Source: Paludibacteraceae bacterium (GTDB taxonomy: Bacteria > Bacteroidota > Bacteroidia > Bacteroidales > Paludibacteraceae). Taken from it: a stretch of DNA of 64,000 bases. The stretch lies in NCBI GenBank assembly GCA_045660925.1, contig JAZREU010000005.1, positions 2,334 to 66,333 of the forward strand, written 5' to 3'. Below, one piece after another: positions 1-64,000 of this stretch. The position numbers and the translations under genes were made by a program. The notes under the pieces are model-generated. The model searched no databases and was not told the DNA's origin. It worked only from the letters and a program-made list of their open reading frames with translations. How positions within the stretch are numbered: the stretch's first letter is position 1; every line of letters starts with the position of its first letter.

Positions 1-3000
1 CCCCTTCATCTACTCCACAAACGGTTGGCGAAGTGCAAGGTATTACTATTATTGCTGAGACAAAAGAAGGTTATACTTTTGCAAATTGGACTTCCTCTAA
101 TGGAGGTAAATTTGATGATGACAGAGCAGAAAAAACTGATTTCTACCCAACAGCAGCAACTACTGTCACCGCGAATTTCACAGAAAACTTACACACTATT
201 GCCGTACAAACCAGCAACAACGAACATGGTACCGTTTCCCCTGCTTCTGTCGAAGTAGGTGTAGCCACCACGACCGAGATAACCGCTACACCAAATGCAG
301 GTTATATGTTTGATAAATGGATGGTAGCAGGCGGTGCTTCTGTAGCAGACCCAACAAGCGCCAAGACTACCGTCACCGCAACGGCGGAGGGAAGTGTTAC
401 GGCATACTTCAAGGAGATACCTCCTACCACCATCTACTTCAAGCCCAACGACGACTGGAAAAAGGACAACGCCAACTTTGCTATCAACTATTGGAACAAC
501 TCCACCAGTGGTTTTGCAGACATGACCGAGCTGGATTGCGAAGGCAACTACTATGTGGGACAAGTGCCTACGGGCTTCACCGACATGAAAATCCAACGCG
601 TACAAGTTGACTCAACTACCAAATACTACATCACTGGTAGTAGCGACCTCGTCGGTCAGGCGAAAGCATGGAAAGAAACTGCCGTAGAAATGACCTACGA
701 TGCCAACGAGACGGCATTCACCTACACTTTCAGCAACTTAGCACCTGGCATCACCTACAAGATGAAACTCACAAACGGTTCGTGGGCGAATGCATGGGGG
801 CACAATGCCCTAAAAAACTCATCAGCCAATATCACAAGCGACAATGACAATAATATTGTCTTCAAACTCCCATACGGTGGCGATGTGGTGGTGAAATTCG
901 ACGGAACCAATGTAACTATTTCTGGCTTTTTTGTAAAAGACGACGCTACCCCACAAAAATATGGCTCCGCAGTACCAGGACAATGCCATGATGTCATGCT
1001 GCAAGGCTTCTATTGGGATTCTAACCAAGACAAATACTATGGCAATACCCGTTGGAGTACTTTGCAAAGTGAAGCAGCAGACATTTCCACCTACTTCGAC
1101 CTGCTATGGTTGCCACCATCAGCTATGTCGTCAGGTGGCGTAGGCTATCACCCTAAGCAATATAGCAACCAAAACAGCGATTGGGGTTCGCGCAAGGACT
1201 TAGAAAAACTCATCTCTATGCTCCATGCTGGTGGCACCAAAGTGGTGGCAGATATGGTGGTCAATCATATGGACACCAAGAGCAGTTGGTGCGACTTCTT
1301 CGATCAAGACTTTGGCGAATATGGCTATTTCCAACCCGATGGTAGCTATATCTGTAATAACGACGAAATGAACTGGGATGCCGATGAGGGCTGTCGCGGA
1401 ACCGCTACTGGTTCTTACGACGATGGCTATGGAGGCGAGTCTAACTACGGTGCTGCCCGCGACATGGCACACAACGACGAGAAAGTGCGTCAGATGTTCC
1501 GCGCATACGCCAAATGGATGGTGGATGTAATGAAGTACGATGGTTTCCGCTACGATTATGCCAAGGGATTCCACCTATCCCATGTGGATGACTACAATGC
1601 AAATGCGGGGGTATATTTCTCTGTCGTTGAGTTTTGGGAGAGCAATCCTAATACCCTATGGAACGCCATTTGCGATGCAAACCAAAACACCTACGCCTTC
1701 GACTTTGGTATGAAGTTTAATATCATGAATGGTGGTATCGCCAACTTTGACTATGCGAAGTGTAAGAACCCCAATGCTTTGATTGGTATAGGAAAAGGCA
1801 AGTGGGCAGTCAACTTTATCGACAACCACGACACCTTCGAACGCGATGATAATAGCTATGACTTCGGTGGTGATGCAATGCACCCTGATACGAAGGACCG
1901 TCTCTTGCAAGCCCATGCGTATATGCTCTCTATGCCTGGTGTGCCTTGTGTGTTCTACCCATATTGGAAGACATACAAAGATGCTATTGCACCAATGGTG
2001 CTTGCCCGCAAGGCAGTAGGCGTACACTCCGAGAGTGCTGTGAGTGATGAGATTGTGGGTAATGGTTATCGTGCCTATGTCACAGGTACAAAAGGTATGC
2101 TACTCCTCGAATTAGGTGCCGCAGTGGATGGTTTAGGTTCATACTATGGCTATCGCGAAGTAGCAGCAGGTCCTGGATACAAGATGTTTATCACCTACGA
2201 AGCAGCTGGAGCAGAACTCACCGTCAGCCCTCAGTCCACCTACTATCGTTCTCAAACCATGAGCGTAACGATGAACGCAGTAGGTCTGGCGGGTGTACCT
2301 GACATCTATTACACCGTGGATGGTACAGACCCACGCACATCAGCAAGCAAGAAGAAATATACGGGTGCAATCAGCATTTCGGGCACAGTGACCATTAAGG
2401 CATATGCAGAGATACACGACAACCAAACTGCCGTACAAACCCATACATACACCTACTATCCACCGCAAGAAGAACCACTTACTGTGCGCTTCTTGCCTCC
2501 AAACGATTGGTGGACATATGTTTATGCTTGGGATAAAAATGATAATAAACTATTGGGCAACTGGCCTGGTACTAAAATCGACCCTAATGCCAATGGATGG
2601 GTAGAGCACACTTTCGCAGCGGGCAAAAACCCTGTGAATGTGATCTTCCATAATAATGTAGGAGCGCAATCCCACGATATTGTTTTAGAGGAAGACGCAT
2701 GCTACATATGGAATAGTTCATTAGGCGATGCCGTACTGACCAACGAATGCAACATCCCAGATGGTGATTCCTTCACACCTGCTGATCCAGAACAAGGCAA
2801 CACGCCTAAATTGCTCTTGGACGAAACTCTCACACTATCCGTGCCACAAGACGACAAGAATCTCTATGACATGGACTCGAAGAATATCACCCATTTGTAT
2901 CTGTCGCCTAATAGCAACTGGAAATCTGATGGTGCACGCTTTGCTGCATACTTCTTTGGCAATGGCGACACATGGGTTAGCATGACCGATGAGAATTCCG

Positions 3001-6000
3001 ATGGAATATACGAATGTGTAATCCCTACTGCGAAATCATATCCAAGTGTTATTTTCTGCCGCATGAATGGTAATACAAGTACCAATAACTGGGACAACAA
3101 ATGGGATCAAACAAACAACTTGACGGTGCCAACAGACGGAAAGAATCGCTATACTATTGCGGAGGGAGCATGGAGCTACGGAAACGGCTCTTGGTCCACT
3201 ATCTACGACGATAGCAAATGGACTACTTTCACGGCGCCTACATATTCCGTTACAATCAATATTACAGGTTACGGATCTATCGAGATTGATGGCGTAACAT
3301 ATACCAACGATAGCGAAGATAAGGGCACTTATTCTGCGCCAAACATTACGCTCAACGAGCTGATGCAAATCGGAGCAATCACACCTGCCAACGAGTGGAC
3401 TTACGGCGTGACACCTACTATAATAATAGGTTCGCGCACGCACGAGGTAGCAGAGAACACCTCTTATACCATCTGCGGAACAACAATAATCGATATTATT
3501 TTCAGTCCATCCATCTGTAACGTGGTCTTCGACCTAAACTTGCCACAAGGCGTTCCTACCCCACTCTGGTCGGTGGATAACCAACGCGTTACACCAGGTG
3601 AGAAAATAAAAGCACCTCAGTTGGGCGAACTGCAAGGCTACTTCTTTGGCGGATGGTACACCCACGCTACCGACTTTAGTAATAAAAACCAATACGACTT
3701 CAGCATGGTGGTTACCAAACCGCTTACGCTCTATGCCCGTTGGCTCAAATACGAGGATTGCATCTTCTTCAAGAACAACCTCGGTTGGGAGAGTGTATAT
3801 GCTTACTTCTACAACTCAGATAAGTATTGGGACGACACCAAAGGTACGGGTTCGCAAAAACTCAAAACCTTCCCTCAAGACAACGACGCGGAGCACAAAC
3901 CACACTGGTTTGAGTTCCAAGGCGAGCTGAGCAATATCCCAGAAACCGACATCTGGTATCTGGACTTTATTGCTATGGCAATAGCAGTGGATAACTCCAA
4001 CTGGGGCGAGATTACGGGCTACACCAACATCAGCTTCACCGAGCACAAGCAATACGACTACGAGTTCTTCTATCAGACATCAGTCGTTCGCCGTGGTGAC
4101 TTCAATCGAAACATGTCGCTCTTCATCCCTGAAGTAGGACAAGAACCTACCATGCGCAACGAATCCAAGTACTACAACGACGGTCTGTGGCTGAAATACA
4201 ACTCCATCGAATCGGGCTATAACTGGAGAGGTAGCGCCAACAGTTGGTCAACCAGTGCCAATGCCTTCACAGCAGACAAAGCAGGCGGCTATACCTTCAC
4301 CTCTTTAGTTCAACTAACAGGTGGTACAGACTATGAATTCAAGATATTTGGTAACAACACTTGGTTCGGCAACACAGGCACCATGACTGAAGACAACTGC
4401 ACCAACTGGCCTTTTACCAATAAAGAAAGTACCAACGCCAAGATTCACCCAACCGCTACGGGCGACTATATCTTCACCATCTATGTGGGCGACGGTAAAA
4501 TGATGGTTAGTCTGGAGTATCCTTTGAGCGTAGGCGATTATCGACTTGCATACAAAGACAATACAGCGGGTTCGTTCCACCCAAGTCACTATATCAAAAA
4601 GCGCAACGAGGGACAAAACGATACCATCAGCTTCTTCGTTCATCACGACAAGCGACCTGAGATTATTGTTCAGCAGTGTAGTGCTATTGCCAATGATGGT
4701 ACAGCCACATGGAAGACCCTCGATATCGGCAATATCAACCCTGCTGCGGGTATTACAGAAACAGGTGTATATAATTTCTATTTACAGCAAATACAAGGAC
4801 AAACAAATCCAAGACTGTTGGCTCAAACGCAGCCATACACTGGCAACTTCTACATCCGTACCGAATCAGCTGATGGAGGATGGAAATTCTTCCGTCAATC
4901 CTCTAACCTCATGACATACAATAGTTATGCCGACAACAACGAGAACTTCGACCACTACTTCTGTAAGTATGTTAAAACTGCAGACCGCAATGTGGCCTTC
5001 GTAGTAGCCAACGACTATAGCTATTGCATCTCCGACACCTTGACCGCAGACCCTGCAGGAGCCGTACAGATTGTTAATGCTCAAGGTCAATTGCCAGAGA
5101 ATGCCAATGTCCGCTTCGCGTGGGACAGCAAGACCAACGAACTCAGCCGCGCATACTTGGCTGGTGCCAACAACGAGACACAAAACACCTTCCTCCACAT
5201 CATAGACGCAGAGGCTCTAAAGAATACCGACGGAGAGGCAGTGACAGATGTGCCGTTCATTGACTTGCAAAACTGGATCTATCAAACAGAGGTCAAGGTA
5301 ACCAAAGAAACCCTCATCAAACTAGTAGCGGAATACGATGGCAAGACACAGTACTTCAAAGGAGGAGAAAGTACAACAGATAAAATCCATTTGATTTCAT
5401 CCACAGCTAATAGCGAATATAAATTGCGATTAATCTATAACTTCAAATGCAATCACCTTGTTGCTGCAGTTGTATTAGAAGGCGACAAGGAAATTACAGA
5501 AGACGATGTTTTAGGTGCGGACCTAATGGTTGTTCGTAAAGACCAAGGTCAGGCAGAGCAACTTACATTCAATCCTAATGCAAAGAAATTGGACAAAGTA
5601 GGTACTGCCTATGCCGTGATGACCTTCACAAGAGACCATATTACGAATAGGAGTTTAACATCTCGCGAGCGCAGTCTCTATTGGGTATCCTTCCCATTTG
5701 ATGTGAAGATTGCGGATGTCTTCGGTTTTGGCGAATACGCAGAACATTGGATTATGCAATACTACGATGGCGCAGAGCGTGCTGCAAGGGGATTGTTTAT
5801 CGATTCGGGTACCTATTGGAAGTATATCACAGATACCAAAACAACCTTACAGGCTGGTGTCGGTTATGTGCTTGCACTGGATTTGGATAAACTAACCTTT
5901 CCACACAATGTGAATGATGTTAGTCTCTACTTCCCATCTACCGACACTGTGGAAACAATATCTGGCGTACTACCTACTGCGCACAAAGTACCTGCACACG

Positions 6001-6890
6001 AATGTACCATTGACCGCGAGTTTGAGGACAATGGAACCACATACAACCACAAGTTCACCGACTCACACTGGAACCTCATCGGCGTGCCAGGTTTTGCAGA
6101 TATCAACGATTTCAATGTGACAGACTACCACTTCATGCAAGACGATGCAAGTTTCTACTACAATTTCTCACTTGCAGAGAGTACCTATGAAGTAGAATCC
6201 AGTGCCACTAATTTCCAAGCAATGTATGCCTACATGGTACAATTTGCTGGAGAAATCAACTGGATGTCGAAAACAGTAACAGGCGTTCAACCTAAAGAAC
6301 TCGCTGCCCGTCGCAATAGCGATAGCCAAGCAGAGAAACTTACACTCCGTTTAGAATTGGCGCAAGCAGGTGTGAAAGCCGACCAAACCTTCATCCAAAT
6401 GCAAGAAGAAGGCGCAAGCACTGATTTCGATTTGAGCAAAGACCTCACCAAGATTATCAATAAAGGAAGTAACATTTACACCCTTGTCGGCACGGACCGC
6501 ACCCAAGTGGCGGGAAATGTATTGCCTATGCAAGAGCAAATAGTTCCTGTAGGCGTTGTGGCAGCCGCTCAAGGCGAATACAGTTTCCGCATGCCAGACG
6601 GAACAGAGGGAATGGTAGTAGAACTTATTGACTACGAAAACAACACAACAACCAACCTCTTGCTGAGTGACTATACGGTAACGCTTTCTGAGGGTACATA
6701 CGAGCAGCGCTTTATGCTGCATATCCAACCAGAAAAATCGGGTGTTAGTACCAATACGGAGCAAATCACGGGGGGAGAGCTTAATACCAACAGCGTGCAG
6801 AAGTTCATCATTGATGGACATCTCTACCTCAGGAAAGACGGAATTATTTACGATGCACAAGGTCGCCCACTTAGCCTTCATTCACGTTGA
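1..6890 (+). CDS. Very large secreted multidomain GH13 alpha-amylase; 5' end runs off the window
   Basis: ORF track 33..6890. The frame stays open back to base 3, so the true start lies upstream. GH13 conserved regions are readable in the translation: DMVVNHM (I), GFRYDYAKGF (II), VVEFWE (III), NFIDNHDT (IV). Listeria-Bacteroides (InlB B-type) repeats are present (GYTFANWTSSNGG, GYMFDKWMVAGG, GYFFGGWYTH). There are aromatic-rich starch-binding-like modules (NDWWTYVYAWDKNDNKLLGNWPG). About 1000 aa of C-terminal sequence is unassigned and ends in KFIIDGHLYLRKDGIIYDAQGRPL. Confidence 0.85.
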   Translation, partial: PSSTPQTVGEVQGITIIAETKEGYTFANWTSSNGGKFDDDRAEKTDFYPTAATTVTANFTENLHTIAVQTSNNEHGTVSPASVEVGVATTTEITATPNAGYMFDKWMVAGGASVADPTSAKTTVTATAEGSVTAYFKEIPPTTIYFKPNDDWKKDNANFAINYWNNSTSGFADMTELDCEGNYYVGQVPTGFTDMKIQRVQVDSTTKYYITGSSDLVGQAKAWKETAVEMTYDANETAFTYTFSNLAPGITYKMKLTNGSWANAWGHNALKNSSANITSDNDNNIVFKLPYGGDVVVKFDGTNVTISGFFVKDDATPQKYGSAVPGQCHDVMLQGFYWDSNQDKYYGNTRWSTLQSEAADISTYFDLLWLPPSAMSSGGVGYHPKQYSNQNSDWGSRKDLEKLISMLHAGGTKVVADMVVNHMDTKSSWCDFFDQDFGEYGYFQPDGSYICNNDEMNWDADEGCRGTATGSYDDGYGGESNYGAARDMAHNDEKVRQMFRAYAKWMVDVMKYDGFRYDYAKGFHLSHVDDYNANAGVYFSVVEFWESNPNTLWNAICDANQNTYAFDFGMKFNIMNGGIANFDYAKCKNPNALIGIGKGKWAVNFIDNHDTFERDDNSYDFGGDAMHPDTKDRLLQAHAYMLSMPGVPCVFYPYWKTYKDAIAPMVLARKAVGVHSESAVSDEIVGNGYRAYVTGTKGMLLLELGAAVDGLGSYYGYREVAAGPGYKMFITYEAAGAELTVSPQSTYYRSQTMSVTMNAVGLAGVPDIYYTVDGTDPRTSASKKKYTGAISISGTVTIKAYAEIHDNQTAVQTHTYTYYPPQEEPLTVRFLPPNDWWTYVYAWDKNDNKLLGNWPGTKIDPNANGWVEHTFAAGKNPVNVIFHNNVGAQSHDIVLEEDACYIWNSSLGDAVLTNECNIPDGDSFTPADPEQGNTPKLLLDETLTLSVPQDDKNLYDMDSKNITHLYLSPNSNWKSDGARFAAYFFGNGDTWVSMTDENSDGIYECVIPTAKSYPSVIFCRMNGNTSTNNWDNKWDQTNNLTVPTDGKNRYTIAEGAWSYGNGSWSTIYDDSKWTTFTAPTYSVTINITGYGSIEIDGVTYTNDSEDKGTYSAPNITLNELMQIGAITPANEWTYGVTPTIIIGSRTHEVAENTSYTICGTTIIDIIFSPSICNVVFDLNLPQGVPTPLWSVDNQRVTPGEKIKAPQLGELQGYFFGGWYTHATDFSNKNQYDFSMVVTKPLTLYARWLKYEDCIFFKNNLGWESVYAYFYNSDKYWDDTKGTGSQKLKTFPQDNDAEHKPHWFEFQGELSNIPETDIWYLDFIAMAIAVDNSNWGEITGYTNISFTEHKQYDYEFFYQTSVVRRGDFNRNMSLFIPEVGQEPTMRNESKYYNDGLWLKYNSIESGYNWRGSANSWSTSANAFTADKAGGYTFTSLVQLTGGTDYEFKIFGNNTWFGNTGTMTEDNCTNWPFTNKESTNAKIHPTATGDYIFTIYVGDGKMMVSLEYPLSVGDYRLAYKDNTAGSFHPSHYIKKRNEGQNDTISFFVHHDKRPEIIVQQCSAIANDGTATWKTLDIGNINPAAGITETGVYNFYLQQIQGQTNPRLLAQTQPYTGNFYIRTESADGGWKFFRQSSNLMTYNSYADNNENFDHYFCKYVKTADRNVAFVVANDYSYCISDTLTADPAGAVQIVNAQGQLPENANVRFAWDSKTNELSRAYLAGANNETQNTFLHIIDAEALKNTDGEAVTDVPFIDLQNWIYQTEVKVTKETLIKLVAEYDGKTQYFKGGESTTDKIHLISSTANSEYKLRLIYNFKCNHLVAAVVLEGDKEITEDDVLGADLMVVRKDQGQAEQLTFNPNAKKLDKVGTAYAVMTFTRDHITNRSLTSRERSLYWVSFPFDVKIADVFGFGEYAEHWIMQYYDGAERAARGLFIDSGTYWKYITDTKTTLQAGVGYVLALDLDKLTFPHNVNDVSLYFPSTDTVETISGVLPTAHKVPAHECTIDREFEDNGTTYNHKFTDSHWNLIGVPGFADINDFNVTDYHFMQDDASFYYNFSLAESTYEVESSATNFQAMYAYMVQFAGEINWMSKTVTGVQPKELAARRNSDSQAEKLTLRLELAQAGVKADQTFIQMQEEGASTDFDLSKDLTKIINKGSNIYTLVGTDRTQVAGNVLPMQEQIVPVGVVAAAQGEYSFRMPDGTEGMVVELIDYENNTTTNLLLSDYTVTLSEGTYEQRFMLHIQPEKSGVSTNTEQITGGELNTNSVQKFIIDGHLYLRKDGIIYDAQGRPLSLHSR

Positions 6891-7058
6891 GATGATGGGT
6901 TTCCTCGGTGTAAAGAAGGGTTAGGTATCGTAAGAGGGTCAACCCGTGCTAAAGGTCACAGAGCTTGCGCCGTAAACGTAGCCTTGGCATTGAGCAAGTA
7001 ATCTATTTTTACTCGCAAATATACTAAGCCACTCCAAAAATGGGATTCTTCCATTTTC

Positions 7059-7113
7059 CATACACGCACCACACAATAACCGCACTATAACCAGACAATA
7101 ACCACACTATTTT
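7059..7113. repeat. Five tandem degenerate 11-bp units
   Basis: Units: catacacgcac cacacaataac cgcactataac cagacaataac cacactatttt. The word is close to that of the array at 40794-40848 (acgcactatac). Confidence 0.8.
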
Positions 7114-7154
7114 GCGCAGTCATAGAACCCCGCGAGAAGATGAAGATATAAAAA

Positions 7155-7178
7155 GAGGGCTGCCTCTCAGCAGCCCTC
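7155..7178 (-). terminator. Intrinsic terminator oriented for the minus strand (downstream of the susD 3' cassette); possibly bidirectional
   Basis: 9-bp stem GAGGGCTGC / GCAGCCCTC with loop CTCTCA. On the minus strand it is followed by TTTTTAT, and an A-run sits on the other side. It resembles the susD terminator at 13787-13809 (AGGGCTGC...GCAG.CCT.TTTTT). Confidence 0.7.
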
Positions 7179-7227
7179 CAAGTATATTTAGAGTAATTCT
7201 AAACTACTTTATTGGGTTGAACAATGA

Positions 7228-7614
7228 TTACCAACCTGGGTTTTGAGTGAGATTTGGATTCAAATCGATTTGACCTTGTGGGATAGGAGCCAAATAATGT
7301 TTCTCCTCAAACACACGGTGATCAGCTGTGCGGCACTCAATGTATCCATGATCACCCTCAGTCAATACAACGCTATTGAGATCTACGTTCCAAGCTTCAG
7401 CTGACTCGATCCAAGCACCTTGAGTTTGCTCTGGATACTTTTGAGTATCGAGCTTATCCAATTGGTGCCAACGGATGAGTGACCAGTAGCGGTCGTTGAG
7501 GTCGAACATCAACTCTACACGACGCTCACGACGAACTTCCCATACGAGGTCACTTACCTCTGTACCACCATTGAGTTCTGCTGCATTGTTTGCAGGGTCG
7601 TTTTTATACGGCAA
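7228..7614 (-). pseudogene. Promoterless 3' fragment (about the last 125 codons) of a second SusD-family gene, inverted relative to the intact susD
   Basis: The translation SDLVWEVRRERRVELMFDLNDRYWSLIRWHQLDKLDTQKYPEQTQGAWIE...HYLAPIPQGQIDLNPNLTQNPGW aligns with the C-terminus of the 12051..13763 product. There is no signal peptide and no N-terminal 450 aa. Homology stops at about 7614, next to the recombinase stop codon (7629). Confidence 0.85.
7466..7498. repeat. Left copy of a 33-bp perfect long-range inverted repeat (partner 13496-13528)
   Basis: The reverse complement of 7466-7498 is CAACGACCGCTACTGGTCACTCATCCGTTGGCA, identical to 13496-13528. The flanking ~30-40 nt on each side are similar but carry synonymous mismatches. 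Confidence 0.9.
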
Positions 7615-7619
7615 TACAA
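7596..7619. repeat. IR-L of a perfect 24-bp inverted repeat pair (partner 8422-8445)
   Basis: The plus strand reads GGTCGTTTTTATACGGCAATACAA, the exact reverse complement of 8422-8445. Confidence 0.95.
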
Positions 7620-7628
7620 TAGGTATAT

Positions 7629-8240
7629 TTATCGTTTTTCGTCTATAAAAGCATAATAGTAATTACGCACAGTATCACGATTAACTTGCAACAAATCAGC
7701 TATTTTCTGAAATGACATTCCGTTTGCTCTCAGCCTTGCTATTTGTTGTTCTTTACCATGTAGTTTGTAACTGCTTTTACTAAACGACCTACCACGAGGT
7801 CTTCCCAATTGCACTCCTTCGGCTTTTTTTATAGCTAAAGCTTCTTTCGTTCTTTGACTAATCAAGTTTCGCTCAATCTCTGCTGATAAACCAAAAGCAA
7901 ATGCAAGTACTTTACTTTGTATATCATCCCCCAACCTGTAATTATCTTTGATAGTCCATACACGACATTCCTTAGTCATGCAAATATTGAGTATCTCCAT
8001 GATCATAAATAAGTTTCTACCGAGGCGTGATAATTCACTACAAATAATGATGTCATTCTTCCTTACTTTTCGAAGAAGATTCCCCAATTGACGAGTTGAA
8101 TAGTTTTTGGTTCCACTAATGGTTTCTTCAATCCAATCATCAATTCTGAGTTGTTGTTTTTCACAAAAACTGTTAATCTCAAAACGTTGGTTTTCTACCG
8201 TCTGTTTGTCGCTACTGACTCTAATATATCCGTAAATCAT
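7629..8240 (-). CDS. Small serine recombinase, DNA-invertase/resolvase type (203 aa)
   Basis: N-terminal catalytic motif MIYGYIRVSSDKQ. C-terminal helix-turn-helix GMSFQKIADLLQVNRDTVRNY. The size and domain order match Hin/Gin/Mpi-type invertases. Confidence 0.9.
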   Translation of the reverse strand: MIYGYIRVSSDKQTVENQRFEINSFCEKQQLRIDDWIEETISGTKNYSTRQLGNLLRKVRKNDIIICSELSRLGRNLFMIMEILNICMTKECRVWTIKDNYRLGDDIQSKVLAFAFGLSAEIERNLISQRTKEALAIKKAEGVQLGRPRGRSFSKSSYKLHGKEQQIARLRANGMSFQKIADLLQVNRDTVRNYYYAFIDEKR

Positions 8241-8367
8241 AACTTAGTAATTTTATTTTACAAATAAGACAATTGACATCATGATTATCTAAAAATATGT
8301 TGTTAAACATATATTTTGCTATTGCAAATAAAATAATTATTTTTTTTCATTTTTTTTGTGATAATTA

Positions 8368-8399
8368 TTTGTTGGTATTAAAAAAAAGTACTAACTTTG
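8368..8399 (+). promoter_or_regulatory. Bacteroidetes sigma-A type promoter facing susC
   Basis: TTTG (8368-8371), 20 nt, TAACTTTG (8392-8399). It lies inside the IR-bounded segment, and IR-R follows about 15 nt after the predicted start site. Confidence 0.7.
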
Positions 8400-8421
8400 T
8401 AGTCGGAATTAGTGTGAGCAG

Positions 8422-8445
8422 TTGTATTGCCGTATAAAAACGACC
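8422..8445. repeat. IR-R of the perfect 24-bp inverted repeat pair
   Basis: TTGTATTGCCGTATAAAAACGACC in the susC 5' leader. Confidence 0.95.
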
Positions 8446-8594
8446 GATTTTAACAAGCGGTCTGTGTACATTGAGGCACACGCACGCGCATATTATTAAG
8501 GTGCTCATTGCCGAGAAGAAAAACAAACTAACAACAAACAATAAAAACAACGTGGGTGAAACTCCCACATAGTATTAACTAAAAAACACACGTT

Positions 8595-11500
8595 ATGATG
8601 AACAAACACAAAGAGAATGGCTTTCGTAGCCTACTCATGACATTCGCAGTATTTGCAATGTCGTTGGTTAGCATCAGTGCTATGGCAGCACCTATTTCAG
8701 TAGTAGGTAAAGTAGTAGATGCTAATGGTGAACCTCTTGTTGGTGCCAGCGTTGTAGAAGCAGGTACTGCCAATGGTACAATTACCGATTTGGACGGTGC
8801 TTTCGTTCTCAACGTAGAGCCAAACGTGACCCTCGTAATTTCTTACGTAGGTTACAAAGATCAAGAAGCTCGCGCTCACAAGGACATGGTTGTTATGCTC
8901 CGCGAGGACACTCAAATCCTTGACGAGGTAGTAGCCATCGGTTATGGTACACAAAAGAAGGCGAACCTGACTGGTGCGGTAACAACCGTAGATGTTTCTA
9001 AAACCCTTGAGTCTAAAACCGAGTCTGATGTGGCTAAAGCCCTTCAAGGTGCTGTGCCAGGTTTGACTATCACCAACGCAACTGGTGACTTGGACGCAGA
9101 CCCAACCGTAGTTATCCGTGGTATTGGTACATTGTCTAACAGTGGTACATCTACTCCTCTCTACATTGTGGACGGTGTGCCAGTAGAGAACTTGGGTTAC
9201 CTCAACTCTAACGACATTGAGTCTATCTCTGTATTGAAGGATGCTTCTTCTACCGCTATCTACGGTACACGTGCAGCCTTCGGTGTGGTATTGGTAACTA
9301 CCAAAACCGCAAAGACCGCAGAGAAAGTAACTGTTACTTACAACAACAACTTCGCATGGAGTCGTGCTACTGCTTCTCCAGATTACCCAACTGTATATGA
9401 GCAAGCAGTTGCTATGACCGAGGCTAAGGGTTATCTTGGTGAGCGTGCAGAGCTCTTTGGTATGTATGTAGATGAAGAGGCTTATCAAACTAAGGCACAA
9501 GAATGGCTCGAATGGGCAAAAACTCAAGGTTGGAAGAATAACAAGTCTCCTTATCGAGAGATGGTGTATGGTTTGGACTATGACGAGAATGGTTTCTACG
9601 CAGACTGGGATGTAGCAGGTATCTTCTTCAACGAGGCTACTCCTTCGCAAAACCACAACCTTTCTATTTCTGGTAACTCTGGTAAGACCAACTACTATAT
9701 GTCTCTTGGTTACAACCACCAACAAGGTATCTTGAACTTCAATCCTGATAAGATGGATAAGTTCAATGCTACAATCAATCTCTCTACCAAAGTAAACAAC
9801 TGGTTAGAAGTTGGTGCTCGTTTCAACATGCAACACCGCAACTATCAATATCCAGAAAACCGCGTAGGTGGTTACTCTAACCTCTGGCGTTGGGGTTCAT
9901 TCTTCGGCCCTTGGGGATATCTCCAAGACGAGGAAGGTCAAATATATGATGGCTATACATTCCTTGGTGGTTTGAAAGAGGCTGGCGAAGCTTACAAAAA
10001 GCGTATGAACATGCGCGCTGGTGGTTTTATCAAGTTAACCCTTGCTAAGGGCCTCACCTTCAATGGTGATTATACCTTCACTTATCGCGCTGGCAACGAG
10101 AAAGCTATCGGTATGCCTGCTAAATATCAAGTAGATACATGGAGCCCTGGTCTGTTTAAAGAAGACTGGAGTGGTGCAATTGCTCCTTATCCAACAGATA
10201 GCTACCTCACCCAAACTAATTCACACTACTACAACCATGTGGCTAACATGTTCTTGAATTACAACGGTTCTTGGAGCGATCACAACCTCAACGTAATGGT
10301 AGGTGCAAACATCGATAAGAGCGATTATCAATACCTCACCCTTACTCGTAAAGACTTGCAAGATCTCAACTTGCCAGAGATGATTCTCACCTCAGATTAT
10401 AAGACCTTTAGCCAAGCACACAGCCATAGTGGTTCTGCTGGTATCTTCGCTCGTATCAACTACGACTACAAGGGTATCTACCTCCTCGAGTTGAGCGGAC
10501 GCTACGACGGTTCAAGCAAGTTCCCAACTCACACACAATGGGCATTCTTCCCATCTGGTTCTGTAGGTTATCGTATCAGCGAGGAAGCTTACTTCGCAGA
10601 GGCTAAGAATTATGTTAGCAACTTGAAACTCCGCGCTTCTTATGGTGTGATCGGTAACCAAGAAATTGGTAGTAACATGTTCCTCGAGACCATGACAAAG
10701 TATCCAAATGGTGTAAACTGGCTTGGTTCTGGTGATGTGAAATTCGACTATTTCGGTCAACCAGACATGGTATCTCCTGCTCTTACTTGGGAGAGTATCG
10801 CAACTACCAACGTAGGTATTGACCTTGGTTTCTTCAACAACGATTTGAATGTAAACTTCGATTGGTATCAACGTGTAACTGACGGTATGTTGGCTCCTGG
10901 TAACCCATTGCCATCTATAATCGGTGCTGAAGCAGCATTTGAGAACACTGGTCAGTTGCGTACACGCGGATGGGAGTTGAACCTTGACTGGCGCCACGTA
11001 TTCCATGAGGCTGGCGACTTGGCAGTTCACGCTAACTTCAACCTTGCTGATTACAAGGCTACTATCACACAATGGGAATTGCTTGGTAATGATGATGAGA
11101 ATAAGAAATATGTCAATGACAGATATTCTGGTAAAGAGTATGGCGAAATTTGGGGATTCCAAACAGAACGCTACTTTACTCCAGATGACTTCAATGCAGA
11201 TGGTAGTTACAAGCAAGTACTTGACGCTGATGGCAACTTTGTTTCAGGTACTGCTGATCAAACCTTGCTCGAAGTAGATCCTAAGTTTGACTTCGGTCCT
11301 GGTGATATCAAGTTTGTTGACCAAAACGGCGATGGTAAGATTGATTGGGGTAAAGGTACTACCGATGATCATGGCGATCTCGTGAAGATTGGTAACACCA
11401 CTCCACGTTGGCAATACTCATTCCGTCTCGGTGCTGAATGGAAAGGTATTGACTTCGACATCTTCTTCCAAGGTGTAGGAAAACGCGAAATGTGGAGTAC

Positions 11501-11978
11501 TTCTGCGTTCGTAATGCCTATGATGCGTGCTGCAGACGTAACCATCTATGCTAACCAAACTGATTACATTACTAAAGAGGAAATTGAGGCTGGTAACATC
11601 CGTCAAGATGCTGACTATCCACGTATTTTCCCAGGAAACGAGAAGGCTACTTCTGCAGGTTCTTTAATTATGGATGCAGGTTCAAACAACTACGTTCCTC
11701 AAGATAAGTATTTGATCAACATGGCTTATCTCCGTCTGAAGAACTTGACCGTTGGTTACACCTTGCCACAAAAGTGGACTCGTAAAGCAACTATTGAGAA
11801 AGTACGTTTCTATGCTTCTTTCAGCAACTTGGCTGACCTTATCAACCATACTGCTAAGTACGGCTTCGACCCTGAGGTTTCAAGAGGTAAAGAAGGTGCT
11901 AATTATGGCAACGGAGCATACGCTCGTACTACACCTCTCATGCGTTCGTATTCATTCGGTTTGCAAGTAACCCTATAA
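8595..11978 (+). CDS. susC: SusC/RagA-family TonB-dependent outer-membrane transporter
   Basis: Signal peptide present. Carboxypeptidase-regulatory-like domain (VVDANGEPLVGASVVEAGTANGTITDLDGAF). SusC signature DEVVAIGYGTQKKANLTGAV. 1127 aa, immediately followed by a SusD-family gene. Confidence 0.92.
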   Translation: MMNKHKENGFRSLLMTFAVFAMSLVSISAMAAPISVVGKVVDANGEPLVGASVVEAGTANGTITDLDGAFVLNVEPNVTLVISYVGYKDQEARAHKDMVVMLREDTQILDEVVAIGYGTQKKANLTGAVTTVDVSKTLESKTESDVAKALQGAVPGLTITNATGDLDADPTVVIRGIGTLSNSGTSTPLYIVDGVPVENLGYLNSNDIESISVLKDASSTAIYGTRAAFGVVLVTTKTAKTAEKVTVTYNNNFAWSRATASPDYPTVYEQAVAMTEAKGYLGERAELFGMYVDEEAYQTKAQEWLEWAKTQGWKNNKSPYREMVYGLDYDENGFYADWDVAGIFFNEATPSQNHNLSISGNSGKTNYYMSLGYNHQQGILNFNPDKMDKFNATINLSTKVNNWLEVGARFNMQHRNYQYPENRVGGYSNLWRWGSFFGPWGYLQDEEGQIYDGYTFLGGLKEAGEAYKKRMNMRAGGFIKLTLAKGLTFNGDYTFTYRAGNEKAIGMPAKYQVDTWSPGLFKEDWSGAIAPYPTDSYLTQTNSHYYNHVANMFLNYNGSWSDHNLNVMVGANIDKSDYQYLTLTRKDLQDLNLPEMILTSDYKTFSQAHSHSGSAGIFARINYDYKGIYLLELSGRYDGSSKFPTHTQWAFFPSGSVGYRISEEAYFAEAKNYVSNLKLRASYGVIGNQEIGSNMFLETMTKYPNGVNWLGSGDVKFDYFGQPDMVSPALTWESIATTNVGIDLGFFNNDLNVNFDWYQRVTDGMLAPGNPLPSIIGAEAAFENTGQLRTRGWELNLDWRHVFHEAGDLAVHANFNLADYKATITQWELLGNDDENKKYVNDRYSGKEYGEIWGFQTERYFTPDDFNADGSYKQVLDADGNFVSGTADQTLLEVDPKFDFGPGDIKFVDQNGDGKIDWGKGTTDDHGDLVKIGNTTPRWQYSFRLGAEWKGIDFDIFFQGVGKREMWSTSAFVMPMMRAADVTIYANQTDYITKEEIEAGNIRQDADYPRIFPGNEKATSAGSLIMDAGSNNYVPQDKYLINMAYLRLKNLTVGYTLPQKWTRKATIEKVRFYASFSNLADLINHTAKYGFDPEVSRGKEGANYGNGAYARTTPLMRSYSFGLQVTL

Positions 11979-12050
11979 TTAATGTTTAGGAAACAGATGA
12001 ATAAATATTAATTATACTATTATTAACTATTGACTAAATTGAATACAGTT

Positions 12051-13763
12051 ATGAAAAAGATAATTTTAAGTTTGATGGCTGGTATGGTACTCTTCACAAG
12101 TTGCGACTTGTTGAATAATAATCCAGATGATTCTTTTACCAAAGATAACTTCTTTACCAGCGAAACCAACGTAGAAATGTACACCAACTCTTTCTACAGC
12201 GAATGGAGTGGTTATGGAAACAATGGTACTTACGGAACTTTCTATTTCCCAACCCTTAATGACAACCAAGCGGTTACTGGTATCACTACTTGGGATTTCA
12301 TTACTATTCCACCTTCAGATGGAACATGGGATGCAAGTTATGCAGAAATTCGTCGTGCAAATATCCTGCTTGAGAATATAGACAAAGTGGATATGCCAGC
12401 AGCGTCAGTAGCATACTATACATCTTTGGCACGTCTTTATCGCGCATGGCAACACTTCTGCGTAGTTCGCAAGTTCGGTGATTGCTATTATGTAGATCGT
12501 TCTCTTACTACTGAGGACAAAGATATTCTCTATGGTCCACGTCAAAATCGCAACGATGTAATGGACAAGATGCTCGAAGACCTCAACTACGCAGTAGAAA
12601 ACATGGGCGACAAGAACGCTGATTCTCGTACAGCTTACAACGTATATGTTGCTAATGCAATTAAAGCACAAATCTGTCTCTTTGAGGGTACTTACGTTAA
12701 ATATCACCAAAATGAAGGTGATAACAACGACCGCTCAAGTCTGTATTTAAAAGAGGCTAAAGCAGCCGCTGAGGCTATCATCCAATCAGGCAAATTTGCT
12801 TTGACCCCAGGTGCTGAGGGTTACCGTGCTAACTACAACTCTCTTGAACTCGCTGGCAATACAGAGATGATTATGTACAAGAACTATGTACAAAACGTTC
12901 TTCGCCACGCTACCCAAGACTACTGCTGTGGTTCTACCCCAACCAATGGTATGAGTAAGTCTGCTTTCAATGCTTACTTGTTGAAGAACGGTAAATTAGC
13001 CGATCCTAACGATGACAAGGGTGTTTTGGGCACCGAAGGTTATGATGCTGGTAAGCCAGTTATCTATCACCTCCTCGAGGCACGTGACCCACGTTTGGCT
13101 CAAACCATTGACGGATACCTCTGCTACGTAGGTAACAACCGCGCTCGCTATGAGGGTGTTCCAGAACAAGAAGGTGCTGCTGAAAATACGGTGACTACTG
13201 GTTATGGTATCTTGAAATTTGACGAGCCTGTTACTCCATCTTCACTTCGTCAATCTACAACAGGTAACGTGACTGACTGCCCACTCTTCTGGTATGCAGA
13301 AATTCTGCTCACCCACGCAGAAGCTTGCGCAGAACTCGGTGAAGATGGTGATGCAATCGCATCCCTCAATGAGGTACGTGCCCGCGTGGAGATGCCAAAC
13401 TACGAGCCATTGAACGATCCTAATAACAACCACGGAGTTCGCGATCTCATTTGGGAAATCCGTCGCGAGCGTCGTGTGGAGTTGATGTTCGATAACAACG
13501 ACCGCTACTGGTCACTCATCCGTTGGCATCAATTGGATAAACTTGATACTGAGAACTATCCAGAACAAACTCTCGGTGCTTGGATTGAGAAGGGTTGGCC
13601 TGTAGGTGAAGGTTTGAAACTCACCAATGGTGATCATGGCTACATTGACCTGCGCGACACATACGTTCGCAAGTTTGAGGATAAGCATTATCTCGCTCCT
13701 ATCCCATCAGAGCAAATTGATTTGAACCCAGAGATCGGACAAAACGATGGTTGGATCAACTAA
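12051..13763 (+). CDS. susD: SusD/RagB-family surface lipoprotein
   Basis: The ORF track gives 12030..13763. The likely start is the ATG at 12051, giving the lipoprotein signal MKKIILSLMAGMVLFTSC. The C-terminal motif RRERRVELMFDNNDRYWSLIRW is typical of SusD. Confidence 0.9.
   Translation: MKKIILSLMAGMVLFTSCDLLNNNPDDSFTKDNFFTSETNVEMYTNSFYSEWSGYGNNGTYGTFYFPTLNDNQAVTGITTWDFITIPPSDGTWDASYAEIRRANILLENIDKVDMPAASVAYYTSLARLYRAWQHFCVVRKFGDCYYVDRSLTTEDKDILYGPRQNRNDVMDKMLEDLNYAVENMGDKNADSRTAYNVYVANAIKAQICLFEGTYVKYHQNEGDNNDRSSLYLKEAKAAAEAIIQSGKFALTPGAEGYRANYNSLELAGNTEMIMYKNYVQNVLRHATQDYCCGSTPTNGMSKSAFNAYLLKNGKLADPNDDKGVLGTEGYDAGKPVIYHLLEARDPRLAQTIDGYLCYVGNNRARYEGVPEQEGAAENTVTTGYGILKFDEPVTPSSLRQSTTGNVTDCPLFWYAEILLTHAEACAELGEDGDAIASLNEVRARVEMPNYEPLNDPNNNHGVRDLIWEIRRERRVELMFDNNDRYWSLIRWHQLDKLDTENYPEQTLGAWIEKGWPVGEGLKLTNGDHGYIDLRDTYVRKFEDKHYLAPIPSEQIDLNPEIGQNDGWIN
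13496..13528. repeat. Right copy of the 33-bp long-range inverted repeat, inside susD
   Basis: CAACGACCGCTACTGGTCACTCATCCGTTGGCA, encoding NDRYWSLIRW. Confidence 0.9.
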
Positions 13764-13786
13764 TCCTTTCGGATAATAATAGAAAA

Positions 13787-13809
13787 GGGCTGCTTCGGCA
13801 GTCCTTTTT
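13787..13809 (+). terminator. Intrinsic terminator of susC-susD
   Basis: GGGCTGC, TTCG tetraloop, GCAGTCC, then TTTTT. Confidence 0.75.
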
Positions 13810-13894
13810 GTTGTTATAGAATATCGAACACCACAAAAAAACACACTGGAATTGCAACACGGAAACTACAAAAGTGTTAAAGTTTCCTAAAATA

Positions 13895-13926
13895 TTTGGT
13901 AATACGAAATATAAATTGTACTTTTG
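13895..13926 (+). promoter_or_regulatory. Promoter of the TetR-efflux operon
   Basis: TTTG (13895-13898), 20 nt, TACTTTTG (13919-13926). Confidence 0.6.
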
Positions 13927-13969
13927 CACGCTTTTTGTAAAATGGTTAAGTACGCATAGCAAGACAATA

Positions 13970-14581
13970 ATGACTGACATGAAGGAAAATATACTGAAAG
14001 TAGCAACACCGCGCATGCAACAAGTAGGCATACGCTCTGTCAGCATTGATGACCTTTGCAAAGAACTGGGCATATCAAAGAAAACATTCTATGTCTATTT
14101 CCCATCCAAAGATGATCTTGTGGATGCCATGCTTCGCGCACACGAAGAGAAAATGACGAAAGACGTACAACACCTCGTTGCCAACAAAAGCGTGATGCAA
14201 CTGCTTGTAGATTGGGCAAAGATAGCCCGACAAACAGAGAAAAGTAGCCATCAGACACCTCCTGTGCTCTACGACCTGAAGAAATACTACCCCAGCCAGT
14301 TTCAGCAACACATCCAGCGAATCAACCACGTGATGCAGCAAGAATTGGTACGTTTTTTGCAGAAAGGACAGGCGGAAGGCATTTTCAGACAAGAGATAGA
14401 TGTGGAAGTGGCTGCCATGCTGATGGTAAACACGCATCAGATAGTAGCAGAATATATAGACAACAACAAACTGCACACACAAGAAGCACGCCACATCGGC
14501 AAGACATCCATGGACATTTTCCTGCGTGGCATTTTCACCCCCGAAGGACTGACCACATTGGAAAAAGCCGTGAAAAAATAA
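13970..14581 (+). CDS. TetR/AcrR-family transcriptional regulator
   Basis: HTH GIRSVSIDDLCKELGISKKTFYVYFPSKDDLV. The internal ATG at 13970 is chosen because the promoter lies inside the longer ORF (13874). Confidence 0.85.
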   Translation: MTDMKENILKVATPRMQQVGIRSVSIDDLCKELGISKKTFYVYFPSKDDLVDAMLRAHEEKMTKDVQHLVANKSVMQLLVDWAKIARQTEKSSHQTPPVLYDLKKYYPSQFQQHIQRINHVMQQELVRFLQKGQAEGIFRQEIDVEVAAMLMVNTHQIVAEYIDNNKLHTQEARHIGKTSMDIFLRGIFTPEGLTTLEKAVKK

Positions 14582-14610
14582 TTGAGGCTAATAATAAACC
14601 ATAAAGATAA

Positions 14611-15972
14611 ATGAAAAAGATTGTATTAACTATGTTTGTATTCGCCCTTTGTGCGAACATCGTGGCAGAGGACCATGTGATGGCTGCCACCAAACGTGCA
14701 CCCGAGCGCGAGGTGCCAGCAACCTTAAGCCTTAGCCTTGAGGAAGCGCAAGATTATGCGGTGGCGGAAAACCGCAGTTTGAGAAACGCTAGTTTGGCGG
14801 TTCAAAAAGCATATGCTACTCGCTGGCAAACAATCGCCAGCATGTTGCCTTCGGTAGATATGTCTTGGGCATTCCAATCGATGATGGGCTACGAAATGGA
14901 AATGCGCACGGGACAAAAAAATCCTATTACAGGCGAAGAGATTGTCACAAAAATCGCTATGCCAGACAACGGTACACTCGGCATTACCGCATCAGTAGGA
15001 ATCAACGGACAAGCCATCGTGGGCGCATTGCTCAACAACGTAGCTATCGAGATGCAGAAACTGAATCTCGAAATAAGCGAAGATAACCTGCGCGCCAGCG
15101 TAAAATCTTCATACGCCTCTGTGCTCGTTCTTGAAGATGTGGTCAAGCTATTGAATGTGTCGCTGAAAAATATCGAAGATTTGGCAGCTATGACCCAACG
15201 CAGCGTAGAGGTAGGGGCAGCCGAGCAAACAACAGCTGACCAAATCCTCGTGCGCGTGAATACCTTAAAGAATAATATCAACGCCAACAAGCGTTCGACA
15301 CAACTGGCGATAAATGCTCTAAAAGTATTGCTCAATGTACCAGTAGAAACAGAACTTACCTTAACAACCCAACTAACTGATATGCTGGGTGCAGAAGCTA
15401 TAGTGACATTATTGGGCAAGGACTTCGTTCTTGAGAACAACTTGAGTTATCAGACTCTCGCAAAGAATGTGGAACTGGCAAAGACCAACGTACATATGGC
15501 AGGTTGGGCATACGGACCAACAGTGGGAGTAGGTTATCAATATAGCAAAAAAGATTATTTCGGGGGAAAAGCGGGCTTTAACATGACCCCACCTAATGCA
15601 TTAAGCATACAAGTAAGTATGCCACTTTGGTCATCAGGCAAGCGTGCTGCAGGTGTAGTGGAGAAGAAAATCGCATTGGAAGAAGCCCGCAACACCTTTG
15701 AAGAGACAAGCGATAACCTTGGCATCCAAAACGAGCAATTGCGCTATAACTTGCAAAATGCGTATGAGACCTATACCAATGAGCAAGAAAATATAGAAGT
15801 CACACAGCGCGTGTTTGACAACACGAGTCGCAAATTTCAACAAGGCGTAGCCAGCAACCTCGACCTTGTGAATGCCAGCAACGACCTCATCACAGCACAA
15901 AGTAGCTATGTGCAAGCGGTATTGACACTGGTGAATGCCGAAGTGGAATTGGAGAAATTTTTGAATTTGTAA
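14611..15972 (+). CDS. TolC-like outer-membrane efflux channel
   Basis: Signal peptide. 453 aa with a two-repeat coiled/barrel pattern. It is in an operon with MFP and RND genes. Confidence 0.85.
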   Translation: MKKIVLTMFVFALCANIVAEDHVMAATKRAPEREVPATLSLSLEEAQDYAVAENRSLRNASLAVQKAYATRWQTIASMLPSVDMSWAFQSMMGYEMEMRTGQKNPITGEEIVTKIAMPDNGTLGITASVGINGQAIVGALLNNVAIEMQKLNLEISEDNLRASVKSSYASVLVLEDVVKLLNVSLKNIEDLAAMTQRSVEVGAAEQTTADQILVRVNTLKNNINANKRSTQLAINALKVLLNVPVETELTLTTQLTDMLGAEAIVTLLGKDFVLENNLSYQTLAKNVELAKTNVHMAGWAYGPTVGVGYQYSKKDYFGGKAGFNMTPPNALSIQVSMPLWSSGKRAAGVVEKKIALEEARNTFEETSDNLGIQNEQLRYNLQNAYETYTNEQENIEVTQRVFDNTSRKFQQGVASNLDLVNASNDLITAQSSYVQAVLTLVNAEVELEKFLNL

Positions 15973-15981
15973 TTCCGTTTA

Positions 15982-16065
15982 CCAGATACCGGATACCTGA
16001 TTCTGGACTCCGGACATTGGATTCCGAACACTGGACACCGGACACTGGATACCGGACACCGAATA
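15982..16065. repeat. Six tandem degenerate 14-bp units in the tolC-MFP spacer
   Basis: Units: ccagataccggata cctgattctggact ccggacattggatt ccgaacactggaca ccggacactggata ccggacaccgaata. Confidence 0.85.
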
Positions 16066-16093
16066 ACATGGATAACTAAATAACAACAGATAA

Positions 16094-17098
16094 ATGAAAA
16101 AGATTGTATTATTGATGGCTGCTGCAGCATGTCTGATTGGCTGTGGCAAGAAAGATGCTCAAGCCGTGCAAGAGGCTGAGCGCGTGGAAGTGGTAGGTAC
16201 CATGATCCTCGAAAATCATGAGATTGAGCGTGTGCTGAATATTAGCACCAACCTGCAAGGCTATTTGACACAAAACGTGGCACCTTCGTTGACAGGCAAG
16301 ATCGAACATATCTTCGTGGAAGTAGGTGATCGCGTGAAAGAAGGCGATATGCTGGTGCGTATGGATCAGAATCAATACCTTACAAGTAAGATTCAATTGG
16401 CTAACTTGGAGGTGGAGATGAGCCGTCTGGAAGCATTGCTTGCTACAGGTAGCGTGAGCCAACAGACCTATGACCAAACCAAAGTAGGTTACGACCAACT
16501 CAAGCAAAATCTCTCTTTCTTGGAGAAGAACACCTATGTAAAAGCTCCTTTTGAAGGCGTTATCTCTGCTAAAACATACGAGGATGGCGAGTTGTATGGC
16601 GGTCAACCAATCGTAGTTCTTACTCAAGTGAAGAAGCTGAAAGCGCTTATCGCTGTGCCAGAGACCTATTATCCTTTGATCAAGGAGGGCATGAAACTCA
16701 GCGTGAAGAGCGATATTTATCCAGAGGAGACTTTCCCTGCAACCATCGAGGTGGTATATCCTACTATCGACGCTGCGAGCCACACTTTCCAATGCAAGGT
16801 GGTGATTCCTAATGCCAACGAGAAATTGCGTCCTGGTATGTACGTGACTACTACTCTCGGACTTGGCAAGGAGAACACCATTGTGGTGCCTTATCAATCG
16901 GTAGAGAAATTGATTGGTTCGAACGAGCGCTTTGTGTTCATCAACGAGAACGGCTATGCTAAGCGTGTGAGCGTGAAACTTGGTCAACGCTTCGACGAGA
17001 ATATCGAGATTATTGCTCCTGAAATTCAACCAGGTGTAGAGTATATCCACAAAGGTCAAAGCAAACTCGTGGATGGTGTGAAAATCCAAGTAAAATAA
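16094..17098 (+). CDS. RND efflux periplasmic adaptor (MFP/HlyD family) lipoprotein
   Basis: Lipobox AAACLIGC. Shows the barrel-sandwich/coiled-coil pattern. Positioned between the TolC-like and RND pump genes. Confidence 0.88.
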   Translation: MKKIVLLMAAAACLIGCGKKDAQAVQEAERVEVVGTMILENHEIERVLNISTNLQGYLTQNVAPSLTGKIEHIFVEVGDRVKEGDMLVRMDQNQYLTSKIQLANLEVEMSRLEALLATGSVSQQTYDQTKVGYDQLKQNLSFLEKNTYVKAPFEGVISAKTYEDGELYGGQPIVVLTQVKKLKALIAVPETYYPLIKEGMKLSVKSDIYPEETFPATIEVVYPTIDAASHTFQCKVVIPNANEKLRPGMYVTTTLGLGKENTIVVPYQSVEKLIGSNERFVFINENGYAKRVSVKLGQRFDENIEIIAPEIQPGVEYIHKGQSKLVDGVKIQVK

Positions 17099-17111
17099 AA
17101 CCTAAAGAACT

Positions 17112-20100
17112 ATGGCAATTTATAAAACCGCGATTAAAAACCCCGTAACGACCATGCTGGTGTTCGTTGCGGTAATGATCATAGGTCTGTTCTGCTTTGT
17201 GCAACTGCCTGTTGATCAATTCCCTGAGATGGATCCTCCATACGTAATGGTGATGACCACCTATCCAGGAGCATCTGCCTCGGAGATAGAAACGAATGTC
17301 TCCAAAATCATGGAGAACAGTTTGACTTCGGTGGATAACCTGAAGTATATCAACTCTACCAGCAAGGATAATGTCAGTCTTGTAACACTCGAATTGGAAT
17401 GGGGATCCGATATTACGGAAGCCGTCAACGACGTGCGGTCGTTCTGCGATATGGCAAAGAACAATCTGCCAGATGGTTGCTCTTCTCCAATGGTGTTTAA
17501 GTTCTCCTCAAGCACCATGCCTATCTGCCAATATGCAATCACGGCAGACGAGTCGTATCCTGCGCTCGATAAAATCCTCAACGATGAGGTGATTCCACAA
17601 CTCAACAAGATCAACGGTATCGGTAACCTATCTGTATCAGGTGCACCAGACCGCTATGTGTATGTGGATATCGATCAGCAGAAGTTGGATGCATATGGTA
17701 TCTCCTTGGAGCAAGTAGGTCAAGTGATTTCCGCTAACAACCTCAACCTCTCTTCGGGTACGGTGAAAATGGAGAAGGAGCAATACCAAATGCAGGTGCG
17801 CTCAGAGTTTGTAGAGAGTCGCGAGATCAATGACCTGATGGTGACTATCACTCCACAAGGACAACAAGTCTTCGTGCGCGACATTGCTACAGTACGTGAT
17901 ACCATCAAGGACCTCTCACTCGACGAAAAGACCAACGGTCGTGAGGCAGCGCGTTTGATTGTGGCTAAGCAATCAGGTTCTAACACCGTGCAAGTCTGCG
18001 AGGATGTGCAAGAGGAATTGGCAAAGATTCAAAAGCAATTGCCTACCGACGTGAAGATTCAAGAAATCTACAACTCGGCTGATAATATCCGCAACTCTAT
18101 CAACTCACTCGAAGAGTCAGTGATGTATGCATTATTGTTCGTAGTGCTGGTAGTGTTGTTCTTCCTGGGCAAGTGGCGTGCGACGATTATCATCTCGCTC
18201 ACTATTCCTATCTCCTTGATTGTAGCGTTTATCTACCTGAAGATGGCTGACTCAAGTATCAACATCATCTCGCTCTGTTCGCTGAGTATTGCTATTGGTA
18301 TGGTGGTGGATGATGCGATTGTGGTATTGGAGAATATCACTCGCCACATTGAGCGTGGTGAGAACCCTCGTGAGGCAAGTATCTATGCTACCAACGAGGT
18401 ATGGGTCAGCGTTATTGCTACCACATTAGTTCTCGTAGCAGTATTCGTGCCACTGACCATGATGGATGGTATGGCTGGTATCATGTTTGAGTCATTGGGT
18501 TGGATTGTGACTGTCGTTTGCTGTACATCCACCGTGATAGCTATCACCCTCACCCCAATGCTTTGCTCTAAGCTTTTGCAAGCGCGCAAATTCCACGTGG
18601 AGAATGGTAAACTGATAGACGATAGTGCCAAGAAGACATGGTACGACCGTACCGTAGTAGCATTCCTTGACAAAGTGGATGCTGCCTATGCTAAGTCGCT
18701 CGGCTGGTGTTTACGTCACAAAGCTTTGACAATCATTGCATTGTTCGTCTTCTTTGCTGCTTCTCTGTTACCATTCATCATGGGCAAAGTGGGTACCGAC
18801 TTTATGGCGCAACAAGACAATGCCCGCTTGAGTGTGACAGTGGAATTGCAACGCGGTACACGTATCGAAGAGACTGTCAAGACTGCTCGTCAGTTGGAAG
18901 AGCGTTTCACTATGCTCGTACCTGAGATTCAGATGATTTCTACCTCTGCTGGTTCAAACGATGATGATGGTACAGGTGCTATTTTCTCTACCACCATGAA
19001 TAATACCATCTCTATGACCGTTCGCTTGAACAAGAAATGGGAGCGTGACCGCACTATCTGGCAAATCGCAGAGGTACTCCGCCAAGAGATGGCACAATAT
19101 CCTGAGATTATTGAATATCAAGCAGCTTTGAGTGGTGGTGGTCCTGGTGGTGGTAATACTGTGGATGTAGAAATCTATGGTTATGATTTCGACTTGACCA
19201 ACCAAATGGCACAACGAATCATTGCTCTCACCAAAGAATTGCCAGGTGCACGTGATGTCTTCTCCGACCGCGATGACGACCGTCCTGAGATTAAGATTAT
19301 CGTGGATAAAGAGAAAGCTTCTCGCCACGGATTGACCTCTGCGACTATCTCGTCTTACCTACGTAACCGCGTCAATGGTATGGCTGTAGGTTTCTTGAAG
19401 GAGGATGGTGATGAGTATGATATTTTGGTGCGTCTGAAAGAGGAAAATCGCAACTCTATCTCCGATGTACTTGATTTCTCAATCCCAACACCAATGGGAC
19501 AAAATATCAAACTCTCTGAGATCTGCTCGGTGGACGAGTATTGGGCACCACCAAAAATTGTGCGTAAGTCACGTCAACGTATTGTGACGGTGAAGGTGAC
19601 TCCATACGAGACTTCACTTGGTGAGTTGGCACAAGCAATCAACACACAAGTATTGCCAAAAATCGACAAGCCAGCTGGTTACTCTATCCGTTTGGCAGGT
19701 TCGTATGAGGACCAACAAGAGTCGTTCGGTAAGTTGGGTATGTTGGGTGCATTGATTCTTATCCTTGTATATATCGTGATGGCGAGTCAGTTTGAGTCGT
19801 TCAGCAACCCTGGTATCATCATGTTTACCGTGCCGTTTGCGCTTTCGGGTGTAATCTTGGCGTTGTGGATTACGGGCGTGTCATTGGATATGATTGGCGC
19901 ATTGGGTATTGTCTTACTGGTAGGTATTGTGGTAAAGAACGGTATCGTGCTTGTGGACTATATCAACCTCATGCGCGAACGAGGATACGAACTCAACGAA
20001 GCAATCCAGATGTCTGGTCAGAGCCGTATGCGTCCTGTGTTGATGACAGCGTTTACCACTATCCTCGGTATGGTGCCAATGGCTGTGAGCCAAGGCGAGG

Positions 20101-20297
20101 GTGCCGAGATGTGGCGTCCATTGGGTATCGTGGTTATTGGTGGTTTGACTGTGGCTACCTTCTTGACATTGTATATCGTACCTGTAATCTATGGTGCGAT
20201 GTCGAAGAAAGGCGAGCGCGACAAACTCAAGAAAGTCCGCGAACAATTCATTTTCATGGATATTGAAGTAAAAGACTGCGAAGAAAACCAGAAGTAA
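17112..20297 (+). CDS. RND (AcrB/AcrD/AcrF family) efflux permease
   Basis: 1061 aa with 12-TM topology and two large periplasmic loops. N-terminus MAIYKTAIKNPVTTMLVFVAVMIIG is typical of the family. Confidence 0.92.
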   Translation: MAIYKTAIKNPVTTMLVFVAVMIIGLFCFVQLPVDQFPEMDPPYVMVMTTYPGASASEIETNVSKIMENSLTSVDNLKYINSTSKDNVSLVTLELEWGSDITEAVNDVRSFCDMAKNNLPDGCSSPMVFKFSSSTMPICQYAITADESYPALDKILNDEVIPQLNKINGIGNLSVSGAPDRYVYVDIDQQKLDAYGISLEQVGQVISANNLNLSSGTVKMEKEQYQMQVRSEFVESREINDLMVTITPQGQQVFVRDIATVRDTIKDLSLDEKTNGREAARLIVAKQSGSNTVQVCEDVQEELAKIQKQLPTDVKIQEIYNSADNIRNSINSLEESVMYALLFVVLVVLFFLGKWRATIIISLTIPISLIVAFIYLKMADSSINIISLCSLSIAIGMVVDDAIVVLENITRHIERGENPREASIYATNEVWVSVIATTLVLVAVFVPLTMMDGMAGIMFESLGWIVTVVCCTSTVIAITLTPMLCSKLLQARKFHVENGKLIDDSAKKTWYDRTVVAFLDKVDAAYAKSLGWCLRHKALTIIALFVFFAASLLPFIMGKVGTDFMAQQDNARLSVTVELQRGTRIEETVKTARQLEERFTMLVPEIQMISTSAGSNDDDGTGAIFSTTMNNTISMTVRLNKKWERDRTIWQIAEVLRQEMAQYPEIIEYQAALSGGGPGGGNTVDVEIYGYDFDLTNQMAQRIIALTKELPGARDVFSDRDDDRPEIKIIVDKEKASRHGLTSATISSYLRNRVNGMAVGFLKEDGDEYDILVRLKEENRNSISDVLDFSIPTPMGQNIKLSEICSVDEYWAPPKIVRKSRQRIVTVKVTPYETSLGELAQAINTQVLPKIDKPAGYSIRLAGSYEDQQESFGKLGMLGALILILVYIVMASQFESFSNPGIIMFTVPFALSGVILALWITGVSLDMIGALGIVLLVGIVVKNGIVLVDYINLMRERGYELNEAIQMSGQSRMRPVLMTAFTTILGMVPMAVSQGEGAEMWRPLGIVVIGGLTVATFLTLYIVPVIYGAMSKKGERDKLKKVREQFIFMDIEVKDCEENQK

Positions 20298-20330
20298 GAA
20301 CAAAGAACAAGGAACCAAGAGCCAAGACAA
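20296..20330. repeat. Five degenerate 7-bp units (AAGAACA-like) directly after the RND stop codon
   Basis: Units: aagaaca aagaaca aggaacc aagagcc aagacaa. A partial inverted partner, cttgttccttgctcc, lies at 20374-20388. Confidence 0.75.
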
Positions 20331-20404
20331 ATCGCTAACGACTGATTAGACGATACAAATAAGTCTTTACTCCTTGTTCCTTGCTCCTTAATCCAAAATA
20401 AGTT

Positions 20405-20698
20405 ATGAAATCTATAATGATTATATTCAATCAAGCCAACACTGAGCGTGTGGAGTATATGCTTGATATGTTAGAGATACGCGGTTTTACCTTCTTTGAG
20501 GAAGTACAAGGTCGTGGTAGCAAGAATGGTGAGCCTCGCCGTGGTACTCACGCATGGCCAGAGATGAACTCCTGTGTCATCACCATTGTATCAGATGAGA
20601 AAGCCCCCGTATTGCTCGAAGCCGTAAAGAAACTCGACAAACGCAACGAGGAAGTCGGCGTCCGCGCTTTCATCTGGAATATCGAAGCTACAGTATAA
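20405..20698 (+). CDS. Small P-II-like, transporter-associated protein (97 aa)
   Basis: A conserved-looking small alpha/beta protein directly downstream of the RND pump. It resembles the PG0541-type transporter-associated family from memory; not verifiable here. Confidence 0.6.
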   Translation: MKSIMIIFNQANTERVEYMLDMLEIRGFTFFEEVQGRGSKNGEPRRGTHAWPEMNSCVITIVSDEKAPVLLEAVKKLDKRNEEVGVRAFIWNIEATV

Positions 20699-20722
20699 AA
20701 ACGACACGTAATATACCTATCC

Positions 20723-20746
20723 CCATTTATGTTCCCGCATAAATGG
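20723..20746 (+). terminator. Stem-loop terminator after the efflux operon
   Basis: CCATTTATG, ttcccg, CATAAATGG, followed by cgaTTTGTTTG. Confidence 0.55.
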
Positions 20747-20753
20747 CGATTTG

Positions 20754-20785
20754 TTTGCATAATTCAAAAAAAATCACTACCTTTG
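20754..20785 (+). promoter_or_regulatory. glyQS promoter
   Basis: TTTG (20754-20757), 20 nt, TACCTTTG (20778-20785). Confidence 0.65.
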
Positions 20786-20825
20786 CACCCAAATTGCGTA
20801 ATGGGGTCTTTTCACACCCTTATTA

Positions 20826-20848
20826 CCCCTTAAAACTTTGAAACTTTT
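20826..20848 (+). promoter_or_regulatory. Shared 5'-leader word CCCCTTAAAACTTTGAAACTTTT (partner 59408-59431)
   Basis: Matches the trxB leader at 23 of 24 positions with one T indel. Both lie 15-20 nt upstream of the ATG. Confidence 0.6.
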
Positions 20849-20863
20849 GAAACTTTAATTGAT

Positions 20864-22408
20864 ATGGCAACACAAGAAGAAACCTTCAAGAAACTGGTCG
20901 CACACTGCAAAGAGTACGGCTTCGTTTTCCCAAGCAGCGAGATTTATGACGGTCTCGGCGCAGTTTATGACTACGGTCAAAACGGTGTAGAACTCAAGAA
21001 CAACATCAAGAAATACTGGTGGGACGCGATGACCATGCTCCACGAGAATATCGTGGGTATCGATGCAAGTATCTTCATGCACCCTACTACATGGAAAGCT
21101 TCTGGTCACGTGGATGCATTCAATGACCCACTGATTGATAATAAGGATAGCAAAAAACGCTACCGCGCAGACGTACTCATTGAGGACCAATTGGCTAAAT
21201 ACGACGAGAAAATTGAGAAAGAGGTAGCCAAAGCACGCAAACGCTTTGGCGAGAGCTTTGACGAGGAGATGTTCAAGCAAACCAACGAGCGCGTGAAAGC
21301 CAATGTAGAGAAACGCAACGCGTTGCACGAACGTTTCGCTACCGCGCTGAACGATAGCAACCTCGAAGAACTCAAGCAAATCATCCTCGATGAGGAGATC
21401 GTTTGTCCTATCTCTGGCACTCGCAACTGGACCGACGTACGTCAGTTCAACCTCATGTTCTCTACCGAGATGGGAAGTACAGCAGATGGCGCCATGAAGA
21501 TTTATCTCCGTCCAGAGACCGCACAAGGTATCTTTGTGAACTACTTGAATGTACAAAAGACTGGCCGCATGAAGATTCCTTTTGGTATCGCACAAATCGG
21601 CAAGGCCTTCCGCAATGAGATTGTGGCTCGCCAATTCGTGTTCCGTATGCGCGAGTTCGAACAAATGGAGATGCAGTTCTTCGTTCGTCCAGGTGAGGAG
21701 ATGAAGTGGTTTGAATACTGGAAAGAGTTCCGCCTCAAATGGCACAAAGCCCTCGGCATGGGTGACGAAAACTACCGCTACCATGACCACGATAAGTTGG
21801 CTCACTATGCAAACGCTGCTACCGACATTGAGTTTCAAATGCCATTCGGCTTCAAGGAGGTAGAGGGCATCCACAGCCGTACCGACTTCGACCTCAGCCA
21901 ACATGCACAATACAGCGGTAAGAAAATTGAGTACTTCGACCCTGAGCTTAACAAGAGCTACACTCCATACGTGATTGAGACCAGTATTGGTGTGGATCGT
22001 ATGTTCCTGAGTGTTATGTGCGGTGCGTACAAAGAGGAGGTGCTCGAAGGTGGTGATACCCGCGTAGTTCTCAACCTGCCAGCCGTATTGGCTCCTGTGA
22101 AAGCTTGCGTGATGCCACTCGTAAAGAAAGATGGTCTGCCAGAGAAAGCGCGTGAGATCATGGATATGCTGAAGTATGACTTCCACACCAACTACGATGA
22201 GAAAGACTCTATTGGCAAACGCTATCGCCGTCAAGATGCTATTGGTACACCATTCTGTATCACCGTGGATCACGACACCTTGAACGACAACTGCGTGACT
22301 ATCCGTCATCGAGATACTATGGCGCAGGAGCGCATTAAGATCGAAGACCTCCACGCTATCCTCAGCAAAGCATGCAATATGCGCGAGACATTTAAGAAAC
22401 TAAAGTAA
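20864..22408 (+). CDS. glyQS: Glycine--tRNA ligase (class II, homodimeric type)
   Basis: 514 aa. N-terminus FKKLVAHCKEYGFVFPSSEIYDGLGAVYDYGQNG, with RPETAQG and FRNE motifs. Confidence 0.93.
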   Translation: MATQEETFKKLVAHCKEYGFVFPSSEIYDGLGAVYDYGQNGVELKNNIKKYWWDAMTMLHENIVGIDASIFMHPTTWKASGHVDAFNDPLIDNKDSKKRYRADVLIEDQLAKYDEKIEKEVAKARKRFGESFDEEMFKQTNERVKANVEKRNALHERFATALNDSNLEELKQIILDEEIVCPISGTRNWTDVRQFNLMFSTEMGSTADGAMKIYLRPETAQGIFVNYLNVQKTGRMKIPFGIAQIGKAFRNEIVARQFVFRMREFEQMEMQFFVRPGEEMKWFEYWKEFRLKWHKALGMGDENYRYHDHDKLAHYANAATDIEFQMPFGFKEVEGIHSRTDFDLSQHAQYSGKKIEYFDPELNKSYTPYVIETSIGVDRMFLSVMCGAYKEEVLEGGDTRVVLNLPAVLAPVKACVMPLVKKDGLPEKAREIMDMLKYDFHTNYDEKDSIGKRYRRQDAIGTPFCITVDHDTLNDNCVTIRHRDTMAQERIKIEDLHAILSKACNMRETFKKLK

Positions 22409-22478
22409 AGCCCCCTCCCAACCTCCCCCTCAGAGGGGGGAGGATATTGAAGATTGAATATTAGAGAAAAAATAAAAA

Positions 22479-22501
22479 CTGCCCAACGATATGTTGGGCA
22501 G
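22479..22501. terminator. Bidirectional intrinsic terminator between glyQS and rpsO
   Basis: CTGCCCAAC, gatat, GTTGGGCAG, flanked by an A-run and a T-run. A second GC hairpin is at 22422-22443. Confidence 0.8.
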
Positions 22502-22524
22502 TTTTGTTTTTGTTGAGCAGGTAA

Positions 22525-22794
22525 TTACTTACGGATACCCAACTCTTTGATGATAGCACGATAACGCTCGATGTCTTTTGCCTTCAAGTAGTCCAGCAAA
22601 CGACGACGCTTACCTACCAACATAGTCAAAGCGCGCTCAGTACCGAAGTCCTTGTGATTCTTCTTGAGGTGCTCGGTGAGGTGGTTGATACGGAAAGTGA
22701 ACAGAGCGATTTGGCTCTCTGCAGAACCAGTGTTCTTAGCGTCATTGCCATACTTAGCAAAGAGTTCTGCTTTTTTCTCAGATGTCAAATACAT
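22525..22794 (-). CDS. rpsO: 30S ribosomal protein S15
   Basis: 89 aa. Contains SAESQIALFTFRINHLTEHLKKNHKDFGTERALTMLVGKRRRLLDYL. Confidence 0.95.
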   Translation of the reverse strand: MYLTSEKKAELFAKYGNDAKNTGSAESQIALFTFRINHLTEHLKKNHKDFGTERALTMLVGKRRRLLDYLKAKDIERYRAIIKELGIRK

Positions 22795-22871
22795 GTTGAT
22801 TTGATATTTAATTAGTTAAACAATTATGACCTCGCATGATGCTATGATCCAAACGATGTCACATCTATAGT

Positions 22872-22895
22872 AATTTTGAATTAAGAATTATGAGT
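22872..22895. repeat. 24-bp word AATTTTGAATTAAGAATTATGAGT in the rpsO leader (identical copy 29176-29199)
   Basis: Exact 24-nt identity, same orientation, both in leaders of minus-strand genes. Confidence 0.9.
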
Positions 22896-22922
22896 TCCTA
22901 CTTCGAAATTCTAAATTCGCTG

Positions 22923-22954
22923 CAAAATTACTGCTTTTTTCTGATATACGCAAA
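22923..22954 (-). promoter_or_regulatory. rpsO promoter
   Basis: Reverse strand: TTTG (22954-22951), 20 nt, TAATTTTG (22930-22923). This implies a leader of about 120 nt. Confidence 0.6.
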
Positions 22955-22986
22955 TTTTTGCGCTAAAACTTGTGATTTTATTCCGT

Positions 22987-23889
22987 TTAGCGTTTTATTT
23001 GGAAAGGAAAACTTCCGATTAGTTCGCCATCAACAAAGAAATCTGCGTTATACCAACCTATCTGCAAAATCTCCTCAACCAACCAATAGAGCGAACCCGA
23101 AATCTCTTCTCCAGCATACTCAAAGTCCTTAGCAACAGAATAAGCAATATCTGTATTCTCAAAACGGAAAACATCGTCAGCAGTCTTCTGCATAACCTCT
23201 CCATCAGGGCGCGTGATACGCATATAGAGCGTCTTCATGCCAGGTTTATTGGTCACATTACGACCTACGGTATAATCAAATTGCAATTTTTGAATCTGAT
23301 TATATATAGTAGTCTTTCGGTCGCGTTTGTTGAGAGGAGTCATATGAAAGTAGTTGATTTCCAACATAGAAGCACGCGACACCACTTCTGCCAATTGGGT
23401 ACGCTCTTTTTCCAATTGCTTAGCCTGACGAGCCACCTCTTGGTATTGTTGCTTGACCTGCTGATTCTCTGCCACAAGTTTCTTGTTTGTACGATCAAGG
23501 GAGTCTATCTGTTGCACATAACTTACCATCACCTGACGTACAGTAGCTAACTCCTTCTTGAGTTCAGCAATACGGCGAGCATTGGTCACCTTGGTAATAC
23601 GCAGTTCCTCCAACAAATCTTGTACTCGCTTTTTCTCCTGCGAAAGAAGTTCAACGAGTGAATCATTTTGAATATCTTGTGTTTGATACCCATCAAACTG
23701 GATAGCCAGCTCTTCGTACTCGTCCTCTAACTGTTCCTTCTCGAACTCCATTTGCTCAACAATCTCTTTGATTTCGGTTTTCTGCTGGAAATTTGTCCAT
23801 ATGAGAAAAGCTGACACAGCTACCAAAGCAGCTATCAATGTGATGAAAATCACCTGTTTCGGATCTTTTTTGTTTGTAGTACCAGTCAT
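22987..23889 (-). CDS. Membrane-anchored coiled-coil protein of unknown function
   Basis: One N-terminal TM helix (VIFITLIAALVAVSAFLIW), a long heptad-rich region, and a beta-rich C-terminal domain. The start is taken at the ATG 23889 rather than the TTG 23922. Confidence 0.6.
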   Translation of the reverse strand: MTGTTNKKDPKQVIFITLIAALVAVSAFLIWTNFQQKTEIKEIVEQMEFEKEQLEDEYEELAIQFDGYQTQDIQNDSLVELLSQEKKRVQDLLEELRITKVTNARRIAELKKELATVRQVMVSYVQQIDSLDRTNKKLVAENQQVKQQYQEVARQAKQLEKERTQLAEVVSRASMLEINYFHMTPLNKRDRKTTIYNQIQKLQFDYTVGRNVTNKPGMKTLYMRITRPDGEVMQKTADDVFRFENTDIAYSVAKDFEYAGEEISGSLYWLVEEILQIGWYNADFFVDGELIGSFPFQIKR

Positions 23890-23940
23890 AATCTTTCTTA
23901 TTTTGCCCAATAGGCCAAACAATTATTACTAAATTCTTAA

Positions 23941-25203
23941 TTATAAGACGTCTAATAGTTTCTCCATTTTAGTTGAGCGAGAACCTTTGAGAAGGATATA
24001 TTTTCCTTTCAATGAATTAGCAGCTAAATATTCATGCAATTGTTCTACGTTCTCAAATACAGGATATGGCGAAGTAGTTTGCAGATATTCCTCTCCGACT
24101 AAGAAGACCATATCTGCCTTACGCTCTGCCAGCATATTCACGATATTTTGGTGCTCTAAGTGTACGTACTCGCCGAGTTCACGCATAGCGCCAAGGATAT
24201 ACGTATCGCCTTTGAAGGCATTGATGGCGGCTTGCATAGAGGTTGGGTTGGCATTATATGCATCCACAATTAGCTGGTTGTTAGCCGTTTGCATCGCTTG
24301 TGAACGATTGTTGGTTGGTACATATTGGCGAATGGCCTCTAATGCTTGTTCGCGTGAAATACCAAAATGCTCACCTACACAAAGGGCTGCCGACACATTC
24401 TCTGCATTATATTCTCCCACAAGATGCGTGCCAGATGGCATGGAGCCTGTGGTGTAGGCGACCATACGGCTATTGGACGCCGCATCAGTGGCTATTGGAC
24501 GCCCACTTCGTGGGCTATTGGATATAGGCGATGAGATGAGAGCCTTCTCATGCATGCGCATGAGGAAGGGGTTGTCGGTATTGCGGAAGATGATGCCATT
24601 GTGGGCAACGAGGTAGTCGTAAAGTTCTTGTTTGGTGCGTTGTACGCCCTCGAACGAGCCAAAACCCTCTAAGTGGGCACGACCGACATTAGTGATGAGT
24701 CCGTAGTTGGGCTCGGCGATATCCACCAGTTCCTTGATATCACCTGGATGCGAGGCTCCCATCTCCACGATTGTGAGCTCGTGCGCGCGCGTGATTTGTA
24801 ATAAGGTGAGAGGCACACCTATCTGATTATTGAGGTTACCTTGGGTGTAGTGGAGATTGTACTTGGTAGAGAGGACGGTCGCCAAGAGTTCTTTGGTAGT
24901 TGTCTTTCCATTGGTACCCGTGATACCGATAATAGGCAAGCCCAACTCACGGCGCCAAGCGCGTGCGAGATCTTGCAGAGCAAGTAAAGTATTAGGTACC
25001 AACAATGTACCCTCTGGCAGCGCATATTCGGGGTTGTCAATCACAGCCAAAGCGGCACCTTGTTCAATAGCCTGCTTGGCAAATTTATTGCCATCAAAAC
25101 GCTCGCCATGCAATGCAAAGAACACACAACCTGCTGGCAGATTGCGTGTGTCTGTACTCACGCAAAGTGATTCTTTATCCTTTATCAAAAAATCCCAATT
25201 CAT
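23941..25203 (-). CDS. murF: UDP-N-acetylmuramoyl-tripeptide--D-alanyl-D-alanine ligase
   Basis: Mur ligase P-loop GITGTNGKTTTKE. 420 aa with the typical C-terminus GSRSTKMEKL. Confidence 0.9.
   Translation of the reverse strand: MNWDFLIKDKESLCVSTDTRNLPAGCVFFALHGERFDGNKFAKQAIEQGAALAVIDNPEYALPEGTLLVPNTLLALQDLARAWRRELGLPIIGITGTNGKTTTKELLATVLSTKYNLHYTQGNLNNQIGVPLTLLQITRAHELTIVEMGASHPGDIKELVDIAEPNYGLITNVGRAHLEGFGSFEGVQRTKQELYDYLVAHNGIIFRNTDNPFLMRMHEKALISSPISNSPRSGRPIATDAASNSRMVAYTTGSMPSGTHLVGEYNAENVSAALCVGEHFGISREQALEAIRQYVPTNNRSQAMQTANNQLIVDAYNANPTSMQAAINAFKGDTYILGAMRELGEYVHLEHQNIVNMLAERKADMVFLVGEEYLQTTSPYPVFENVEQLHEYLAANSLKGKYILLKGSRSTKMEKLLDVL
24468..24524. repeat. Tandem 22/23-bp nucleotide repeat inside the murF coding sequence
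   Basis: Units: ggctattggacgccgcatcagt ggctattggacgcccacttcgtg ggctattggata. Translated on the minus strand they give ISNSPRSGRPIATDAASNSR, with successive units read in different frames. Confidence 0.85.
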
Positions 25204-25225
25204 TGCGTTATATCATTTCAAGGTG

Positions 25226-25257
25226 CAAAATTACTCTTTTTTTTCGAAATATACAAA
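25226..25257 (-). promoter_or_regulatory. murF promoter
   Basis: Reverse strand: TTTG (25257-25254), 20 nt, TAATTTTG (25233-25226). Confidence 0.6.
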
Positions 25258-25328
25258 TTTTGGGTAATATAAAATTACGCAAGTTGCATTATGAAAATTG
25301 CGGTGAGAAGATTTTAGACATAACATAA

Positions 25329-25883
25329 TCACAATTCATAATATAATTTTCTACGATGTTTCAAAACAGTATCCAACTTATTTGATTTAAGTTCTTCAAT
25401 AATTTGTGGAACAATTATATCCAAATCCTCAGGTTTTTCTTCCACCCAATCTTCTGGGTATGTCATACAAGTGTCAGCAAAACACTCTAAACGAGGAAGT
25501 AAAAATGCAATTAATTTTTGTTTGTACAAATCATCTAATTCTATAATCTGTTTATTGAAAATAGAATCTATCTCATAGATAACTTCAATCGTTTCTTCTC
25601 CCATAAAAAGTTCTTTTAATTTTGGATAACGCTTGCATACTTCTTTATTGAATATACCTTTTGCAAAATACAGTAAAACTTTATCAATAGGAAATGCATT
25701 CTTCTGCATAAAAGTACACATAGAACTAAATAGTTCTTTTACCTCCGTTTCATCAAATGCAGCCCCATAGCGTTTTCGATTTTTACGACATTGACGGAGT
25801 GCGTTGCGATAGTTCCAGTCATGTTTCATTACCCAACCATAATTCAATGGTCTTGGTCGTGTATTGTGATAGTTTTTTTTCAT
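25329..25883 (-). CDS. Hypothetical protein (184 aa), AT-rich islet
   Basis: ORF with its own promoter (26044-26075). Basic N-terminus, acidic helical remainder, no recognisable motif. Confidence 0.55.
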   Translation of the reverse strand: MKKNYHNTRPRPLNYGWVMKHDWNYRNALRQCRKNRKRYGAAFDETEVKELFSSMCTFMQKNAFPIDKVLLYFAKGIFNKEVCKRYPKLKELFMGEETIEVIYEIDSIFNKQIIELDDLYKQKLIAFLLPRLECFADTCMTYPEDWVEEKPEDLDIIVPQIIEELKSNKLDTVLKHRRKLYYEL

Positions 25884-26043
25884 AGTTGTAGTGATAAAAT
25901 AATTGATTATTTTTCTATTATCAGTTTAACATATATTCGGAAACAAAATATATCAACTTGTTTCTCAATCTTTTTTCTAATGCGTGGTTTGTTTTCTGTT
26001 GTTGCCATAACTTTACGAATTTTAATAGTTTTTAAATCGGCTG

Positions 26044-26075
26044 CAAAGGTATAGTATTGGAACGAGGTGCGCAAA
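26044..26075 (-). promoter_or_regulatory. Promoter for the 184-aa islet gene
   Basis: Reverse strand: TTTG (26075-26072), 20 nt, TACCTTTG (26051-26044). Confidence 0.55.
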
Positions 26076-26136
26076 AAAATAGCCTTGATAAGTTTGATTA
26101 TCAAGACTATCAAAAAAATCAAATTATTTTTATTGA

Positions 26137-26760
26137 TTATTTAGTAATAATTTGCGCTAGTTGTTCTTGGTATCTTTTAACCTCGGGGTCATTGATTTTC
26201 ACGAGTTTTAATGCTTGATTAAAGACCCGTGGCTCACCCACACTATATTTGGTCTCCGTATATATCCATGCCATAAATCGCCTTCCGCCTATCATATTTT
26301 TATTAATTAAATCCAATGCAATCAATGCATGGATAAATTTTGCAGTTTTCGCATAATTGATTGTCTTTTTATTAGGAGCAGGCAGTGCTATAGATTTTAG
26401 CATTTCAACAATTTCCTTTTCGTGCTCCTTTGCAGCGCCAATAAGCGGCGATTTAAATTCATAAATTATCTGTTCCTCTTTTTCATTCTCTTTATTTATG
26501 ATATAATTATATATCACAATTGTCAGGAAGACAATAAAGAGAATTATGAACACACCAAATAGTGTATTAAGAAAGGGATTGAATCCTGGGAATAAAGAAG
26601 AAAGTTCAAGACCATCATCTGAAAAATGAAGACTCATCAGTTCTGCTATTATTATTGTAAATGCAAAGGCTGCAATAGCAAAAAGCGCAGCACAAACCCA
26701 CCAAAACAGTTTGTTTAATTTTGGGTCGTTTATTCGGAAATAGTTTTTGCGTTTAGTCAT
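26137..26760 (-). CDS. Hypothetical membrane protein (207 aa, two TM helices plus a soluble C-terminal domain)
   Basis: TM segments LFWWVCAALFAIAAFAFTIIIAEL and LFGVFIILFIVFLTIVIYNYII. Lies 32 nt downstream of the PLD-like gene. Confidence 0.6.
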   Translation of the reverse strand: MTKRKNYFRINDPKLNKLFWWVCAALFAIAAFAFTIIIAELMSLHFSDDGLELSSLFPGFNPFLNTLFGVFIILFIVFLTIVIYNYIINKENEKEEQIIYEFKSPLIGAAKEHEKEIVEMLKSIALPAPNKKTINYAKTAKFIHALIALDLINKNMIGGRRFMAWIYTETKYSVGEPRVFNQALKLVKINDPEVKRYQEQLAQIITK

Positions 26761-26792
26761 AAGGTATACAAATATTATGAGCAGTAGTCTTA

Positions 26793-27458
26793 TTAAATAT
26801 TTTTCGCGAATTTACAGTTTGGATAGTTAGAACATCCCAAAAACTCCCCATATTTTCCATTTTTATAGATTAGTTTTCCACCACAGCATGGGCAAGCATT
26901 ATCTATTCTATTCTTAAGTTCATGTGGCAATATAGAATAAAAATATTCAAATACATCGTAGGACTGAGCATCTATATATGATTTCACAGTATCAAATACA
27001 TCCCTATATATTTTTTTAGCATTCGTATGTACACCCAAGTCTAAACTATTACTTCTCAAACCAGCGATATTCTTTGAAGTAATAACACACTCATGTTCAT
27101 TCATATATATTTTAGCATGCACATCTCGTTGAGGTATATGACTACATATTTGTTCATCATAAAACCCAAAAGAAGTGACTAGAATTCCGTTATTATACTT
27201 CTTATTAAGATAAGTATAGTGCTCATCTATCAAAGCTCTATCTGCCTCATCACACATAAATAAAAAACGAACACCTCTTTTAAGACCATCTTCTATGCAT
27301 TCATTATATGCTTCATATAAAGGAAAAGTAGGATCCTTATGATGCCAAAAAGGAGAAATAAAAATCACAAAACTATTCGCTCTTAGAATTAGCTTTCCTA
27401 AAAGTTTCTCATGCTGATTGCGTTTTACTATTTTTGTAACAATCTTTCCGTTTGCCAT
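26793..27458 (-). CDS. PLD-superfamily (single HKD, Nuc-like) putative nuclease fused to a topoisomerase-type C4 zinc ribbon
   Basis: HKD-like motif VHAKIYMNEHECVITSKNI. C-terminal CPCCGGKLIYKNGKYGEFLGCSNYPNCKF matches the zf-C4 topoisomerase pattern. The assignment is from memory of the motifs. Confidence 0.6.
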   Translation of the reverse strand: MANGKIVTKIVKRNQHEKLLGKLILRANSFVIFISPFWHHKDPTFPLYEAYNECIEDGLKRGVRFLFMCDEADRALIDEHYTYLNKKYNNGILVTSFGFYDEQICSHIPQRDVHAKIYMNEHECVITSKNIAGLRSNSLDLGVHTNAKKIYRDVFDTVKSYIDAQSYDVFEYFYSILPHELKNRIDNACPCCGGKLIYKNGKYGEFLGCSNYPNCKFAKNI

Positions 27459-27501
27459 AATATCAATATAATGTTTAGCACTACCTTTCTAGTTGCGCTC
27501 G

Positions 27502-27533
27502 CAAAGGTACAACAAAATTTGTGGATTTGCAAA
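27502..27533 (-). promoter_or_regulatory. Promoter of the PLD-like / 2-TM gene pair
   Basis: Reverse strand: TTTG (27533-27530), 20 nt, TACCTTTG (27509-27502). Confidence 0.6.
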
Positions 27534-27681
27534 TTTTCAGTAGAAAAGTTTTAGAAGTTTAAGGGGTAGTACATGTTGATCTTATACTAAAAGTTGCTGA
27601 ATAACCTAAGAATAACCTATAAATCACCTATGAATAACCTAAGATTTATAGGTGCATTTCGGGTAAAAAAATATAAAAAAA

Positions 27682-27715
27682 ATCGCCATCTATGTCCCAA
27701 AACATAAATGGCGAT
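27682..27715 (-). terminator. Intrinsic terminator after the MFS transporter
   Basis: 13-bp stem with one mismatch (ATCGCCATcTATG / CATAaATGGCGAT), followed on the minus strand by an 8-T run. Confidence 0.75.
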
Positions 27716-27794
27716 TAGTAGGTATTTCTAATTTAGCACCCTATTAGTGCACTATTTTATTCTTATTTCTTATCTCGGCATTTGCCTCTAACGA

Positions 27795-29168
27795 TTATTT
27801 CTTGTTTGGCAACTCTAAGCCATAGCCTTTCTTTTTATCTTCTACTTTCAAAGCGAGGCTGAGCAAGAATGCCAGTACGCCAAAAGAAGCGAAGACAATC
27901 ATAGGTACTACATAACCATCGGTAGAAACGCGGAGCGAACCAATTAACATTGGCACTAAGCACAAACCGATATTCTGTACCCAGAAAATCAAGCAATATG
28001 CAGAGCCTAAAATCTTTTCATCAATAATCTTTGGAACAGATGGCCACATAGACGCAGGCACCAAAGAGAAACTTACGCCCAAGACCAAAATAGTGCAGAG
28101 CGCCAAAGTCTTGCTTGGATATGCTGGCAACACAAACGCGAAGATACTATGGCAGATAACCATAATCACTGCACCTACCATCATCATGGAAGCACCTTTA
28201 CCCTTATAGTCGATGAACATACCGAGGAATGGAGTCAAGACCATTGCCAAGATTGGGAACCATTTGAACAAACCAGATGCCTCAGCGTTGCTGATCATGA
28301 GGGTCTCCTCGAGGAAGTTGGTGGCAAAGCGTTGGAATGGGAAGATAGCCGAATAATAGAGTACGCACAAGAGGGCGATGATCCAGAACATCTTGCTGGA
28401 GAAGATCTTACCGAGGTCAGACACGTGGAACTCCTCGTCTGGGTCGTGCATGTCGGTAGCTTCGCCAATAGCGACGAGTTGCTTGTCGAACTTGGTATCC
28501 ATGATAGTGAAGACGAAGAAGTTGAGCAAGCCAACAACGAGCAAGAGGGCAGCGAAGAGGAGTGAAGCTACGACAGATGGATTGCCGTTGGTAGCAAAAT
28601 GCTCGCTGATAGCAGGTGAGAACGCCATGGCAGCGAACACACCAATACGTGCGATAGCCATCTCAAGACCCATCGCGAGCGCCATCTCTTTGCCTTTGAA
28701 CCACTTAGCGAGGATCTTGCTGACAGTAGTACCCGCCATCTCGCAGCCGCAGCCGAAGATCATAAAACCGAAAGCAGCCATCTTAGCAGAACCTGGCATA
28801 GCTGTCCACCAAGAGTTGAGCCAAACGATATTGTTGGCATCGAACCAATCGGAGATACCGATATATTTGATAGATGCGCCGAGCACCATCAAGCCCGCAG
28901 AGAGCAAGCCAGTGAAGCGAACGCCCATCTTATCGAGAATGATTCCTGCAAAAATGAGGAAGCCAAAGACACAAAGAATATACTCCGCAGAGGCGTATGT
29001 ACCGAAGACACCTTGATCCCAGCCGAGTGTGTCGTTGAGCACAGAAGCAAGAGGAGAAAGGATGTCCACAAACATATACGCAAAGAACATCATCGATGCC
29101 ACAAGCACGAGGACCGTCCAACGCGCAATGGCAGAGTCGCGGAGAGTAGATTGAAGGGTTTTAGTCAT
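27795..29168 (-). CDS. MFS transporter
   Basis: 457 aa, about 12 predicted TM helices in two halves separated by a charged loop. Confidence 0.85.
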   Translation of the reverse strand: MTKTLQSTLRDSAIARWTVLVLVASMMFFAYMFVDILSPLASVLNDTLGWDQGVFGTYASAEYILCVFGFLIFAGIILDKMGVRFTGLLSAGLMVLGASIKYIGISDWFDANNIVWLNSWWTAMPGSAKMAAFGFMIFGCGCEMAGTTVSKILAKWFKGKEMALAMGLEMAIARIGVFAAMAFSPAISEHFATNGNPSVVASLLFAALLLVVGLLNFFVFTIMDTKFDKQLVAIGEATDMHDPDEEFHVSDLGKIFSSKMFWIIALLCVLYYSAIFPFQRFATNFLEETLMISNAEASGLFKWFPILAMVLTPFLGMFIDYKGKGASMMMVGAVIMVICHSIFAFVLPAYPSKTLALCTILVLGVSFSLVPASMWPSVPKIIDEKILGSAYCLIFWVQNIGLCLVPMLIGSLRVSTDGYVVPMIVFASFGVLAFLLSLALKVEDKKKGYGLELPNKK

Positions 29169-29175
29169 AATTTTG

Positions 29176-29199
29176 AATTTTGAATTAAGAATTATGAGT
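29176..29199. repeat. Second copy of the 24-bp word, embedded in a (TTTTGAA)n-like heptad run, 8 nt upstream of the MFS start
   Basis: aattttg aattttg aattaag aattatg agt. Identical to 22872-22895. Confidence 0.9.
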
Positions 29200-29201
29200 A
29201 T

Positions 29202-29324
29202 TTATAAGGCTTCGTCCTCTGGTTTGGGAGACAGAGGACGAGCTTGTTTCTTTTTCTTTTTTAACCATGCTGCTTTACGCTGTTCGTACTCAGCATAGTG
29301 GGATTCCAAATAACCGTCAGCCAT
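29202..29324 (-). CDS. Candidate small protein (40 aa) MADGYLESHYAEYEQRKAAWLKKKKKQARPLSPKPEDEAL
   Basis: ATG at 29324, TAA at 29204-29202; too short for the ORF track. It resembles small proteins I recall as conserved in Bacteroidales (MAD..LE.HY..YE.RKA.WLKKK ... EDEAL). It also contains a 10-bp hairpin (29212-29241), so it could instead be a terminator region. Confidence 0.4.
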   Translation of the reverse strand: MADGYLESHYAEYEQRKAAWLKKKKKQARPLSPKPEDEAL

Positions 29325-29346
29325 AAAGCAGCGGAGTTGGAATAGA

Positions 29347-29838
29347 TTATTGGATACCCAACTCTTTCTTAACCAAAGGCATCAGGTCAAGCGCATCGGG
29401 TGCGATATAGTGCAAGGTCATTGCCTCAAACACATAGGTGCAACCTTGAGCTTGGCTCACCTTCTTGACAGCATCCATCATACGTTGTTGAACTGGTGCC
29501 ATATACTCTTGTTGCTTAGCCTGGATATCTTCTTGAGCAGTTTGGCGGAAGAGATAAATACGTTGCTCCATCTCTGCAATCTCTTGTTGACGGAAATCGC
29601 GAACTCCAGCAGTCATAGTAGCTTGGTCCTTTTGGAATGCTACTACCTTTTTGTTGAATTCCTCTTGCATGTTTGCAAATTGAGCCTCGTATTGAGTAGC
29701 CAAGGTATCCAATTTTGCTTGTACTTCTTTCAACTCTGGCATAGACGCCAAGAGTTCTTGTGCATTGATGTGTCCGAGTTTTTGTGCGCTTGCCAGCATA
29801 GGCAATACCAATGCCAGCATAAGAATTAGTTTTTTCAT
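29347..29838 (-). CDS. OmpH/Skp-family periplasmic chaperone
   Basis: Signal peptide followed by a long coiled helical region. Located downstream of bamA. Confidence 0.88.
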   Translation of the reverse strand: MKKLILMLALVLPMLASAQKLGHINAQELLASMPELKEVQAKLDTLATQYEAQFANMQEEFNKKVVAFQKDQATMTAGVRDFRQQEIAEMEQRIYLFRQTAQEDIQAKQQEYMAPVQQRMMDAVKKVSQAQGCTYVFEAMTLHYIAPDALDLMPLVKKELGIQ

Positions 29839-29894
29839 TATTCTTTTATTTTTTATGTTAATATTATCATTTTGCAGGTAGCAATAGGCTTCGC

Positions 29895-30422
29895 TTATTT
29901 TGCACCTAATTTCTCCAACACTTGATCAGAAATATCGAGTCGGCTTGCCATATAAATCAAACTGGGGTCGGCAGAACGATCTTTCACCACATCATATTTC
30001 TTTTCGTTAGCTATCTCTTGAATAGCGTTGTATATTTCCTCTTGAATAGGCTTGAGCAATGATTCGCGTTTCTTGTACCACTCGCCTCCCTCGCCAAAAT
30101 ACTTGCGCTTGAGTTCGAGCACATTTTGCTCCTTTTCCAATATCTCATCTTCGCGCTTCTTTTTCAAATCGGGCGAAAGAAAAATCTGTTCGGTTTGATA
30201 GTTGCTCGTCAGTATTTGCACTTCTTGCTTAGCTGCATCAATCTCTTTTTGCCAACGTTTGGCAATCATAGTCAATTGTTCGTTGGCAGTTTCGTATTGT
30301 GGCAGATTTTTGAGGATATATTGCATATCAATATACACGGCAGAAAATTTTTGTGCCACGAGAGATGGTGTGTATAAACAACCCAACAACGCTACGATAG
30401 TTATGAATATATATCTTTTCAT
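29895..30422 (-). CDS. OmpH/Skp-family periplasmic chaperone (second copy)
   Basis: Same architecture; the tandem arrangement after bamA is typical of Bacteroidales. Confidence 0.85.
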   Translation of the reverse strand: MKRYIFITIVALLGCLYTPSLVAQKFSAVYIDMQYILKNLPQYETANEQLTMIAKRWQKEIDAAKQEVQILTSNYQTEQIFLSPDLKKKREDEILEKEQNVLELKRKYFGEGGEWYKKRESLLKPIQEEIYNAIQEIANEKKYDVVKDRSADPSLIYMASRLDISDQVLEKLGAK

Positions 30423-30443
30423 ATCAGACTTGGAATATAAACA

Positions 30444-33083
30444 TTATAATTCTTGTCCTAAGACGAAGTGGAATTGTGATCCACCATATTGATTGCTGCC
30501 ATTGATAGGATCGAATCCCCATCCCCAGTCGATACCCATAAGTCCGAACATAGGCAAGAAGAGACGCACACCCACGCCAGCTGAACGTTTGAGATTGAAT
30601 GGGTTATAATCCTTGATATCTGCAAAGCAGTTACCCGCCTCTACAAATGCAAGCGCCCAAATCGTAGCATTTTGCTCCAGAGCAATAGGATAACGAAGCT
30701 CCATAGAGAACTTATTATATACATATCCCATATTTCGACCAGTAGCAGGATCATAAGGGGTAAGTGAACCTGATTGATAACCACGCATAGAAATATACTC
30801 TGTAGAATAGCTGGAGTAACTGGACATACCATCACCACCCATATAGAAACTCTCGAATGGCGATTTAGCATTTCTATTATAGTGTCCTAAATAACCAAAT
30901 TCTGCACGTGCCATTAAGACCAGTTTGGAGTCGGCTGAAAGCGGAGTGAATACTTTACCTGAGAAACGCCACTTATGATACTCCAACAGGTTGTATTTCT
31001 CAGAAGTGGACATTTGCGCAAATTGCTCATCTGTCGTACCTTTGATAACCGAGTATGGGGGAGTAATCTTCAGTCCTAAAGTAAACTGCGAACCGCGACG
31101 AGTATAAATAGGATTATCTATACTGGAGCGAGAAAGTTGTAGGTTGATTGCTAAGTTGTGGCTCGTACCATCAGAGAGAATCATGTAAGGCCAATCCTTC
31201 ATCATATACATTTGGTAGCTCAACTCGGCATAGAATGAGAAATAATCATCGGGCCAATTCAGTCGTTTACCATATCCAAGACTCACACCAAATGTACGGA
31301 GGTATTTTTCGGGGTCAGCCTCAGACTCTTGTAGCTGCTGAAGATAATTGGAGTTGCCAGAATAAGCGTAGTAACTATAATAGGTATTATACAAGTTTTG
31401 ATACGCTTGATAATAGCGATCAGAGTATCCCGTTTGCGAAGCAAAGAACACATTGGCGCTCAACGAGTTAGGGCGTTTTCCGCCGAACCATGGCTCTAAG
31501 AAGCTAAGTGCAGCAGAGGTATAATAGACACCATTGGTTCGCGCATTGATACTGAAGGTTTGTCCCTCACCCTGTGGCACAATACGATAGCTCTTAGGAT
31601 TGAAGAGATTCTGGATTGCGAAGTTGGTAAACTTCAGACCTAATGTACCCACCAAACCAGTGGCTCCCCAACCAAGAGAAAACTCAATTTGATCGCTGGA
31701 TTTTGTTTCCAACTGATAGGTAATATCTACCGTTCCATCCTCTACGTTCGGCTGAATATCAGGCACAAGGTTTTCTTGGTCAAAGTGCCCCATTTGCGCT
31801 AACTCACGCAGCGAGCGCATGATGTCGGATTGACTATAGAGTTGTCCAGGTTTGGTATATAGCTCGCGACGCACCACGTGCTCATACACGCGCGTGTTAC
31901 CTACTATATTTATCTCGTTGATGGTAGCAGGTTGTCCCTCATAAATACGCATCTCAAAATCAATTGAGTCGTTGTCAAAGCGCACCTCTACAGGATCTAT
32001 ATTGAAGAACAAATATCCTTGGTCAGTATATAATTTGGATACTGCATCATCATCTTCGTTAAGGCGTTTGTTGAGTTCTTTTAAGTTATAAACATCACCT
32101 TTTTTGATGCCTAAAACCATATTCAAGTATTCGTAAGGATAGACAGTGTTTCCAACCCATTCAATATCTCCTATAAAGTACTTATTTCCCTCATCGATAG
32201 TCATATACACATCTACGCGAGTAGAGTCTTCGGGTGAGCGGACTACACTATCTGCTACAATAATAGCATCACGATAACCTATCTCATTATACTTCTCAAT
32301 GACAGCCTTTTTATCGTTCTCAAATTCGGATTCTACATACTTTTTAGGACGGAAAAGATTGATGATATGGTTATCATTTGTCTTTTTCATCGCTAAATTG
32401 ATTTGGTTTTCAGAAAGAGCCTGATTACCTGTCACATAAACGCGTCCAACCTTAGTCTTAGATTTTTTGTCCACATTTATTGCGACTTTCACATAACCAG
32501 GGTGGTCTTGGTCAGCTACTTGCAGCACATTGACAGTAGCCTCATAGAATCCCTTTTCTGCCAGATATTTAGTAATGACCTTATTAGCACGGTCCTCGAG
32601 GTCAGGAGTCATTTGTCCATCACGCTGAATACCCACCTTTACCTCTACATCTTCTATCTCGCTTTTTTTCAATCCATTATACACAACCTCGGAGATACGA
32701 GGACGTTGTTTAAGGGCTATTTCTAACCAGATTTTATCTCCCTCGATTTTGGTAGCCTTGAACTTAACATCCGAGAATAATCCTTGTTTCCAAAATCGCT
32801 TGAGCGACTTTGTTATTTGGTCACCTGGGACTTCAATTTTATCGCCGATAGCCAGTCCAGAGAAACCTATTAGTACAAAATCCTCATAGCTTTCTGCTCC
32901 AGTGACCGTTATTTGAGCTATTTCGTATGTTTTGGGTTGAATAGAATACTCAATGACGGGCAGACTATACTGCTCATTCACAGAATCCTGAGCCAAAGAC
33001 AAACTATCTTCTTGCGCATAGAATGGGAGCGCAAGAATAAGACCTAACAATATATTAATGAACTTGTTCACTTGTTTTTCCAA
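30444..33083 (-). CDS. bamA: Outer-membrane protein assembly factor BamA
   Basis: 879 aa. POTRA repeats followed by an Omp85 barrel ending in [13 protein letters not shown]. Sits in the uppS-bamA-skp context. Confidence 0.92.
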
Positions 33084-33795
33084 ATCGTCTTTCTCTATGT
33101 TGATAATCTATAATCGCTTGATAGAATTCCTCTTCGGTAAACTCAGGCCACAGGCATGAAGTGAAATACATCTCTGCATATGCCAACTGCCATAGTAAGA
33201 AATTACTTATACGATATTCACCACTGGTACGAATAAGCAGGTCAGGATCAGGCATATTGGCTGTAGTCATGTATGATGCTACTACCTCTTCGTTGATATC
33301 CTCGACCAACAAATCACCTTTTTGCACTGCCATAGCTATTGACTTTGAGGCATTTATTATCTCCCAGCGCGAACTATAGCTGAGTGCTATGACCAAACGA
33401 AGTCCTGTATTACTGCTCGTTTGCTCTATGCACGCCCGAAACTTATTCTTCGTATTTTCAGGCAGACGCTCTAAATCACCTATCGTCAATAAACGGATAT
33501 TATTTTTCATCAAAGTAGGCGTTTCTTTGGCTATAGTATCCACCAACAACGCCATCAATGAGTCCACTTCCTCTTTTGGACGATTCCAATTTTCGGTAGA
33601 AAAAGCATATAGCGTTAGATATTCAACACCTAATTGGGCAGCTGCTTCGGTAATAGTATGCACCGTTTCCACACCCTGTCGGTGTCCAAACATACGTGCC
33701 ATACCTTTTCGTTTAGCCCAACGCCCATTACCATCCATGATAATAGCAATATGACGAGGGATTCGATCGCTTTGTATCTGACTCTTGATGCTCAT
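33055..33795 (-). CDS. uppS: Isoprenyl transferase (undecaprenyl-diphosphate synthase)
   Basis: Motifs [13 protein letters not shown] and [20 protein letters not shown]. Its 3' end overlaps the bamA start by 29 nt. Confidence 0.93.
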
Positions 33796-33803
33796 CCTAA
33801 TTT

Positions 33804-34682
33804 TTAATCGTAATATACACTTCGTTTGATACGAGCAGAAACGGCTACCTTCTCATTGACGTATCTCTTATATTTATGCGAGCCAAACTCATATACCACG
33901 CCTATTGTAAGGGAGGATGTCACATCATTATTAAAGATATTAGAGCCATTCATATCGCGCGAATTATTCAAGACACCATTCTTGAGATCATGCACATTGT
34001 CTTCTTTATCGTCTATACCATAATCCACTCCATGCAAATATCCCTCGACATTGTCTAATAAATAGATATTGTGCTGCCATGCCAATTGCACTTGCCAACG
34101 CTCAGCAAATCTCCATTTGACCCCAAGCCCCACAGGTATATACACAGATATATTCATCTTCTTGAAATCCAGCGTTGGAAAATCCATATTGTTTTTGGCA
34201 GGCTTAACCGCCTTGTTATCCACAGTCATACCAACTCCTAAGAACACATAAGGAGAGAATCTTTTCACCCGAGTATCAAAAGACATAGGACCAAAGCGGA
34301 AGAAATTAAAATCAGCCACAGCGTCCACATTCCACATCGGATTCGCGTACTTAGAGGTCTCTGGCAACATCAAACCTTCCGCAGGCTTTGATGCATACAG
34401 AAAAGAAAGCGTCTGTCGCTGTACCTTACATTGGACTGCCCATCGCTGATTAAATTTGTAGCGTATTTGTGCGCCAAATACTTCGCGGGCTTCTACAAAC
34501 GGAATCTTGTTGGCATCACCTAAATAATACCCTACTCCCGCTTGCAGTCCTGCATCAAGGCTATACTCCTTTTGACTAATGCCCTTTACCTTATCACTTG
34601 CTTTTTGGATAGTATTATCTTGGGCACACAAAGAAAGGGAATATAGTCCGACCCACACCAATACAATTAAACGACTACGCAT
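33804..34682 (-). CDS. Outer-membrane beta-barrel protein (DUF6089-like)
   Basis: Signal peptide, alternating beta-strand pattern, C-terminal aromatic residue. Its position upstream of uppS is as in other Bacteroidales (from memory). Confidence 0.65.
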
Positions 34683-34691
34683 ATTAATTGA

Positions 34692-35558
34692 TTAATAATT
34701 AATGACAGTACCACCACCCGAACGGCTTGGCAAATTATAGATAACGCCTAAAGTAACTGACACATTATGGGTGCTGGCTGCCTTATAGTCACCTTTTGCA
34801 AAAGCTACACCATCACCTTTTGGATAAACCAAACCTTCTGCTTGATCCTTTCTGTTTTTCCACACACCTTTGGTATAACCATCAAGATTGCCATTCAGCA
34901 AATACAAGTTATACTGACAAGCTATTTTTAATTGCCAATTGGCAGCCATGCGCACTTTCAATCCACCTGCAAAAGGAATATACAATGCAGCTGCCATCTT
35001 CTCGTTTTGCACTTTATCTTTTGCTCTTACCATTGGATAAGGAGTATTTCGTTGCAAATCAAGCCATCCCCAACGATACGTAGCTGCTTTATTGTACATA
35101 GTAGTACCCAAACCTAATGCAATATAAGGAGTCACAGTATAAATCTTGGCATTACGGTTCTCATAGAAACCATATTTTAAGATATTGAATTCTGCCATAG
35201 CATCCAAGTGCCACATACTATTGTAGAAATATGCTGTTCTTGGCTTTTCATACTCATCCAAGTACAAACGCTCCTCTTTGAAGCGTGTGCGCTGACGCAT
35301 AGCTTGCACCTGAACAGCCCAACGATTATCAATGCGATAACGCACAACACCGCCATATGTCTCAAAAGCAGGCATATCTTTCGAGTCACGCATCCACGCA
35401 AACTCATGTGTACGTTTGATACCTTCAGCAGGACTCTTATCTCCCAAGAAGAAGCCAGCTCCTACTTGCAATCCAAACTCAATGTTTTCTGTTTGTGCAT
35501 TAGCAAATAAAGGTGCCATCACCATCATAAGCACAAGAAAAAACTTACTCTTTTTCAT
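34692..35558 (-). CDS. Outer-membrane beta-barrel protein, paralogue of 33804..34682
   Basis: Shared blocks: RYK/RYRI-NRWAVQ, FNFF/FNIL..G, PY.ALG.G, WQLK/WQVQ. Signal peptide MKKSKFFLVLMMVMAPLFANA. Confidence 0.65.
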   Translation of the reverse strand: MKKSKFFLVLMMVMAPLFANAQTENIEFGLQVGAGFFLGDKSPAEGIKRTHEFAWMRDSKDMPAFETYGGVVRYRIDNRWAVQVQAMRQRTRFKEERLYLDEYEKPRTAYFYNSMWHLDAMAEFNILKYGFYENRNAKIYTVTPYIALGLGTTMYNKAATYRWGWLDLQRNTPYPMVRAKDKVQNEKMAAALYIPFAGGLKVRMAANWQLKIACQYNLYLLNGNLDGYTKGVWKNRKDQAEGLVYPKGDGVAFAKGDYKAASTHNVSVTLGVIYNLPSRSGGGTVINY

Positions 35559-35599
35559 AATAAACTTATCTTTTTTTTAAAATTTACACTTTTGACCTG

Positions 35600-35631
35600 C
35601 AAAGGTACTACTTTTTTTTGATATATGCAAA
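35600..35631 (-). promoter_or_regulatory. Promoter of the envelope operon (barrel paralogues-uppS-bamA-skp)
   Basis: Reverse strand: TTTG (35631-35628), 20 nt, TACCTTTG (35607-35600). Confidence 0.65.
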
Positions 35632-36990
35632 TTATTTATGCAATAAAATTTTGAAAGCATCTGCAACTCGGCTTACCTCCAGCACTTTTATCTTCAGTCC
35701 GTGCACATTATACTTCTGTCCAGCAGGAACAATAATCTGCTGAAAACCAAGCTTTTCCGCCTCTCGTATCCGTTGGTCAATACGATTAATAGGACGTATC
35801 TCACCTGCCAATCCTACTTCGCCCGTCACGCATGTTTGTTCGTCCAACGCAATATCCATATTCGACGACAATACCGCTGCCAACACCGCTAAATCAATAG
35901 CAGGGTCATTCACGCGCAGTCCGCCTGCGATATTCACAAACACATCTTTCTGCATGAGTTTGAAGCCCACACGTTTCTCCAGCACAGCCAAAAGCATATT
36001 CAGTCGCCTGCCGTCAAAGCCTGTGCTACTACGCTGTGGTGTACCGTATGCAGCACTCGCCACCAGTGCCTGTACCTCGATGAGCAATGGTCTCACACCC
36101 TCCACCGCAGCAGCGATAGCTATACCAGAAAGCCCTTCTCTATTGCTGGAGAGGAGCAACTCGCTCGGATTAACCACCTCGCGCAAGCCGTCCTGCTGCA
36201 TTTGGAAGATGCCCAACTCGCTTGTACTACCAAAACGATTCTTCTGCGCTCGTAAAATGCGATACATATAATGCTGGTCGCCTTCAAACTGCAAAACCGT
36301 ATCCACTATATGCTCCAGCACTTTGGGTCCCGCTAAGGAACCTTCTTTATTGATATGCCCAACAATGATAAATGGCACATTCTTCTCTTTGGCATATTGT
36401 AATATCCGAGCAGCACACTCGCGCACTTGGCTCAAACTACCTATACTCGCCTCAACAGCCTCTGTACCAATCGTCTGAATACTATCCACCACTACTATCT
36501 CGGGCTGTATATCCGTCACACTATCCAATATGCGTTCCAACGAAGTTTCCGCTAAGATATACAAATTCGATGCATCACCCGCCAATCGTTCTGCCCTTAG
36601 TTTTAGTTGCTTAACACTCTCCTCGCCACTCGCATAGAGCGTTTTCTTAGCTCCCATTTTCAGGAGTACTTGTAGTGCCAATGTGGATTTTCCTATTCCT
36701 GGCTCTCCACCCAGCAGCACCAAACTGCCAGGCACCAGTCCGCCACCTAATACACGATTGAGTTCCGACGAATGCATGTCAATGCGCATCTCTTCTTTCG
36801 CGTCCACTTCGTGCAAAAGTTGCGCTGTAGCACCTCGGCGAAGGCTGGCACCACCTTTCCCTTTTCCGATTTCCGTCTTCTGTTCCTCTTCGTATGTCCC
36901 CCACTCGCCACACACAGGGCAACGCCCAATCATCTGAGGTGCTTTTGCACCACAGTTGGAACACACATATTGCGTCGAAACTTTTGCCAT
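35632..36990 (-). CDS. radA: DNA repair protein RadA/Sms
   Basis: Zn finger CSNCGAKAPQMIGRCPVCGEWG, Walker A GGEPGIGKST, KNRFG motif, Lon-like C-terminal domain. Confidence 0.93.
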   Translation of the reverse strand: MAKVSTQYVCSNCGAKAPQMIGRCPVCGEWGTYEEEQKTEIGKGKGGASLRRGATAQLLHEVDAKEEMRIDMHSSELNRVLGGGLVPGSLVLLGGEPGIGKSTLALQVLLKMGAKKTLYASGEESVKQLKLRAERLAGDASNLYILAETSLERILDSVTDIQPEIVVVDSIQTIGTEAVEASIGSLSQVRECAARILQYAKEKNVPFIIVGHINKEGSLAGPKVLEHIVDTVLQFEGDQHYMYRILRAQKNRFGSTSELGIFQMQQDGLREVVNPSELLLSSNREGLSGIAIAAAVEGVRPLLIEVQALVASAAYGTPQRSSTGFDGRRLNMLLAVLEKRVGFKLMQKDVFVNIAGGLRVNDPAIDLAVLAAVLSSNMDIALDEQTCVTGEVGLAGEIRPINRIDQRIREAEKLGFQQIIVPAGQKYNVHGLKIKVLEVSRVADAFKILLHK

Positions 36991-37773
36991 TTATATCTCA
37001 AATGTTTTACATTCTTCTGCCAACACCGTATTTGCAAAGACCTCTTGTGCTTCGTTCAAAAATACCGTATGGTCGTCTTCGCGAGCACTAAAATGCCCCA
37101 CTATCAGTTTTCCCGCACCAGCCAGTTTAGCTATTTGCGCTGCTTGTTTCGCAGTGGAATGGGTATGCTTTTTGCACTTATCGGCATCTTTTTCGGTGTA
37201 TGTAGCCTCGTGATACAATACCTCGACACCCGCAATCTGTTCCACAATCTGCTCGCGGTATGCCGTGTCGGAACAATAAGCATAGCGTTTGCGAGGTTCC
37301 GTATCGCGGTGGTGTTCCGTGAAGAGGAAACCGCAAGTGGGCACCTTATGTTTGAGTGGAATAGTCTCAATGATCAGTGTTCTATCCTCAAAAATCACCT
37401 CACGCTTACGCGGATTAATCGTATGAAAAACAAGTTCATACGATAGATCTTGGCAATGATATTCCAGCCATGGGCGCAGCAGTTTCTCCAAATCGCCTTG
37501 CGCATAGATATGCAGCGGTTGTGTCCTACCCATCATGCCTAAGGTAGAAATCAGCCCTATCAATCCGAAGCAATGGTCACCATGTAAATGCGAAATCAGC
37601 ACTGTGTATAGCCGTGCCGTCTTCACGCCCAACTGCCGCATCTTCAACTGCGTACCTTCGCCGCAGTCCACCAAGAAGGACTTGTCGCACAACTCCACAA
37701 TCTGCCCAGAGGGCGAGTTCTGGAATGTCGGCATAGCGCTACCGCAACCTAATATAGTTAGTTTTCCTACCAC
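36991..37773 (-). CDS. rnz: Ribonuclease Z (metallo-beta-lactamase fold), GTG start
   Basis: Motifs LTILGCGSAMP and HLHGDH. Its stop codon abuts the radA start. Confidence 0.8.
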   Translation of the reverse strand: MVGKLTILGCGSAMPTFQNSPSGQIVELCDKSFLVDCGEGTQLKMRQLGVKTARLYTVLISHLHGDHCFGLIGLISTLGMMGRTQPLHIYAQGDLEKLLRPWLEYHCQDLSYELVFHTINPRKREVIFEDRTLIIETIPLKHKVPTCGFLFTEHHRDTEPRKRYAYCSDTAYREQIVEQIAGVEVLYHEATYTEKDADKCKKHTHSTAKQAAQIAKLAGAGKLIVGHFSAREDDHTVFLNEAQEVFANTVLAEECKTFEI

Positions 37774-37808
37774 TTTTCAGTTTTCACCTTTCAGTTTTCA
37801 CTTTCGCA
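37774..37808. repeat. Five 7-bp units, sense-strand (GAAAACT)-like, filling the exonuclease-rnz spacer
   Basis: Plus strand: ttttcag ttttcac ctttcag ttttcac tttcgca. It overlaps the last codons of the exonuclease gene. Confidence 0.8.
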
Positions 37809-38589
37809 AACTCAAGTAGATGCGTGTAAAGACATTCTTGGTATATTGTGGAAAATCGCCATTCTGAATCCAACCATAGTATCCAGGGTCGCGGCGGAAC
37901 ACATCCGCAACGCGTTGCCCTTTGTACTTACCAAAGTTGAACACCTCTACGCCTTGCGCATCATATGCGATACGACCTGCAAAGTCCGCAAAACGGGCAT
38001 TGCCAGCTGTAAACTCCGCCAGTCCGTCCACATCTGTGGGTATATCATACTTCTCCAACTGCGCCATCAGCACCTCGTAGGTTGCCATGGTATCAGCATC
38101 AGCCGAGTGCGCATTGGTCAGGTCTTTTCCGCAATAGAACTTGTAGGCAGCCACCAAGTTGCGTGGTTCTTGACGCTGGAAGATAGTGAAAACATCCACC
38201 ATTTTCTTTTGCTTTAGGTCGATATTCACGCCAGCGCGCATCATTTCCTCTGCCAGCAATGGAAGGTCGAAGTGATTGGAGTTATATCCCGCCAAATCAG
38301 CATCTTCCAGCACACGCACCAACTCGGGTGCGATTTCCTTGAAGGTTGGGCAATTCACCAGATCCTCGTCATAGATTCCGTGCACAGCACTCGCCTCTTC
38401 AGAGATATGCAACTGCACCTCTTGCCCCAACATCATTTGTACTGGTTTTACGCGGAAAGTCTTCCCCTCCGAACAGCCGTTGGGGAAGACCTTATAATAA
38501 CTCAACTCGACAATCCTGTCGGATGCGATATTTAGTCCCGTAGTCTCCAAATCAAAGAAGACCAGCGGGCGAGTCAATTGTAACTTCAT
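37798..38589 (-). CDS. DnaQ-like 3'-5' exonuclease
   Basis: ExoI motif VFFDLETTGL and ExoIII motif HSADADT. The ATG at 38589 is preferred to the TTG at 38595. Confidence 0.85.
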   Translation of the reverse strand: MKLQLTRPLVFFDLETTGLNIASDRIVELSYYKVFPNGCSEGKTFRVKPVQMMLGQEVQLHISEEASAVHGIYDEDLVNCPTFKEIAPELVRVLEDADLAGYNSNHFDLPLLAEEMMRAGVNIDLKQKKMVDVFTIFQRQEPRNLVAAYKFYCGKDLTNAHSADADTMATYEVLMAQLEKYDIPTDVDGLAEFTAGNARFADFAGRIAYDAQGVEVFNFGKYKGQRVADVFRRDPGYYGWIQNGDFPQYTKNVFTRIYLSLRK

Positions 38590-38604
38590 TCGCAACCCAC
38601 AAAA

Positions 38605-39726
38605 TTAGTCATTCAAAAGCATTGGCATAAGCAATACAAGCAAGTCTTGACCTTCCTCGTTCTCCGCTGGCAAAATCAAACCAGCACGAGCAGGGTCAGC
38701 CAATTGCAGAACCACTTCTTGCGAAGCTACATTCGCCAATATCTCAATCAAGAATGGTGCCTTGAAGCCGATGGCCATTGGCATGCCAGCATAATCGCAA
38801 CTGATAGTCTCCTCTGCTGAAGTAGAGAAGTCAATATCTTGTGCAGAAATCTTGATTTGATTCTCGCTCAACGCCAATTTCAGCAAGCTGGTACCCGTAT
38901 TTGCAAACACAGCCACACGCTTGCAGGCATTCACAATCGTTTGGCGATCCACCAACACCTTATTGGTATTATTTTGTGGAATCACAGCATTGTAATTAGG
39001 GAAGCGGCCCTCGATTTGACGGCATACAATCACGGTTGTGCCAAACTCGAACTTCGCATTCTTCTGACCAAAAGTCACTTTCACTTCTTCTGCCTCTTTT
39101 TGCAACACTTGCTTGAGCAATTGTGCTGGTTTCTTTGGCAAAATAAAGCTAACCGCTTGCGCTGCCTTCACACCCTCGTTGATATAACGAACCAAACGAT
39201 GCGCATCGGTAGCCACCATAGCTATTTTCTCCTCGCTCAAGTCGAAGTAGATACCATTCATCACTGGGCGCAACTCATCATCCGCGGTGCAGAAAATAGT
39301 TTTATTGATTGCCTCCAACAACACATTTGCTGGCATGGAGAAAGTATTATCGCCCTCTTCTACTGGCATCTCTGGATATTCCAAACCATTCGCGCCCACG
39401 AAACTATATGTACCATTTGCGCTGGTAATATTCAAACCAAAGTTCTGCTCATCTATTTGGAAGGTCAATGGTTGCTCAGAGAATTCCTTCAGCGTCTCCA
39501 ACAACAACTTGCCACCTACTGCCACTTTACCTGCACCTTGTGCATCTTCCACGGTCAAGGAAGTGCGAATAGTTGTCTCACTATCCGAAGCGGTTAAGGT
39601 CAGCACATCGCCTTCGAGGTCAAACAACACAGCTTCCAAAATCTGCAAACTATTCTTTGCAGCAATCACACGACTCACTGCTTGCAACTGAGCAAACAAT
39701 TTCGAGCTTGATACATTAAATTTCAT
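38605..39726 (-). CDS. dnaN: DNA polymerase III beta sliding clamp
   Basis: 373 aa with three-domain clamp periodicity. N-terminus MKFNVSSSKLFAQLQAVSRVI. Confidence 0.92.
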   Translation of the reverse strand: MKFNVSSSKLFAQLQAVSRVIAAKNSLQILEAVLFDLEGDVLTLTASDSETTIRTSLTVEDAQGAGKVAVGGKLLLETLKEFSEQPLTFQIDEQNFGLNITSANGTYSFVGANGLEYPEMPVEEGDNTFSMPANVLLEAINKTIFCTADDELRPVMNGIYFDLSEEKIAMVATDAHRLVRYINEGVKAAQAVSFILPKKPAQLLKQVLQKEAEEVKVTFGQKNAKFEFGTTVIVCRQIEGRFPNYNAVIPQNNTNKVLVDRQTIVNACKRVAVFANTGTSLLKLALSENQIKISAQDIDFSTSAEETISCDYAGMPMAIGFKAPFLIEILANVASQEVVLQLADPARAGLILPAENEEGQDLLVLLMPMLLND

Positions 39727-39766
39727 ATTCTTTCAGTTTTAATTATATACTTTTTGATTTTGCCTG

Positions 39767-39798
39767 CAAAGATACAAAAAAAATGCCATTTATGCAAA
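39767..39798 (-). promoter_or_regulatory. dnaN operon promoter
   Basis: Reverse strand: TTTG (39798-39795), 20 nt, TATCTTTG (39774-39767). Confidence 0.6.
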
Positions 39799-39801
39799 TT
39801 A

Positions 39802-39833
39802 TTTGTACATTTTATTTATTTTTTGTACCTTTG
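39802..39833 (+). promoter_or_regulatory. murI promoter, back to back with the dnaN promoter
   Basis: TTTG (39802-39805), 20 nt, TACCTTTG (39826-39833). The two -33 elements are 3 nt apart (CAAATTATTTG). Confidence 0.6.
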
Positions 39834-39854
39834 CACCCAAAATACGTATCTTTC

Positions 39855-39882
39855 AACTGTAAACTGAAAACTGAAAACTGCT
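39855..39882. repeat. Four 7-bp units (AACTGAA) ending at the murI start codon
   Basis: aactgta aactgaa aactgaa aactgct, then TTG. Confidence 0.8.
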
Positions 39883-40755
39883 TTGATTGGTATTTTCGAC
39901 AGCGGTTACGGCGGACTGACTATCCTGAATCACATTCGCCAACATCTCCCCCAGTACGACTATCTCTACTTGGGCGACAATGCGCGTGCGCCCTACGGAA
40001 CACGCTCGTTTGATGTCATTTATGAATACACCCTTCAGGCGGTCAATTTCCTGCACCAGCAGGGTTGCAATCTCATAATCCTTGCCTGCAACACCGCCAG
40101 CGCCAAGGCGCTTCGTACCATTCAGCAGCATGACATCAACCCCGACAAGTTGCGTGTTTTGGGCGTTATCCGTCCCACGGTAGAGGTCATTCCGCAGCGC
40201 ACGCGCACCAAACACATTGGCGTACTCGCTACACCAGGCACTGTAGCTTCAGAGAGTTATGTCATCGAACTTCTCAAGCAAGACCCTACTCTGACTGTCA
40301 CCCAGCAGGCATGCCCCATGTGGGTACCGCTGATTGAGTCAGGCGAACACCTTCATGCGGGCGCCGACTATTTCGTAGAGAAATACCTCACCGAGCTTCT
40401 CACCCGCGACCCGCTGATTGACACCATTATTTTGGGTTGCACCCATTATCCCCTACTCCAACCCAAGATTGAAGCGTTTCTTGAAAAATACGAACAGACC
40501 AAACTCTTAATTCAAAATTCAAAATTCAAAATTATCTCTCAGGGCGAAATTGTCGCGCATAGTTTAGCCGACTATCTACACCGCCATCCTGAAATCGCCG
40601 AACGCGCTTTGAAAAACAGACACATCCTTGAAGAAAATTCAAAATTCAAAATTCAAAATTCAAAATTCCTTACTACCGAATCAGCCACCAAGTTTGCAGA
40701 ATCGGCATCACTTTTCCTCTCCGAACCTATTACCGCGCAACATATTGAGTTGTGA
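39883..40755 (+). CDS. murI: Glutamate racemase, TTG start, with two in-frame heptad-repeat insertions
   Basis: Motifs IGIFDSGYGGLT, LACNTASA, GCTHYP. An in-frame stop at 39865 excludes a longer N-terminus. Confidence 0.9.
   Translation: MIGIFDSGYGGLTILNHIRQHLPQYDYLYLGDNARAPYGTRSFDVIYEYTLQAVNFLHQQGCNLIILACNTASAKALRTIQQHDINPDKLRVLGVIRPTVEVIPQRTRTKHIGVLATPGTVASESYVIELLKQDPTLTVTQQACPMWVPLIESGEHLHAGADYFVEKYLTELLTRDPLIDTIILGCTHYPLLQPKIEAFLEKYEQTKLLIQNSKFKIISQGEIVAHSLADYLHRHPEIAERALKNRHILEENSKFKIQNSKFLTTESATKFAESASLFLSEPITAQHIEL
40509..40533 (+). repeat. (AATTCAA) x3.5 inside murI, translated as NSKFKI
   Basis: aattcaa aattcaa aattcaa aatt. Confidence 0.9.
40636..40668 (+). repeat. (AATTCAA) x4.7 inside murI, translated as NSKFKIQNSKF
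   Basis: aattcaa aattcaa aattcaa aattcaa aattc. Confidence 0.9.
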
Positions 40756-40793
40756 TAGTCTATTTTCTTTTGTCTGCAAATCTCTCATCTGTT

Positions 40794-40848
40794 ACGCACT
40801 ATTCACGCACTATACACGCACAATAGACGCACAATACACGCACAATTC
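40794..40848. repeat. Five tandem 11-bp units downstream of murI
   Basis: Units: acgcactattc acgcactatac acgcacaatag acgcacaatac acgcacaattc. Confidence 0.9.
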
Positions 40849-40894
40849 CTATCACTTCCGCGAAGGATCGCTGGCAGATACATAAACAAAAAAA

Positions 40895-40921
40895 ATCGTT
40901 CCCTTGGTAAAAGAGAACGAT
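40895..40921. terminator. Bidirectional terminator between murI and the FISUMP-like gene
   Basis: ATCGTTC ... GAACGAT stem flanked by A8 and T7 runs. Confidence 0.65.
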
Positions 40922-41024
40922 TTTTTTGTGTGGATTTGTTATTGGTTACTCAACAATAAAGGAATTGCTTTCGCCGTTTACTTCAAAGAAGTACATGCCG
41001 ATGTGGGACTACTTCCATTCAAAA

Positions 41025-41876
41025 TTACAACTCTCTTACAAGACGAACACTCAATCCCATACTGCGATTGAGATTATCTATATCCGCGCCATTAGAGAAG
41101 AATTGGAAAATGCAAGCACTATAGTCATTATACGAAGAGGCAGTCCAATAGCAACCATAAAATTGCACCAAATCCGTTTGCGAAACATATCGACTACCCG
41201 CAGCAGGTAGAAAAATCGCTCCTGCTTGTTCCATTTTTGACCAATCGGAATGACTGATTTTTTGGTATGCAGCATAATATGTGTCATTGCGCTCAGTATG
41301 AAAACCAGCTTGGAAGCCAACACCTTCTGGACAAGTCCAATCATCAGGTAAAAGAATCAATCCATTTACTTCATTTATTTGAGCAACACCTATAAGCCTT
41401 TCTGCATCATTACGCTCATAGCGCAAATAATGCCATTCTTTGTCTGTCAATGTACGCCATATGTAGGGAGTGTCATTCCCAATTTGATTAATCCCCCAAT
41501 CCGTAAATATGTAAGTCTCTCCACCTCCACTAATGTTCGTTGGATTGCTACCTGTACCCCAACCAAACAAATCTATCCAGCCATCGAAAGTGTCTGATAT
41601 ATTATCATTTGCCCCGCCAATACAATCCGTTTGAAATTCCGCAAAACGCCATTCATTGTTCGTTGGATGATATTGCAAATTACCTTTGGAAAATACCACT
41701 TTTTTATTTACATCCACCGAAAAAGCACCTTCCACATCCTCAAAAAAAGTAATACTATCAATAATAGCCACAGGGTAGTCAGTAATACTACCTTTAATCC
41801 AAATGCGCATTTTTGTTTGCGCTGATAGTCCCAACACAAACGAAAATACAAACATCAAACACCACAACTTTTTCAT
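41025..41876 (-). CDS. Secreted protein with a FISUMP-like (Fibrobacter succinogenes major paralogous) domain
   Basis: Signal peptide MKKLWCLMFVFSFVLGLSAQ. C-terminal pattern IFLPAAGSRY...GCYWTASS...GLSVRLVREL. Confidence 0.65.
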   Translation of the reverse strand: MKKLWCLMFVFSFVLGLSAQTKMRIWIKGSITDYPVAIIDSITFFEDVEGAFSVDVNKKVVFSKGNLQYHPTNNEWRFAEFQTDCIGGANDNISDTFDGWIDLFGWGTGSNPTNISGGGETYIFTDWGINQIGNDTPYIWRTLTDKEWHYLRYERNDAERLIGVAQINEVNGLILLPDDWTCPEGVGFQAGFHTERNDTYYAAYQKISHSDWSKMEQAGAIFLPAAGSRYVSQTDLVQFYGCYWTASSYNDYSACIFQFFSNGADIDNLNRSMGLSVRLVREL

Positions 41877-41937
41877 ATACATATTCATTGACAAAGACAA
41901 GCCAAGAATTTCTTGGCTTGTCTTTATTTTCTCATTC

Positions 41938-43713
41938 TTAAATGCCCATACTTGCTTTGATAGCAGGTACTTTGGCTTCGGCTTCGGCTACGGCTTTGTC
42001 GTAGTCGGCTGGAGTTGGCATCTGAGATGGAATCTCGAAGTAGAACTTGATCTTTGGCTCGGTACCACTTGGGCGAACAGAAATCTTCATGCCACCTTCG
42101 GTGAAGTATTGGAGCACATTGCTGGTTGCATTGAGTGCCATCACGATAGGTGTCTCTACCCACTCGCCATTCACCAATTCGCGTTGAACGAGGGTCTTGA
42201 AGTCTTTAGACTTAACCACCTTCTCGCCAGCGATCTCTACAGGAGGATTTTGGCGGTAGTTGACCATCATGGCTTGAATCTCCTCTGCGCCTGACTTACC
42301 AGGGCGAACGACATTGATAGTCGTCTCGCGTTGGAAGCCGTACTCCATATACATATTAAGGAGATAATCATAGAGGGTCATGCCGTTGTCCTTCGCATAA
42401 GCTGCAATCTCGCAGATGAGGCAGATAGCAGAAGGAGAACATTTATCGCGTACACCATCGAATGCTAAGAAGCCAAAGCTCTCTTCGCCACCGCCGATGT
42501 ATTTGTGGGTACCTTCCCACTCGCGGATACGGTTGGCAATCCACTTGAAGCCTGTATATTCGTCGGTCAAAGTCACGCCTTGTGCGTCTGCCATCTTGCG
42601 AATTAACTCGCTGGTAACGATGGTCTTAACGAGGTAGTGCTCAGGGCGAAGTTTGCCGAGTTTCTTCATATTATTGATGATGTAGTAGCAGTACATCATG
42701 CAGGTTTGGTTGCCGTTGATGATAGTCCACTCGCCTTTGTCATTGCGGCAAACTATGGCGATACGGTCAGCATCTGGGTCAGAAGCGATGACGAGGTCGG
42801 CGTTGAGTTGGGTACCAAGGTTCATACCCATGGTCATTGCCTCCGCGTTCTCTGGGTTAGGACTTTGCACGGTAGAGAAATTGCCATCGATGACCATTTG
42901 CTCAGGCACGACGTGGATATTCTCGAATCCCCAAGAGCGAAGGCACATAGGGATGATTTGGCGTCCTGCACCGTGGAGAGGGGTATAAACGATGTTGAGG
43001 TCTTTTTGACGGAGAATGGTCTCTTGGTCAATCATGACGGTCTTCACAGCTTGCATGTAGTCGTAGTCCATCTCGCCGCCAATGATCTCGATAAGATGCT
43101 CATTGCCAGTCATTTTCACATCAGCGAGGGTCACTTTGTTCACCTCGTCGATGATACCTTGGTCGTGTGGTTGGAGCACTTGGCTACCGTCCTCCCAATA
43201 CGCTTTGTAACCATTATACTCTTTTGGGTTGTGGCTTGCTGTCACATTCACACCACCTTGTGCAGACAAATGGCGAATAGCGAAACTAACCTCTGGTGTT
43301 GGGCGCAAACTCTCGAAGAGATACACTTTTATGCCATTTGCAGCAAATACTTTCGCTACTGTTTCAGCAAACAAACGACCATTGTTTCGGCAGTCATGAC
43401 CTACCACCACGCTCACGGTGTCGCCCTTCAAGGTTTCAAAACCGCCTTCCTTTTGCACTTTGAGCAAATAATTGGCGTAACCTTGTGTAGCTTGTGCCAC
43501 CACATATTGATTCATACGATTGGTACCAGGACCCATAATGCCACGCAACCCACCTGTACCAAACTCCAATGTGCGATAAAAGCTATCAATAAGTTCGGTC
43601 TTATCTTCCGCCTCTATCATTGCTTTCACTGCCTCTTGTGTCTCCACATCATAAGGCGCTTTGGTCCATTGCTCAGCAATGGCTAATACGTTTTGAAGTT
43701 CTTCGTTTTTCAT
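41938..43713 (-). CDS. Phosphoglucomutase/phosphomannomutase-family phospho-sugar mutase
   Basis: Active-site loop VNVTASHNPKEYNGYK and metal loop ASDPDADR. 591 aa. Confidence 0.9.
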   Translation of the reverse strand: MKNEELQNVLAIAEQWTKAPYDVETQEAVKAMIEAEDKTELIDSFYRTLEFGTGGLRGIMGPGTNRMNQYVVAQATQGYANYLLKVQKEGGFETLKGDTVSVVVGHDCRNNGRLFAETVAKVFAANGIKVYLFESLRPTPEVSFAIRHLSAQGGVNVTASHNPKEYNGYKAYWEDGSQVLQPHDQGIIDEVNKVTLADVKMTGNEHLIEIIGGEMDYDYMQAVKTVMIDQETILRQKDLNIVYTPLHGAGRQIIPMCLRSWGFENIHVVPEQMVIDGNFSTVQSPNPENAEAMTMGMNLGTQLNADLVIASDPDADRIAIVCRNDKGEWTIINGNQTCMMYCYYIINNMKKLGKLRPEHYLVKTIVTSELIRKMADAQGVTLTDEYTGFKWIANRIREWEGTHKYIGGGEESFGFLAFDGVRDKCSPSAICLICEIAAYAKDNGMTLYDYLLNMYMEYGFQRETTINVVRPGKSGAEEIQAMMVNYRQNPPVEIAGEKVVKSKDFKTLVQRELVNGEWVETPIVMALNATSNVLQYFTEGGMKISVRPSGTEPKIKFYFEIPSQMPTPADYDKAVAEAEAKVPAIKASMGI

Positions 43714-43804
43714 TGTTGTATTTCTTTAAATAATTATCCGTTCATACCTATAGCCAATTACCCATAGCCAATAATCCATAGTCAACTGCCTACTTTATCG
43801 CCTA

Positions 43805-43836
43805 CAAAGGTACTACTTTTTTTTCAATTATGCAAA
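43805..43836 (-). promoter_or_regulatory. Phospho-sugar mutase promoter
   Basis: Reverse strand: TTTG (43836-43833), 20 nt, TACCTTTG (43812-43805). Confidence 0.6.
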
Positions 43837-43884
43837 CACTATACCAAAAACTCCTATTTTTTTCATAAGAAAATACCCCTCACA

Positions 43885-43916
43885 CTTGCAAATATGCGAA
43901 AAAAGTAGTACTTTTG
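43885..43916 (+). promoter_or_regulatory. hpt promoter
   Basis: CTTG (43885-43888), 20 nt, TACTTTTG (43909-43916). Confidence 0.5.
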
Positions 43917-43944
43917 TGCATTAATTTGAAATACTTCTCATTCC

Positions 43945-44484
43945 ATGCAGAGCGTAACAGTCAACAATCTCATCTTTGATGAGTATTTGTCCCAACAAGA
44001 GATTGCCACTATCGTATCCGAAGTAGCGGAGCGTATCAACACCGATTATGCAGGTCGCGAGCCACTATTTATCTGCGTTCTCAATGGTGCATTCGTCTAT
44101 GCATCCGACCTCTTCAAGCAAATCACCCTACCCGCCGAAATCACTTTCGTTCGCCTCAAATCCTACGAAGGCACTGCCACTACGGGTAAGGTAAATATGC
44201 TTGTTCCTTTGCAAACGCCAATCAAAGACCGCGACATTATTGTCATTGAGGACATTGTGGACACTGGACTCACGATGCACGGCTTTATTCAGCAGCTCAG
44301 AGAGGAGGGTGCGCGTTCGGTGGAACTAACCTCTTTTCTCTTCAAGCCCGACTCGCTGCAATTCCCTGATGCCACACCTAAATATATTGGCAAATCCATT
44401 CCCACCAAATTCGTTTTGGGCTATGGATTGGACTTCGATGAGAAAGGACGCAACTTGCCATCGTTGTACACACTACGAAAATAA
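43945..44484 (+). CDS. hpt: Hypoxanthine phosphoribosyltransferase
   Basis: PRPP-binding loop DIIVIEDIVDTGLT. 179 aa. Confidence 0.9.
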   Translation: MQSVTVNNLIFDEYLSQQEIATIVSEVAERINTDYAGREPLFICVLNGAFVYASDLFKQITLPAEITFVRLKSYEGTATTGKVNMLVPLQTPIKDRDIIVIEDIVDTGLTMHGFIQQLREEGARSVELTSFLFKPDSLQFPDATPKYIGKSIPTKFVLGYGLDFDEKGRNLPSLYTLRK

Positions 44485-44555
44485 GCCCGTTTTTGCTCAC
44501 TCGGAACTACAAAAAGGAGCAATTTGAGGTATTTTTGCATTTTTTTGCCAAAATA

Positions 44556-44587
44556 TTTGGTCATATCAAAAAAAAGCAGTACCTTTG
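44556..44587 (+). promoter_or_regulatory. tRNA-Arg promoter
   Basis: TTTG (44556-44559), 20 nt, TACCTTTG (44580-44587). Confidence 0.6.
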
Positions 44588-44608
44588 CAGTCGCTTTTGA
44601 AAAGCAAT

Positions 44609-44682
44609 GGTCCGTTAGCTCAACTGAATAGAGTACCACACTACGGATGTGGGGGTTGCAGGTTTGAATCCTGCACGGATCA
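44609..44682 (+). tRNA. tRNA-Arg (anticodon ACG)
   Basis: Hand-folded cloverleaf: acceptor GGTCCGT/ACGGATC, D arm GCTC-AACTGAATA-GAGT, anticodon arm CCACA-CTACGGA-TGTGG, variable loop GGGTT, T arm GCAGG-TTTGAAT-CCTGC, discriminator A. No encoded CCA. Confidence 0.85.
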
Positions 44683-44689
44683 CAAAAAA

Positions 44690-44712
44690 GACCGCAGATA
44701 GCGGTCTTTTTT
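44690..44712. terminator. Bidirectional terminator after tRNA-Arg
   Basis: GACCGC, agata, GCGGTC, flanked by A6 and T6 runs. Confidence 0.8.
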
Positions 44713-44752
44713 GTGTGTTTCATACTATAACACAACTCTATACTATACACCC

Positions 44753-45247
44753 CTACACCACCTTGTGTTTTATGATATAATATGGGACACCCAATGCCTG
44801 TATCTCGCGTTCGTACCAATCAAATAAGTACTCCCGTATATTGGGGTTCTCGCGCACGGGGTCTGGTTCCCAATCCAAATCGGGATAGCATAGCAGATAT
44901 ACATCCATCGGATATTTTCGCAGAGCCTCCTCTATGAAAGCAGGGCACTCGCCATACTTATGCTGCAACCACACCTTCGTGATTATTAGTTCTGTATCAA
45001 AAAAGGCGTATCCTCGGCTCATCTTCAGCGCATCTTCAGCAAAAAGTTGGCGTAAATACTCCACCTGATAGTTCGCTATTTGTAGCACATCTTCGTGCGT
45101 GTACGCGTATGCGCACTCGCCCGCGCGCTCCTCTAAATATATGCGCGCGTACTCAGGCACCAACAAACCATCGTAACGATTAGCCAAATACTTCGACAAT
45201 GTACTTTTGCCCGTGGACTCTGGACCGATGATACCAACCTTAAACAT
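44753..45247 (-). CDS. NadR-like P-loop kinase (ribosylnicotinamide-kinase-type AAA ATPase)
   Basis: Walker A GPESTGKST. 164 aa. Its start lies 1 nt from the sprA stop. Confidence 0.65.
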   Translation of the reverse strand: MFKVGIIGPESTGKSTLSKYLANRYDGLLVPEYARIYLEERAGECAYAYTHEDVLQIANYQVEYLRQLFAEDALKMSRGYAFFDTELIITKVWLQHKYGECPAFIEEALRKYPMDVYLLCYPDLDWEPDPVRENPNIREYLFDWYEREIQALGVPYYIIKHKVV

Positions 45248-45248
45248 A

Positions 45249-48200
45249 CTATCGAGTCAGCATCAACTTGATATTGATACCAATGTTATCTGCCTTTATT
45301 GGATAAGAAGAAGAAATCAGCGGTGTAGTACCTTGGTGATCGTAGAAGAGTTGCAAGTTGATCTTTTGTGACAGCACATAATCTGCACTCACCTTAATAC
45401 CAAAGACCTTGTTACCCGAACTGGCTTGAGTAATATCCTCTTCCACTTTACGCAGCAATGTTTTGATATCTTTGTAGCTTACATCCACATTCAACTTTAA
45501 GTCATTGCTTACTTTCTTTTGTGTACCTCTACCAGATTTAGTGATAAAGTTCAAATCCTTAATCGTGTAGCCAGCGCCTATCACAAACTCGTTGGTATGT
45601 CCTTCGGTGATTTGTACAGAAGTCACATTTAGAGAAATATTACGCTGTTTGCGATATTCCACCTTTGCAGACAATGAGTTTTTCATTGTCATATTTACGC
45701 CAATTAAGGGCGAGAATGTCTCTGATAGTGTAACAGAAGATATGTCATATGCCGATGATGGGATTGGATTGTCAGTTTCTACATCACGTATAAATCCTAA
45801 GTGCTTATTGCTCATATCACCAGCAGGCACCCATGTAGAATACGTGGAATAGCTCGCTATCGCATATTTACAAGTATATGCGTGTGTGAGGTTTACTGAT
45901 TTGAAATTATCTCGCATCCAAGGCAGTTTTCCCAAACCGTCGAAGGTTACGGACCAGTTAGGCAGTACCTGTAATAATCCCAAGAAAGGATTAAGACTGA
46001 CATGTTGCGCATCGCGTCCCGTATAAGCTGCTAAGAATGCAGGCACTAACACATCAGCCGTATTATTGCTGATTACACCATATTTACGATTGTATTTCTG
46101 CCCTGCCAAATCATTAGGAACAAAGCCTCGGTCGGGGTAGATAAGGTCATCGTATTGCGCCTGTATGCGATTTGTCAGCAGATCTCGATTTGTCAAGAAT
46201 TGTTGGAAGGTGGCAGATGAGAAATTGTCATCTGCATTACCTATTTTATGAAAGGCTGTAGCAATAGCCACTTGTGTAATATTGAACGAACCTGTCATAT
46301 TTTCTTGCAGATGCTCAAAAGAATAAATGACAGAGGAAGACTCTGCAGCATATCGTTTTCCATTCAGTTGAATCTTAAATCCAGGGAATGGTTCGAGGGA
46401 CAATTTGATATCCAAATCATTGGTTATTGAACGCGAAGCAGGTTGCACGACCGTAGTATCTCCAGATAGCCAACCATTCTCTTTGGCTTTTTCGACAAAG
46501 TCATTACCAAAGAATCCGAATGCAAAATCAAAGCCAGGAGCATAGAGGTCATTGTATCGAGTCTGCCCCATAAATCCTGCTTGTGGTGCGAATCCTGGTA
46601 GCGTAATGGAATTGGTGTTTCGATAGGTGACTTGCAGCTTACGTATCATCGTACCAAAATATGCAGCCATATCCATAGCAGTCTCGGCAGCAGAACGCTG
46701 GCTGGTATCTACCGTTCTGATAGTCAATGACAGATTTTCCACATTTTCCTTTGCGACTATAGTAGCTTGTGTGGAAGAAGTAGGTTTTACTTTTAGTTTT
46801 ATCTTTTTACCACTTTCTGTAACGGCGCTGACCTCTATAGACTCGCTACCCAATCGGTGATTAATCTCTTTTGCTTCGCCTGCCACCAACGTAACCGTTT
46901 CGGTATAGGTCTTAGCCCTGAATGGACGTTTGCGGGCCCGTTGGTTGAAGCGTTGCGAGAGTTGCTTCCAATACTTCGATTTGCCGTATAAGGTTTCGAA
47001 ATTGATACCAGCATCCGCCTGCCAAGCGCGTGTGCTGCTGACCACATTACCAAGGTTGGCCGTTTCTTGTGCTGACGATTGCACAGTACGATTCCAGTTG
47101 TAGGTAGCATTATAGGAAGCGTTTGCTGTGAGTGCCTCTATATAAGGGATACGATTGAATGGGATATTCCAAGAAGCCGAAAAGAGTTGCTGGTATGTAT
47201 AAGGTGATCCCCATGTAGCCAAACTACGTTGGATAGTATCTTTCCATGCCTCGTAATAATCATTCGTAAAGGCATAATCACGAATAATCTCTGGCGTATA
47301 GTATCCTTCATCCACCGTGGAGTTCATGGCCGTTTGGAAGGTGAACTTCATATTCTTAGTAAGGTCGTATTTGAAGTCGAAGTTGCGATCCCAGGTGAAG
47401 TCTTTGGAGAAAGTCAGATCCATATCCGCAGCGCCTGTTGCCTCCACACTGAAATCACGCATCTTCATGTGCGTATATGTTCGGTGCATATTGGTACTGA
47501 ATGCCCATGATTGTGGTAAGTAGTAGAAATTCATCTCCTTTAGGAGTTTCACCTTATCCACACCCTTCACATTCTTGAATGGTTCCCAAGGTGTCGGATT
47601 GAAATTATACGAATAGTTGAATGATCCTTTTTGGTCGCTGACAATATCTTGTTCTATTTCGGGGGTATGTTGATTTTGTTTGTTATAACTTGCAGATATA
47701 GAGAAATTGGCGGGGTCATAGAACATATTCTGCTTCTTAGAATGTATATCCACTTTCATATTTGCCACAGAGAAACTTGTCGTTTCCTGGACAGTATTCG
47801 CCATTTGCTTGATTGAGTCTTTTTCGATCTTTGTCTCGAAGTTGTCAAGCGTTTCGGACAACTTGATATCTGTATCCAACGGATCAAAGTCGGGCGATAA
47901 TGTCTCATTGGTATAAGAGACATACAATGGTATCTGCAGTTTCGCTTTCTCTGGGAATAAGCGTCCTGCTTCTAATGCTGCACTCACGGACAATTGATAG
48001 ATATTCTCCATATTGCGATCGAGCACATTTGACTCGATAGAGCCATATCCTGCTGTTTCTAATCTTCCTGCTACGTTTACTTGTGCGATATCACTCACAC
48101 TGAGTGCAGCATTTGCCATAGCAGCAACGCCACCTTGCTCATTAAACTCGCATAGTCGCAATTCATTGACCCAGACTTCTCCGCTTACCTCATGATCCGT

Positions 48201-51200
48201 TTTATTGCGCACACCAATCATAATGGATTGAATATCTTCTAATGTTGGGTTACCCAATACAGTGACCTTATTTGCCAGTTTTTCAGGGTCGTAAATTTCG
48301 TAAGGAATCGTATTTCCCACATTGCTATTTCCAGCTCTTTTTGCTCTGTTACGCGCTGTCTTGGCATCGGTGAAGACACTCAAGGGGAAGTCAAACATAT
48401 TCTCTGGCAACCACACTTTGAGACGGTCCTCGTTGCTCTTGTCGTTGTACACTCCTTCTGGAGTCAGATTGAGCGGTATCTCATATTCATAGTAGTTGTT
48501 TTTCAAATCCGAGCCAATACGTATAAAACATGTGATATCCTTATCTTGGATAGGGTCAAAATCTGGTAAACACTCTGCGTGCACAAACATTTGTAGGCGT
48601 TTGTACTGTCGCATATCATATGCCACATTCTTATAGACAGCACGTGCATCTTTGGGTGCTACATTGTTGATTCGCAACACCATTGCTTGTTCGTTTTGGG
48701 CAATCAACTGCGCTTGTCCAGGGTCGGTCTGACGCGACACACCAGGTGGCAAGACATAATTGATGGGGACACGATTAGAGTTCTCCTCAATATTTACCGC
48801 TTGTACATCCAACGCGCCTACAGAGGTGTAAGGGTTAGCGATATTATATTGATTATTTGTTACATCTTGATACAATCCCTTGGTATAGTTACGCCATTCG
48901 CCACGAACAAGATCAAAGGTAGCCATACGAATATGTGTCTCCTGTTCGAAATTTGTCAGGAAGAGACGTACAAAACGAATAGACTTGAAATTGCGTATAT
49001 TTCCAATCTTTTGTACAACAGTACTATCACCCTTCAATGGTATCTTAAATTGGTACCATTTGACACGCGCTGTTTCACCGTTTTTCAACTCCACATTGGT
49101 TTCCATGATACTGGCAATATGCTGTTGTCCTACGCGCTGCATATCTTCTCGACGCAACGAGATGTGATAACGATAAAAACGCTCATTATCGTTGAGGGTA
49201 TTGTCATTATTGATATCTTCTATATCAGGGTATAAGGTAGAAGCTGTGCCGTATGCAGCATTCTCTTGCATTTCTGGCGAGTTGCCCTCAGTACCATTAT
49301 AATACTTGTATCGCATCAAAATGGGTACTTCATCGCGGTCGTACTCATCATCTCTATAATAGCGATAGTTATCTCCCGCAGGGTCATTTATTGGCGAAAA
49401 CTTGTCGGTTTCCCACAAATCCCATACCACGGGGTCCACTCTGTTGCGCAAGGCTGCCACATAATCGGCATATGGTCTTTGACCTGAAAATTCATATACC
49501 TTTTCTTGCTCCGAACTTAATCCATCAAGACCGACATCCTGTTTCTCACGCGCACCTGTTTCGTTGGCAAAAGCGATGGTAGTGCTGGTAGTTCTTGGAT
49601 TACGTCCCCATACAGTATTGTCCACCAGTGTCTCATCGTCATCTTTTAGGGGGAGTCCATGTTCAAAAGACTTCTTGCCATCACGCAAAATATCTTCGCT
49701 AATATCACCCAAATCAATATACATATCTCCTCCCTCAAAAGCGATGTCAGGATTGGTGAGGAATGGGTCCATCAACCAGAACTCTATGTATTCGATATTG
49801 GCTTTTTCGAAATCAGTATTCTCTAATTTACGCATCATACCACCCCAGCGAGATGCTGGATTGGTGAGTTTGCCATCTCTGCCTATTTCTTCGGCAGAGA
49901 TATTATACTGACCTCGCTGCTCAGGATAATAACTAAGGTTGAGCACTGCCAGTTTAGAGTCGGCATTCGCCAACACTGTTTTATTAGGATATATCTCCTG
50001 TTCGTGTACGATACGTGTTCTATGATCAGACATCAAGTCCAAATTGTCCTTGATATACTTAGGGGTATTAGAATATGGGTGACCAAAAATAGGGTCAACA
50101 GCATACCACGCAAATAATGCACGGTTTTTGTTATACTCCACCTTGCCACTTTCCTTGTATTCTGGGAATTTATCTGAATTAGGTGTAGATGCCAATTTCC
50201 AATAACTGGGATAGTGTATGTCAATATTGGTTTTCGTAGCTTCAAAATCATCGACATAGGCAGTACCGACTTGTCCAACCTCCTTGGTATGTCCTGGTAT
50301 GAGGTGTGCGAACTCGGCATTGACTTGGAAAACCGATGGCGCTGTCACATCCATCCATGGCACTTTATCCAACAATAAGGTCAGCCATTGCATTTCTGTT
50401 TTCCAGCTTGCGTTTACACCCCAAATGGTATTAGCCAATGGCTCACTACCTGTATTTACCTTGGTGGTCAAAGGGCGTTCGTTCATATGCATGATGGTAC
50501 CGCCAATGGATAGGTCCTTATTAAACTCATATTCCAAATGAGCACCATAGAGCGACTTGCGTTGCATGGAGAACAGTGCTTGATTCTCCAACTTTACATC
50601 CACTTTTGTACCAGAATCCACGATGGATTGATTGAGAATCGTAACCGTACCCATTGTATAATCTACGGTATAATCCACATTCTCGATGAGGGTGGCTCCA
50701 CCTGCGGTAACGACTACACTTCCACGTGGTATATTCATTGCATTTAGGCGTATTTCATTGCCAGCAGATCCTTTGTATTTACCCACCAGTGTAAACTTAT
50801 TTTTCTCTGACATCTCTTGTGCCATAACCAAGGTGGAGTCATACAATTCTTGGAACACATATTTTTCAGCTATTGCAGGATTGCCAATAGCCTTCTCGAG
50901 ATGCGAACCAAAGGGCTCTAAGACGGGGAAGATAATTCGTCCTGTAGATGATACGGCCGTATATCCCTCCACGTAATCAAATCTTCCATCAGGCGCAGTA
51001 TTATTTCGAGAATCCAATCGGTCCAGATTCATCACACGAATCAACTGTTTGCCCTTGATATCTCCTTCCATCAAGTATTGCATATCCGTTCCGACAGAAT
51101 CGTTGCGGTATTGGATATACAATTCAAATCGTTCGCTGGACATTTGATTTGCGCCGATGGAATAGACGTTTTTCATCATCAAGTCCCACGTACCCCTGTT

Positions 51201-52700
51201 CTTACGATTGGGTGCATTATTGGTACTCTTCAACAATTTTAGAAGTAGTGTATTCGGTGCTTTTAAAGATTCGCTGGCATCTGTAGAGAATTCACCCACT
51301 TGGTACACTTGTCCTGCATAGGTATATTCATATGCAACAGCCAGTACCTCGTCTTGATTCAATGCTGATTTCAGGGAGATATATCCTAATGCAGCATTCA
51401 AGGTATATTCACTACTGTTCAGCAATCGCGCCGATTCTATTTTCTCATAATCTTCTCCCAATTCCATATCAGGGAGTTGCTGTTGCATCACAGAACTGAC
51501 TTGCTGTATATCACGGACTCCATCGCACGCTATTACTTTGGCATAAAGATCATTCGCCTTGTTGTATGGTGTGACAGCCCCTGGCGTAACTAACCAATTC
51601 GGGTTTAATATATGCATAGCATCGTATTCACCCAAGTCAGCCAACGCCACGATATTGCGTGCTTGATCGTAGTTGCCACGCTTGTTCGTCACCCACACCT
51701 CAATGCGATTGATGGTGATTCCGCTTGCGATATATGGCAGAGCTTGCATGGCATTTTCATAGTTATCGCGGAAATAATATCCCAAAAAGAAGTGACGATT
51801 TTCGTCATAACTATCAATTGGCACTTCGAATTCGGAGGTCTGTGCTCCTCCCTGACTGGAGACAGATTGACTCTCGCTATTTTGCTGAGAGAGGAGTGCT
51901 TGTACGCGCAGTTTACCAAATTTAAGGTCTGTTTTGATACCAAATAGCGCAGTACTACCTCGTATCAAGCTGCTATTTAGATTCATGGATACATTACCCG
52001 CTTCTAAGGATTGGATAATGTCATCTTCTTGTCCTTTGAAATTGAGTTTTAGATTTTGCTGGTCGAAATTGAACGACGCTTCGGTGTTGTAGCTCATATT
52101 GAAATTGAGCTTATCTCCCACCTTACCATTCACGCTCAATTGTATCTTTTCTTCGAAATCGAAGATATTGTTTGTTCTTGCCCGTTGTGTCAAGGAAGGG
52201 TTATCCACAAACTGGTGTTTGAATCCGAAAAGCAGTTCAGCCGAGCCTTGTAGTTTTACCTGCACTCCTCCAGGACCAAAAATCTTGTCAGCAGGACCGA
52301 TATTAAACTTCATATCGGTAACATCAAACTTTCTTTCGTTGTCGTGCTCCACTTCGCTGATTTTTTCGCGCCAAAATTGCCCCATCTGCTGACGTTCTGA
52401 GAATGAGCGATACTCCGTTTCTGTCATCATGTACGGTGTAGCAATCTCCGTTTCGCCAATTCGGGTACGCAGTATGTAACAGTTATAGACAGGATCGTAC
52501 TCAATGGTAGTCTTAATATTATCTGGATTTTGCAAATCAAGTTGGCTCTGTACACGATTTAGGTCATCGTAGTTATTTGTAGCAATAGGTTTTAATTGCA
52601 AAGGAGCCATAATAGCAGTATCTATTGTGGCTTCCAACTCCTCTTGCGCGAATAATGCAATCGGCAATAGGCTCAGTAGTATGCTAAACAGTTTTTTCAC
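45249..52700 (-). CDS. sprA: T9SS outer-membrane translocon SprA/Sov
   Basis: 2483 aa with a signal peptide. N-terminal block TIEYDPVYNCYILRTRIGETEIATPYMMTETEY. The giant beta-rich protein and the neighbouring ruvA match my memory of Bacteroidetes sprA loci. Confidence 0.85.
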   Translation of the reverse strand: MKKLFSILLSLLPIALFAQEELEATIDTAIMAPLQLKPIATNNYDDLNRVQSQLDLQNPDNIKTTIEYDPVYNCYILRTRIGETEIATPYMMTETEYRSFSERQQMGQFWREKISEVEHDNERKFDVTDMKFNIGPADKIFGPGGVQVKLQGSAELLFGFKHQFVDNPSLTQRARTNNIFDFEEKIQLSVNGKVGDKLNFNMSYNTEASFNFDQQNLKLNFKGQEDDIIQSLEAGNVSMNLNSSLIRGSTALFGIKTDLKFGKLRVQALLSQQNSESQSVSSQGGAQTSEFEVPIDSYDENRHFFLGYYFRDNYENAMQALPYIASGITINRIEVWVTNKRGNYDQARNIVALADLGEYDAMHILNPNWLVTPGAVTPYNKANDLYAKVIACDGVRDIQQVSSVMQQQLPDMELGEDYEKIESARLLNSSEYTLNAALGYISLKSALNQDEVLAVAYEYTYAGQVYQVGEFSTDASESLKAPNTLLLKLLKSTNNAPNRKNRGTWDLMMKNVYSIGANQMSSERFELYIQYRNDSVGTDMQYLMEGDIKGKQLIRVMNLDRLDSRNNTAPDGRFDYVEGYTAVSSTGRIIFPVLEPFGSHLEKAIGNPAIAEKYVFQELYDSTLVMAQEMSEKNKFTLVGKYKGSAGNEIRLNAMNIPRGSVVVTAGGATLIENVDYTVDYTMGTVTILNQSIVDSGTKVDVKLENQALFSMQRKSLYGAHLEYEFNKDLSIGGTIMHMNERPLTTKVNTGSEPLANTIWGVNASWKTEMQWLTLLLDKVPWMDVTAPSVFQVNAEFAHLIPGHTKEVGQVGTAYVDDFEATKTNIDIHYPSYWKLASTPNSDKFPEYKESGKVEYNKNRALFAWYAVDPIFGHPYSNTPKYIKDNLDLMSDHRTRIVHEQEIYPNKTVLANADSKLAVLNLSYYPEQRGQYNISAEEIGRDGKLTNPASRWGGMMRKLENTDFEKANIEYIEFWLMDPFLTNPDIAFEGGDMYIDLGDISEDILRDGKKSFEHGLPLKDDDETLVDNTVWGRNPRTTSTTIAFANETGAREKQDVGLDGLSSEQEKVYEFSGQRPYADYVAALRNRVDPVVWDLWETDKFSPINDPAGDNYRYYRDDEYDRDEVPILMRYKYYNGTEGNSPEMQENAAYGTASTLYPDIEDINNDNTLNDNERFYRYHISLRREDMQRVGQQHIASIMETNVELKNGETARVKWYQFKIPLKGDSTVVQKIGNIRNFKSIRFVRLFLTNFEQETHIRMATFDLVRGEWRNYTKGLYQDVTNNQYNIANPYTSVGALDVQAVNIEENSNRVPINYVLPPGVSRQTDPGQAQLIAQNEQAMVLRINNVAPKDARAVYKNVAYDMRQYKRLQMFVHAECLPDFDPIQDKDITCFIRIGSDLKNNYYEYEIPLNLTPEGVYNDKSNEDRLKVWLPENMFDFPLSVFTDAKTARNRAKRAGNSNVGNTIPYEIYDPEKLANKVTVLGNPTLEDIQSIMIGVRNKTDHEVSGEVWVNELRLCEFNEQGGVAAMANAALSVSDIAQVNVAGRLETAGYGSIESNVLDRNMENIYQLSVSAALEAGRLFPEKAKLQIPLYVSYTNETLSPDFDPLDTDIKLSETLDNFETKIEKDSIKQMANTVQETTSFSVANMKVDIHSKKQNMFYDPANFSISASYNKQNQHTPEIEQDIVSDQKGSFNYSYNFNPTPWEPFKNVKGVDKVKLLKEMNFYYLPQSWAFSTNMHRTYTHMKMRDFSVEATGAADMDLTFSKDFTWDRNFDFKYDLTKNMKFTFQTAMNSTVDEGYYTPEIIRDYAFTNDYYEAWKDTIQRSLATWGSPYTYQQLFSASWNIPFNRIPYIEALTANASYNATYNWNRTVQSSAQETANLGNVVSSTRAWQADAGINFETLYGKSKYWKQLSQRFNQRARKRPFRAKTYTETVTLVAGEAKEINHRLGSESIEVSAVTESGKKIKLKVKPTSSTQATIVAKENVENLSLTIRTVDTSQRSAAETAMDMAAYFGTMIRKLQVTYRNTNSITLPGFAPQAGFMGQTRYNDLYAPGFDFAFGFFGNDFVEKAKENGWLSGDTTVVQPASRSITNDLDIKLSLEPFPGFKIQLNGKRYAAESSSVIYSFEHLQENMTGSFNITQVAIATAFHKIGNADDNFSSATFQQFLTNRDLLTNRIQAQYDDLIYPDRGFVPNDLAGQKYNRKYGVISNNTADVLVPAFLAAYTGRDAQHVSLNPFLGLLQVLPNWSVTFDGLGKLPWMRDNFKSVNLTHAYTCKYAIASYSTYSTWVPAGDMSNKHLGFIRDVETDNPIPSSAYDISSVTLSETFSPLIGVNMTMKNSLSAKVEYRKQRNISLNVTSVQITEGHTNEFVIGAGYTIKDLNFITKSGRGTQKKVSNDLKLNVDVSYKDIKTLLRKVEEDITQASSGNKVFGIKVSADYVLSQKINLQLFYDHQGTTPLISSSYPIKADNIGINIKLMLTR

Positions 52701-52742
52701 GTTTTAGTAAAACAGCTGTATTTAATCTTTCAAATTATATTC

Positions 52743-53363
52743 TTAAAGCATTTTCAAGGCTTGTTTTATCACCGCCTCTACGGTAGCGTTGGGTTGAGCT
52801 GTCAGGATTTTGTCCACCACTTTTCCGCTGGCAGCCGCAGCAAATCCCAACATCGTCAATGCGCTCACCGCCTCTTGTTTGACTTCATTATCCACCTCTA
52901 CAGACAACAACAATCCGTCTTGGCTCTTGGTTCCTTGTTCTTGGCTCTCCAAATCTATTTTCAGCACTTTATCTTTCAGATCCACGATAACGCGTTGTGC
53001 GGTTTTTGGCCCCAATCCCTTGACTTGCGATAGCGCACGCGCGTTTCCTGTGGCTATTATCTGTCTTATCTCCGCAGCGGAATATGCCGACATGATCATG
53101 CGTGCAGTATTTGCACCAATACCACTGACGGTCATTAGCATGACAAATAGTTCACGCTCTCCTATGGTGAAGAAGCCAAACAAGTCGTGGGTATCTTCAC
53201 GAATAATCTCCGTCACCAGCAATTTGGTCTGCTGCCCGTCTTTCCCCACAAGCGAGGAATATGACGTTAGTGCTATGTTGATTTGATAGCCTACCCCCGC
53301 AGCTTCAATCACAGCATAAGTAGGGGTTAGGAAAGTGAGTTCGCCTTTAATATAGTCAATCAT
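52743..53363 (-). CDS. ruvA: Holliday junction DNA helicase subunit RuvA
   Basis: MIDYIKGELTFLTPTYAVIEAAGVGYQINI plus HhH motifs (VSGIGANTA, VKGLGPKTAQR). The start at 53363 lies downstream of the promoter. Confidence 0.92.
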   Translation of the reverse strand: MIDYIKGELTFLTPTYAVIEAAGVGYQINIALTSYSSLVGKDGQQTKLLVTEIIREDTHDLFGFFTIGERELFVMLMTVSGIGANTARMIMSAYSAAEIRQIIATGNARALSQVKGLGPKTAQRVIVDLKDKVLKIDLESQEQGTKSQDGLLLSVEVDNEVKQEAVSALTMLGFAAAASGKVVDKILTAQPNATVEAVIKQALKML

Positions 53364-53398
53364 AATTCTAAAAAATGCACCCTTATGCAATAAACGCG

Positions 53399-53430
53399 CA
53401 AAGGTACTACTTTTTTTGCAAATACGCAAG
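53399..53430 (-). promoter_or_regulatory. ruvA promoter
   Basis: Reverse strand: CTTG (53430-53427), 20 nt, TACCTTTG (53406-53399). Confidence 0.5.
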
Positions 53431-53470
53431 TTTCAATTCACTTTTTTAACAAATCACTATCACTATATTG

Positions 53471-54598
53471 TCAAAAAGGCATATTCTTCAATACTCTCTC
53501 TATCGTATTTTTGACATTTTCCGCAGCCACATCAGTGCGCATAGCCAGCGATAAAGATTGTTTTGGCTCCATTATGGAATAGATGCCCGCAAATCCCATT
53601 TGCATGACGCTTTCACACTCCTCGACACTGCCAGCAATGGCAATGACAGGTATATTTTGCTCTTTGGCATACGATAACACTCCCATAGGCACTTTGCCTT
53701 TGGATGTTTGGCTATCTATCTTACCTTCGCCAGTGATTATAAGGTCGGCATGTTGTATGATTTGTCGGAAATGGATAGTTTCTAATATAACGTCTATTCC
53801 CCTCTGGAGCTTTGCATCAAGGAATGCGCAAAAAGCTCCGCCCATACCACCCGCAGCACCAGCCCCCATCATATGCGCAATATTGATATGGTACTTATCA
53901 TCAATCACTTTCACCAAGGAAGCCATGCCGTAGTCTAATAGCTGCACCATCGTGTCGTCGGCACCTTTTTGCGGAGCGAAGACATACGCAGCACCTTCAT
54001 TTCCGCAGAAAGGAGTATCCACATCGCAAGCGATGGTGAAAGACGATTGGCGTAGTGCTTCGGGCACAGAAGTATCATCAATGCGCTGGATTTGGTGCAT
54101 AGTGCCACCACAGCAGTGTAGGATTTCATTATTGTTGGCATCGTAGAATCGGAAGCCCATTGCTTGCAGCATACCTGTGCCTGCATCATTGGTAGCACTA
54201 CCGCCTATGCCGATAACAAATTGACGACACCCTCTGCTGATGGCATCCATGATCATTTCCCCCGTACCATGGGAGGAAGTGAGCCACGGGTTACGCTCTT
54301 GTGTGTCAAGCAAGGGTAGTCCGCTGGCAGTAGCCATCTCAATGACAGCCATTGTACCTATGACAGCATAGTATGTCTGGATAGGTCGTAAAAGTGGATC
54401 ATGAACGGTGGTAGAGACTATCTCTCCGCCTAAGGCTCGCACGAGTGCATGAACAGTACCTTCACCTCCATCTGCCACAGGTAGCGATATGATTTGGCAA
54501 TCGGGATAGACGGCTCTGATGCCACATGCTACAGCAGCTGCTACTTCATTAGAAGTTAGCGATCCCTTAAAAGAGTCTGAGGCTATGACGATTTTCAT
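53471..54598 (-). CDS. Glycerate kinase
   Basis: MKIVIASDSFKGSLTS ... PVADGGEGT. 375 aa. Confidence 0.88.
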   Translation of the reverse strand: MKIVIASDSFKGSLTSNEVAAAVACGIRAVYPDCQIISLPVADGGEGTVHALVRALGGEIVSTTVHDPLLRPIQTYYAVIGTMAVIEMATASGLPLLDTQERNPWLTSSHGTGEMIMDAISRGCRQFVIGIGGSATNDAGTGMLQAMGFRFYDANNNEILHCCGGTMHQIQRIDDTSVPEALRQSSFTIACDVDTPFCGNEGAAYVFAPQKGADDTMVQLLDYGMASLVKVIDDKYHINIAHMMGAGAAGGMGGAFCAFLDAKLQRGIDVILETIHFRQIIQHADLIITGEGKIDSQTSKGKVPMGVLSYAKEQNIPVIAIAGSVEECESVMQMGFAGIYSIMEPKQSLSLAMRTDVAAENVKNTIERVLKNMPF

Positions 54599-54625
54599 AC
54601 CATAGGCGATATTAGCGATGAATGA

Positions 54626-55693
54626 TTATTCGCAGAGTAGCAGCCCCATACAGTTGTACACCCGATTGTCAGCAACGATGAGTATCCTTCCATTGTGCAA
54701 TATCTTCCGACAATCCGTGCATGGAGTACGCAGGTCATGCAGACTGGTAACTGGCGCAGGCTCTACGAAATTGAAAAACTCGCACCAATAAGGTGCTTCT
54801 TTGTATCGGTCGCTGTAGCCCGATGGCACATGTATAGGAATATTGCGATCCACACCCTCAAAGGTATGCGCAGCAATAACAGGCGGAAGAGTGTCCTGCA
54901 ATGATATATAGGCTAATTGATTGCAATGGAAAAAGGCACTATCGCCTATTGAAAGAACACCATCTCCCTCAAAAACAAGCGAATCCAACGAAGCACAGTG
55001 TAGGAAGGCACCAGTACCTATTGAGTGCACTTTGTGGGGTATGGTAATTCCCCCGAGGTCGGTAGCATAACATAAGAGAAAACCACCAATCTCCTCTAAT
55101 TCATTGGGTAGATAACAGGTCTTTATCTTCTTGGGTATCGTATCATATTTACCCGACAAGCGTTTATCGTAGGCATTAGAATCGTCGATATAGGATAGGT
55201 TGAAGAAATTGGTGGAAGCATAGCCATAGGTAACGATGAGGGTATCAAGTGCATTGTTATAGGCAAGCATGTTGGTAATACCTTTGAAATAGCGGAGGTT
55301 ATAGCAATTTTTTAGCACATCTTGCTTTACATCTGCATAGCTTTCGCCTTTGTATTCAAAGCGGAGGAGAGACGGCATTTGCGCGAAAGACTCCCTACCA
55401 AACTTTTTGACAGAAGCCGGCACGACCACATCAGTAAGCTCTTGCTCCTCAAACGCATAACTATCTATAGAAGTGATACTATCCGAGAAAGAGACAGAAG
55501 CGATAGTAATATCTTTTCTGGTCCATGCGGGATATTTATACAAATCCATATCACCTTTACCCGTGATGTCAAGATGACGTGTTTCGACATTAAACGACCA
55601 ATAGAGAGAGTCACCACACATGCCTGTGATGGTATCTGCCCATAGCAATACGCTCATGAAGCAGGCAATGAATATGCACCATATTCTTAACAT
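54626..55693 (-). CDS. Secreted BspA-type leucine-rich-repeat protein
   Basis: Signal peptide MLRIWCIFIACFMSVLLWA. Repeated I..SAF..C..L motifs. C-terminal tail CRKILHNGRILIVADNRVYNCMGLLL. The start is chosen downstream of the promoter. Confidence 0.7.
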   Translation of the reverse strand: MLRIWCIFIACFMSVLLWADTITGMCGDSLYWSFNVETRHLDITGKGDMDLYKYPAWTRKDITIASVSFSDSITSIDSYAFEEQELTDVVVPASVKKFGRESFAQMPSLLRFEYKGESYADVKQDVLKNCYNLRYFKGITNMLAYNNALDTLIVTYGYASTNFFNLSYIDDSNAYDKRLSGKYDTIPKKIKTCYLPNELEEIGGFLLCYATDLGGITIPHKVHSIGTGAFLHCASLDSLVFEGDGVLSIGDSAFFHCNQLAYISLQDTLPPVIAAHTFEGVDRNIPIHVPSGYSDRYKEAPYWCEFFNFVEPAPVTSLHDLRTPCTDCRKILHNGRILIVADNRVYNCMGLLLCE

Positions 55694-55714
55694 AATTCTT
55701 AGCGTAATTTCCTG

Positions 55715-55746
55715 CAAAATTACTACTATTTTCTGACATATACAAA
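55715..55746 (-). promoter_or_regulatory. LRR gene promoter
   Basis: Reverse strand: TTTG (55746-55743), 20 nt, TAATTTTG (55722-55715). Confidence 0.6.
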
Positions 55747-55843
55747 CATTTTGACACATTTTGTCGTAGATTGTCAAGATTCGCTTCAAAACATGTATGT
55801 GTAAATAGGGGTCAGTACTTTGTCCTATACTCCTCAGAAGGAA

Positions 55844-55930
55844 GGGGTATTCATAGGGTATTCACGGGGTATTCATGGAGTATTCATATGTGTCGGGTAT
55901 GTATCGGGTATGTGTCGGGTATGTGTCGGG
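55844..55930. repeat. Two abutting 11-bp-period arrays (GGTATTCATRG x4, then TGTCGGGTATG x3.6)
   Basis: ggtattcatag ggtattcacgg ggtattcatgga gtattcatatg | tgtcgggtatg tatcgggtatg tgtcgggtatg tgtcggg. Confidence 0.9.
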
Positions 55931-55997
55931 AGATACTCGGCGAATGGTGGTTTGAGATTAAAAAACTGCTGCAATAAATAATAAATTAGACAACGAA

Positions 55998-56110
55998 AGA
56001 CTGAAGAAGGACAAAATCAGACTAAAGAAGGACAAAATCAGGCTAAAAAAGACAAAATTAGACTAAGAAGGACAAAATATAGACTAAGAAAGACAAAATA
56101 TAGACCGAAC
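55998..56110. repeat. About five tandem 19-22-bp units (AGACTAAGAAGGACAAAATMW) upstream of the ftsK promoter
   Basis: agactgaagaaggacaaaatc / agactaaagaaggacaaaatca / ggctaaaaaagacaaaatt / agactaagaaggacaaaatat / agactaagaaagacaaaatat / agaccgaac. Confidence 0.9.
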
Positions 56111-56156
56111 ATTAGATTGAAGATTAGAAAAGAAAAATAAAAAATTACTGCGTAAA

Positions 56157-56188
56157 TTTGCGTATGTCCATTTTTTATTGTAACTTTG
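56157..56188 (+). promoter_or_regulatory. ftsK promoter
   Basis: TTTG (56157-56160), 20 nt, TAACTTTG (56181-56188). Confidence 0.6.
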
Positions 56189-56270
56189 CACGATATTTCG
56201 AAAAAATCAAAACAAGCAACAAAAAAGAAAAATATAAACAGCGTAACATAACACTAAACAAACAATAACT

Positions 56271-58784
56271 ATGGCGACAAGAGTCACACGACCAACCAAA
56301 CCGACAACTGCAAGTACTAAAAAAAGTAGTGCCCAAGAGAAAACATCTATGCAAGAACATATGCGTTCTATCCTTGAATTTTTAAAGAGTCAGCAGTTTC
56401 GACTCATCACAGCATTGCTGCTCGCTACCACCGCCCTCATGCTGGTGATAGCTTATGTAAGTTTCTTCTTCACAGGAGCAAGCGACATGTCAATAATAGA
56501 GATGAGTTCGGATCGCGAAATGATGCGCGAACAAGTAACCAACGCCTTGGGATTGCCAGGAGCAGTAGTAGCCAGTTGGCTGATAGATGGGACATTTGGC
56601 ATTGTTACACTACTACCCATTATTCTATTGGGTATTTATTCGATGCAACTGGCCTTTCAATTCACCTTCAAACGTCTGAAGTGGTTGTTCTGTACTCTCT
56701 TTTTACTCATGTGGGGTTCGATATTTTTGGGCTTCGTGCAACAAATCACCCATATTGATGCCTTTTTCCGTTTCGGAGGAAAGTTTGGAGAGATTGTGAG
56801 TATATGGGGTAGTTCGTATGTACAGGAATTAGGAGTAGGACTGATTCTATTAACGCTGCTTGTTGTTTTTCTGATTGTTGTGGATAAACATTTCATTGAG
56901 CACTGCCAACAAATAGGACATTGGTTAGCCAACCTATTCAAAAAAACAAAAACAGAAGATATTGAATTGGCAGAAGTAGCAGAAGAAGGACAAGACATTA
57001 GTGACGACCCCGTAAGCCCTATAGCCATTGAAATAGAAAACACCTCCAGCGAGAGTACAGAAGAGACTGAACCAGCGATTGTAGTAGATGTGGAGGTGCC
57101 TCATGTGGAGGAAAAAATAGATGAAGATATAGCGCAAGAAGAAGAGAAGAATGAGGATGTGGTCATTGCCGTAGAAGATGTAAAAGAGGTAGAACTCTCG
57201 GAAGATGATCCTGAGTATCTGCTGAAGAAATTGGGTCCATACGATCCTCGCAAGGATTTGGAGCACTATAAATTCCCTTCATTGGGTCTGCTGAAGGTGT
57301 ATGACAATGAGACTGCGCCTGTCATCAACCAAGAGGAGCAACAAGCCAATGCCAACCGCATTGTGACCACACTCCGCAACTACGGCATTGAGATTGAGTC
57401 GATTAAGGCGACAGTAGGCCCTACCGTGACGCTCTATGAGATTGTACCTCAGGCGGGTGTGCGTATTGCAAAGATTCAGAACTTGGAGAACGATATTATG
57501 CTCTCGTTGGCTGCGATGGGTATTCGTATCATTGCCCCTATCCCTGGCAAAGGAACGATTGGTATTGAGGTGCCAAATGAGAAGCCACAGGTGGTGTCGA
57601 TGCACTCGGTGATTGCGAGCAGGCGTTTCCAAGAGGAGCAGAAGATGAAGCTGCCGATCTCTATCGGACGAACCATCACGAACGAGGTGTTCATGTTTGA
57701 CTTGGCGAAAACGCCACACTTGCTTGTAGCAGGTGCTACGGGACAAGGTAAGTCAGTAGCCATCAATGCCATCATTACCTCGTTGTTGTACAAGAAACAC
57801 CCAGCCGAATTGAAATTCGTGATGGTGGACCCTAAGATGGTGGAGTTTGCGCCATACAAGCCATTACTTCGTCACTATCTGGCTGCTACACCTGACACTG
57901 AGGATGAGAATATCGTGATTGTGGATTGCGACAAGGTGGTTAATACCCTCAACTCGCTTGTGATTGAGATGGAGAACCGATACAAGTTGCTCATGGATGC
58001 GGGTGTGCGTAACCTTGAGGACTACAACGATAAGTTTGTTTCACGCAGGTTAAATCCAGAGAAATTGGTGGCAGATAGTTTGCACCACCAGTTCTTGCCA
58101 TATATCGTGATTATCATTGATGAGTACGGCGACTTTATCATGCAAGCGGGCAAGCAGGTAGAGACACCTATTGCACGTATCACGCAAAAGGCGCGCGCCG
58201 TGGGTATGCACATGATTCTGGCGACCCAACGCCCTTCAGTGAATATCGTGACGGGTGTCATCAAAGCGAATATCCCAACGCGTATCGCGCTCCGTACACA
58301 ATCTGTAGTGGATTCGCGTACCGTACTTGACACCAAGGGTGCAGACCAACTCATTGGACGTGGTGATATGCTCTATTCTGGCAATGGTAATATTACCCGT
58401 CTGCAATGCGCGTTTGTCGATACTCCAGAGGTGGATGCTATTGTGGAGCATATTGAGAAACAACAGCACTACTTCGAACCATACCAACTGCCAGAGTATG
58501 TAGGCGAGGGTGGCGAAGGTGAAGCGCTGGTTCCTGGCGCTGTGGATTTGAAGCGCCTCGACCCTATGTTTGCCGATGTGGCACGCTATGTGGTGACCAA
58601 GCAAGAGGGGTCGACCTCACGCCTGCAACGCGCCTTTGAGATTGGATATAACCGAGCAGGAAAGTTATCTGACCAATTGGAGGCAGCGGGTATTGTCGGA
58701 CCAAACAAAGGTCCAAAAGGTCGCGATGTGCTGATACAGAGTTTGGATGAACTGGATAAGAAATTAGAAGAATTAGGGTGCTGA
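56271..58784 (+). CDS. ftsK: DNA translocase FtsK/SpoIIIE
   Basis: N-terminal TM helices, an acidic linker, Walker A GATGQGKS, and a gamma winged-helix domain TSRLQRAFEIGYNRAGKLSDQLEAAGIVG. Confidence 0.93.
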   Translation: MATRVTRPTKPTTASTKKSSAQEKTSMQEHMRSILEFLKSQQFRLITALLLATTALMLVIAYVSFFFTGASDMSIIEMSSDREMMREQVTNALGLPGAVVASWLIDGTFGIVTLLPIILLGIYSMQLAFQFTFKRLKWLFCTLFLLMWGSIFLGFVQQITHIDAFFRFGGKFGEIVSIWGSSYVQELGVGLILLTLLVVFLIVVDKHFIEHCQQIGHWLANLFKKTKTEDIELAEVAEEGQDISDDPVSPIAIEIENTSSESTEETEPAIVVDVEVPHVEEKIDEDIAQEEEKNEDVVIAVEDVKEVELSEDDPEYLLKKLGPYDPRKDLEHYKFPSLGLLKVYDNETAPVINQEEQQANANRIVTTLRNYGIEIESIKATVGPTVTLYEIVPQAGVRIAKIQNLENDIMLSLAAMGIRIIAPIPGKGTIGIEVPNEKPQVVSMHSVIASRRFQEEQKMKLPISIGRTITNEVFMFDLAKTPHLLVAGATGQGKSVAINAIITSLLYKKHPAELKFVMVDPKMVEFAPYKPLLRHYLAATPDTEDENIVIVDCDKVVNTLNSLVIEMENRYKLLMDAGVRNLEDYNDKFVSRRLNPEKLVADSLHHQFLPYIVIIIDEYGDFIMQAGKQVETPIARITQKARAVGMHMILATQRPSVNIVTGVIKANIPTRIALRTQSVVDSRTVLDTKGADQLIGRGDMLYSGNGNITRLQCAFVDTPEVDAIVEHIEKQQHYFEPYQLPEYVGEGGEGEALVPGAVDLKRLDPMFADVARYVVTKQEGSTSRLQRAFEIGYNRAGKLSDQLEAAGIVGPNKGPKGRDVLIQSLDELDKKLEELGC

Positions 58785-58790
58785 GAGTAA

Positions 58791-58839
58791 TTGAGAATTT
58801 TGAATTTTGAATTAAGAATTTTGAATTGAGAATTGAGAA
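58791..58839. repeat. Seven 7-bp units (TTTTGAA/TTGAGAA) filling the ftsK-lolA spacer
   Basis: ttgagaa ttttgaa ttttgaa ttaagaa ttttgaa ttgagaa ttgagaa. Shares GAATTTTGAATTTTGAATTAAGAATT with 29174-29193. Confidence 0.9.
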
Positions 58840-58844
58840 TCGCT

Positions 58845-59399
58845 ATGAAGTTAATGCTAATCATATTGACCGTTTTGCAATCGCTGCTGGCGACATTGGA
58901 ACAGAAGACATTGGTGTCGGATTTCTCAATCAGTATTGCAGAACAACAATCACAACCCATGACCTATATGGGCGATTTGGCTATGCACAGCAAACAATTC
59001 ACGTTGAGCATGTTTAACATGGAAGCTGCCTACGACGGCAACACCTTATATATGTACAGCGAAGAGTTGGAGGAGTTGACCATTTCTACTCCGACGGAAG
59101 AAGAACTGACACAGACTAATCCATTTCTGTATGCACAAGCATTGTTGCCTGTTTGCCAATATGCAGAGAAAGTAGTGGGCGATAAGACACAAGTCACGCT
59201 GACACCTAACGACCAAACGGCAGGAATTGCGAAATTGGTGCTACGAGTGGCGACGGCTACGTTGCTTCCTACCACTATCGAGATACATGAAGTAGAAGGT
59301 AAACAAACCACGCTACGCTTCAACAATACTCGCTATACGGATGAAACGCCATCGTTTATCATCAAGAAAGAAGGTGCCTTCATCAATGACCTGAGATAA
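58845..59399 (+). CDS. LolA-like outer-membrane lipoprotein carrier family protein
   Basis: Signal peptide MKLMLIILTVLQSLLA. About 185 aa and beta-rich. The position after ftsK matches other Bacteroidales (from memory). Confidence 0.6.
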   Translation: MKLMLIILTVLQSLLATLEQKTLVSDFSISIAEQQSQPMTYMGDLAMHSKQFTLSMFNMEAAYDGNTLYMYSEELEELTISTPTEEELTQTNPFLYAQALLPVCQYAEKVVGDKTQVTLTPNDQTAGIAKLVLRVATATLLPTTIEIHEVEGKQTTLRFNNTRYTDETPSFIIKKEGAFINDLR

Positions 59400-59407
59400 C
59401 CATTACA

Positions 59408-59431
59408 CCCCTTAAAACTTTTGAAACTTTT
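59408..59431 (+). promoter_or_regulatory. Shared leader word CCCCTTAAAACTTTTGAAACTTTT upstream of trxB
   Basis: See 20826-20848. Confidence 0.6.
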
Positions 59432-59445
59432 AATACTTAAATAAC

Positions 59446-60372
59446 ATGAAATGTCTTATTATCGGCTCTGGCCCTGCAGGCTATACCGCAGCTATTTATG
59501 CTTCACGCGCAAACCTCAGCCCCGTACTGATTGAGGGTATGCAGGTGGGCGGACAACTGATGATTACCACCGAAGTAGAAAACTTCCCTGGCTATCCAGA
59601 CGGTGTGGAACCCTATCAAATGATGGACGATATGCGTCGTCAAGCCGAACGATTCGGCACCGAGTTCGTGTCGGGTATGGTCACCAAAGTGGACTTCTCC
59701 TGCTCCCCCAAGAAAGTGTGGGTGGAGGATGAGCAACTCTATGAGGCAGATACCGTGATTATTGCTACGGGTGCCAGTGCTAAGTTCCTCGGCATCCAAT
59801 CTGAGGAGGACTACAAAGGTCGCGGTGTGAGCGCATGTGCTACTTGCGACGGATTCTTCTACCGCAAAAAGACCGTAGCCGTAGTAGGTGGTGGCGATAC
59901 CGCTTGCGAGGAGGCGAACTACTTAGCAGGTCTTTGCGAGAAGGTATATATGATTGTCCGCAAGCCATATTTGCGCGCATCGGAGATTATGCAACAGCGC
60001 GTGAAGAATAACCCAAAGATTGAGATTCTTTTCGAGCACAACACCCTGAACCTCACTGGTGAAGCCAAAGTAGAAGGTGCGGACCTCGTATATAAGAAAG
60101 GTACTCCAGAGGAAGAGACTCGCCACATTGCGATTGATGGTTTCTTCCTCGCTATCGGTCACAAACCTAATACAAACCTCTTTGCGGAGTACATAGAGCG
60201 CGATGCAGAGGGATATATCAATGTAGAGGGAGATAGCCCATGCACGAATGTGGCAGGTGTGTTTGCAGCAGGCGACTGTGCCGATCCACACTACCGCCAA
60301 GCCATCGTAGCTGCTGCCAGCGGATGTAAAGCCGCCATGGAAGCAGAGAAATACTTGGCTACATTGGCATAA
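59446..60372 (+). CDS. trxB: Thioredoxin-disulfide reductase
   Basis: GSGPAGYTAA FAD-binding motif, redox-active CATCDG, NADPH motif VVGGGDTACEEA. Confidence 0.93.
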   Translation: MKCLIIGSGPAGYTAAIYASRANLSPVLIEGMQVGGQLMITTEVENFPGYPDGVEPYQMMDDMRRQAERFGTEFVSGMVTKVDFSCSPKKVWVEDEQLYEADTVIIATGASAKFLGIQSEEDYKGRGVSACATCDGFFYRKKTVAVVGGGDTACEEANYLAGLCEKVYMIVRKPYLRASEIMQQRVKNNPKIEILFEHNTLNLTGEAKVEGADLVYKKGTPEEETRHIAIDGFFLAIGHKPNTNLFAEYIERDAEGYINVEGDSPCTNVAGVFAAGDCADPHYRQAIVAAASGCKAAMEAEKYLATLA

Positions 60373-60414
60373 CACTCCGTTATTTTGAGCAAACAACTAT
60401 CTAATATCAATAAG

Positions 60415-61644
60415 ATGCGACATATCTCAACAATCATTGTAGCAACGCTACTGCTCCTCGCTGTGAACATCAGCGGAGCCAACATCAAGACAGGCATAGA
60501 AGTACTTCGAGAAGAAGGATTCAAAGTCTTGGAAGGCAAGCGTGTGGGATTGACCACCAATCCTACAGGTGTGGATAGCCATCTAAAGTCCACCATTGAT
60601 ATCTTATGGGAGGCTAAGGAGGTCAATCTGGTAGCATTATATGGACCAGAACATGGCGTTCGTGGCAATGTGCATGCAGGTGATCATGTGGACAATGAGA
60701 TTGACCCTAAAACAGGATTGAAGATGTATAGTCTATACGGCAAGACCAGCAAACCCACCCAGGAGATGATGGATGAGATTGATGTGATGGTCTATGACAT
60801 ACAAGACAATGGTTGCCGCAGTTATACCTATATCTCGACATTAGGCAAACTGATGGAGGCTTGTATTGAGTATGACAAAGAATTGGTCGTATTAGATCGC
60901 CCGAACCCCCTTGGAGGAGAGAAAATTGAAGGCAATGTGGTGGAAGATGGATATAAGAGTTTTGTTAGCCAATTTCGCATACCTTATGTGTATGGTCAGA
61001 CGCCAGGTGAACTTGCCTTGTACTTGAATGCTACTGACTATGAAAGCAAATGCAAACTGCATGTGGTAGCGATGCAAGGCTGGAAACGCGCAATGACATG
61101 GGAAGATACAGGTCTTGAATGGATAGTGGCATCGCCTCATGTACCTCAAGGCAAATCGGCTGTTTTCTATAGCGTAACAGGCATCTTCGGTGAGTTTGGA
61201 TATGTAAATATCGGTGTAGGGTACACCTTGCCTTTTGAAATTATGGGTGCACCATGGATTGATGCTGATAGTCTGGCTACTGCACTGAACGCTTTGGCAT
61301 TAGACGGTATCGAATTTCGACCTATATATTTCAAACCGTACTATAGCGTTTTCAAAGGAGAGTTGTGCGAAGGTGTACAAATTCATATCATGGACTATGA
61401 GAAAGCCAGACTGAGCGAAGTGCAGTTTATCGTGGTGCAAGAGATGATGCGTCTATGGCCCGAACGTAATTGGTTTGAGCTATGCAACCAAAAACGCTTT
61501 AACATGTTTGATAAAGTGTGTGGTACAGGGTATATTCGCCAAGAATTTGGCAAACGCTATCATTGGGAGGATATCCGCGAATACTGGTACAAAGATGTGG
61601 ATTGGTATCGCGAAGCCAGCAGCAAGTATTACCTGTATAAGTAG
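60415..61644 (+). CDS. DUF1343-family protein (NamZ-like exo-beta-N-acetylmuramidase)
   Basis: Signal peptide, then GKRVGLTTNPTGVDSHLKSTIDIL and LYGPEHG blocks characteristic of DUF1343 (from memory). Confidence 0.7.
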   Translation: MRHISTIIVATLLLLAVNISGANIKTGIEVLREEGFKVLEGKRVGLTTNPTGVDSHLKSTIDILWEAKEVNLVALYGPEHGVRGNVHAGDHVDNEIDPKTGLKMYSLYGKTSKPTQEMMDEIDVMVYDIQDNGCRSYTYISTLGKLMEACIEYDKELVVLDRPNPLGGEKIEGNVVEDGYKSFVSQFRIPYVYGQTPGELALYLNATDYESKCKLHVVAMQGWKRAMTWEDTGLEWIVASPHVPQGKSAVFYSVTGIFGEFGYVNIGVGYTLPFEIMGAPWIDADSLATALNALALDGIEFRPIYFKPYYSVFKGELCEGVQIHIMDYEKARLSEVQFIVVQEMMRLWPERNWFELCNQKRFNMFDKVCGTGYIRQEFGKRYHWEDIREYWYKDVDWYREASSKYYLYK

Positions 61645-61732
61645 TGTAAAGTTGATAGTTTATCGTTGAAAGGCTGGGCGCCAAGGCACATGATCCGCGC
61701 CTTGATACTATACAGCTTACACCCAAAAAAAT

Positions 61733-64000
61733 ATGAAACGATATATTGAGCGATTGGCATGGGGAACAGATGCGGGTTTCTATCGTCTTATTCCTCAAGA
61801 AGTATTCCATCCCGCCACAGAACAAGAAGTACAAAGCATACTGCAACGCGCCCATAAAGAGGGTAAGCATATTACTTTCCGCGCCGCAGGAACGAGTTTG
61901 AGCGGGCAAGCCATCAGCGACAGTTGGTTAGTCGTATGTGGCAAACTATGGGAAGCCTATTCTGTCGGTAAAGATGCAGAAACGATTACCTTACAACCAG
62001 GTATCGTGGGACAACGAGTGAACGAGATACTTCGTCCGTATGGCAAGTATTTCACGCCCGATCCTGCCAGTCTGAAGTCGGCTATGGTAGGAGGTATTGT
62101 GATGAATAATGCCAGCGGTATGTGCTGCGGTGTACACGCCAATAGTTACCGCGTACTGCAATCCGTTAGGATTATCTTGACGGACGGCACGTTGCTTGAC
62201 ACGGGCGATGAGAAGAGTCGAACAGACTTTGCGAAGAGCCATCCGCATTTTCTGCGCAAGATAGAAGAATTACGCGATAAGACGCGCAACAACCCTGCTC
62301 TCGTAGAACGTATCAAACGCAAATATAGCATCAAAAACGTCACGGGACTAACCATATTGCCGTTCGTTGAGTATGACGACCCTTTCGAAATTATTGCTCA
62401 TTTGATGGTAGGTAGCGAAGGCACATTGGCATTTCTGTCATCTATCACAATGATGACGGCAGATATATTGCCATTCTCCACATCCGCATTGCTCCTTTTC
62501 CCAACGACTAAATCGGCATGCGAAGCTATCACAGAAATGAAAGCGACCCGTATGCTATCCGCTGCAGAGTTCTTCGACCGTAAGGCAATGCAAACAGTGG
62601 AGAAAGATTTTCCTGAACTACAACACCTACCCAACGATGCAGGTGCAGTACTCATCCGTACAGATGCCATCAGCGAAGAAGAACTGGAAAAGAAGAATGA
62701 TATCCTGCAAGAGGTGCTCAATCGTTATGCTCTATGCCAAGAGGCAACATTTACCAACGACCCTGCTTTGACCAGCAAGTATTGGGCTATGCGCAGTGGC
62801 ATCTTCCCTGCTGTGGGCGGAACACGCGAAGTAGGGACCACCTGTCTCATCGAAGATATCGCATTCCCTATTGACCACTTAGCGGAGGCCACTCTTGACC
62901 TGCAAGAACTCTTCCGTAAGCACAACTATCCCGAAGCCGTCATTTATGGTCATGCCCTTGAGGGAAACTACCATTTCATCCTTAACCAACGTTTCGACAC
63001 ACCCGAAGCCATCCAACAATATGACGACATGATGCGCGCAGTGGTGGATTTGGTGGAGGATAAATACCACGGCAGTCTAAAGGCCGAACATGGTACAGGA
63101 CGCAACATGGCACCTTTCGTTCGACGTGAATGGGGTGATAAAGCCTACGAACTCATGTGTGAGGTAAAACAACTATTTGACCCCGAAGGCATTATGAACC
63201 CTGGTGTCATCTTCAATGAAGATCCACAATCCTACCTACAACACATTAAGCCTTGCCCTAAAGTGCATGAGATGATTGACCGCTGTATTGAGTGTGGCTT
63301 TTGTGAGGTGAACTGCGTAAGTTGCGGTTTTGCACTCTCCAGTCGCCAACGCATCGTCGTACAGCGAGAGATGAAGAGGTTGGAAGATATTATAGAGGCA
63401 AGGGGCGATAGGCAAGAGGCGAAGAGATTGCTACAAGAGTTACGCAGAGACTTTGCCCACATGGGGCGTGATTTATGCGCTGGTGATGGACTATGCTCTA
63501 CATCGTGCCCAATCAAAATCAACGTGGGCAACTATATTCATCTTGTGCGCGAACAAGACATGAGTTGTGCAGGCAAGGCCATAGGCTATTGGGCAGGTAA
63601 GAATCTCTCCACGATTGGCAATATTCTCACTCCTATATTAGGTGTAGCACATGTGGCAAAAAATATCATCGGCAACAAGGCGACCACGCTATTGGGCAAG
63701 GCTATGCATTATGGTTCTGGCGGATTAGTGCCGTTATGGACACCTACCCTGCCAAGACCAGTCCACCCAAAAGATATTAAAACAGCTAAAGAATATGGCA
63801 GCGTCCACGGACTGAAAGGACTGCAAGACAAACGAGTGGTCTATTTCCCATCATGCCTTAATCAGCGACTTAGTACTGCGGAAACACCTCTTGTAAACGA
63901 TATGACGGAGCTGCTGAACAAGGCTGGATTTGAAGTTATCTTCCCTGCCAACATGGAAAACTTATGTTGCGGTACAATTTGGGAGAGCAAAGGCATGCCC
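61733..64000 (+). CDS. FAD-binding plus Fe-S/CCG-domain oxidoreductase (D-lactate dehydrogenase-like); 3' end runs off the window
   Basis: I translated 756 codons by hand with no stop. Motifs seen: FRAAGTSLSGQA (FAD-binding), EHGTGRNMAPF, CIECGFCEVNC (4Fe-4S), and CCGTIWESKG (CCG motif) at the window edge. It is absent from the ORF track because it has no stop. Confidence 0.8.
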   Translation, partial: MKRYIERLAWGTDAGFYRLIPQEVFHPATEQEVQSILQRAHKEGKHITFRAAGTSLSGQAISDSWLVVCGKLWEAYSVGKDAETITLQPGIVGQRVNEILRPYGKYFTPDPASLKSAMVGGIVMNNASGMCCGVHANSYRVLQSVRIILTDGTLLDTGDEKSRTDFAKSHPHFLRKIEELRDKTRNNPALVERIKRKYSIKNVTGLTILPFVEYDDPFEIIAHLMVGSEGTLAFLSSITMMTADILPFSTSALLLFPTTKSACEAITEMKATRMLSAAEFFDRKAMQTVEKDFPELQHLPNDAGAVLIRTDAISEEELEKKNDILQEVLNRYALCQEATFTNDPALTSKYWAMRSGIFPAVGGTREVGTTCLIEDIAFPIDHLAEATLDLQELFRKHNYPEAVIYGHALEGNYHFILNQRFDTPEAIQQYDDMMRAVVDLVEDKYHGSLKAEHGTGRNMAPFVRREWGDKAYELMCEVKQLFDPEGIMNPGVIFNEDPQSYLQHIKPCPKVHEMIDRCIECGFCEVNCVSCGFALSSRQRIVVQREMKRLEDIIEARGDRQEAKRLLQELRRDFAHMGRDLCAGDGLCSTSCPIKINVGNYIHLVREQDMSCAGKAIGYWAGKNLSTIGNILTPILGVAHVAKNIIGNKATTLLGKAMHYGSGGLVPLWTPTLPRPVHPKDIKTAKEYGSVHGLKGLQDKRVVYFPSCLNQRLSTAETPLVNDMTELLNKAGFEVIFPANMENLCCGTIWESKGMP

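Follow-up and report, generated by a model that had tools for sequence, protein, structure and literature searches.

The segment at positions 7596-8445 of the window (the whole 64-kb stretch of DNA analysed here) is a self-contained promoter cassette, in which a gene for a serine DNA invertase of the Mpi family and an outward promoter lie together between two perfect inverted repeats, just upstream of a susC/susD operon. Related lineages carry the same cassette in both orientations, in most cases with a susC/susD pair on each side. The window copy appears to descend from such a two-armed locus and to have lost one arm. We assign a probability of about 0.75 to this account of the identity, architecture, and history of an invertible promoter cassette. 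Present-day flipping of the window copy lies outside that figure and is treated separately below.

Anatomy of the cassette

The two repeats were recovered by a repeat search of the window. They are 24 nt long, 100% complementary, and 802 nt apart (Table 1). With up to three mismatches permitted, this 24-mer has exactly two copies in the window, and it gave 0 matches in 100 dinucleotide-preserving shuffles. The perfect inverted repeat claimed in an earlier, sequence-only reading of this DNA is therefore borne out.

Table 1. Features of the cassette and its flanks (window coordinates)
Feature	Position	Strand	Description
GC-rich hairpin then T-run	7146..7187	none	inverted repeat; GGAGGGCTGC..GCAGCCCTCTTTTTAT read on the - strand
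susD′ 3′ fragment	7228..7595	-	about 124 codons, NDP to natural stop; Pfam SusD_RagB positions 205-297/297
IR-L	7596..7619	none	recombinase-proximal site; perfect 24-bp match to IR-R
Mpi-family small serine DNA invertase	7629..8240	-	203 aa; Pfam Resolvase and HTH; NCBIfam NF009949
AT-rich control region	8241..8421	none	GC about 0.21-0.29; composition profile
Predicted outward promoter	8368..8399	+	Bacteroidetes consensus TTTG-N20-TAACTTTG; regex scan; faces susC as sequenced
IR-R	8422..8445	none	promoter-proximal site; full site TAAAAACG|AC|CGATTTTA at 8435-8452
susC 5′ leader	8446..8594	+	conserved hairpin CGTGGGTGAAACTCCCACA at 8551-8569
susC	8595..11978	+	TonB-dependent transporter, 1127 aa, first gene of the surviving arm; TIGR04056, 851.7 bits
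susD	12030..13763	+	577 aa, surviving arm; Pfam SusD_RagB, SusD-like_3

That reading also described the module as AT-rich relative to both flanks, with a canonical Bacteroidetes promoter aimed at susC, and took the sequenced orientation to be ON. The GC profile agrees, dropping to 0.21-0.35 in the cassette vs 0.40-0.50 in the flanks. The promoter motif was confirmed and is conserved at the same cassette end in the relatives L001, L007, L011, L092, and L124. Since it faces susC, the geometry supports an ON state, in which the presumably active promoter would drive the surviving susC/susD. Ahead of the recombinase ATG on the - strand, a regex scan found no canonical -7 box. The AT-rich control region must hold the recombinase's own promoter as well as the outward one.

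The window susC is 88% identical to the susC adjoining the L001 cassette, and its leader gave no Rfam match above noise. Taxonomic placement is based on GlyRS matches of ~87% identity that bear the name Paludibacteraceae. At the opposite end of the cassette, the GC-rich hairpin followed by a T-run is the predicted terminator of the susD′ fragment and converges with the amylase gene upstream. Were the cassette to flip, its promoter would point at this fragment and at the hairpin, which would stop promoter-driven transcription (OFF).

An Mpi-family recombinase

The recombinase begins with MIYGYIRVSSDKQ at its N-terminus. Pfam Resolvase (PF00239) covers residues 2-143 (E = 1e-32) and an HTH lies at 165-198, with HTH_23 and HTH_7 covering residues 155-198 of 203. 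This profile search confirms the order of invertases and resolvases, catalytic domain then HTH, that had been read from the sequence, rather than the IS607 order. The best solved-structure matches belong to the Gin invertase (4m6f/3uj3), the closest solved invertase, with E = 1e-9. In this alignment YIRVSSDKQ pairs with YVRVSTNDQ of Gin, and the catalytic Ser9 is matched. Residues R7, S9, D11, Q13, and R72/R75 are invariant across 16 relatives, so the catalytic serine region is conserved. The dN/dS of the gene is 0.03-0.10 against relatives and 0.09 against the closest one.

The NCBIfam model NF009949, the Mpi "master invertase", scored 325.4 bits against a cut-off of 272, with residues 1-196 of the protein aligned to positions 1-194 of the 203 in the model. 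By this score, the recombinase is a member of the Mpi family and not a separate kind. The earlier view of the enzyme as a kind apart from Mpi falls with this result (325 vs 272 bits), but the Hin-like layout, with the recombinase inside the segment, stands: the gene sits between both sites, and in relatives gene and promoter change orientation together. It is the only recombinase at the locus and is of the serine type; no tyrosine recombinase was found there.

Recombination sites

The functional site reaches outward beyond the 24-bp repeat. The site pattern of the cassette enzyme is written here as (T/A)AAAACG|AC|CGATTT, and the pattern of the inverted pair as the (T/A)AAAACGACCGAT type. The invertase encoded in the cassette would bind two such sites and exchange strands at the central AC, flipping the ~0.8-kb segment that holds its own gene and the promoter. 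The right site is almost palindromic, with its central AC at 8443-8444. The left site, with its central dinucleotide at 7597-7598, is a hybrid in which the inner half-site of the cassette and the core GGTCGTTT are joined to susD′ coding sequence as the outer half. Identity between the arms ends exactly after the core, ...ACGACC. The left outer half, CCTGCAAAC, is not site-like: CCTGCA matches the consensus CGATTT at 0/5 positions beyond the invariant first C, and the dyad match of the outer half is 4/10 positions vs 7/10 in IR-R. Nothing has been lost from the inner half-site, the core, or the invariant C that follows the crossover. IR-L falls within the reading frame of the susD fragment, where it encodes IVLPYKNDP.

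No further full Mpi-type site with at most three mismatches was found within the window. The 24-mer is nearly unique in public collections, with one match in 241 million metagenome records and 0 in 185,579 GTDB species genomes. The single match (L011) is a two-armed relative in another configuration than the window.

Inversion and two-armed loci in related lineages

The same cassette is present in lineages whose recombinases are 82-98% identical, and public assemblies of three of these contain both orientations between unchanged flanks. These are the P0024 lineage (L001-3 and L006 vs L007 and L010), the P0017 lineage (L098-L104 vs L105), and the P0011 lineage (L109, L110, L112, and L117 vs L114). 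The P0017 contigs L099-L102 and L105 belong to samples ERZ27297556 to ERZ27297567. Within each lineage, the two flanks stay the same but exchange cassette ends, and the inversion breakpoints of relatives fall within the 8-bp core GGTCGTTT/AAACGACC. Crossover is confined to this core, since a SNP in one flank does not travel with the cassette. Contigs were accepted as evidence of inversion only when their flanks were both dissimilar and swapped. Recombinase contigs of ~1 kb were considered as a sign of within-sample heterogeneity and dropped, as long inverted repeats are by themselves enough to interrupt an assembly. Two-armed lineages were mostly recovered as contigs of <2 kb. No flipped assembly of the window copy, the left junction of which would read ...TTGTTTGCAGGGTCGTTTTTATACGGCAATACAA joined to CTGCTCACACTAATTCC, was found among public assemblies. 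No records turned up when the recombinase, its 100% match P0001, susC, and the 128-aa stump were looked up as exact proteins.

In most relatives the cassette has a susC/susD pair on its other side as well, divergent from the first, so that a single promoter would toggle between two operons. Loci with susC (-), cassette, and susC (+) in this order are L098/L099, L109, L112, L119, and L120. The susC leader is duplicated and inverted across the cassette in relatives, forming a long imperfect inverted repeat. In the proposed ancestral state, the cassette would lie between two divergent paralogous susC/susD operons, each behind a copy of the same leader, and its promoter would express either one SusC/SusD pair or the other. 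The switch function suggested from the sequence alone is supported in that the cassettes of relatives occur in both orientations between unchanged flanks. An ON/OFF role is not the ancestral one on this evidence, which points to a two-way toggle between paralogous pairs.

These relatives also bear on another reading, in which an IS-like or serine-transposase element has inserted upstream of susC and the repeats are its termini. Such an element would account for inverted termini around a recombinase gene, for AT-richness against the flanks, and for the many homologues on ~1-kb contigs. Against it, the cassette keeps a constant position in the susC leader in all 8 recombinase groups examined (>=82% identity, window included). 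The repeat of relatives extends outward into the host leader and not inward, and orientation changes in situ between constant flanks. No target-site duplications were found at the cassette ends, and the 24-mer is essentially unique, so the repeats do not behave as termini of a multicopy element, a possibility that the sequence-only reading had raised against itself. Together with the order of domains and an IS607 match that is only partial (33 bits vs a cut-off of 110), these observations make insertion of a mobile element very improbable.

Two sets of glycan-synthesis genes form the arms in other lineages.

The susD stump and probable loss of the second arm

The reading frame that holds the susD′ fragment spans 7228-7614 (-) and encodes 128 aa, a C-terminal portion of SusD_RagB. 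In BLASTP comparisons, stump identity is 82% with the right-arm susD of L099 and 65% with the window's own susD. Overall, protein identity with the latter is 61-65%, with shared DNA blocks of 83-86% identity; the frame of the stump has stayed open. Against the intact L099 susD, dN/dS is 0.11, and the 3′ UTR is conserved with L099. Homology of the stump to intact susD genes begins at the NDP codon. At this codon, the intact arm susD reads CAAAACGACCCAGC in L110 and TTAAATGACCCTGCAAAC in L098, a natural pseudo-site, whereas the expressed susD of the window reads GAACGATCCTAAT at the homologous position and lacks the ACGACC core. The cassette site and the susD pseudo-site both carry GT on the + strand and are thus in direct orientation. 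This fits deletion, which requires direct orientation.

On these alignments, the window copy is one-armed, and susD′ is the apparent remnant of a deleted second susC/susD arm. We infer that this arm was lost by recombinase-mediated deletion. The cassette site would have recombined with the pseudo-site (AAA[C/T]GACC, codons N-D-P) in the susD of the recombinase-side arm, so that the 3′ end of that susD, with its terminator, was left behind as a stump joined to the core. As the stump is joined to the cassette at the crossover, the left site retains only the inner half and the core. The promoterless susD 3′ cassette of the earlier reading is present, but it looks like the stump of a deleted arm fused at the crossover rather than a designed target of the promoter.

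L124/L125 show a fusion at the same susD codon, and their stump is far more distant (dS 1.4), suggesting that the two events were independent. A single ancient truncation common to the window and L124 was considered and rejected, because the window stump is far nearer to an intact gene (dS 0.66) than to the L124 stump (dS 1.4). That fusions have recurred at a single susD codon is evidence from nature that a serine invertase can act on pseudo-sites. In L092/L093 another arm has decayed; its core is mutated (AATGACC) and its start codon destroyed. Decay of one arm thus does happen in the family.

The fragment could also be a silent cassette of a susD shufflon, in which IR-L recombines with the expressed susD and swaps its C-terminus. 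It is indeed paralogous to the final ~124 codons of the downstream susD, lies inverted to that gene, has no promoter, and keeps an open frame. Yet the sole partner of IR-L lies in the susC leader and not in susD, and the expressed susD has no core at the homologous position. Relatives have complete second arms instead of fragments, and recent truncation of a functional gene accounts for the low dN/dS. We give this shufflon very little credence, and loss of the second arm by deletion is the reading followed below.

Present state of the window copy

With its left outer half replaced, the window copy may invert slowly or may have lost inversion, and we put the chance that it still inverts at a useful rate at roughly even. 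The main reading would change only in its last step if loss of the left outer half-site had abolished inversion. Anatomy and history would be the same, but the cassette would now be a relic locked ON, a fixed promoter of susC/susD, with the recombinase kept for other targets in trans. Mpi-family enzymes do act in trans (PMC4747536). The left outer half is not site-like, and the decayed arm of L092/L093 sets a precedent for arm decay. The window, L124, and L125, all three one-armed contigs, are ON and assembled straight through, in contrast to the short contigs of most two-armed lineages, which fits a homogeneous, possibly locked population. Against a locked state, the 24-bp arms are perfectly identical, which would be odd for a dead site; the closest relative, with a cassette 95.6% identical overall, has 8 differences in a 13-bp stretch of its recombinase-side inner half. 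The inner half-site, core, and C past the crossover also remain in place in the window. Serine invertases such as Cin and Gin use quasi-sites at reduced rates, which likewise counts against a locked cassette. Weighing these points, we regard locking as a serious contender that falls somewhat short of an even chance.

Comparison with known systems

Usual accounts of phase variation in gut Bacteroidales have recombinases flipping promoters from outside the inverted segment, with Mpi as the trans-acting master enzyme. Hin is the textbook case of a recombinase inside its segment, whereas Mpi acts in trans (PMC5903667; PMC4747536); the literature agrees here with the background given in the sequence-only reading. 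That reading had likened the locus to Salmonella Hin/hix/fljBA, and the likeness is supported. Both have a ~1-kb segment that contains the gene of a small serine invertase together with an outward promoter and is bounded by short inverted sites with a 2-bp crossover, and in both one orientation expresses the downstream operon. The differences are in the parts. The enzyme here belongs to the Mpi family of Bacteroidales and shares only the generic small serine recombinase fold with Gin, the invertase with which it was compared. The core is AAACG|AC|CG and not hix, and the promoter is of the sigma-ABfr type (TTTG / TAnnTTTG). The ancestral design appears to pick between two flanking paralogous operons, whereas Hin combines ON/OFF control with a repressor (fljA).

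Mpi of B. fragilis controls 13 distant regions in trans and is encoded outside them, head-to-head with tsr19 (PMC4747536; PMC5903667). The window recombinase belongs to the same family (NF009949), is ~74% identical to Bacteroides orthologues (L065), and resembles Mpi as a serine invertase of Bacteroidales that flips promoter segments for surface structures. Unlike Mpi, its gene lies within its own invertible cassette. As with Mpi, its targets may include distant sites, in addition to or in place of those of the cassette. A GTDB scan with a recombinase alignment gave at least 80 loci at 71-81% identity and one partial match at 84%; the closest relatives probably fall outside the matches listed. 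Among the species-representative matches listed, nearly all have the canonical Mpi context, abutting a type IIG restriction-modification locus, mostly with no flanking repeats and no susC.

In the SusC/SusD shufflons of B. fragilis and relatives (Tsr0667-type), the inverted repeats reach the 5′ end of susC (PMC4747536; PMC9881135). Inversion leads there, too, to alternative paralogous SusC/SusD outer-membrane pairs. However, these systems use an outside tyrosine recombinase and a fixed promoter and move large gene-bearing segments, whereas in the present locus the small mobile part consists of a serine recombinase and the promoter, and both operons stay put. A single invertible promoter also alternates between two divergent paralogues in Campylobacter fetus sapA and Ureaplasma MBA/UU376. 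Those switches are RecA-dependent or use a tyrosine recombinase, are not known to have a recombinase gene in the inverted promoter cassette, and carry other cargo. The Hin-like layout, the Mpi-family enzyme, and the SusC/SusD toggle are thus each known. Their combination has no description in the literature searched, where neither an Mpi-family gene inside its own inverton nor a serine-invertase SusC/SusD toggle was found.

Implications

The locus and its relatives suggest that an Mpi-family invertase and a promoter have come to share one portable cassette of 0.8 kb, which alternates between two SusC/SusD variants. SusC/SusD pairs are glycan importers and candidate targets of phages or the immune system, so such toggles would give uncultured rumen and gut Bacteroidales a simple means of bet-hedging. 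The compact layout, with two sites, one gene, and one promoter, could be transplanted for experiments or for synthetic Bacteroidales switches.

A more far-reaching reading makes the cassette enzyme the working Mpi-type master invertase of the genome. The toggle state would then set the invertase dose and, through it, the genome-wide rate of phase variation, and the same enzyme would delete at susD pseudo-sites. This would be a self-referential, hierarchical switch, in which the gene flips with the cassette and read-through into or out of the arms changes, and in which pseudo-site deletions repeatedly turn toggles into one-way switches. We consider it unlikely, if worth stating.

Anatomy of the cassette and identity of the enzyme

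The sequence-only reading had proposed a serine recombinase and an outward promoter between perfect 24-bp inverted repeats, and these parts were confirmed. The repeat occurs at only two places in the window with up to three mismatches allowed, and 100 shuffles gave no match. Between the arms, which 802 bp separate, the recombinase carries a Pfam Resolvase domain (residues 2-143) and a C-terminal HTH. The promoter lies in an AT-rich stretch (GC 0.21-0.29), as had been noticed, and its motif, which we take to be the Bacteroidetes -33/-7 consensus, was verified on the + strand, directed into susC.

Features of the window, and recombinase-inside loci in three more distant relatives
Feature	Position	Strand	Description
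IR-L	7596-7619		GGTCGTTTTTATACGGCAATACAA, 24 bp, perfect inverted repeat
IR-R	8422-8445		exact reverse complement of IR-L
Recombinase ORF	7629-8240	-	203 aa, N-terminus MIYGYIRVSSDKQ
Promoter	8368-8399	+	TTTG-N20-TAACTTTG
susC leader			149 nt, between cassette and susC
Leader hairpin	8551-8569		CGTGGGTGAAACTCCCACA, ~25 nt upstream of the susC start codon
susC	8595-11978		right of cassette
susD	12030-13763		right of cassette, beyond susC
susD fragment (stump)	7228-7614	-	last third of the gene, Pfam profile positions 205-297/297; left of cassette
Terminator	7146-7187		hairpin and T-run beyond the susD fragment, left of cassette
Tandem 11-bp units	7068-7110		3-4 copies, ACCACACAATA / ACCGCACTATA / ACCAGACAATA / ACCACACTAT
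Internal core copy	7782-7789		within the recombinase gene
L080 (Muribaculaceae)	L080:6265-7779		susC on either side of an Mpi-family gene; 27-bp repeat over the start codons
L036 (Paludibacteraceae)	L036:6809-7741		26-bp inverted repeats opening with the AAACGACC core; 73%-identical Mpi-family gene and TAACTTTG promoter inside
L033 (Prevotellaceae)	L033:6580-7806		22-bp repeat covering both start codons of a divergent gene pair, family unassigned

Relatives (L001, L011, L092, and L124) retain the leader hairpin in either arm, and it has no match in Rfam. The tandem units occupy the spacer from the amylase gene end to the terminator hairpin.

The enzyme had been set apart from the trans-acting master DNA invertase Mpi of Bacteroides fragilis. 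Instead, the profile search assigns it to that family, with 325.4 bits against NCBIfam NF009949 'master DNA invertase Mpi family' (cut-off 272). Among proteins of solved structure, it is matched best by the Gin invertase (4m6f, 3uj3), Sin, and the Tn3/gamma-delta resolvases; Ser9 is aligned with the Gin nucleophile. Homologues number in the thousands, and a dN/dS of 0.09 indicates purifying selection. The B. fragilis enzyme acts in trans, from a gene located outside its 13 targets and head-to-head with tsr19 (PMC4747536; PMC5903667; PMC10403206). In contrast, the window gene lies inside its inverton; the likeness to Hin is that recombinase and promoter are both within the flipped DNA. Phase variation of SusC/SusD has already been described, with tyrosine invertases that move the genes and not the promoter (PMC4747536; PMC9881135; PMC11892184), whereas in the window's family a serine invertase moves the promoter. 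The literature searched, outside which much subscription literature lies, describes neither an Mpi-family gene located within its own inverton nor two SusC/SusD operons between which a serine invertase toggles.

Inversion in related lineages

Contigs were taken for seven homologue groups whose recombinases are 82%-98% identical to that of the window. In 7/7 groups, the recombinase adjoins a susC leader and the opposite cassette end carries the same promoter motif. In three lineages, the cassette occurs either way round between an unchanged pair of flanks: P0024 (L001-3 and L006 versus L007 and L010), P0017 (L098-L104 versus L105), and P0011 (L109, L110, L112, and L117 versus L114). Since the two flanks either diverge immediately beyond the core or are no more than 84% alike, these swaps cannot be assembler guesses. 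The self-contained invertible switch is supported at the family level, with three points corrected: the affiliation of the enzyme, the nature of the susD fragment, and the matching of the two sites.

In the alignment of L001 with L007, both breakpoints fall within GGTCGTTT/AAACGACC. A SNP in the flank, just one base beyond the core, keeps to its flank; therefore, strand exchange takes place within the 8-bp core. The consensus from all sites, (T/A)AAAACG|AC|CGATTT, has imperfect dyad symmetry and a non-palindromic central AC, the form expected of a serine-invertase site. The window holds a third core copy, AAACGACC, within the recombinase gene, at codons G-R-S-F of the linker that precedes the HTH; all close relatives examined (L001-L011) have it at the same place. 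It is probably explained by protein-coding constraint and represents a potential internal pseudo-site. In some P0024 samples (L004, L005, L008, and L009; e.g. L004:8636-9063), an unrelated third flank adjoins the core on the recombinase side, AAACGACC|TATTTTTGGCAGTTACATG..., and beyond it lies a 121-aa ORF that matches nothing in Pfam. This flank replaces the decayed leader arm, and the junction is a further rearrangement that broke at the core.

A two-armed ancestral layout

A second, divergent susC lies across the cassette in L098/L099, L109, L112, L119, and L120, followed by susD where the contig extends. Within one locus, the paired SusC proteins are ~77-79% identical and the paired SusD proteins ~65%. 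The closest relatives, L011 (= L107) and L108, and the P0024 group carry the leader and first codons of susC on both sides, as an inverted duplicate. With two divergent arms around one cassette, one promoter can serve either SusC/SusD pair, and the comparison identifies the ancestral design as a two-way toggle. Decayed arms are also found: in L001 the start codon of a leader copy is followed by an early stop, and in L092 the core is mutated and the start codon destroyed.

Three Mpi-family loci that are more distantly related (L080, L036, and L033; see table) have analogous recombinase-inside layouts. L036 is flanked on both sides by sialyltransferase-like genes (PF07388), with CMP-sugar and nucleotidyl transferases downstream, and is best described as a toggle for a glycan locus.

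Loss of one arm in the window

The susD fragment had been taken for a promoterless 3' cassette; the evidence identifies it as a deletion stump. BLASTP gives it 82% identity to the complete susD in the right arm of L099, with likeness in the 3' UTR too, versus only 65% to the susD downstream of the window's susC. Over its first 28 residues it shows no difference from the complete susD in the left arm of L098. The two sites had been read as matched, which holds for the 24-bp arms. The IR-L/IR-R identity ends exactly after ...ACGACC; past the core, the right flank continues with the outer half-site CGATTTTAAC and the leader, and the left flank with susD coding sequence, CCTGCAAAC... (codons N-D-P-A-N). 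The left site is accordingly a hybrid, fused at the core.

At the fusion codon, intact arm susD genes read TTAAATGACCCTGCAAAC (L098) and CAAAACGACCCAGC (L110), the latter a natural copy of the core. This pseudo-site and the adjacent cassette site are both GT on the + strand and are therefore direct repeats. Site-specific recombination between them would have deleted the leader, susC', and most of susD', resulting in the observed junction. Several lines thus point to deletion at a natural pseudo-site, a step that we infer. The stump dN/dS of 0.11 against intact L099 susD fits recent truncation of a working gene. In the other one-armed contigs, L124/L125 (recombinase 82% identical), this fusion recurs at the very same codon, and the neighbours are different. 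Their stump differs from that of the window by a dS of 1.4, versus 0.66 between the window stump and intact L099; we read their fusion as an independent event at a hot pseudo-site.

The recombinase-side inner half-site (7604-7619) repeats the promoter-side one base for base. The same 13 bp in L011 (967-990) hold eight differences, in a cassette 95.6% identical overall with a recombinase dS of 0.13. The identity in the window would reflect replacement of a discrete patch, possibly by gene conversion.

Predicted working of the window's copy

The promoter would read through IR-R and the leader into susC/susD, which makes the sequenced state ON. After a flip, it would drive the 124-codon stump and stop at the terminator, and the recombinase gene would face susC. 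We put the odds that this copy still inverts at about even. The perfect identity of its 24-bp arms, absent in the closest relative, argues for inversion, as do the intact core and inner half-site and the selection on the recombinase. However, the left outer half-site matches 0/5 consensus positions past the invariant first C, 3/3 one-armed contigs are ON and assembled straight through, and a flipped assembly was looked for in public collections and none was found.

As the earlier reading stated, no HTCS, SusR-like, or ECF regulator is adjacent to the susC/susD pair, and the switch may therefore be its main local control. Downstream are a TetR gene and an outer-membrane efflux-protein (OEP) gene. 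Directly upstream (33-6890), a secreted-type protein of at least 2285 aa contains an alpha-amylase catalytic domain, CBM26, Listeria-Bacteroides repeats, and Fn3-associated domains, which suggests that the switched pair is part of a system for starch or alpha-glucans. GlyRS, MurF, BamA, RadA, and FtsK are also encoded in the window, and the host DNA is chromosomal, from an uncultured Bacteroidales organism. Among named sequences, the GlyRS is matched best by 'Paludibacteraceae bacterium' MAGs, at ~87% identity.

Mpi-family genes in other loci

Among the matches listed (80 GTDB species representatives), most Mpi-family genes are without flanking repeats and susC, and this same majority abuts a type IIG restriction-modification locus. 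Over ~130 nt after each recombinase stop in these contigs (L012-L091), most species share a conserved GAGCGATTTTGTGCAGCA... immediately 3' of the gene, encoding a TaqI_C-like specificity-domain fragment (SWVILSPIEQSIKRKIEAVGTPLKDW). Many contigs terminate 16-100 bp past the mpi stop. Two arrangements (L126-L128 versus L129) are seen of a spare TaqI_C ORF and the neighbouring Eco57I/MmeI-type enzyme of 1236-1240 aa. A self-contained susC switch (L092:7095-11893) and a canonical mpi with its restriction-modification locus (L126:25-4812) both have purH, purM, and a 365/368-aa gene beside the recombinase gene, at 94% DNA identity and in rearranged order. Their identities to the window recombinase (88% versus 78-80%) suggest that these two recombinases are distinct paralogues.

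Follow-up and report, generated by a model that had tools for sequence, protein, structure and literature searches.

A susD 3' fragment beside an Mpi-type invertible promoter: possible truncated far arm of a two-way susCD switch

Why does an intact 3' end of a susD gene lie inverted beside a complete susC-susD operon? The window, the whole 64,000-nucleotide stretch of Paludibacteraceae DNA analyzed here, raises this question upstream of susC, where an invertase gene separates the operon from the fragment (Table 1). The initial annotation had proposed a silent cassette that is exchanged with the C-terminus of the expressed SusD by inversion of 6 kb, or alternatively the decayed rest of an inverted PUL that was cut short when the invertase module arrived.

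Table 1. Features of the switch locus and the flanking susCD genes.
Feature	Position	Strand	Remarks
Intrinsic terminator 3' of susD fragment	7154-7179	minus	terminator scan: 11-pair stem and T run
susD fragment (cassette)	7228-7614	minus	128 codons, 5'-truncated; Pfam SusD_RagB match
Hypervariable loop ESAEAWNVDLNSVVLTEGDH in fragment	7357-7404	minus	segment exchanged among alleles of this SusD clade
Conserved block, left arm of inverted repeat	7405-7551	minus	contains core 7466-7498
Left recombination site GGTCGTTTTTATACGGCAATACAA	7596-7619	none	24-bp perfect inverted repeat
Invertase gene, Mpi-family serine recombinase, 203 aa	7629-8240	minus	inside invertible segment
Putative Bacteroidetes-type promoter	8368-8399	plus	-33 TTTG 8368-8371; -7 TAACTTTG 8392-8399
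Right recombination site	8422-8445	none	AAAAACG-AC-CGATTTT, near-dyad centred on AC
susC (SusC/RagA TonB-dependent transporter)	8595-11978	plus	Pfam; TIGR04056, 852 bits
Full-length expressed susD, 570 aa	12051-13763	plus	Pfam SusD-like_3 and SusD_RagB
Conserved block in susD, right arm of inverted repeat	13443-13589	plus	core at 13496-13528
susD intrinsic terminator	13782-13809	plus	12-pair stem

The anatomy of the fragment was found as first described. In the Pfam profile search, its only match covered positions 205-297 of the 297 positions of SusD_RagB, and neither an N-terminal domain nor a signal peptide was detected in the open reading frame. Its homology to susD begins in alignments at position 7602, at the codons for N-D-P. 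It encodes only about 125 C-terminal residues of a SusD, the last quarter of the gene. Its terminator indeed resembles that of the window susD; the two are homologous to each other and to those 3' of full-length susD' genes in the relatives L093 and L173. In the window's orientation, this terminator also ends the invertase transcript. The expressed susD matches the protein P0044 at 100%, and no further susC or susD pieces were found within the 64-kb window.

The invertase gene and the promoter are flanked by the 24-bp perfect inverted repeat, for which 0 occurrences were expected by chance. The invertase carries Pfam Resolvase and HTH domains and scored 325 bits against NCBIfam NF009949, 'master DNA invertase Mpi family' (cut-off 272); at least 564 relatives were found among GTDB species representatives. 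In L006, L012, L040 and L050, the site core GGTCGTT/AACGACC lies equally far from the invertase, and a relic of the right site survives in two loci without invertase (L172 and L173). The putative promoter was recognized in the sequence by the established Bacteroidetes consensus, and its -7 box and A-tract are unchanged in five aligned relatives. Since it is directed at susC, the switch stands in its ON position in the window. We identify the locus as an invertible promoter of the Mpi type, an 850-bp segment (7596-8445) with the invertase gene and the predicted susC-susD promoter. To judge by these sequence features, the segment would flip, turning susCD off and placing the promoter next to the left site and the fragment, at a distance of 22 nt, so that it would read into the latter. 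With an in-frame stop four codons ahead of the fragment in the flipped state, no lipoprotein would result. The 24-bp repeat had gone unmentioned in the initial annotation.

Published Mpi-type repeats are ARACGTTCGTN and GTTCGTTTAA (PMC8375218). The sites found here, AAACGACCG and GGTCGTTT(T/A)(T/A), are related short inverted repeats and likewise surround a promoter segment of a few hundred bp. As in Bacteroides fragilis and B. intestinalis, the recombinase belongs to the same NCBIfam equivalog family of serine recombinases, and surface structures are under control of the switch. Unlike Mpi, the window invertase is encoded within its own invertible segment, its target is a susC-susD operon and not a capsule locus, and the segment sits between two divergent susCD operons in relatives. 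In the flagellar switch of Salmonella, expression of a downstream operon starts or stops with each flip by Hin, and the Hin/fljBA system shares with the window a serine invertase and an outward promoter in a segment of about 1 kb with short inverted sites. However, recombinase subfamily and sites differ, the segment in L040 and L056 faces operons on both sides as a two-way toggle, and the second side in the window holds only a susD 3' fragment.

The proposed 6-kb inversion was based on the inverted conserved block shared by the fragment and susD. The block extends over 147 nt with 86% identity, and its perfect 33-bp core was verified base by base. Further inverted homology was found at 7231-7312 / 13673-13754 and 7337-7356 / 13629-13648. 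It also holds that, once inverted between the cores, the locus would encode a susD body joined in frame to the cassette tail, with a predicted product of 571 aa and the terminator in place. By contrast, the special role implied for the core did not survive comparison with other genomes. The block encodes the invariant family motif RRERRVELMFDxNDRYWSLIRWHQLDKLDT, and homologues of different genomes share it with 82-90% identity and perfect runs of 14-44 bp (32 bp between the window susD and L009, 44 bp between the cassette and L011). On this comparison, the core is not special, its conservation being family-wide; a match of this kind was among the outcomes that the initial annotation had named as refuting its cassette. 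Moreover, the recognizable sites of the invertase enclose only the 850-bp promoter segment. Of 119 relatives whose SusD body is of the window type, none has a cassette-type tail, the species itself being represented by one assembly only, and no cassette-like tail was found on any body more than 74% identical to that of the window. The closest relatives sharing the invertase-susC-susD module (L006-L009 and L012) possess no susD fragment. A programmed 6-kb shufflon is therefore unsupported.

Known systems differ in their layout. In the susC shufflons of Bacteroides (B. thetaiotaomicron BT1040/1042/1046; B. fragilis Tsr0667 regions), programmed inversions re-pair SusC/SusD parts with a single promoter, but there tyrosine recombinases act at a short, defined site and swap susC-like genes at their 5' ends, with both arrangements shown by PCR. 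The piece in the window is a susD 3' end, and its putative crossover lies in ordinary coding conservation. Among known systems, the proposal comes nearest to the G-segment of Mu (Gin) and P1 (Cin), the classical example of a serine invertase that gives a gene different 3' parts, here for the tail-fibre C-terminus. The G-segment of Mu contains the alternative 3' ends, while the constant 5' part is outside it and crossover takes place at dedicated gix sites. In the window, the 5' part, the promoter and the invertase would be inside and the two 3' ends outside, and the proposed crossover has no dedicated site.

The fragment could still act as a silent C-terminal cassette whose tail is exchanged with that of the expressed SusD across the conserved block, selection during expression keeping it intact. 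This could proceed by RecA-mediated reciprocal inversion of the 6 kb, by the Mpi invertase acting on AACG-AC-CG at the 5' edge of the core, or by non-reciprocal gene conversion. Besides the geometry of the predicted fusion, the intact reading frame and its composition agree with such use. The cassette is a DNA mosaic, and parts of it reach 96-100% identity with full-length susD genes of other genomes. Its head (7602 to about 7520) is nearest to a second fragment in L179, positions 7338-7503 match L092 in 161 of 165 nt, and positions 7228-7365 are nearest to L093. In comparison with the nearest full-length relatives, seven codons differ, all of them synonymously. The L092-like tract ends on the left where the core has its 5' edge and on the right at the second conserved element, 7337-7356. 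The core starts with CAACGACCG and contains the central AACGACCG of the bona fide right site. Furthermore, the phylogeny of the tails is uncoupled from that of the bodies across the SusD family, with identical loops on bodies 79-100% identical and different loops on bodies at least 97% identical.

The cassette C-terminus does occur on intact susD genes elsewhere (L092, P0164-P0180), and L092, L093 and L173 carry full-length susD' with the cassette's tail and downstream flank. The chimera with the window body is missing among the 119 proteins, as is the cassette in relatives with the module. Several further observations speak against a working cassette. The similarity of core and block is no greater within the genome than between genomes, and the AACGACCG motif is lost at synonymous sites (AACGATCG in L179, AATGACCG in L010 and L173). 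A perfect match of 33 bp embedded in 14% divergence makes a poor substrate for RecA. Between L172 and L173, a tract of about 90 nt has been replaced at the position equivalent to the hypervariable loop, so that tail loops were exchanged although neither invertase nor cassette lies within 10 kb. Only a single cassette exists, and the constraint on 15 head codons described below would be unexplained, since the head would never enter the expressed gene. We regard a working silent cassette as rather unlikely. As in the gene-conversion systems of Neisseria (pilE/pilS) and Borrelia (vlsE), the silent copy lacks a promoter and the 5' part of the gene, its reading frame is intact and a variable segment lies between conserved stretches, and mosaic alleles occur in the population. 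Unlike those arrays, the fragment is single, inverted and placed beside a site-specific switch, mosaic alleles also occur in relatives without a nearby cassette, and conversion is putative here.

The other side of the switch in relatives offers a different explanation. L040 and L056 contain the complete two-way switch, susD<-susC<-invertase->susC->susD, and in L056 the 3' ends of both full susD genes share a 31-nt inverted block with 90% identity. L012 retains a degenerate second susC leader with start codon directly outside the left site, and in L006-L009 the far arm is absent. Since relatives show complete two-way switches, a leader remnant or nothing at this place, the fragment corresponds geometrically to a truncated far arm. 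The junction fits this correspondence: the outer end of the left site is the junction to the fragment (AAAAACGACC/CTGC), and the left arm overlaps its first codons. Homology to full-length susD' begins at AAAACGACC, where the native sequence in L094 is CAAAACGACCC, and the N-D-P codons natively read AA(C/T)GACC across the family and point the same way as the left site. Thus, the inverted-PUL remnant is anatomically a closer reading than the shufflon, its truncation at the invertase being supported by the junction on the crossover motif and by two-arm switches elsewhere.

We give about an even chance to the explanation that the fragment is the truncated far arm of an Mpi-type two-way switch, kept intact mainly by short-tract recombination with susD alleles. 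The ancestor would have been susD'<-susC'<-[switch]->susC->susD, and its far arm would have lost susC' and the first approximately 450 codons of susD'. The breakpoint would fall on the crossover motif of the invertase at the susD' N-D-P codons, and a deletion between the left site and this N-D-P pseudo-site would create exactly the hybrid site observed; the deletion and its catalysis by the invertase are suggested by this junction sequence. Inverted geometry, in-frame homology, matching terminator and 33-bp core would all follow from back-to-back paralogous operons and family-wide conservation, and a dedicated 6-kb inversion system is not required for them. Homologous recombination over short tracts (100-300 nt) would shuffle tail segments among the susD alleles of the clade. 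The fragment would be intact mainly because it still takes part, so that stretches of it recently belonged to working genes.

Junction and 9-codon insertion (NDPANNAAE[LI]NGGT) are the same in the L179 fragment as in the cassette; the insertion is absent from the full-length proteins searched (226 relatives, 436 proteins and the representative library). The L179 fragment contains no stops and no frameshifts, and all indels are in frame. Of the changes between cassette and L179 in the 15 head codons, 8 are synonymous and 2 are non-synonymous (Fisher p 8.5e-6). Outside the head, dS of the fragment is about 0.8-1, and the tails are very different (dN 0.44). By these codon comparisons, the fragment is not decaying and is under strong purifying selection, which the initial annotation had named as an argument for use. 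Since the L179 fragment is intact, the cassette tail occurs on intact susD, and cassette tracts differ from full-length susD only synonymously, the term 'decayed' was wrong for the remnant. Short-tract recombination cannot refresh the fragment-specific head, and the truncated far arm thus needs an extra assumption: either full-length genes with the insertion in an unsampled lineage, together with two truncations that arose independently at one hotspot, or direct selection of some kind on the fragment. A retained, recombining module is still compatible with these data. The insertion and junction shared with L179, the promoter locked into the L179 fragment and the synonymous-only cassette differences stand against the favoured explanation.

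In L179, which lacks the invertase, a fixed copy of the switch promoter with conserved -33 and -7 elements lies about 45 nt upstream of the fragment and is aimed into it, and a terminator follows the open reading frame. The fragment might thus be a translated small gene for a SusD C-terminal protein of about 125-133 aa, on when susCD is OFF and constitutive where the promoter is locked. Purifying selection on head and block between the two lineages and the promoter position after a flip of the window segment agree with this, as does the TTG or GTG that both fragments retain 1-4 codons before N-D-P. Nevertheless, a small gene is improbable. Neither fragment has an ATG start, a signal peptide or a lipobox, and its product therefore could not reach the outer membrane; given the established SusD fold, the last quarter would be no independent domain. 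A tail dN of 0.44 would be odd for one conserved function, and only two examples are known. Other short SusD C-terminal open reading frames examined were rejected as contig-edge or frameshift artefacts.

Finally, the invertase might swap the whole C-terminal module between the left site and the N-D-P site of the expressed susD (about 13411-13418), joining the body to the entire fragment with its insertion. This would explain protein-level selection on the head and the dispensable start codon and signal peptide, with the fragment starting exactly at an Mpi-type site and the N-D-P codons aligned in frame in both genes. However, the expressed susD reads TTGAACGATCC, with a putative central dinucleotide AT instead of AC and the inner repeat unmatched, and mismatched central dinucleotides block exchange by serine recombinases. 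Together with the lack of the insertion in the full-length proteins searched, this makes such a swap very improbable. The full-length-type partial SusD P0285 (332 aa) combines an L179-type tail with an ordinary head, which places the exchange that joined them downstream of the head.

The susD fragment lies among a resolvase-type recombinase (invertase) gene, susC, a complete susD and a TetR gene (Table). Its match to the Pfam SusD_RagB profile is confined to the last third; with its N-terminal part missing and its domain incomplete, the fragment does not qualify as a SusD/RagB lipoprotein. An in-frame stop was found just upstream of the fragment in both orientations of the switch. The terminators predicted after the fragment and after susD align with each other, and no further pieces of susC or susD were found in the window. 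The initial annotation had described the fragment, a 33-bp perfect core shared with susD, synonymous differences flanking this core, and both terminators; this description was confirmed.

Table. Features of the susCD switch locus in the window; L092, L093 and L179 are loci from other genomes.
Feature	Coordinates	Strand	Remarks
susD fragment	7228-7614	(-)	128 residues; SusD_RagB profile positions 205-297 of 297
Invertase gene	7629-8240	(-)	203 aa; neighbour of susD fragment
susC	8595-11978	(+)	neighbour of susD fragment
Complete susD	12051-13763	(+)	neighbour of susD fragment
TetR gene			neighbour of susD fragment
Terminator after fragment	7179->7154	(-)	predicted
Terminator after susD	13782-13809	(+)	predicted
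Inverted repeat, conserved block	7405-7551 / 13443-13589		147 nt, 86%; repeat finder
Core of conserved block	7466-7498 / 13496-13528		33 bp, perfect
Additional homologous inverted stretch	7231-7312 / 13673-13754		repeat finder
Additional homologous inverted stretch	7337-7356 / 13629-13648		repeat finder
Left / right site	7596-7619 / 8422-8445		24-bp perfect inverted repeat
Switch promoter	8368-8399		predicted; directed at susC
Fragment head	7602-~7520		closest to L179 fragment
Fragment middle	7338-7503		161/165 identical to L092; three differing codons, all synonymous
Fragment end	7228-7365		with downstream flank to 7146, 93-100% identical to full-length L093; four differences, all synonymous

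The invertase combines an N-terminal resolvase catalytic domain (PF00239, 1e-32), as in Mpi invertons, with a C-terminal HTH, and scored 325.4 bits (cut-off 272) with the NCBIfam equivalog NF009949, 'master DNA invertase Mpi family'. A perfect inverted repeat, GGTCGTTTTTATACGGCAATACAA, encloses the invertase gene together with the 180 bp preceding it; no other copy was found in the window and none is expected by chance. Four related loci (L006, L012, L040 and L050) have the repeat core GGTCGTT / AACGACC at unchanged distances from the invertase. Published Mpi-type repeats are ARACGTTCGT and, in B. intestinalis, GTTCGTTTAA (PMC8375218). The window's repeat agrees with the former at 7/10 positions, and the site GGTCGTTTAA of L012 agrees with the latter at 9/10. 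A putative Bacteroidetes-type promoter (TTTG-20 nt-TAACTTTG; -33 / -7), positioned 22 nt inside the right repeat, is invariant across the aligned relatives. Since Mpi-type repeats enclose the invertase and a predicted promoter points toward susC, the locus is, on its sequence, a promoter switch comparable to Hin and present in the ON orientation; that it flips is what we infer. The module was in the ON orientation in 6/6 assemblies. As an indirect hint of flipping, 17 of the 80 genome contigs with invertase relatives stop 13-96 nt past the invertase stop codon, where a break in the assembly would be expected if the site is invertible or repeated. This family of invertases has a very wide distribution, with at least 564 loci at 72-89% identity in Prevotella, Alloprevotella, Bacteroides, Alistipes, Rikenella and Paludibacteraceae. 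An exact-protein look-up of the window's invertase, covering other assemblies and the flipped state, returned no record.

Three smaller features relate to the switch or its sites. First, a hairpin in the susC leader (8550-8570; ACGTGGGTGAAACTCCCACAT), matching no Rfam family, is invariant in all aligned relatives and partly retained in the degenerate second leader of L012. Second, homology to three invertase-less loci (L172, L173 and L179) starts at a small palindrome, AAATATGTTGTTAAACATAT (8288-8312), about 50 nt 5' of the invertase start; thus, the invertase gene and its 5' region behave as a single insertion/deletion unit. Third, the site core WWWAAACGACC has four matches in the window (0.41 expected), two of them within coding regions at 26724-26734(-) and 55589-55599(+).

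The known invertible promoters and shufflons of Bacteroides SusC/SusD loci use tyrosine recombinases and swap 5' ends, and capsule promoters are known to be switched by serine invertases of the Mpi type. The present locus belongs among the known Mpi-type promoter switches, from which it differs in that the Mpi-family gene lies inside its own switch, that the switch is located at susCD operons, and that the far arm, i.e., the side opposite the intact susC-susD, is a conserved truncated susD. Three features are unusual: the location of the invertase within its own switch, the alternation of the switch of relatives between a pair of susCD operons, and the reduction of the far arm, in two diverged lineages, to one and the same 3' fragment of susD, with coding constraint persisting. 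A limited literature search, which does not prove novelty, found no description of an Mpi switch at susCD with a truncated susD far arm.

The far arm varies among relatives. L040 and L056 carry a complete susC-susD pair on either side of the invertase, each reading outward. In L056, whose perfect repeat measures 25 bp, both full susD genes have a common inverted block of 31 nt (90%) in their 3' ends. Thus, a natural two-arm switch yields the same geometry as the window's core. The closest genome, L012 (invertase 89% identical), has, directly outside the left site, the degenerate leader and start codon of a second susC and nothing beyond. In L006-L009 the module sits between metK and valS without a far arm, L172 and L173 have the promoter and a relic of the right site without invertase, and the window's far arm consists of the last 125 codons and a terminator only. 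Taken together, these arrangements indicate that the far arm was lost repeatedly and in different ways. The truncated far arm of an Mpi promoter toggle is the best-supported anatomy among the models. According to this model, back-to-back paralogous operons would leave the inverted block as a by-product, and short-tract recombination in the clade would preserve the fragment largely intact; the chances that the model holds in full are, in our estimate, about even.

The 33-bp core is not exceptional. When the same 147-nt block was taken from every collected homologue, identities between genomes were 82-90%, with perfect runs of 14-44 bp (for example, 32 bp between the window's susD and L009, 44 bp between the fragment and L011, and 32 bp between the fragment and L001), and the values within the window fall inside this range. 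The initial annotation had named equal conservation among unrelated SusD paralogues as evidence against its own proposal, a 6-kb inversion exchanging the susD 3' end; the homologues from other genomes provide this evidence. The block codes for RRERRVELMFDxNDRYWSLIRWHQLDKLDT, which is invariant in the family, and is recognisable in DNA even in a homologue only 35% identical overall; a dedicated crossover site conserved beyond coding needs was not found.

The geometry of that proposal, in which the fragment is a silent C-terminal cassette, proved workable: a simulated inversion between the cores fused in frame to a 571-aa SusD with the fragment's tail. Moreover, the AACGACCG at the start of the core is shared with the true right site, but this motif is not retained at synonymous sites in relatives. 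The predicted alternative arrangement did not appear: among 226 full-length relatives, 0/119 window-type bodies (SusD upstream of the tail, at least 80% identity) had a tail more than 60% identical to the fragment's, a count of low power as this species is represented by one assembly, and 0/30 fragment-like tails sat on a body exceeding 74% identity to that of the window. Gene conversion between the fragment and the window's susD left no signal; at the two core-adjacent sites where the window departs from L005, its closest orthologue, it carries the ancestral state, which is that of the majority.

The fragment's C-terminus does occur on intact genes, on other bodies. In the full-length susD of L092, the last 331 nt are 90% identical to the fragment, and the body matches the window's SusD at only 72% identity. 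The histories of tail and body are decoupled in this SusD clade: the loop ESAEAWNVDLNSVVLTEGDH is present on bodies 79-100% identical, and bodies at least 97% identical have either ESAEAWNVDLNSVVLTEGDH or EEGWPIELGSVTLTNGTY. The susD genes of L172 and L173 are 98-100% identical except for a replaced loop tract of about 90 nt just 3' of the conserved block (L172:11509-11595); both share the context rpsA-susC-susD-PagL, with neither invertase nor cassette within 10 kb. Variation of the expressed gene thus does not depend on a local cassette, and the window has only a single one. The fragment itself is a promoterless truncated copy with an intact reading frame, and a three-part mosaic (Table). 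It shares tracts 96-100% identical with full-length genes, all differences being synonymous, and the tract boundaries are the 5' edge of the core and the 20-nt GDHGYI element (7337-7356). Short-tract recombination between conserved flanks is thus common in the clade and reaches the truncated copy. On this pattern, the C-terminal loop (residues ~505-525) is probably a hypervariable, cassette-like tract exchanged by recombination across strains and into the truncated copy. The dN/dS of the fragment against full-length relatives, proposed as a test for use, was 0.12-0.28, the same as between functional genes, and does not discriminate. An intact, recombining fragment would suit a silent cassette, but exchange proceeds without one and the chimeric genes were not seen; we consider this explanation unlikely.

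The homology of the fragment to full-length genes begins at the N-D-P codons AAC GAC CCT, which form the outer end of the left repeat (AAAAACGACC followed by CTGC); upstream lies the inner repeat of the switch, and susD sequence is absent. Full-length relatives have at N-D-P a native CAAAACGACCC (L094) or AATGACCC, a near-copy of the left site in the same direction. A deletion between the left site and this near-site would produce the hybrid site at the junction. A site-specific swap at the N-D-P junction appears very improbable, given the AT-for-AC centre in the expressed susD and P0285, a full-length-type protein that combines an L179-type tail with an ordinary head.

The 1.3-kb contig L179, which comes from a different organism, contains an interior fragment of 133 aa beginning at the same N-D-P codon. 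This fragment lies directly 3' of a switch-promoter homologue and a degenerate inner repeat, i.e., in the window's arrangement if flipped, with a DUF4293 gene upstream and no invertase. A 9-codon insertion is common to both fragments (AAEINGGTD in L179, AAELNGGTE in the window), with MG at that place in full-length proteins. No full-length SusD with this insertion was found among the 226 full-length relatives or among 436 proteins and 179 loci, and no alignment spanned it in a library of 1.84 billion representatives or in viral contigs. Between the two fragments, the 15 head codons differ by 8 synonymous and 2 non-synonymous changes (Fisher p 8.5e-6), dS and dN are 0.76 and 0.07 in the conserved block and 0.87 and 0.44 in the tail, and all indels are in frame. 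Because P0285 has an ordinary head, each fragment joins a common head to a tail matching working genes elsewhere. These substitutions indicate that the head underwent translation during most of its history. This took place either within the fragment or in a full-length lineage outside the sample, the latter requiring two truncations at one and the same hotspot. Since the head would never enter the expressed gene, a 6-kb inversion across the block leaves this constraint unexplained.

A translated mini-ORF would account for both the head constraint and L179, but it would have neither ATG nor export signal and is quite improbable. N-terminal extension of the fragment after a flip is precluded by an in-frame stop 4 codons upstream, and an invertase-SusD fusion by frameshifting was rejected, as a slippery site is absent and L179 has no invertase. 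L179 was the sole true interior fragment among the short SusD C-terminal ORFs from the protein search: L001, L002, L010 and L011 begin at contig ends, L174-L177 are frameshifted genes, and in L178 the gene caller had divided a full-length gene. A further protein, P0030, encoded on a 7.6-kb contig, has MNDPANN as its first residues. A tentative possibility is that the fragment is no debris but a retained functional far-side module of this class of Mpi switch; as such, it would travel with the invertase, be conserved across lineages at dS ~1 and have its junction fixed on the recombinase site. It might supply the hypervariable SusD tail with a reservoir or an alternative 3' end, or yield a small product in the susCD-off state.

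SusC/SusD pairs act as the principal nutrient gates of Bacteroidota and often serve as phage receptors; therefore, variation of their exposed parts influences both diet use and escape from phages. Should the fragment turn out to be used, this would be the first system known to vary the 3' end of a SusD; otherwise, it is a clear case of back-to-back paralogues mimicking a shufflon.

Further observations concern related loci and the surroundings. In L006 (3867-3898 and 10449-10480; same in L007), a 32-nt inverted repeat (97%) encloses the entire invertase-susC-susD module, which lies between metK and valS. Both arms have an outward-facing TAccTTTG promoter-like box, and the repeat may represent a palindromic intergenic promoter that was split, or a trace of the module's insertion. 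In L174-L177, four independent read-set assemblies, a related susC-susD pair is split into several overlapping ORFs, reflecting either a PUL in decay or an assembly error made repeatedly. Just past the fragment terminator, at 7068-7110, are three 11-nt tandem units (ACCACACAATA / ACCGCACTATA / ACCAGACAATA ...); the motif also occurs 3' of susD', the counterpart of the fragment, in L001 and L093, and adjoins the invertase in L006 in opposite orientation. No known RNA family was found in 6000-15000. The window contains two giant ORFs, 33-6890(+) and 45249-52700(-), of 2285 and 2483 aa. By eye, the former has the GH13-like motifs GFRYDYAKG and FIDNHDT. This ORF ends convergently, about 340 nt away from the fragment, so that the locus might belong to a starch-type utilisation region.
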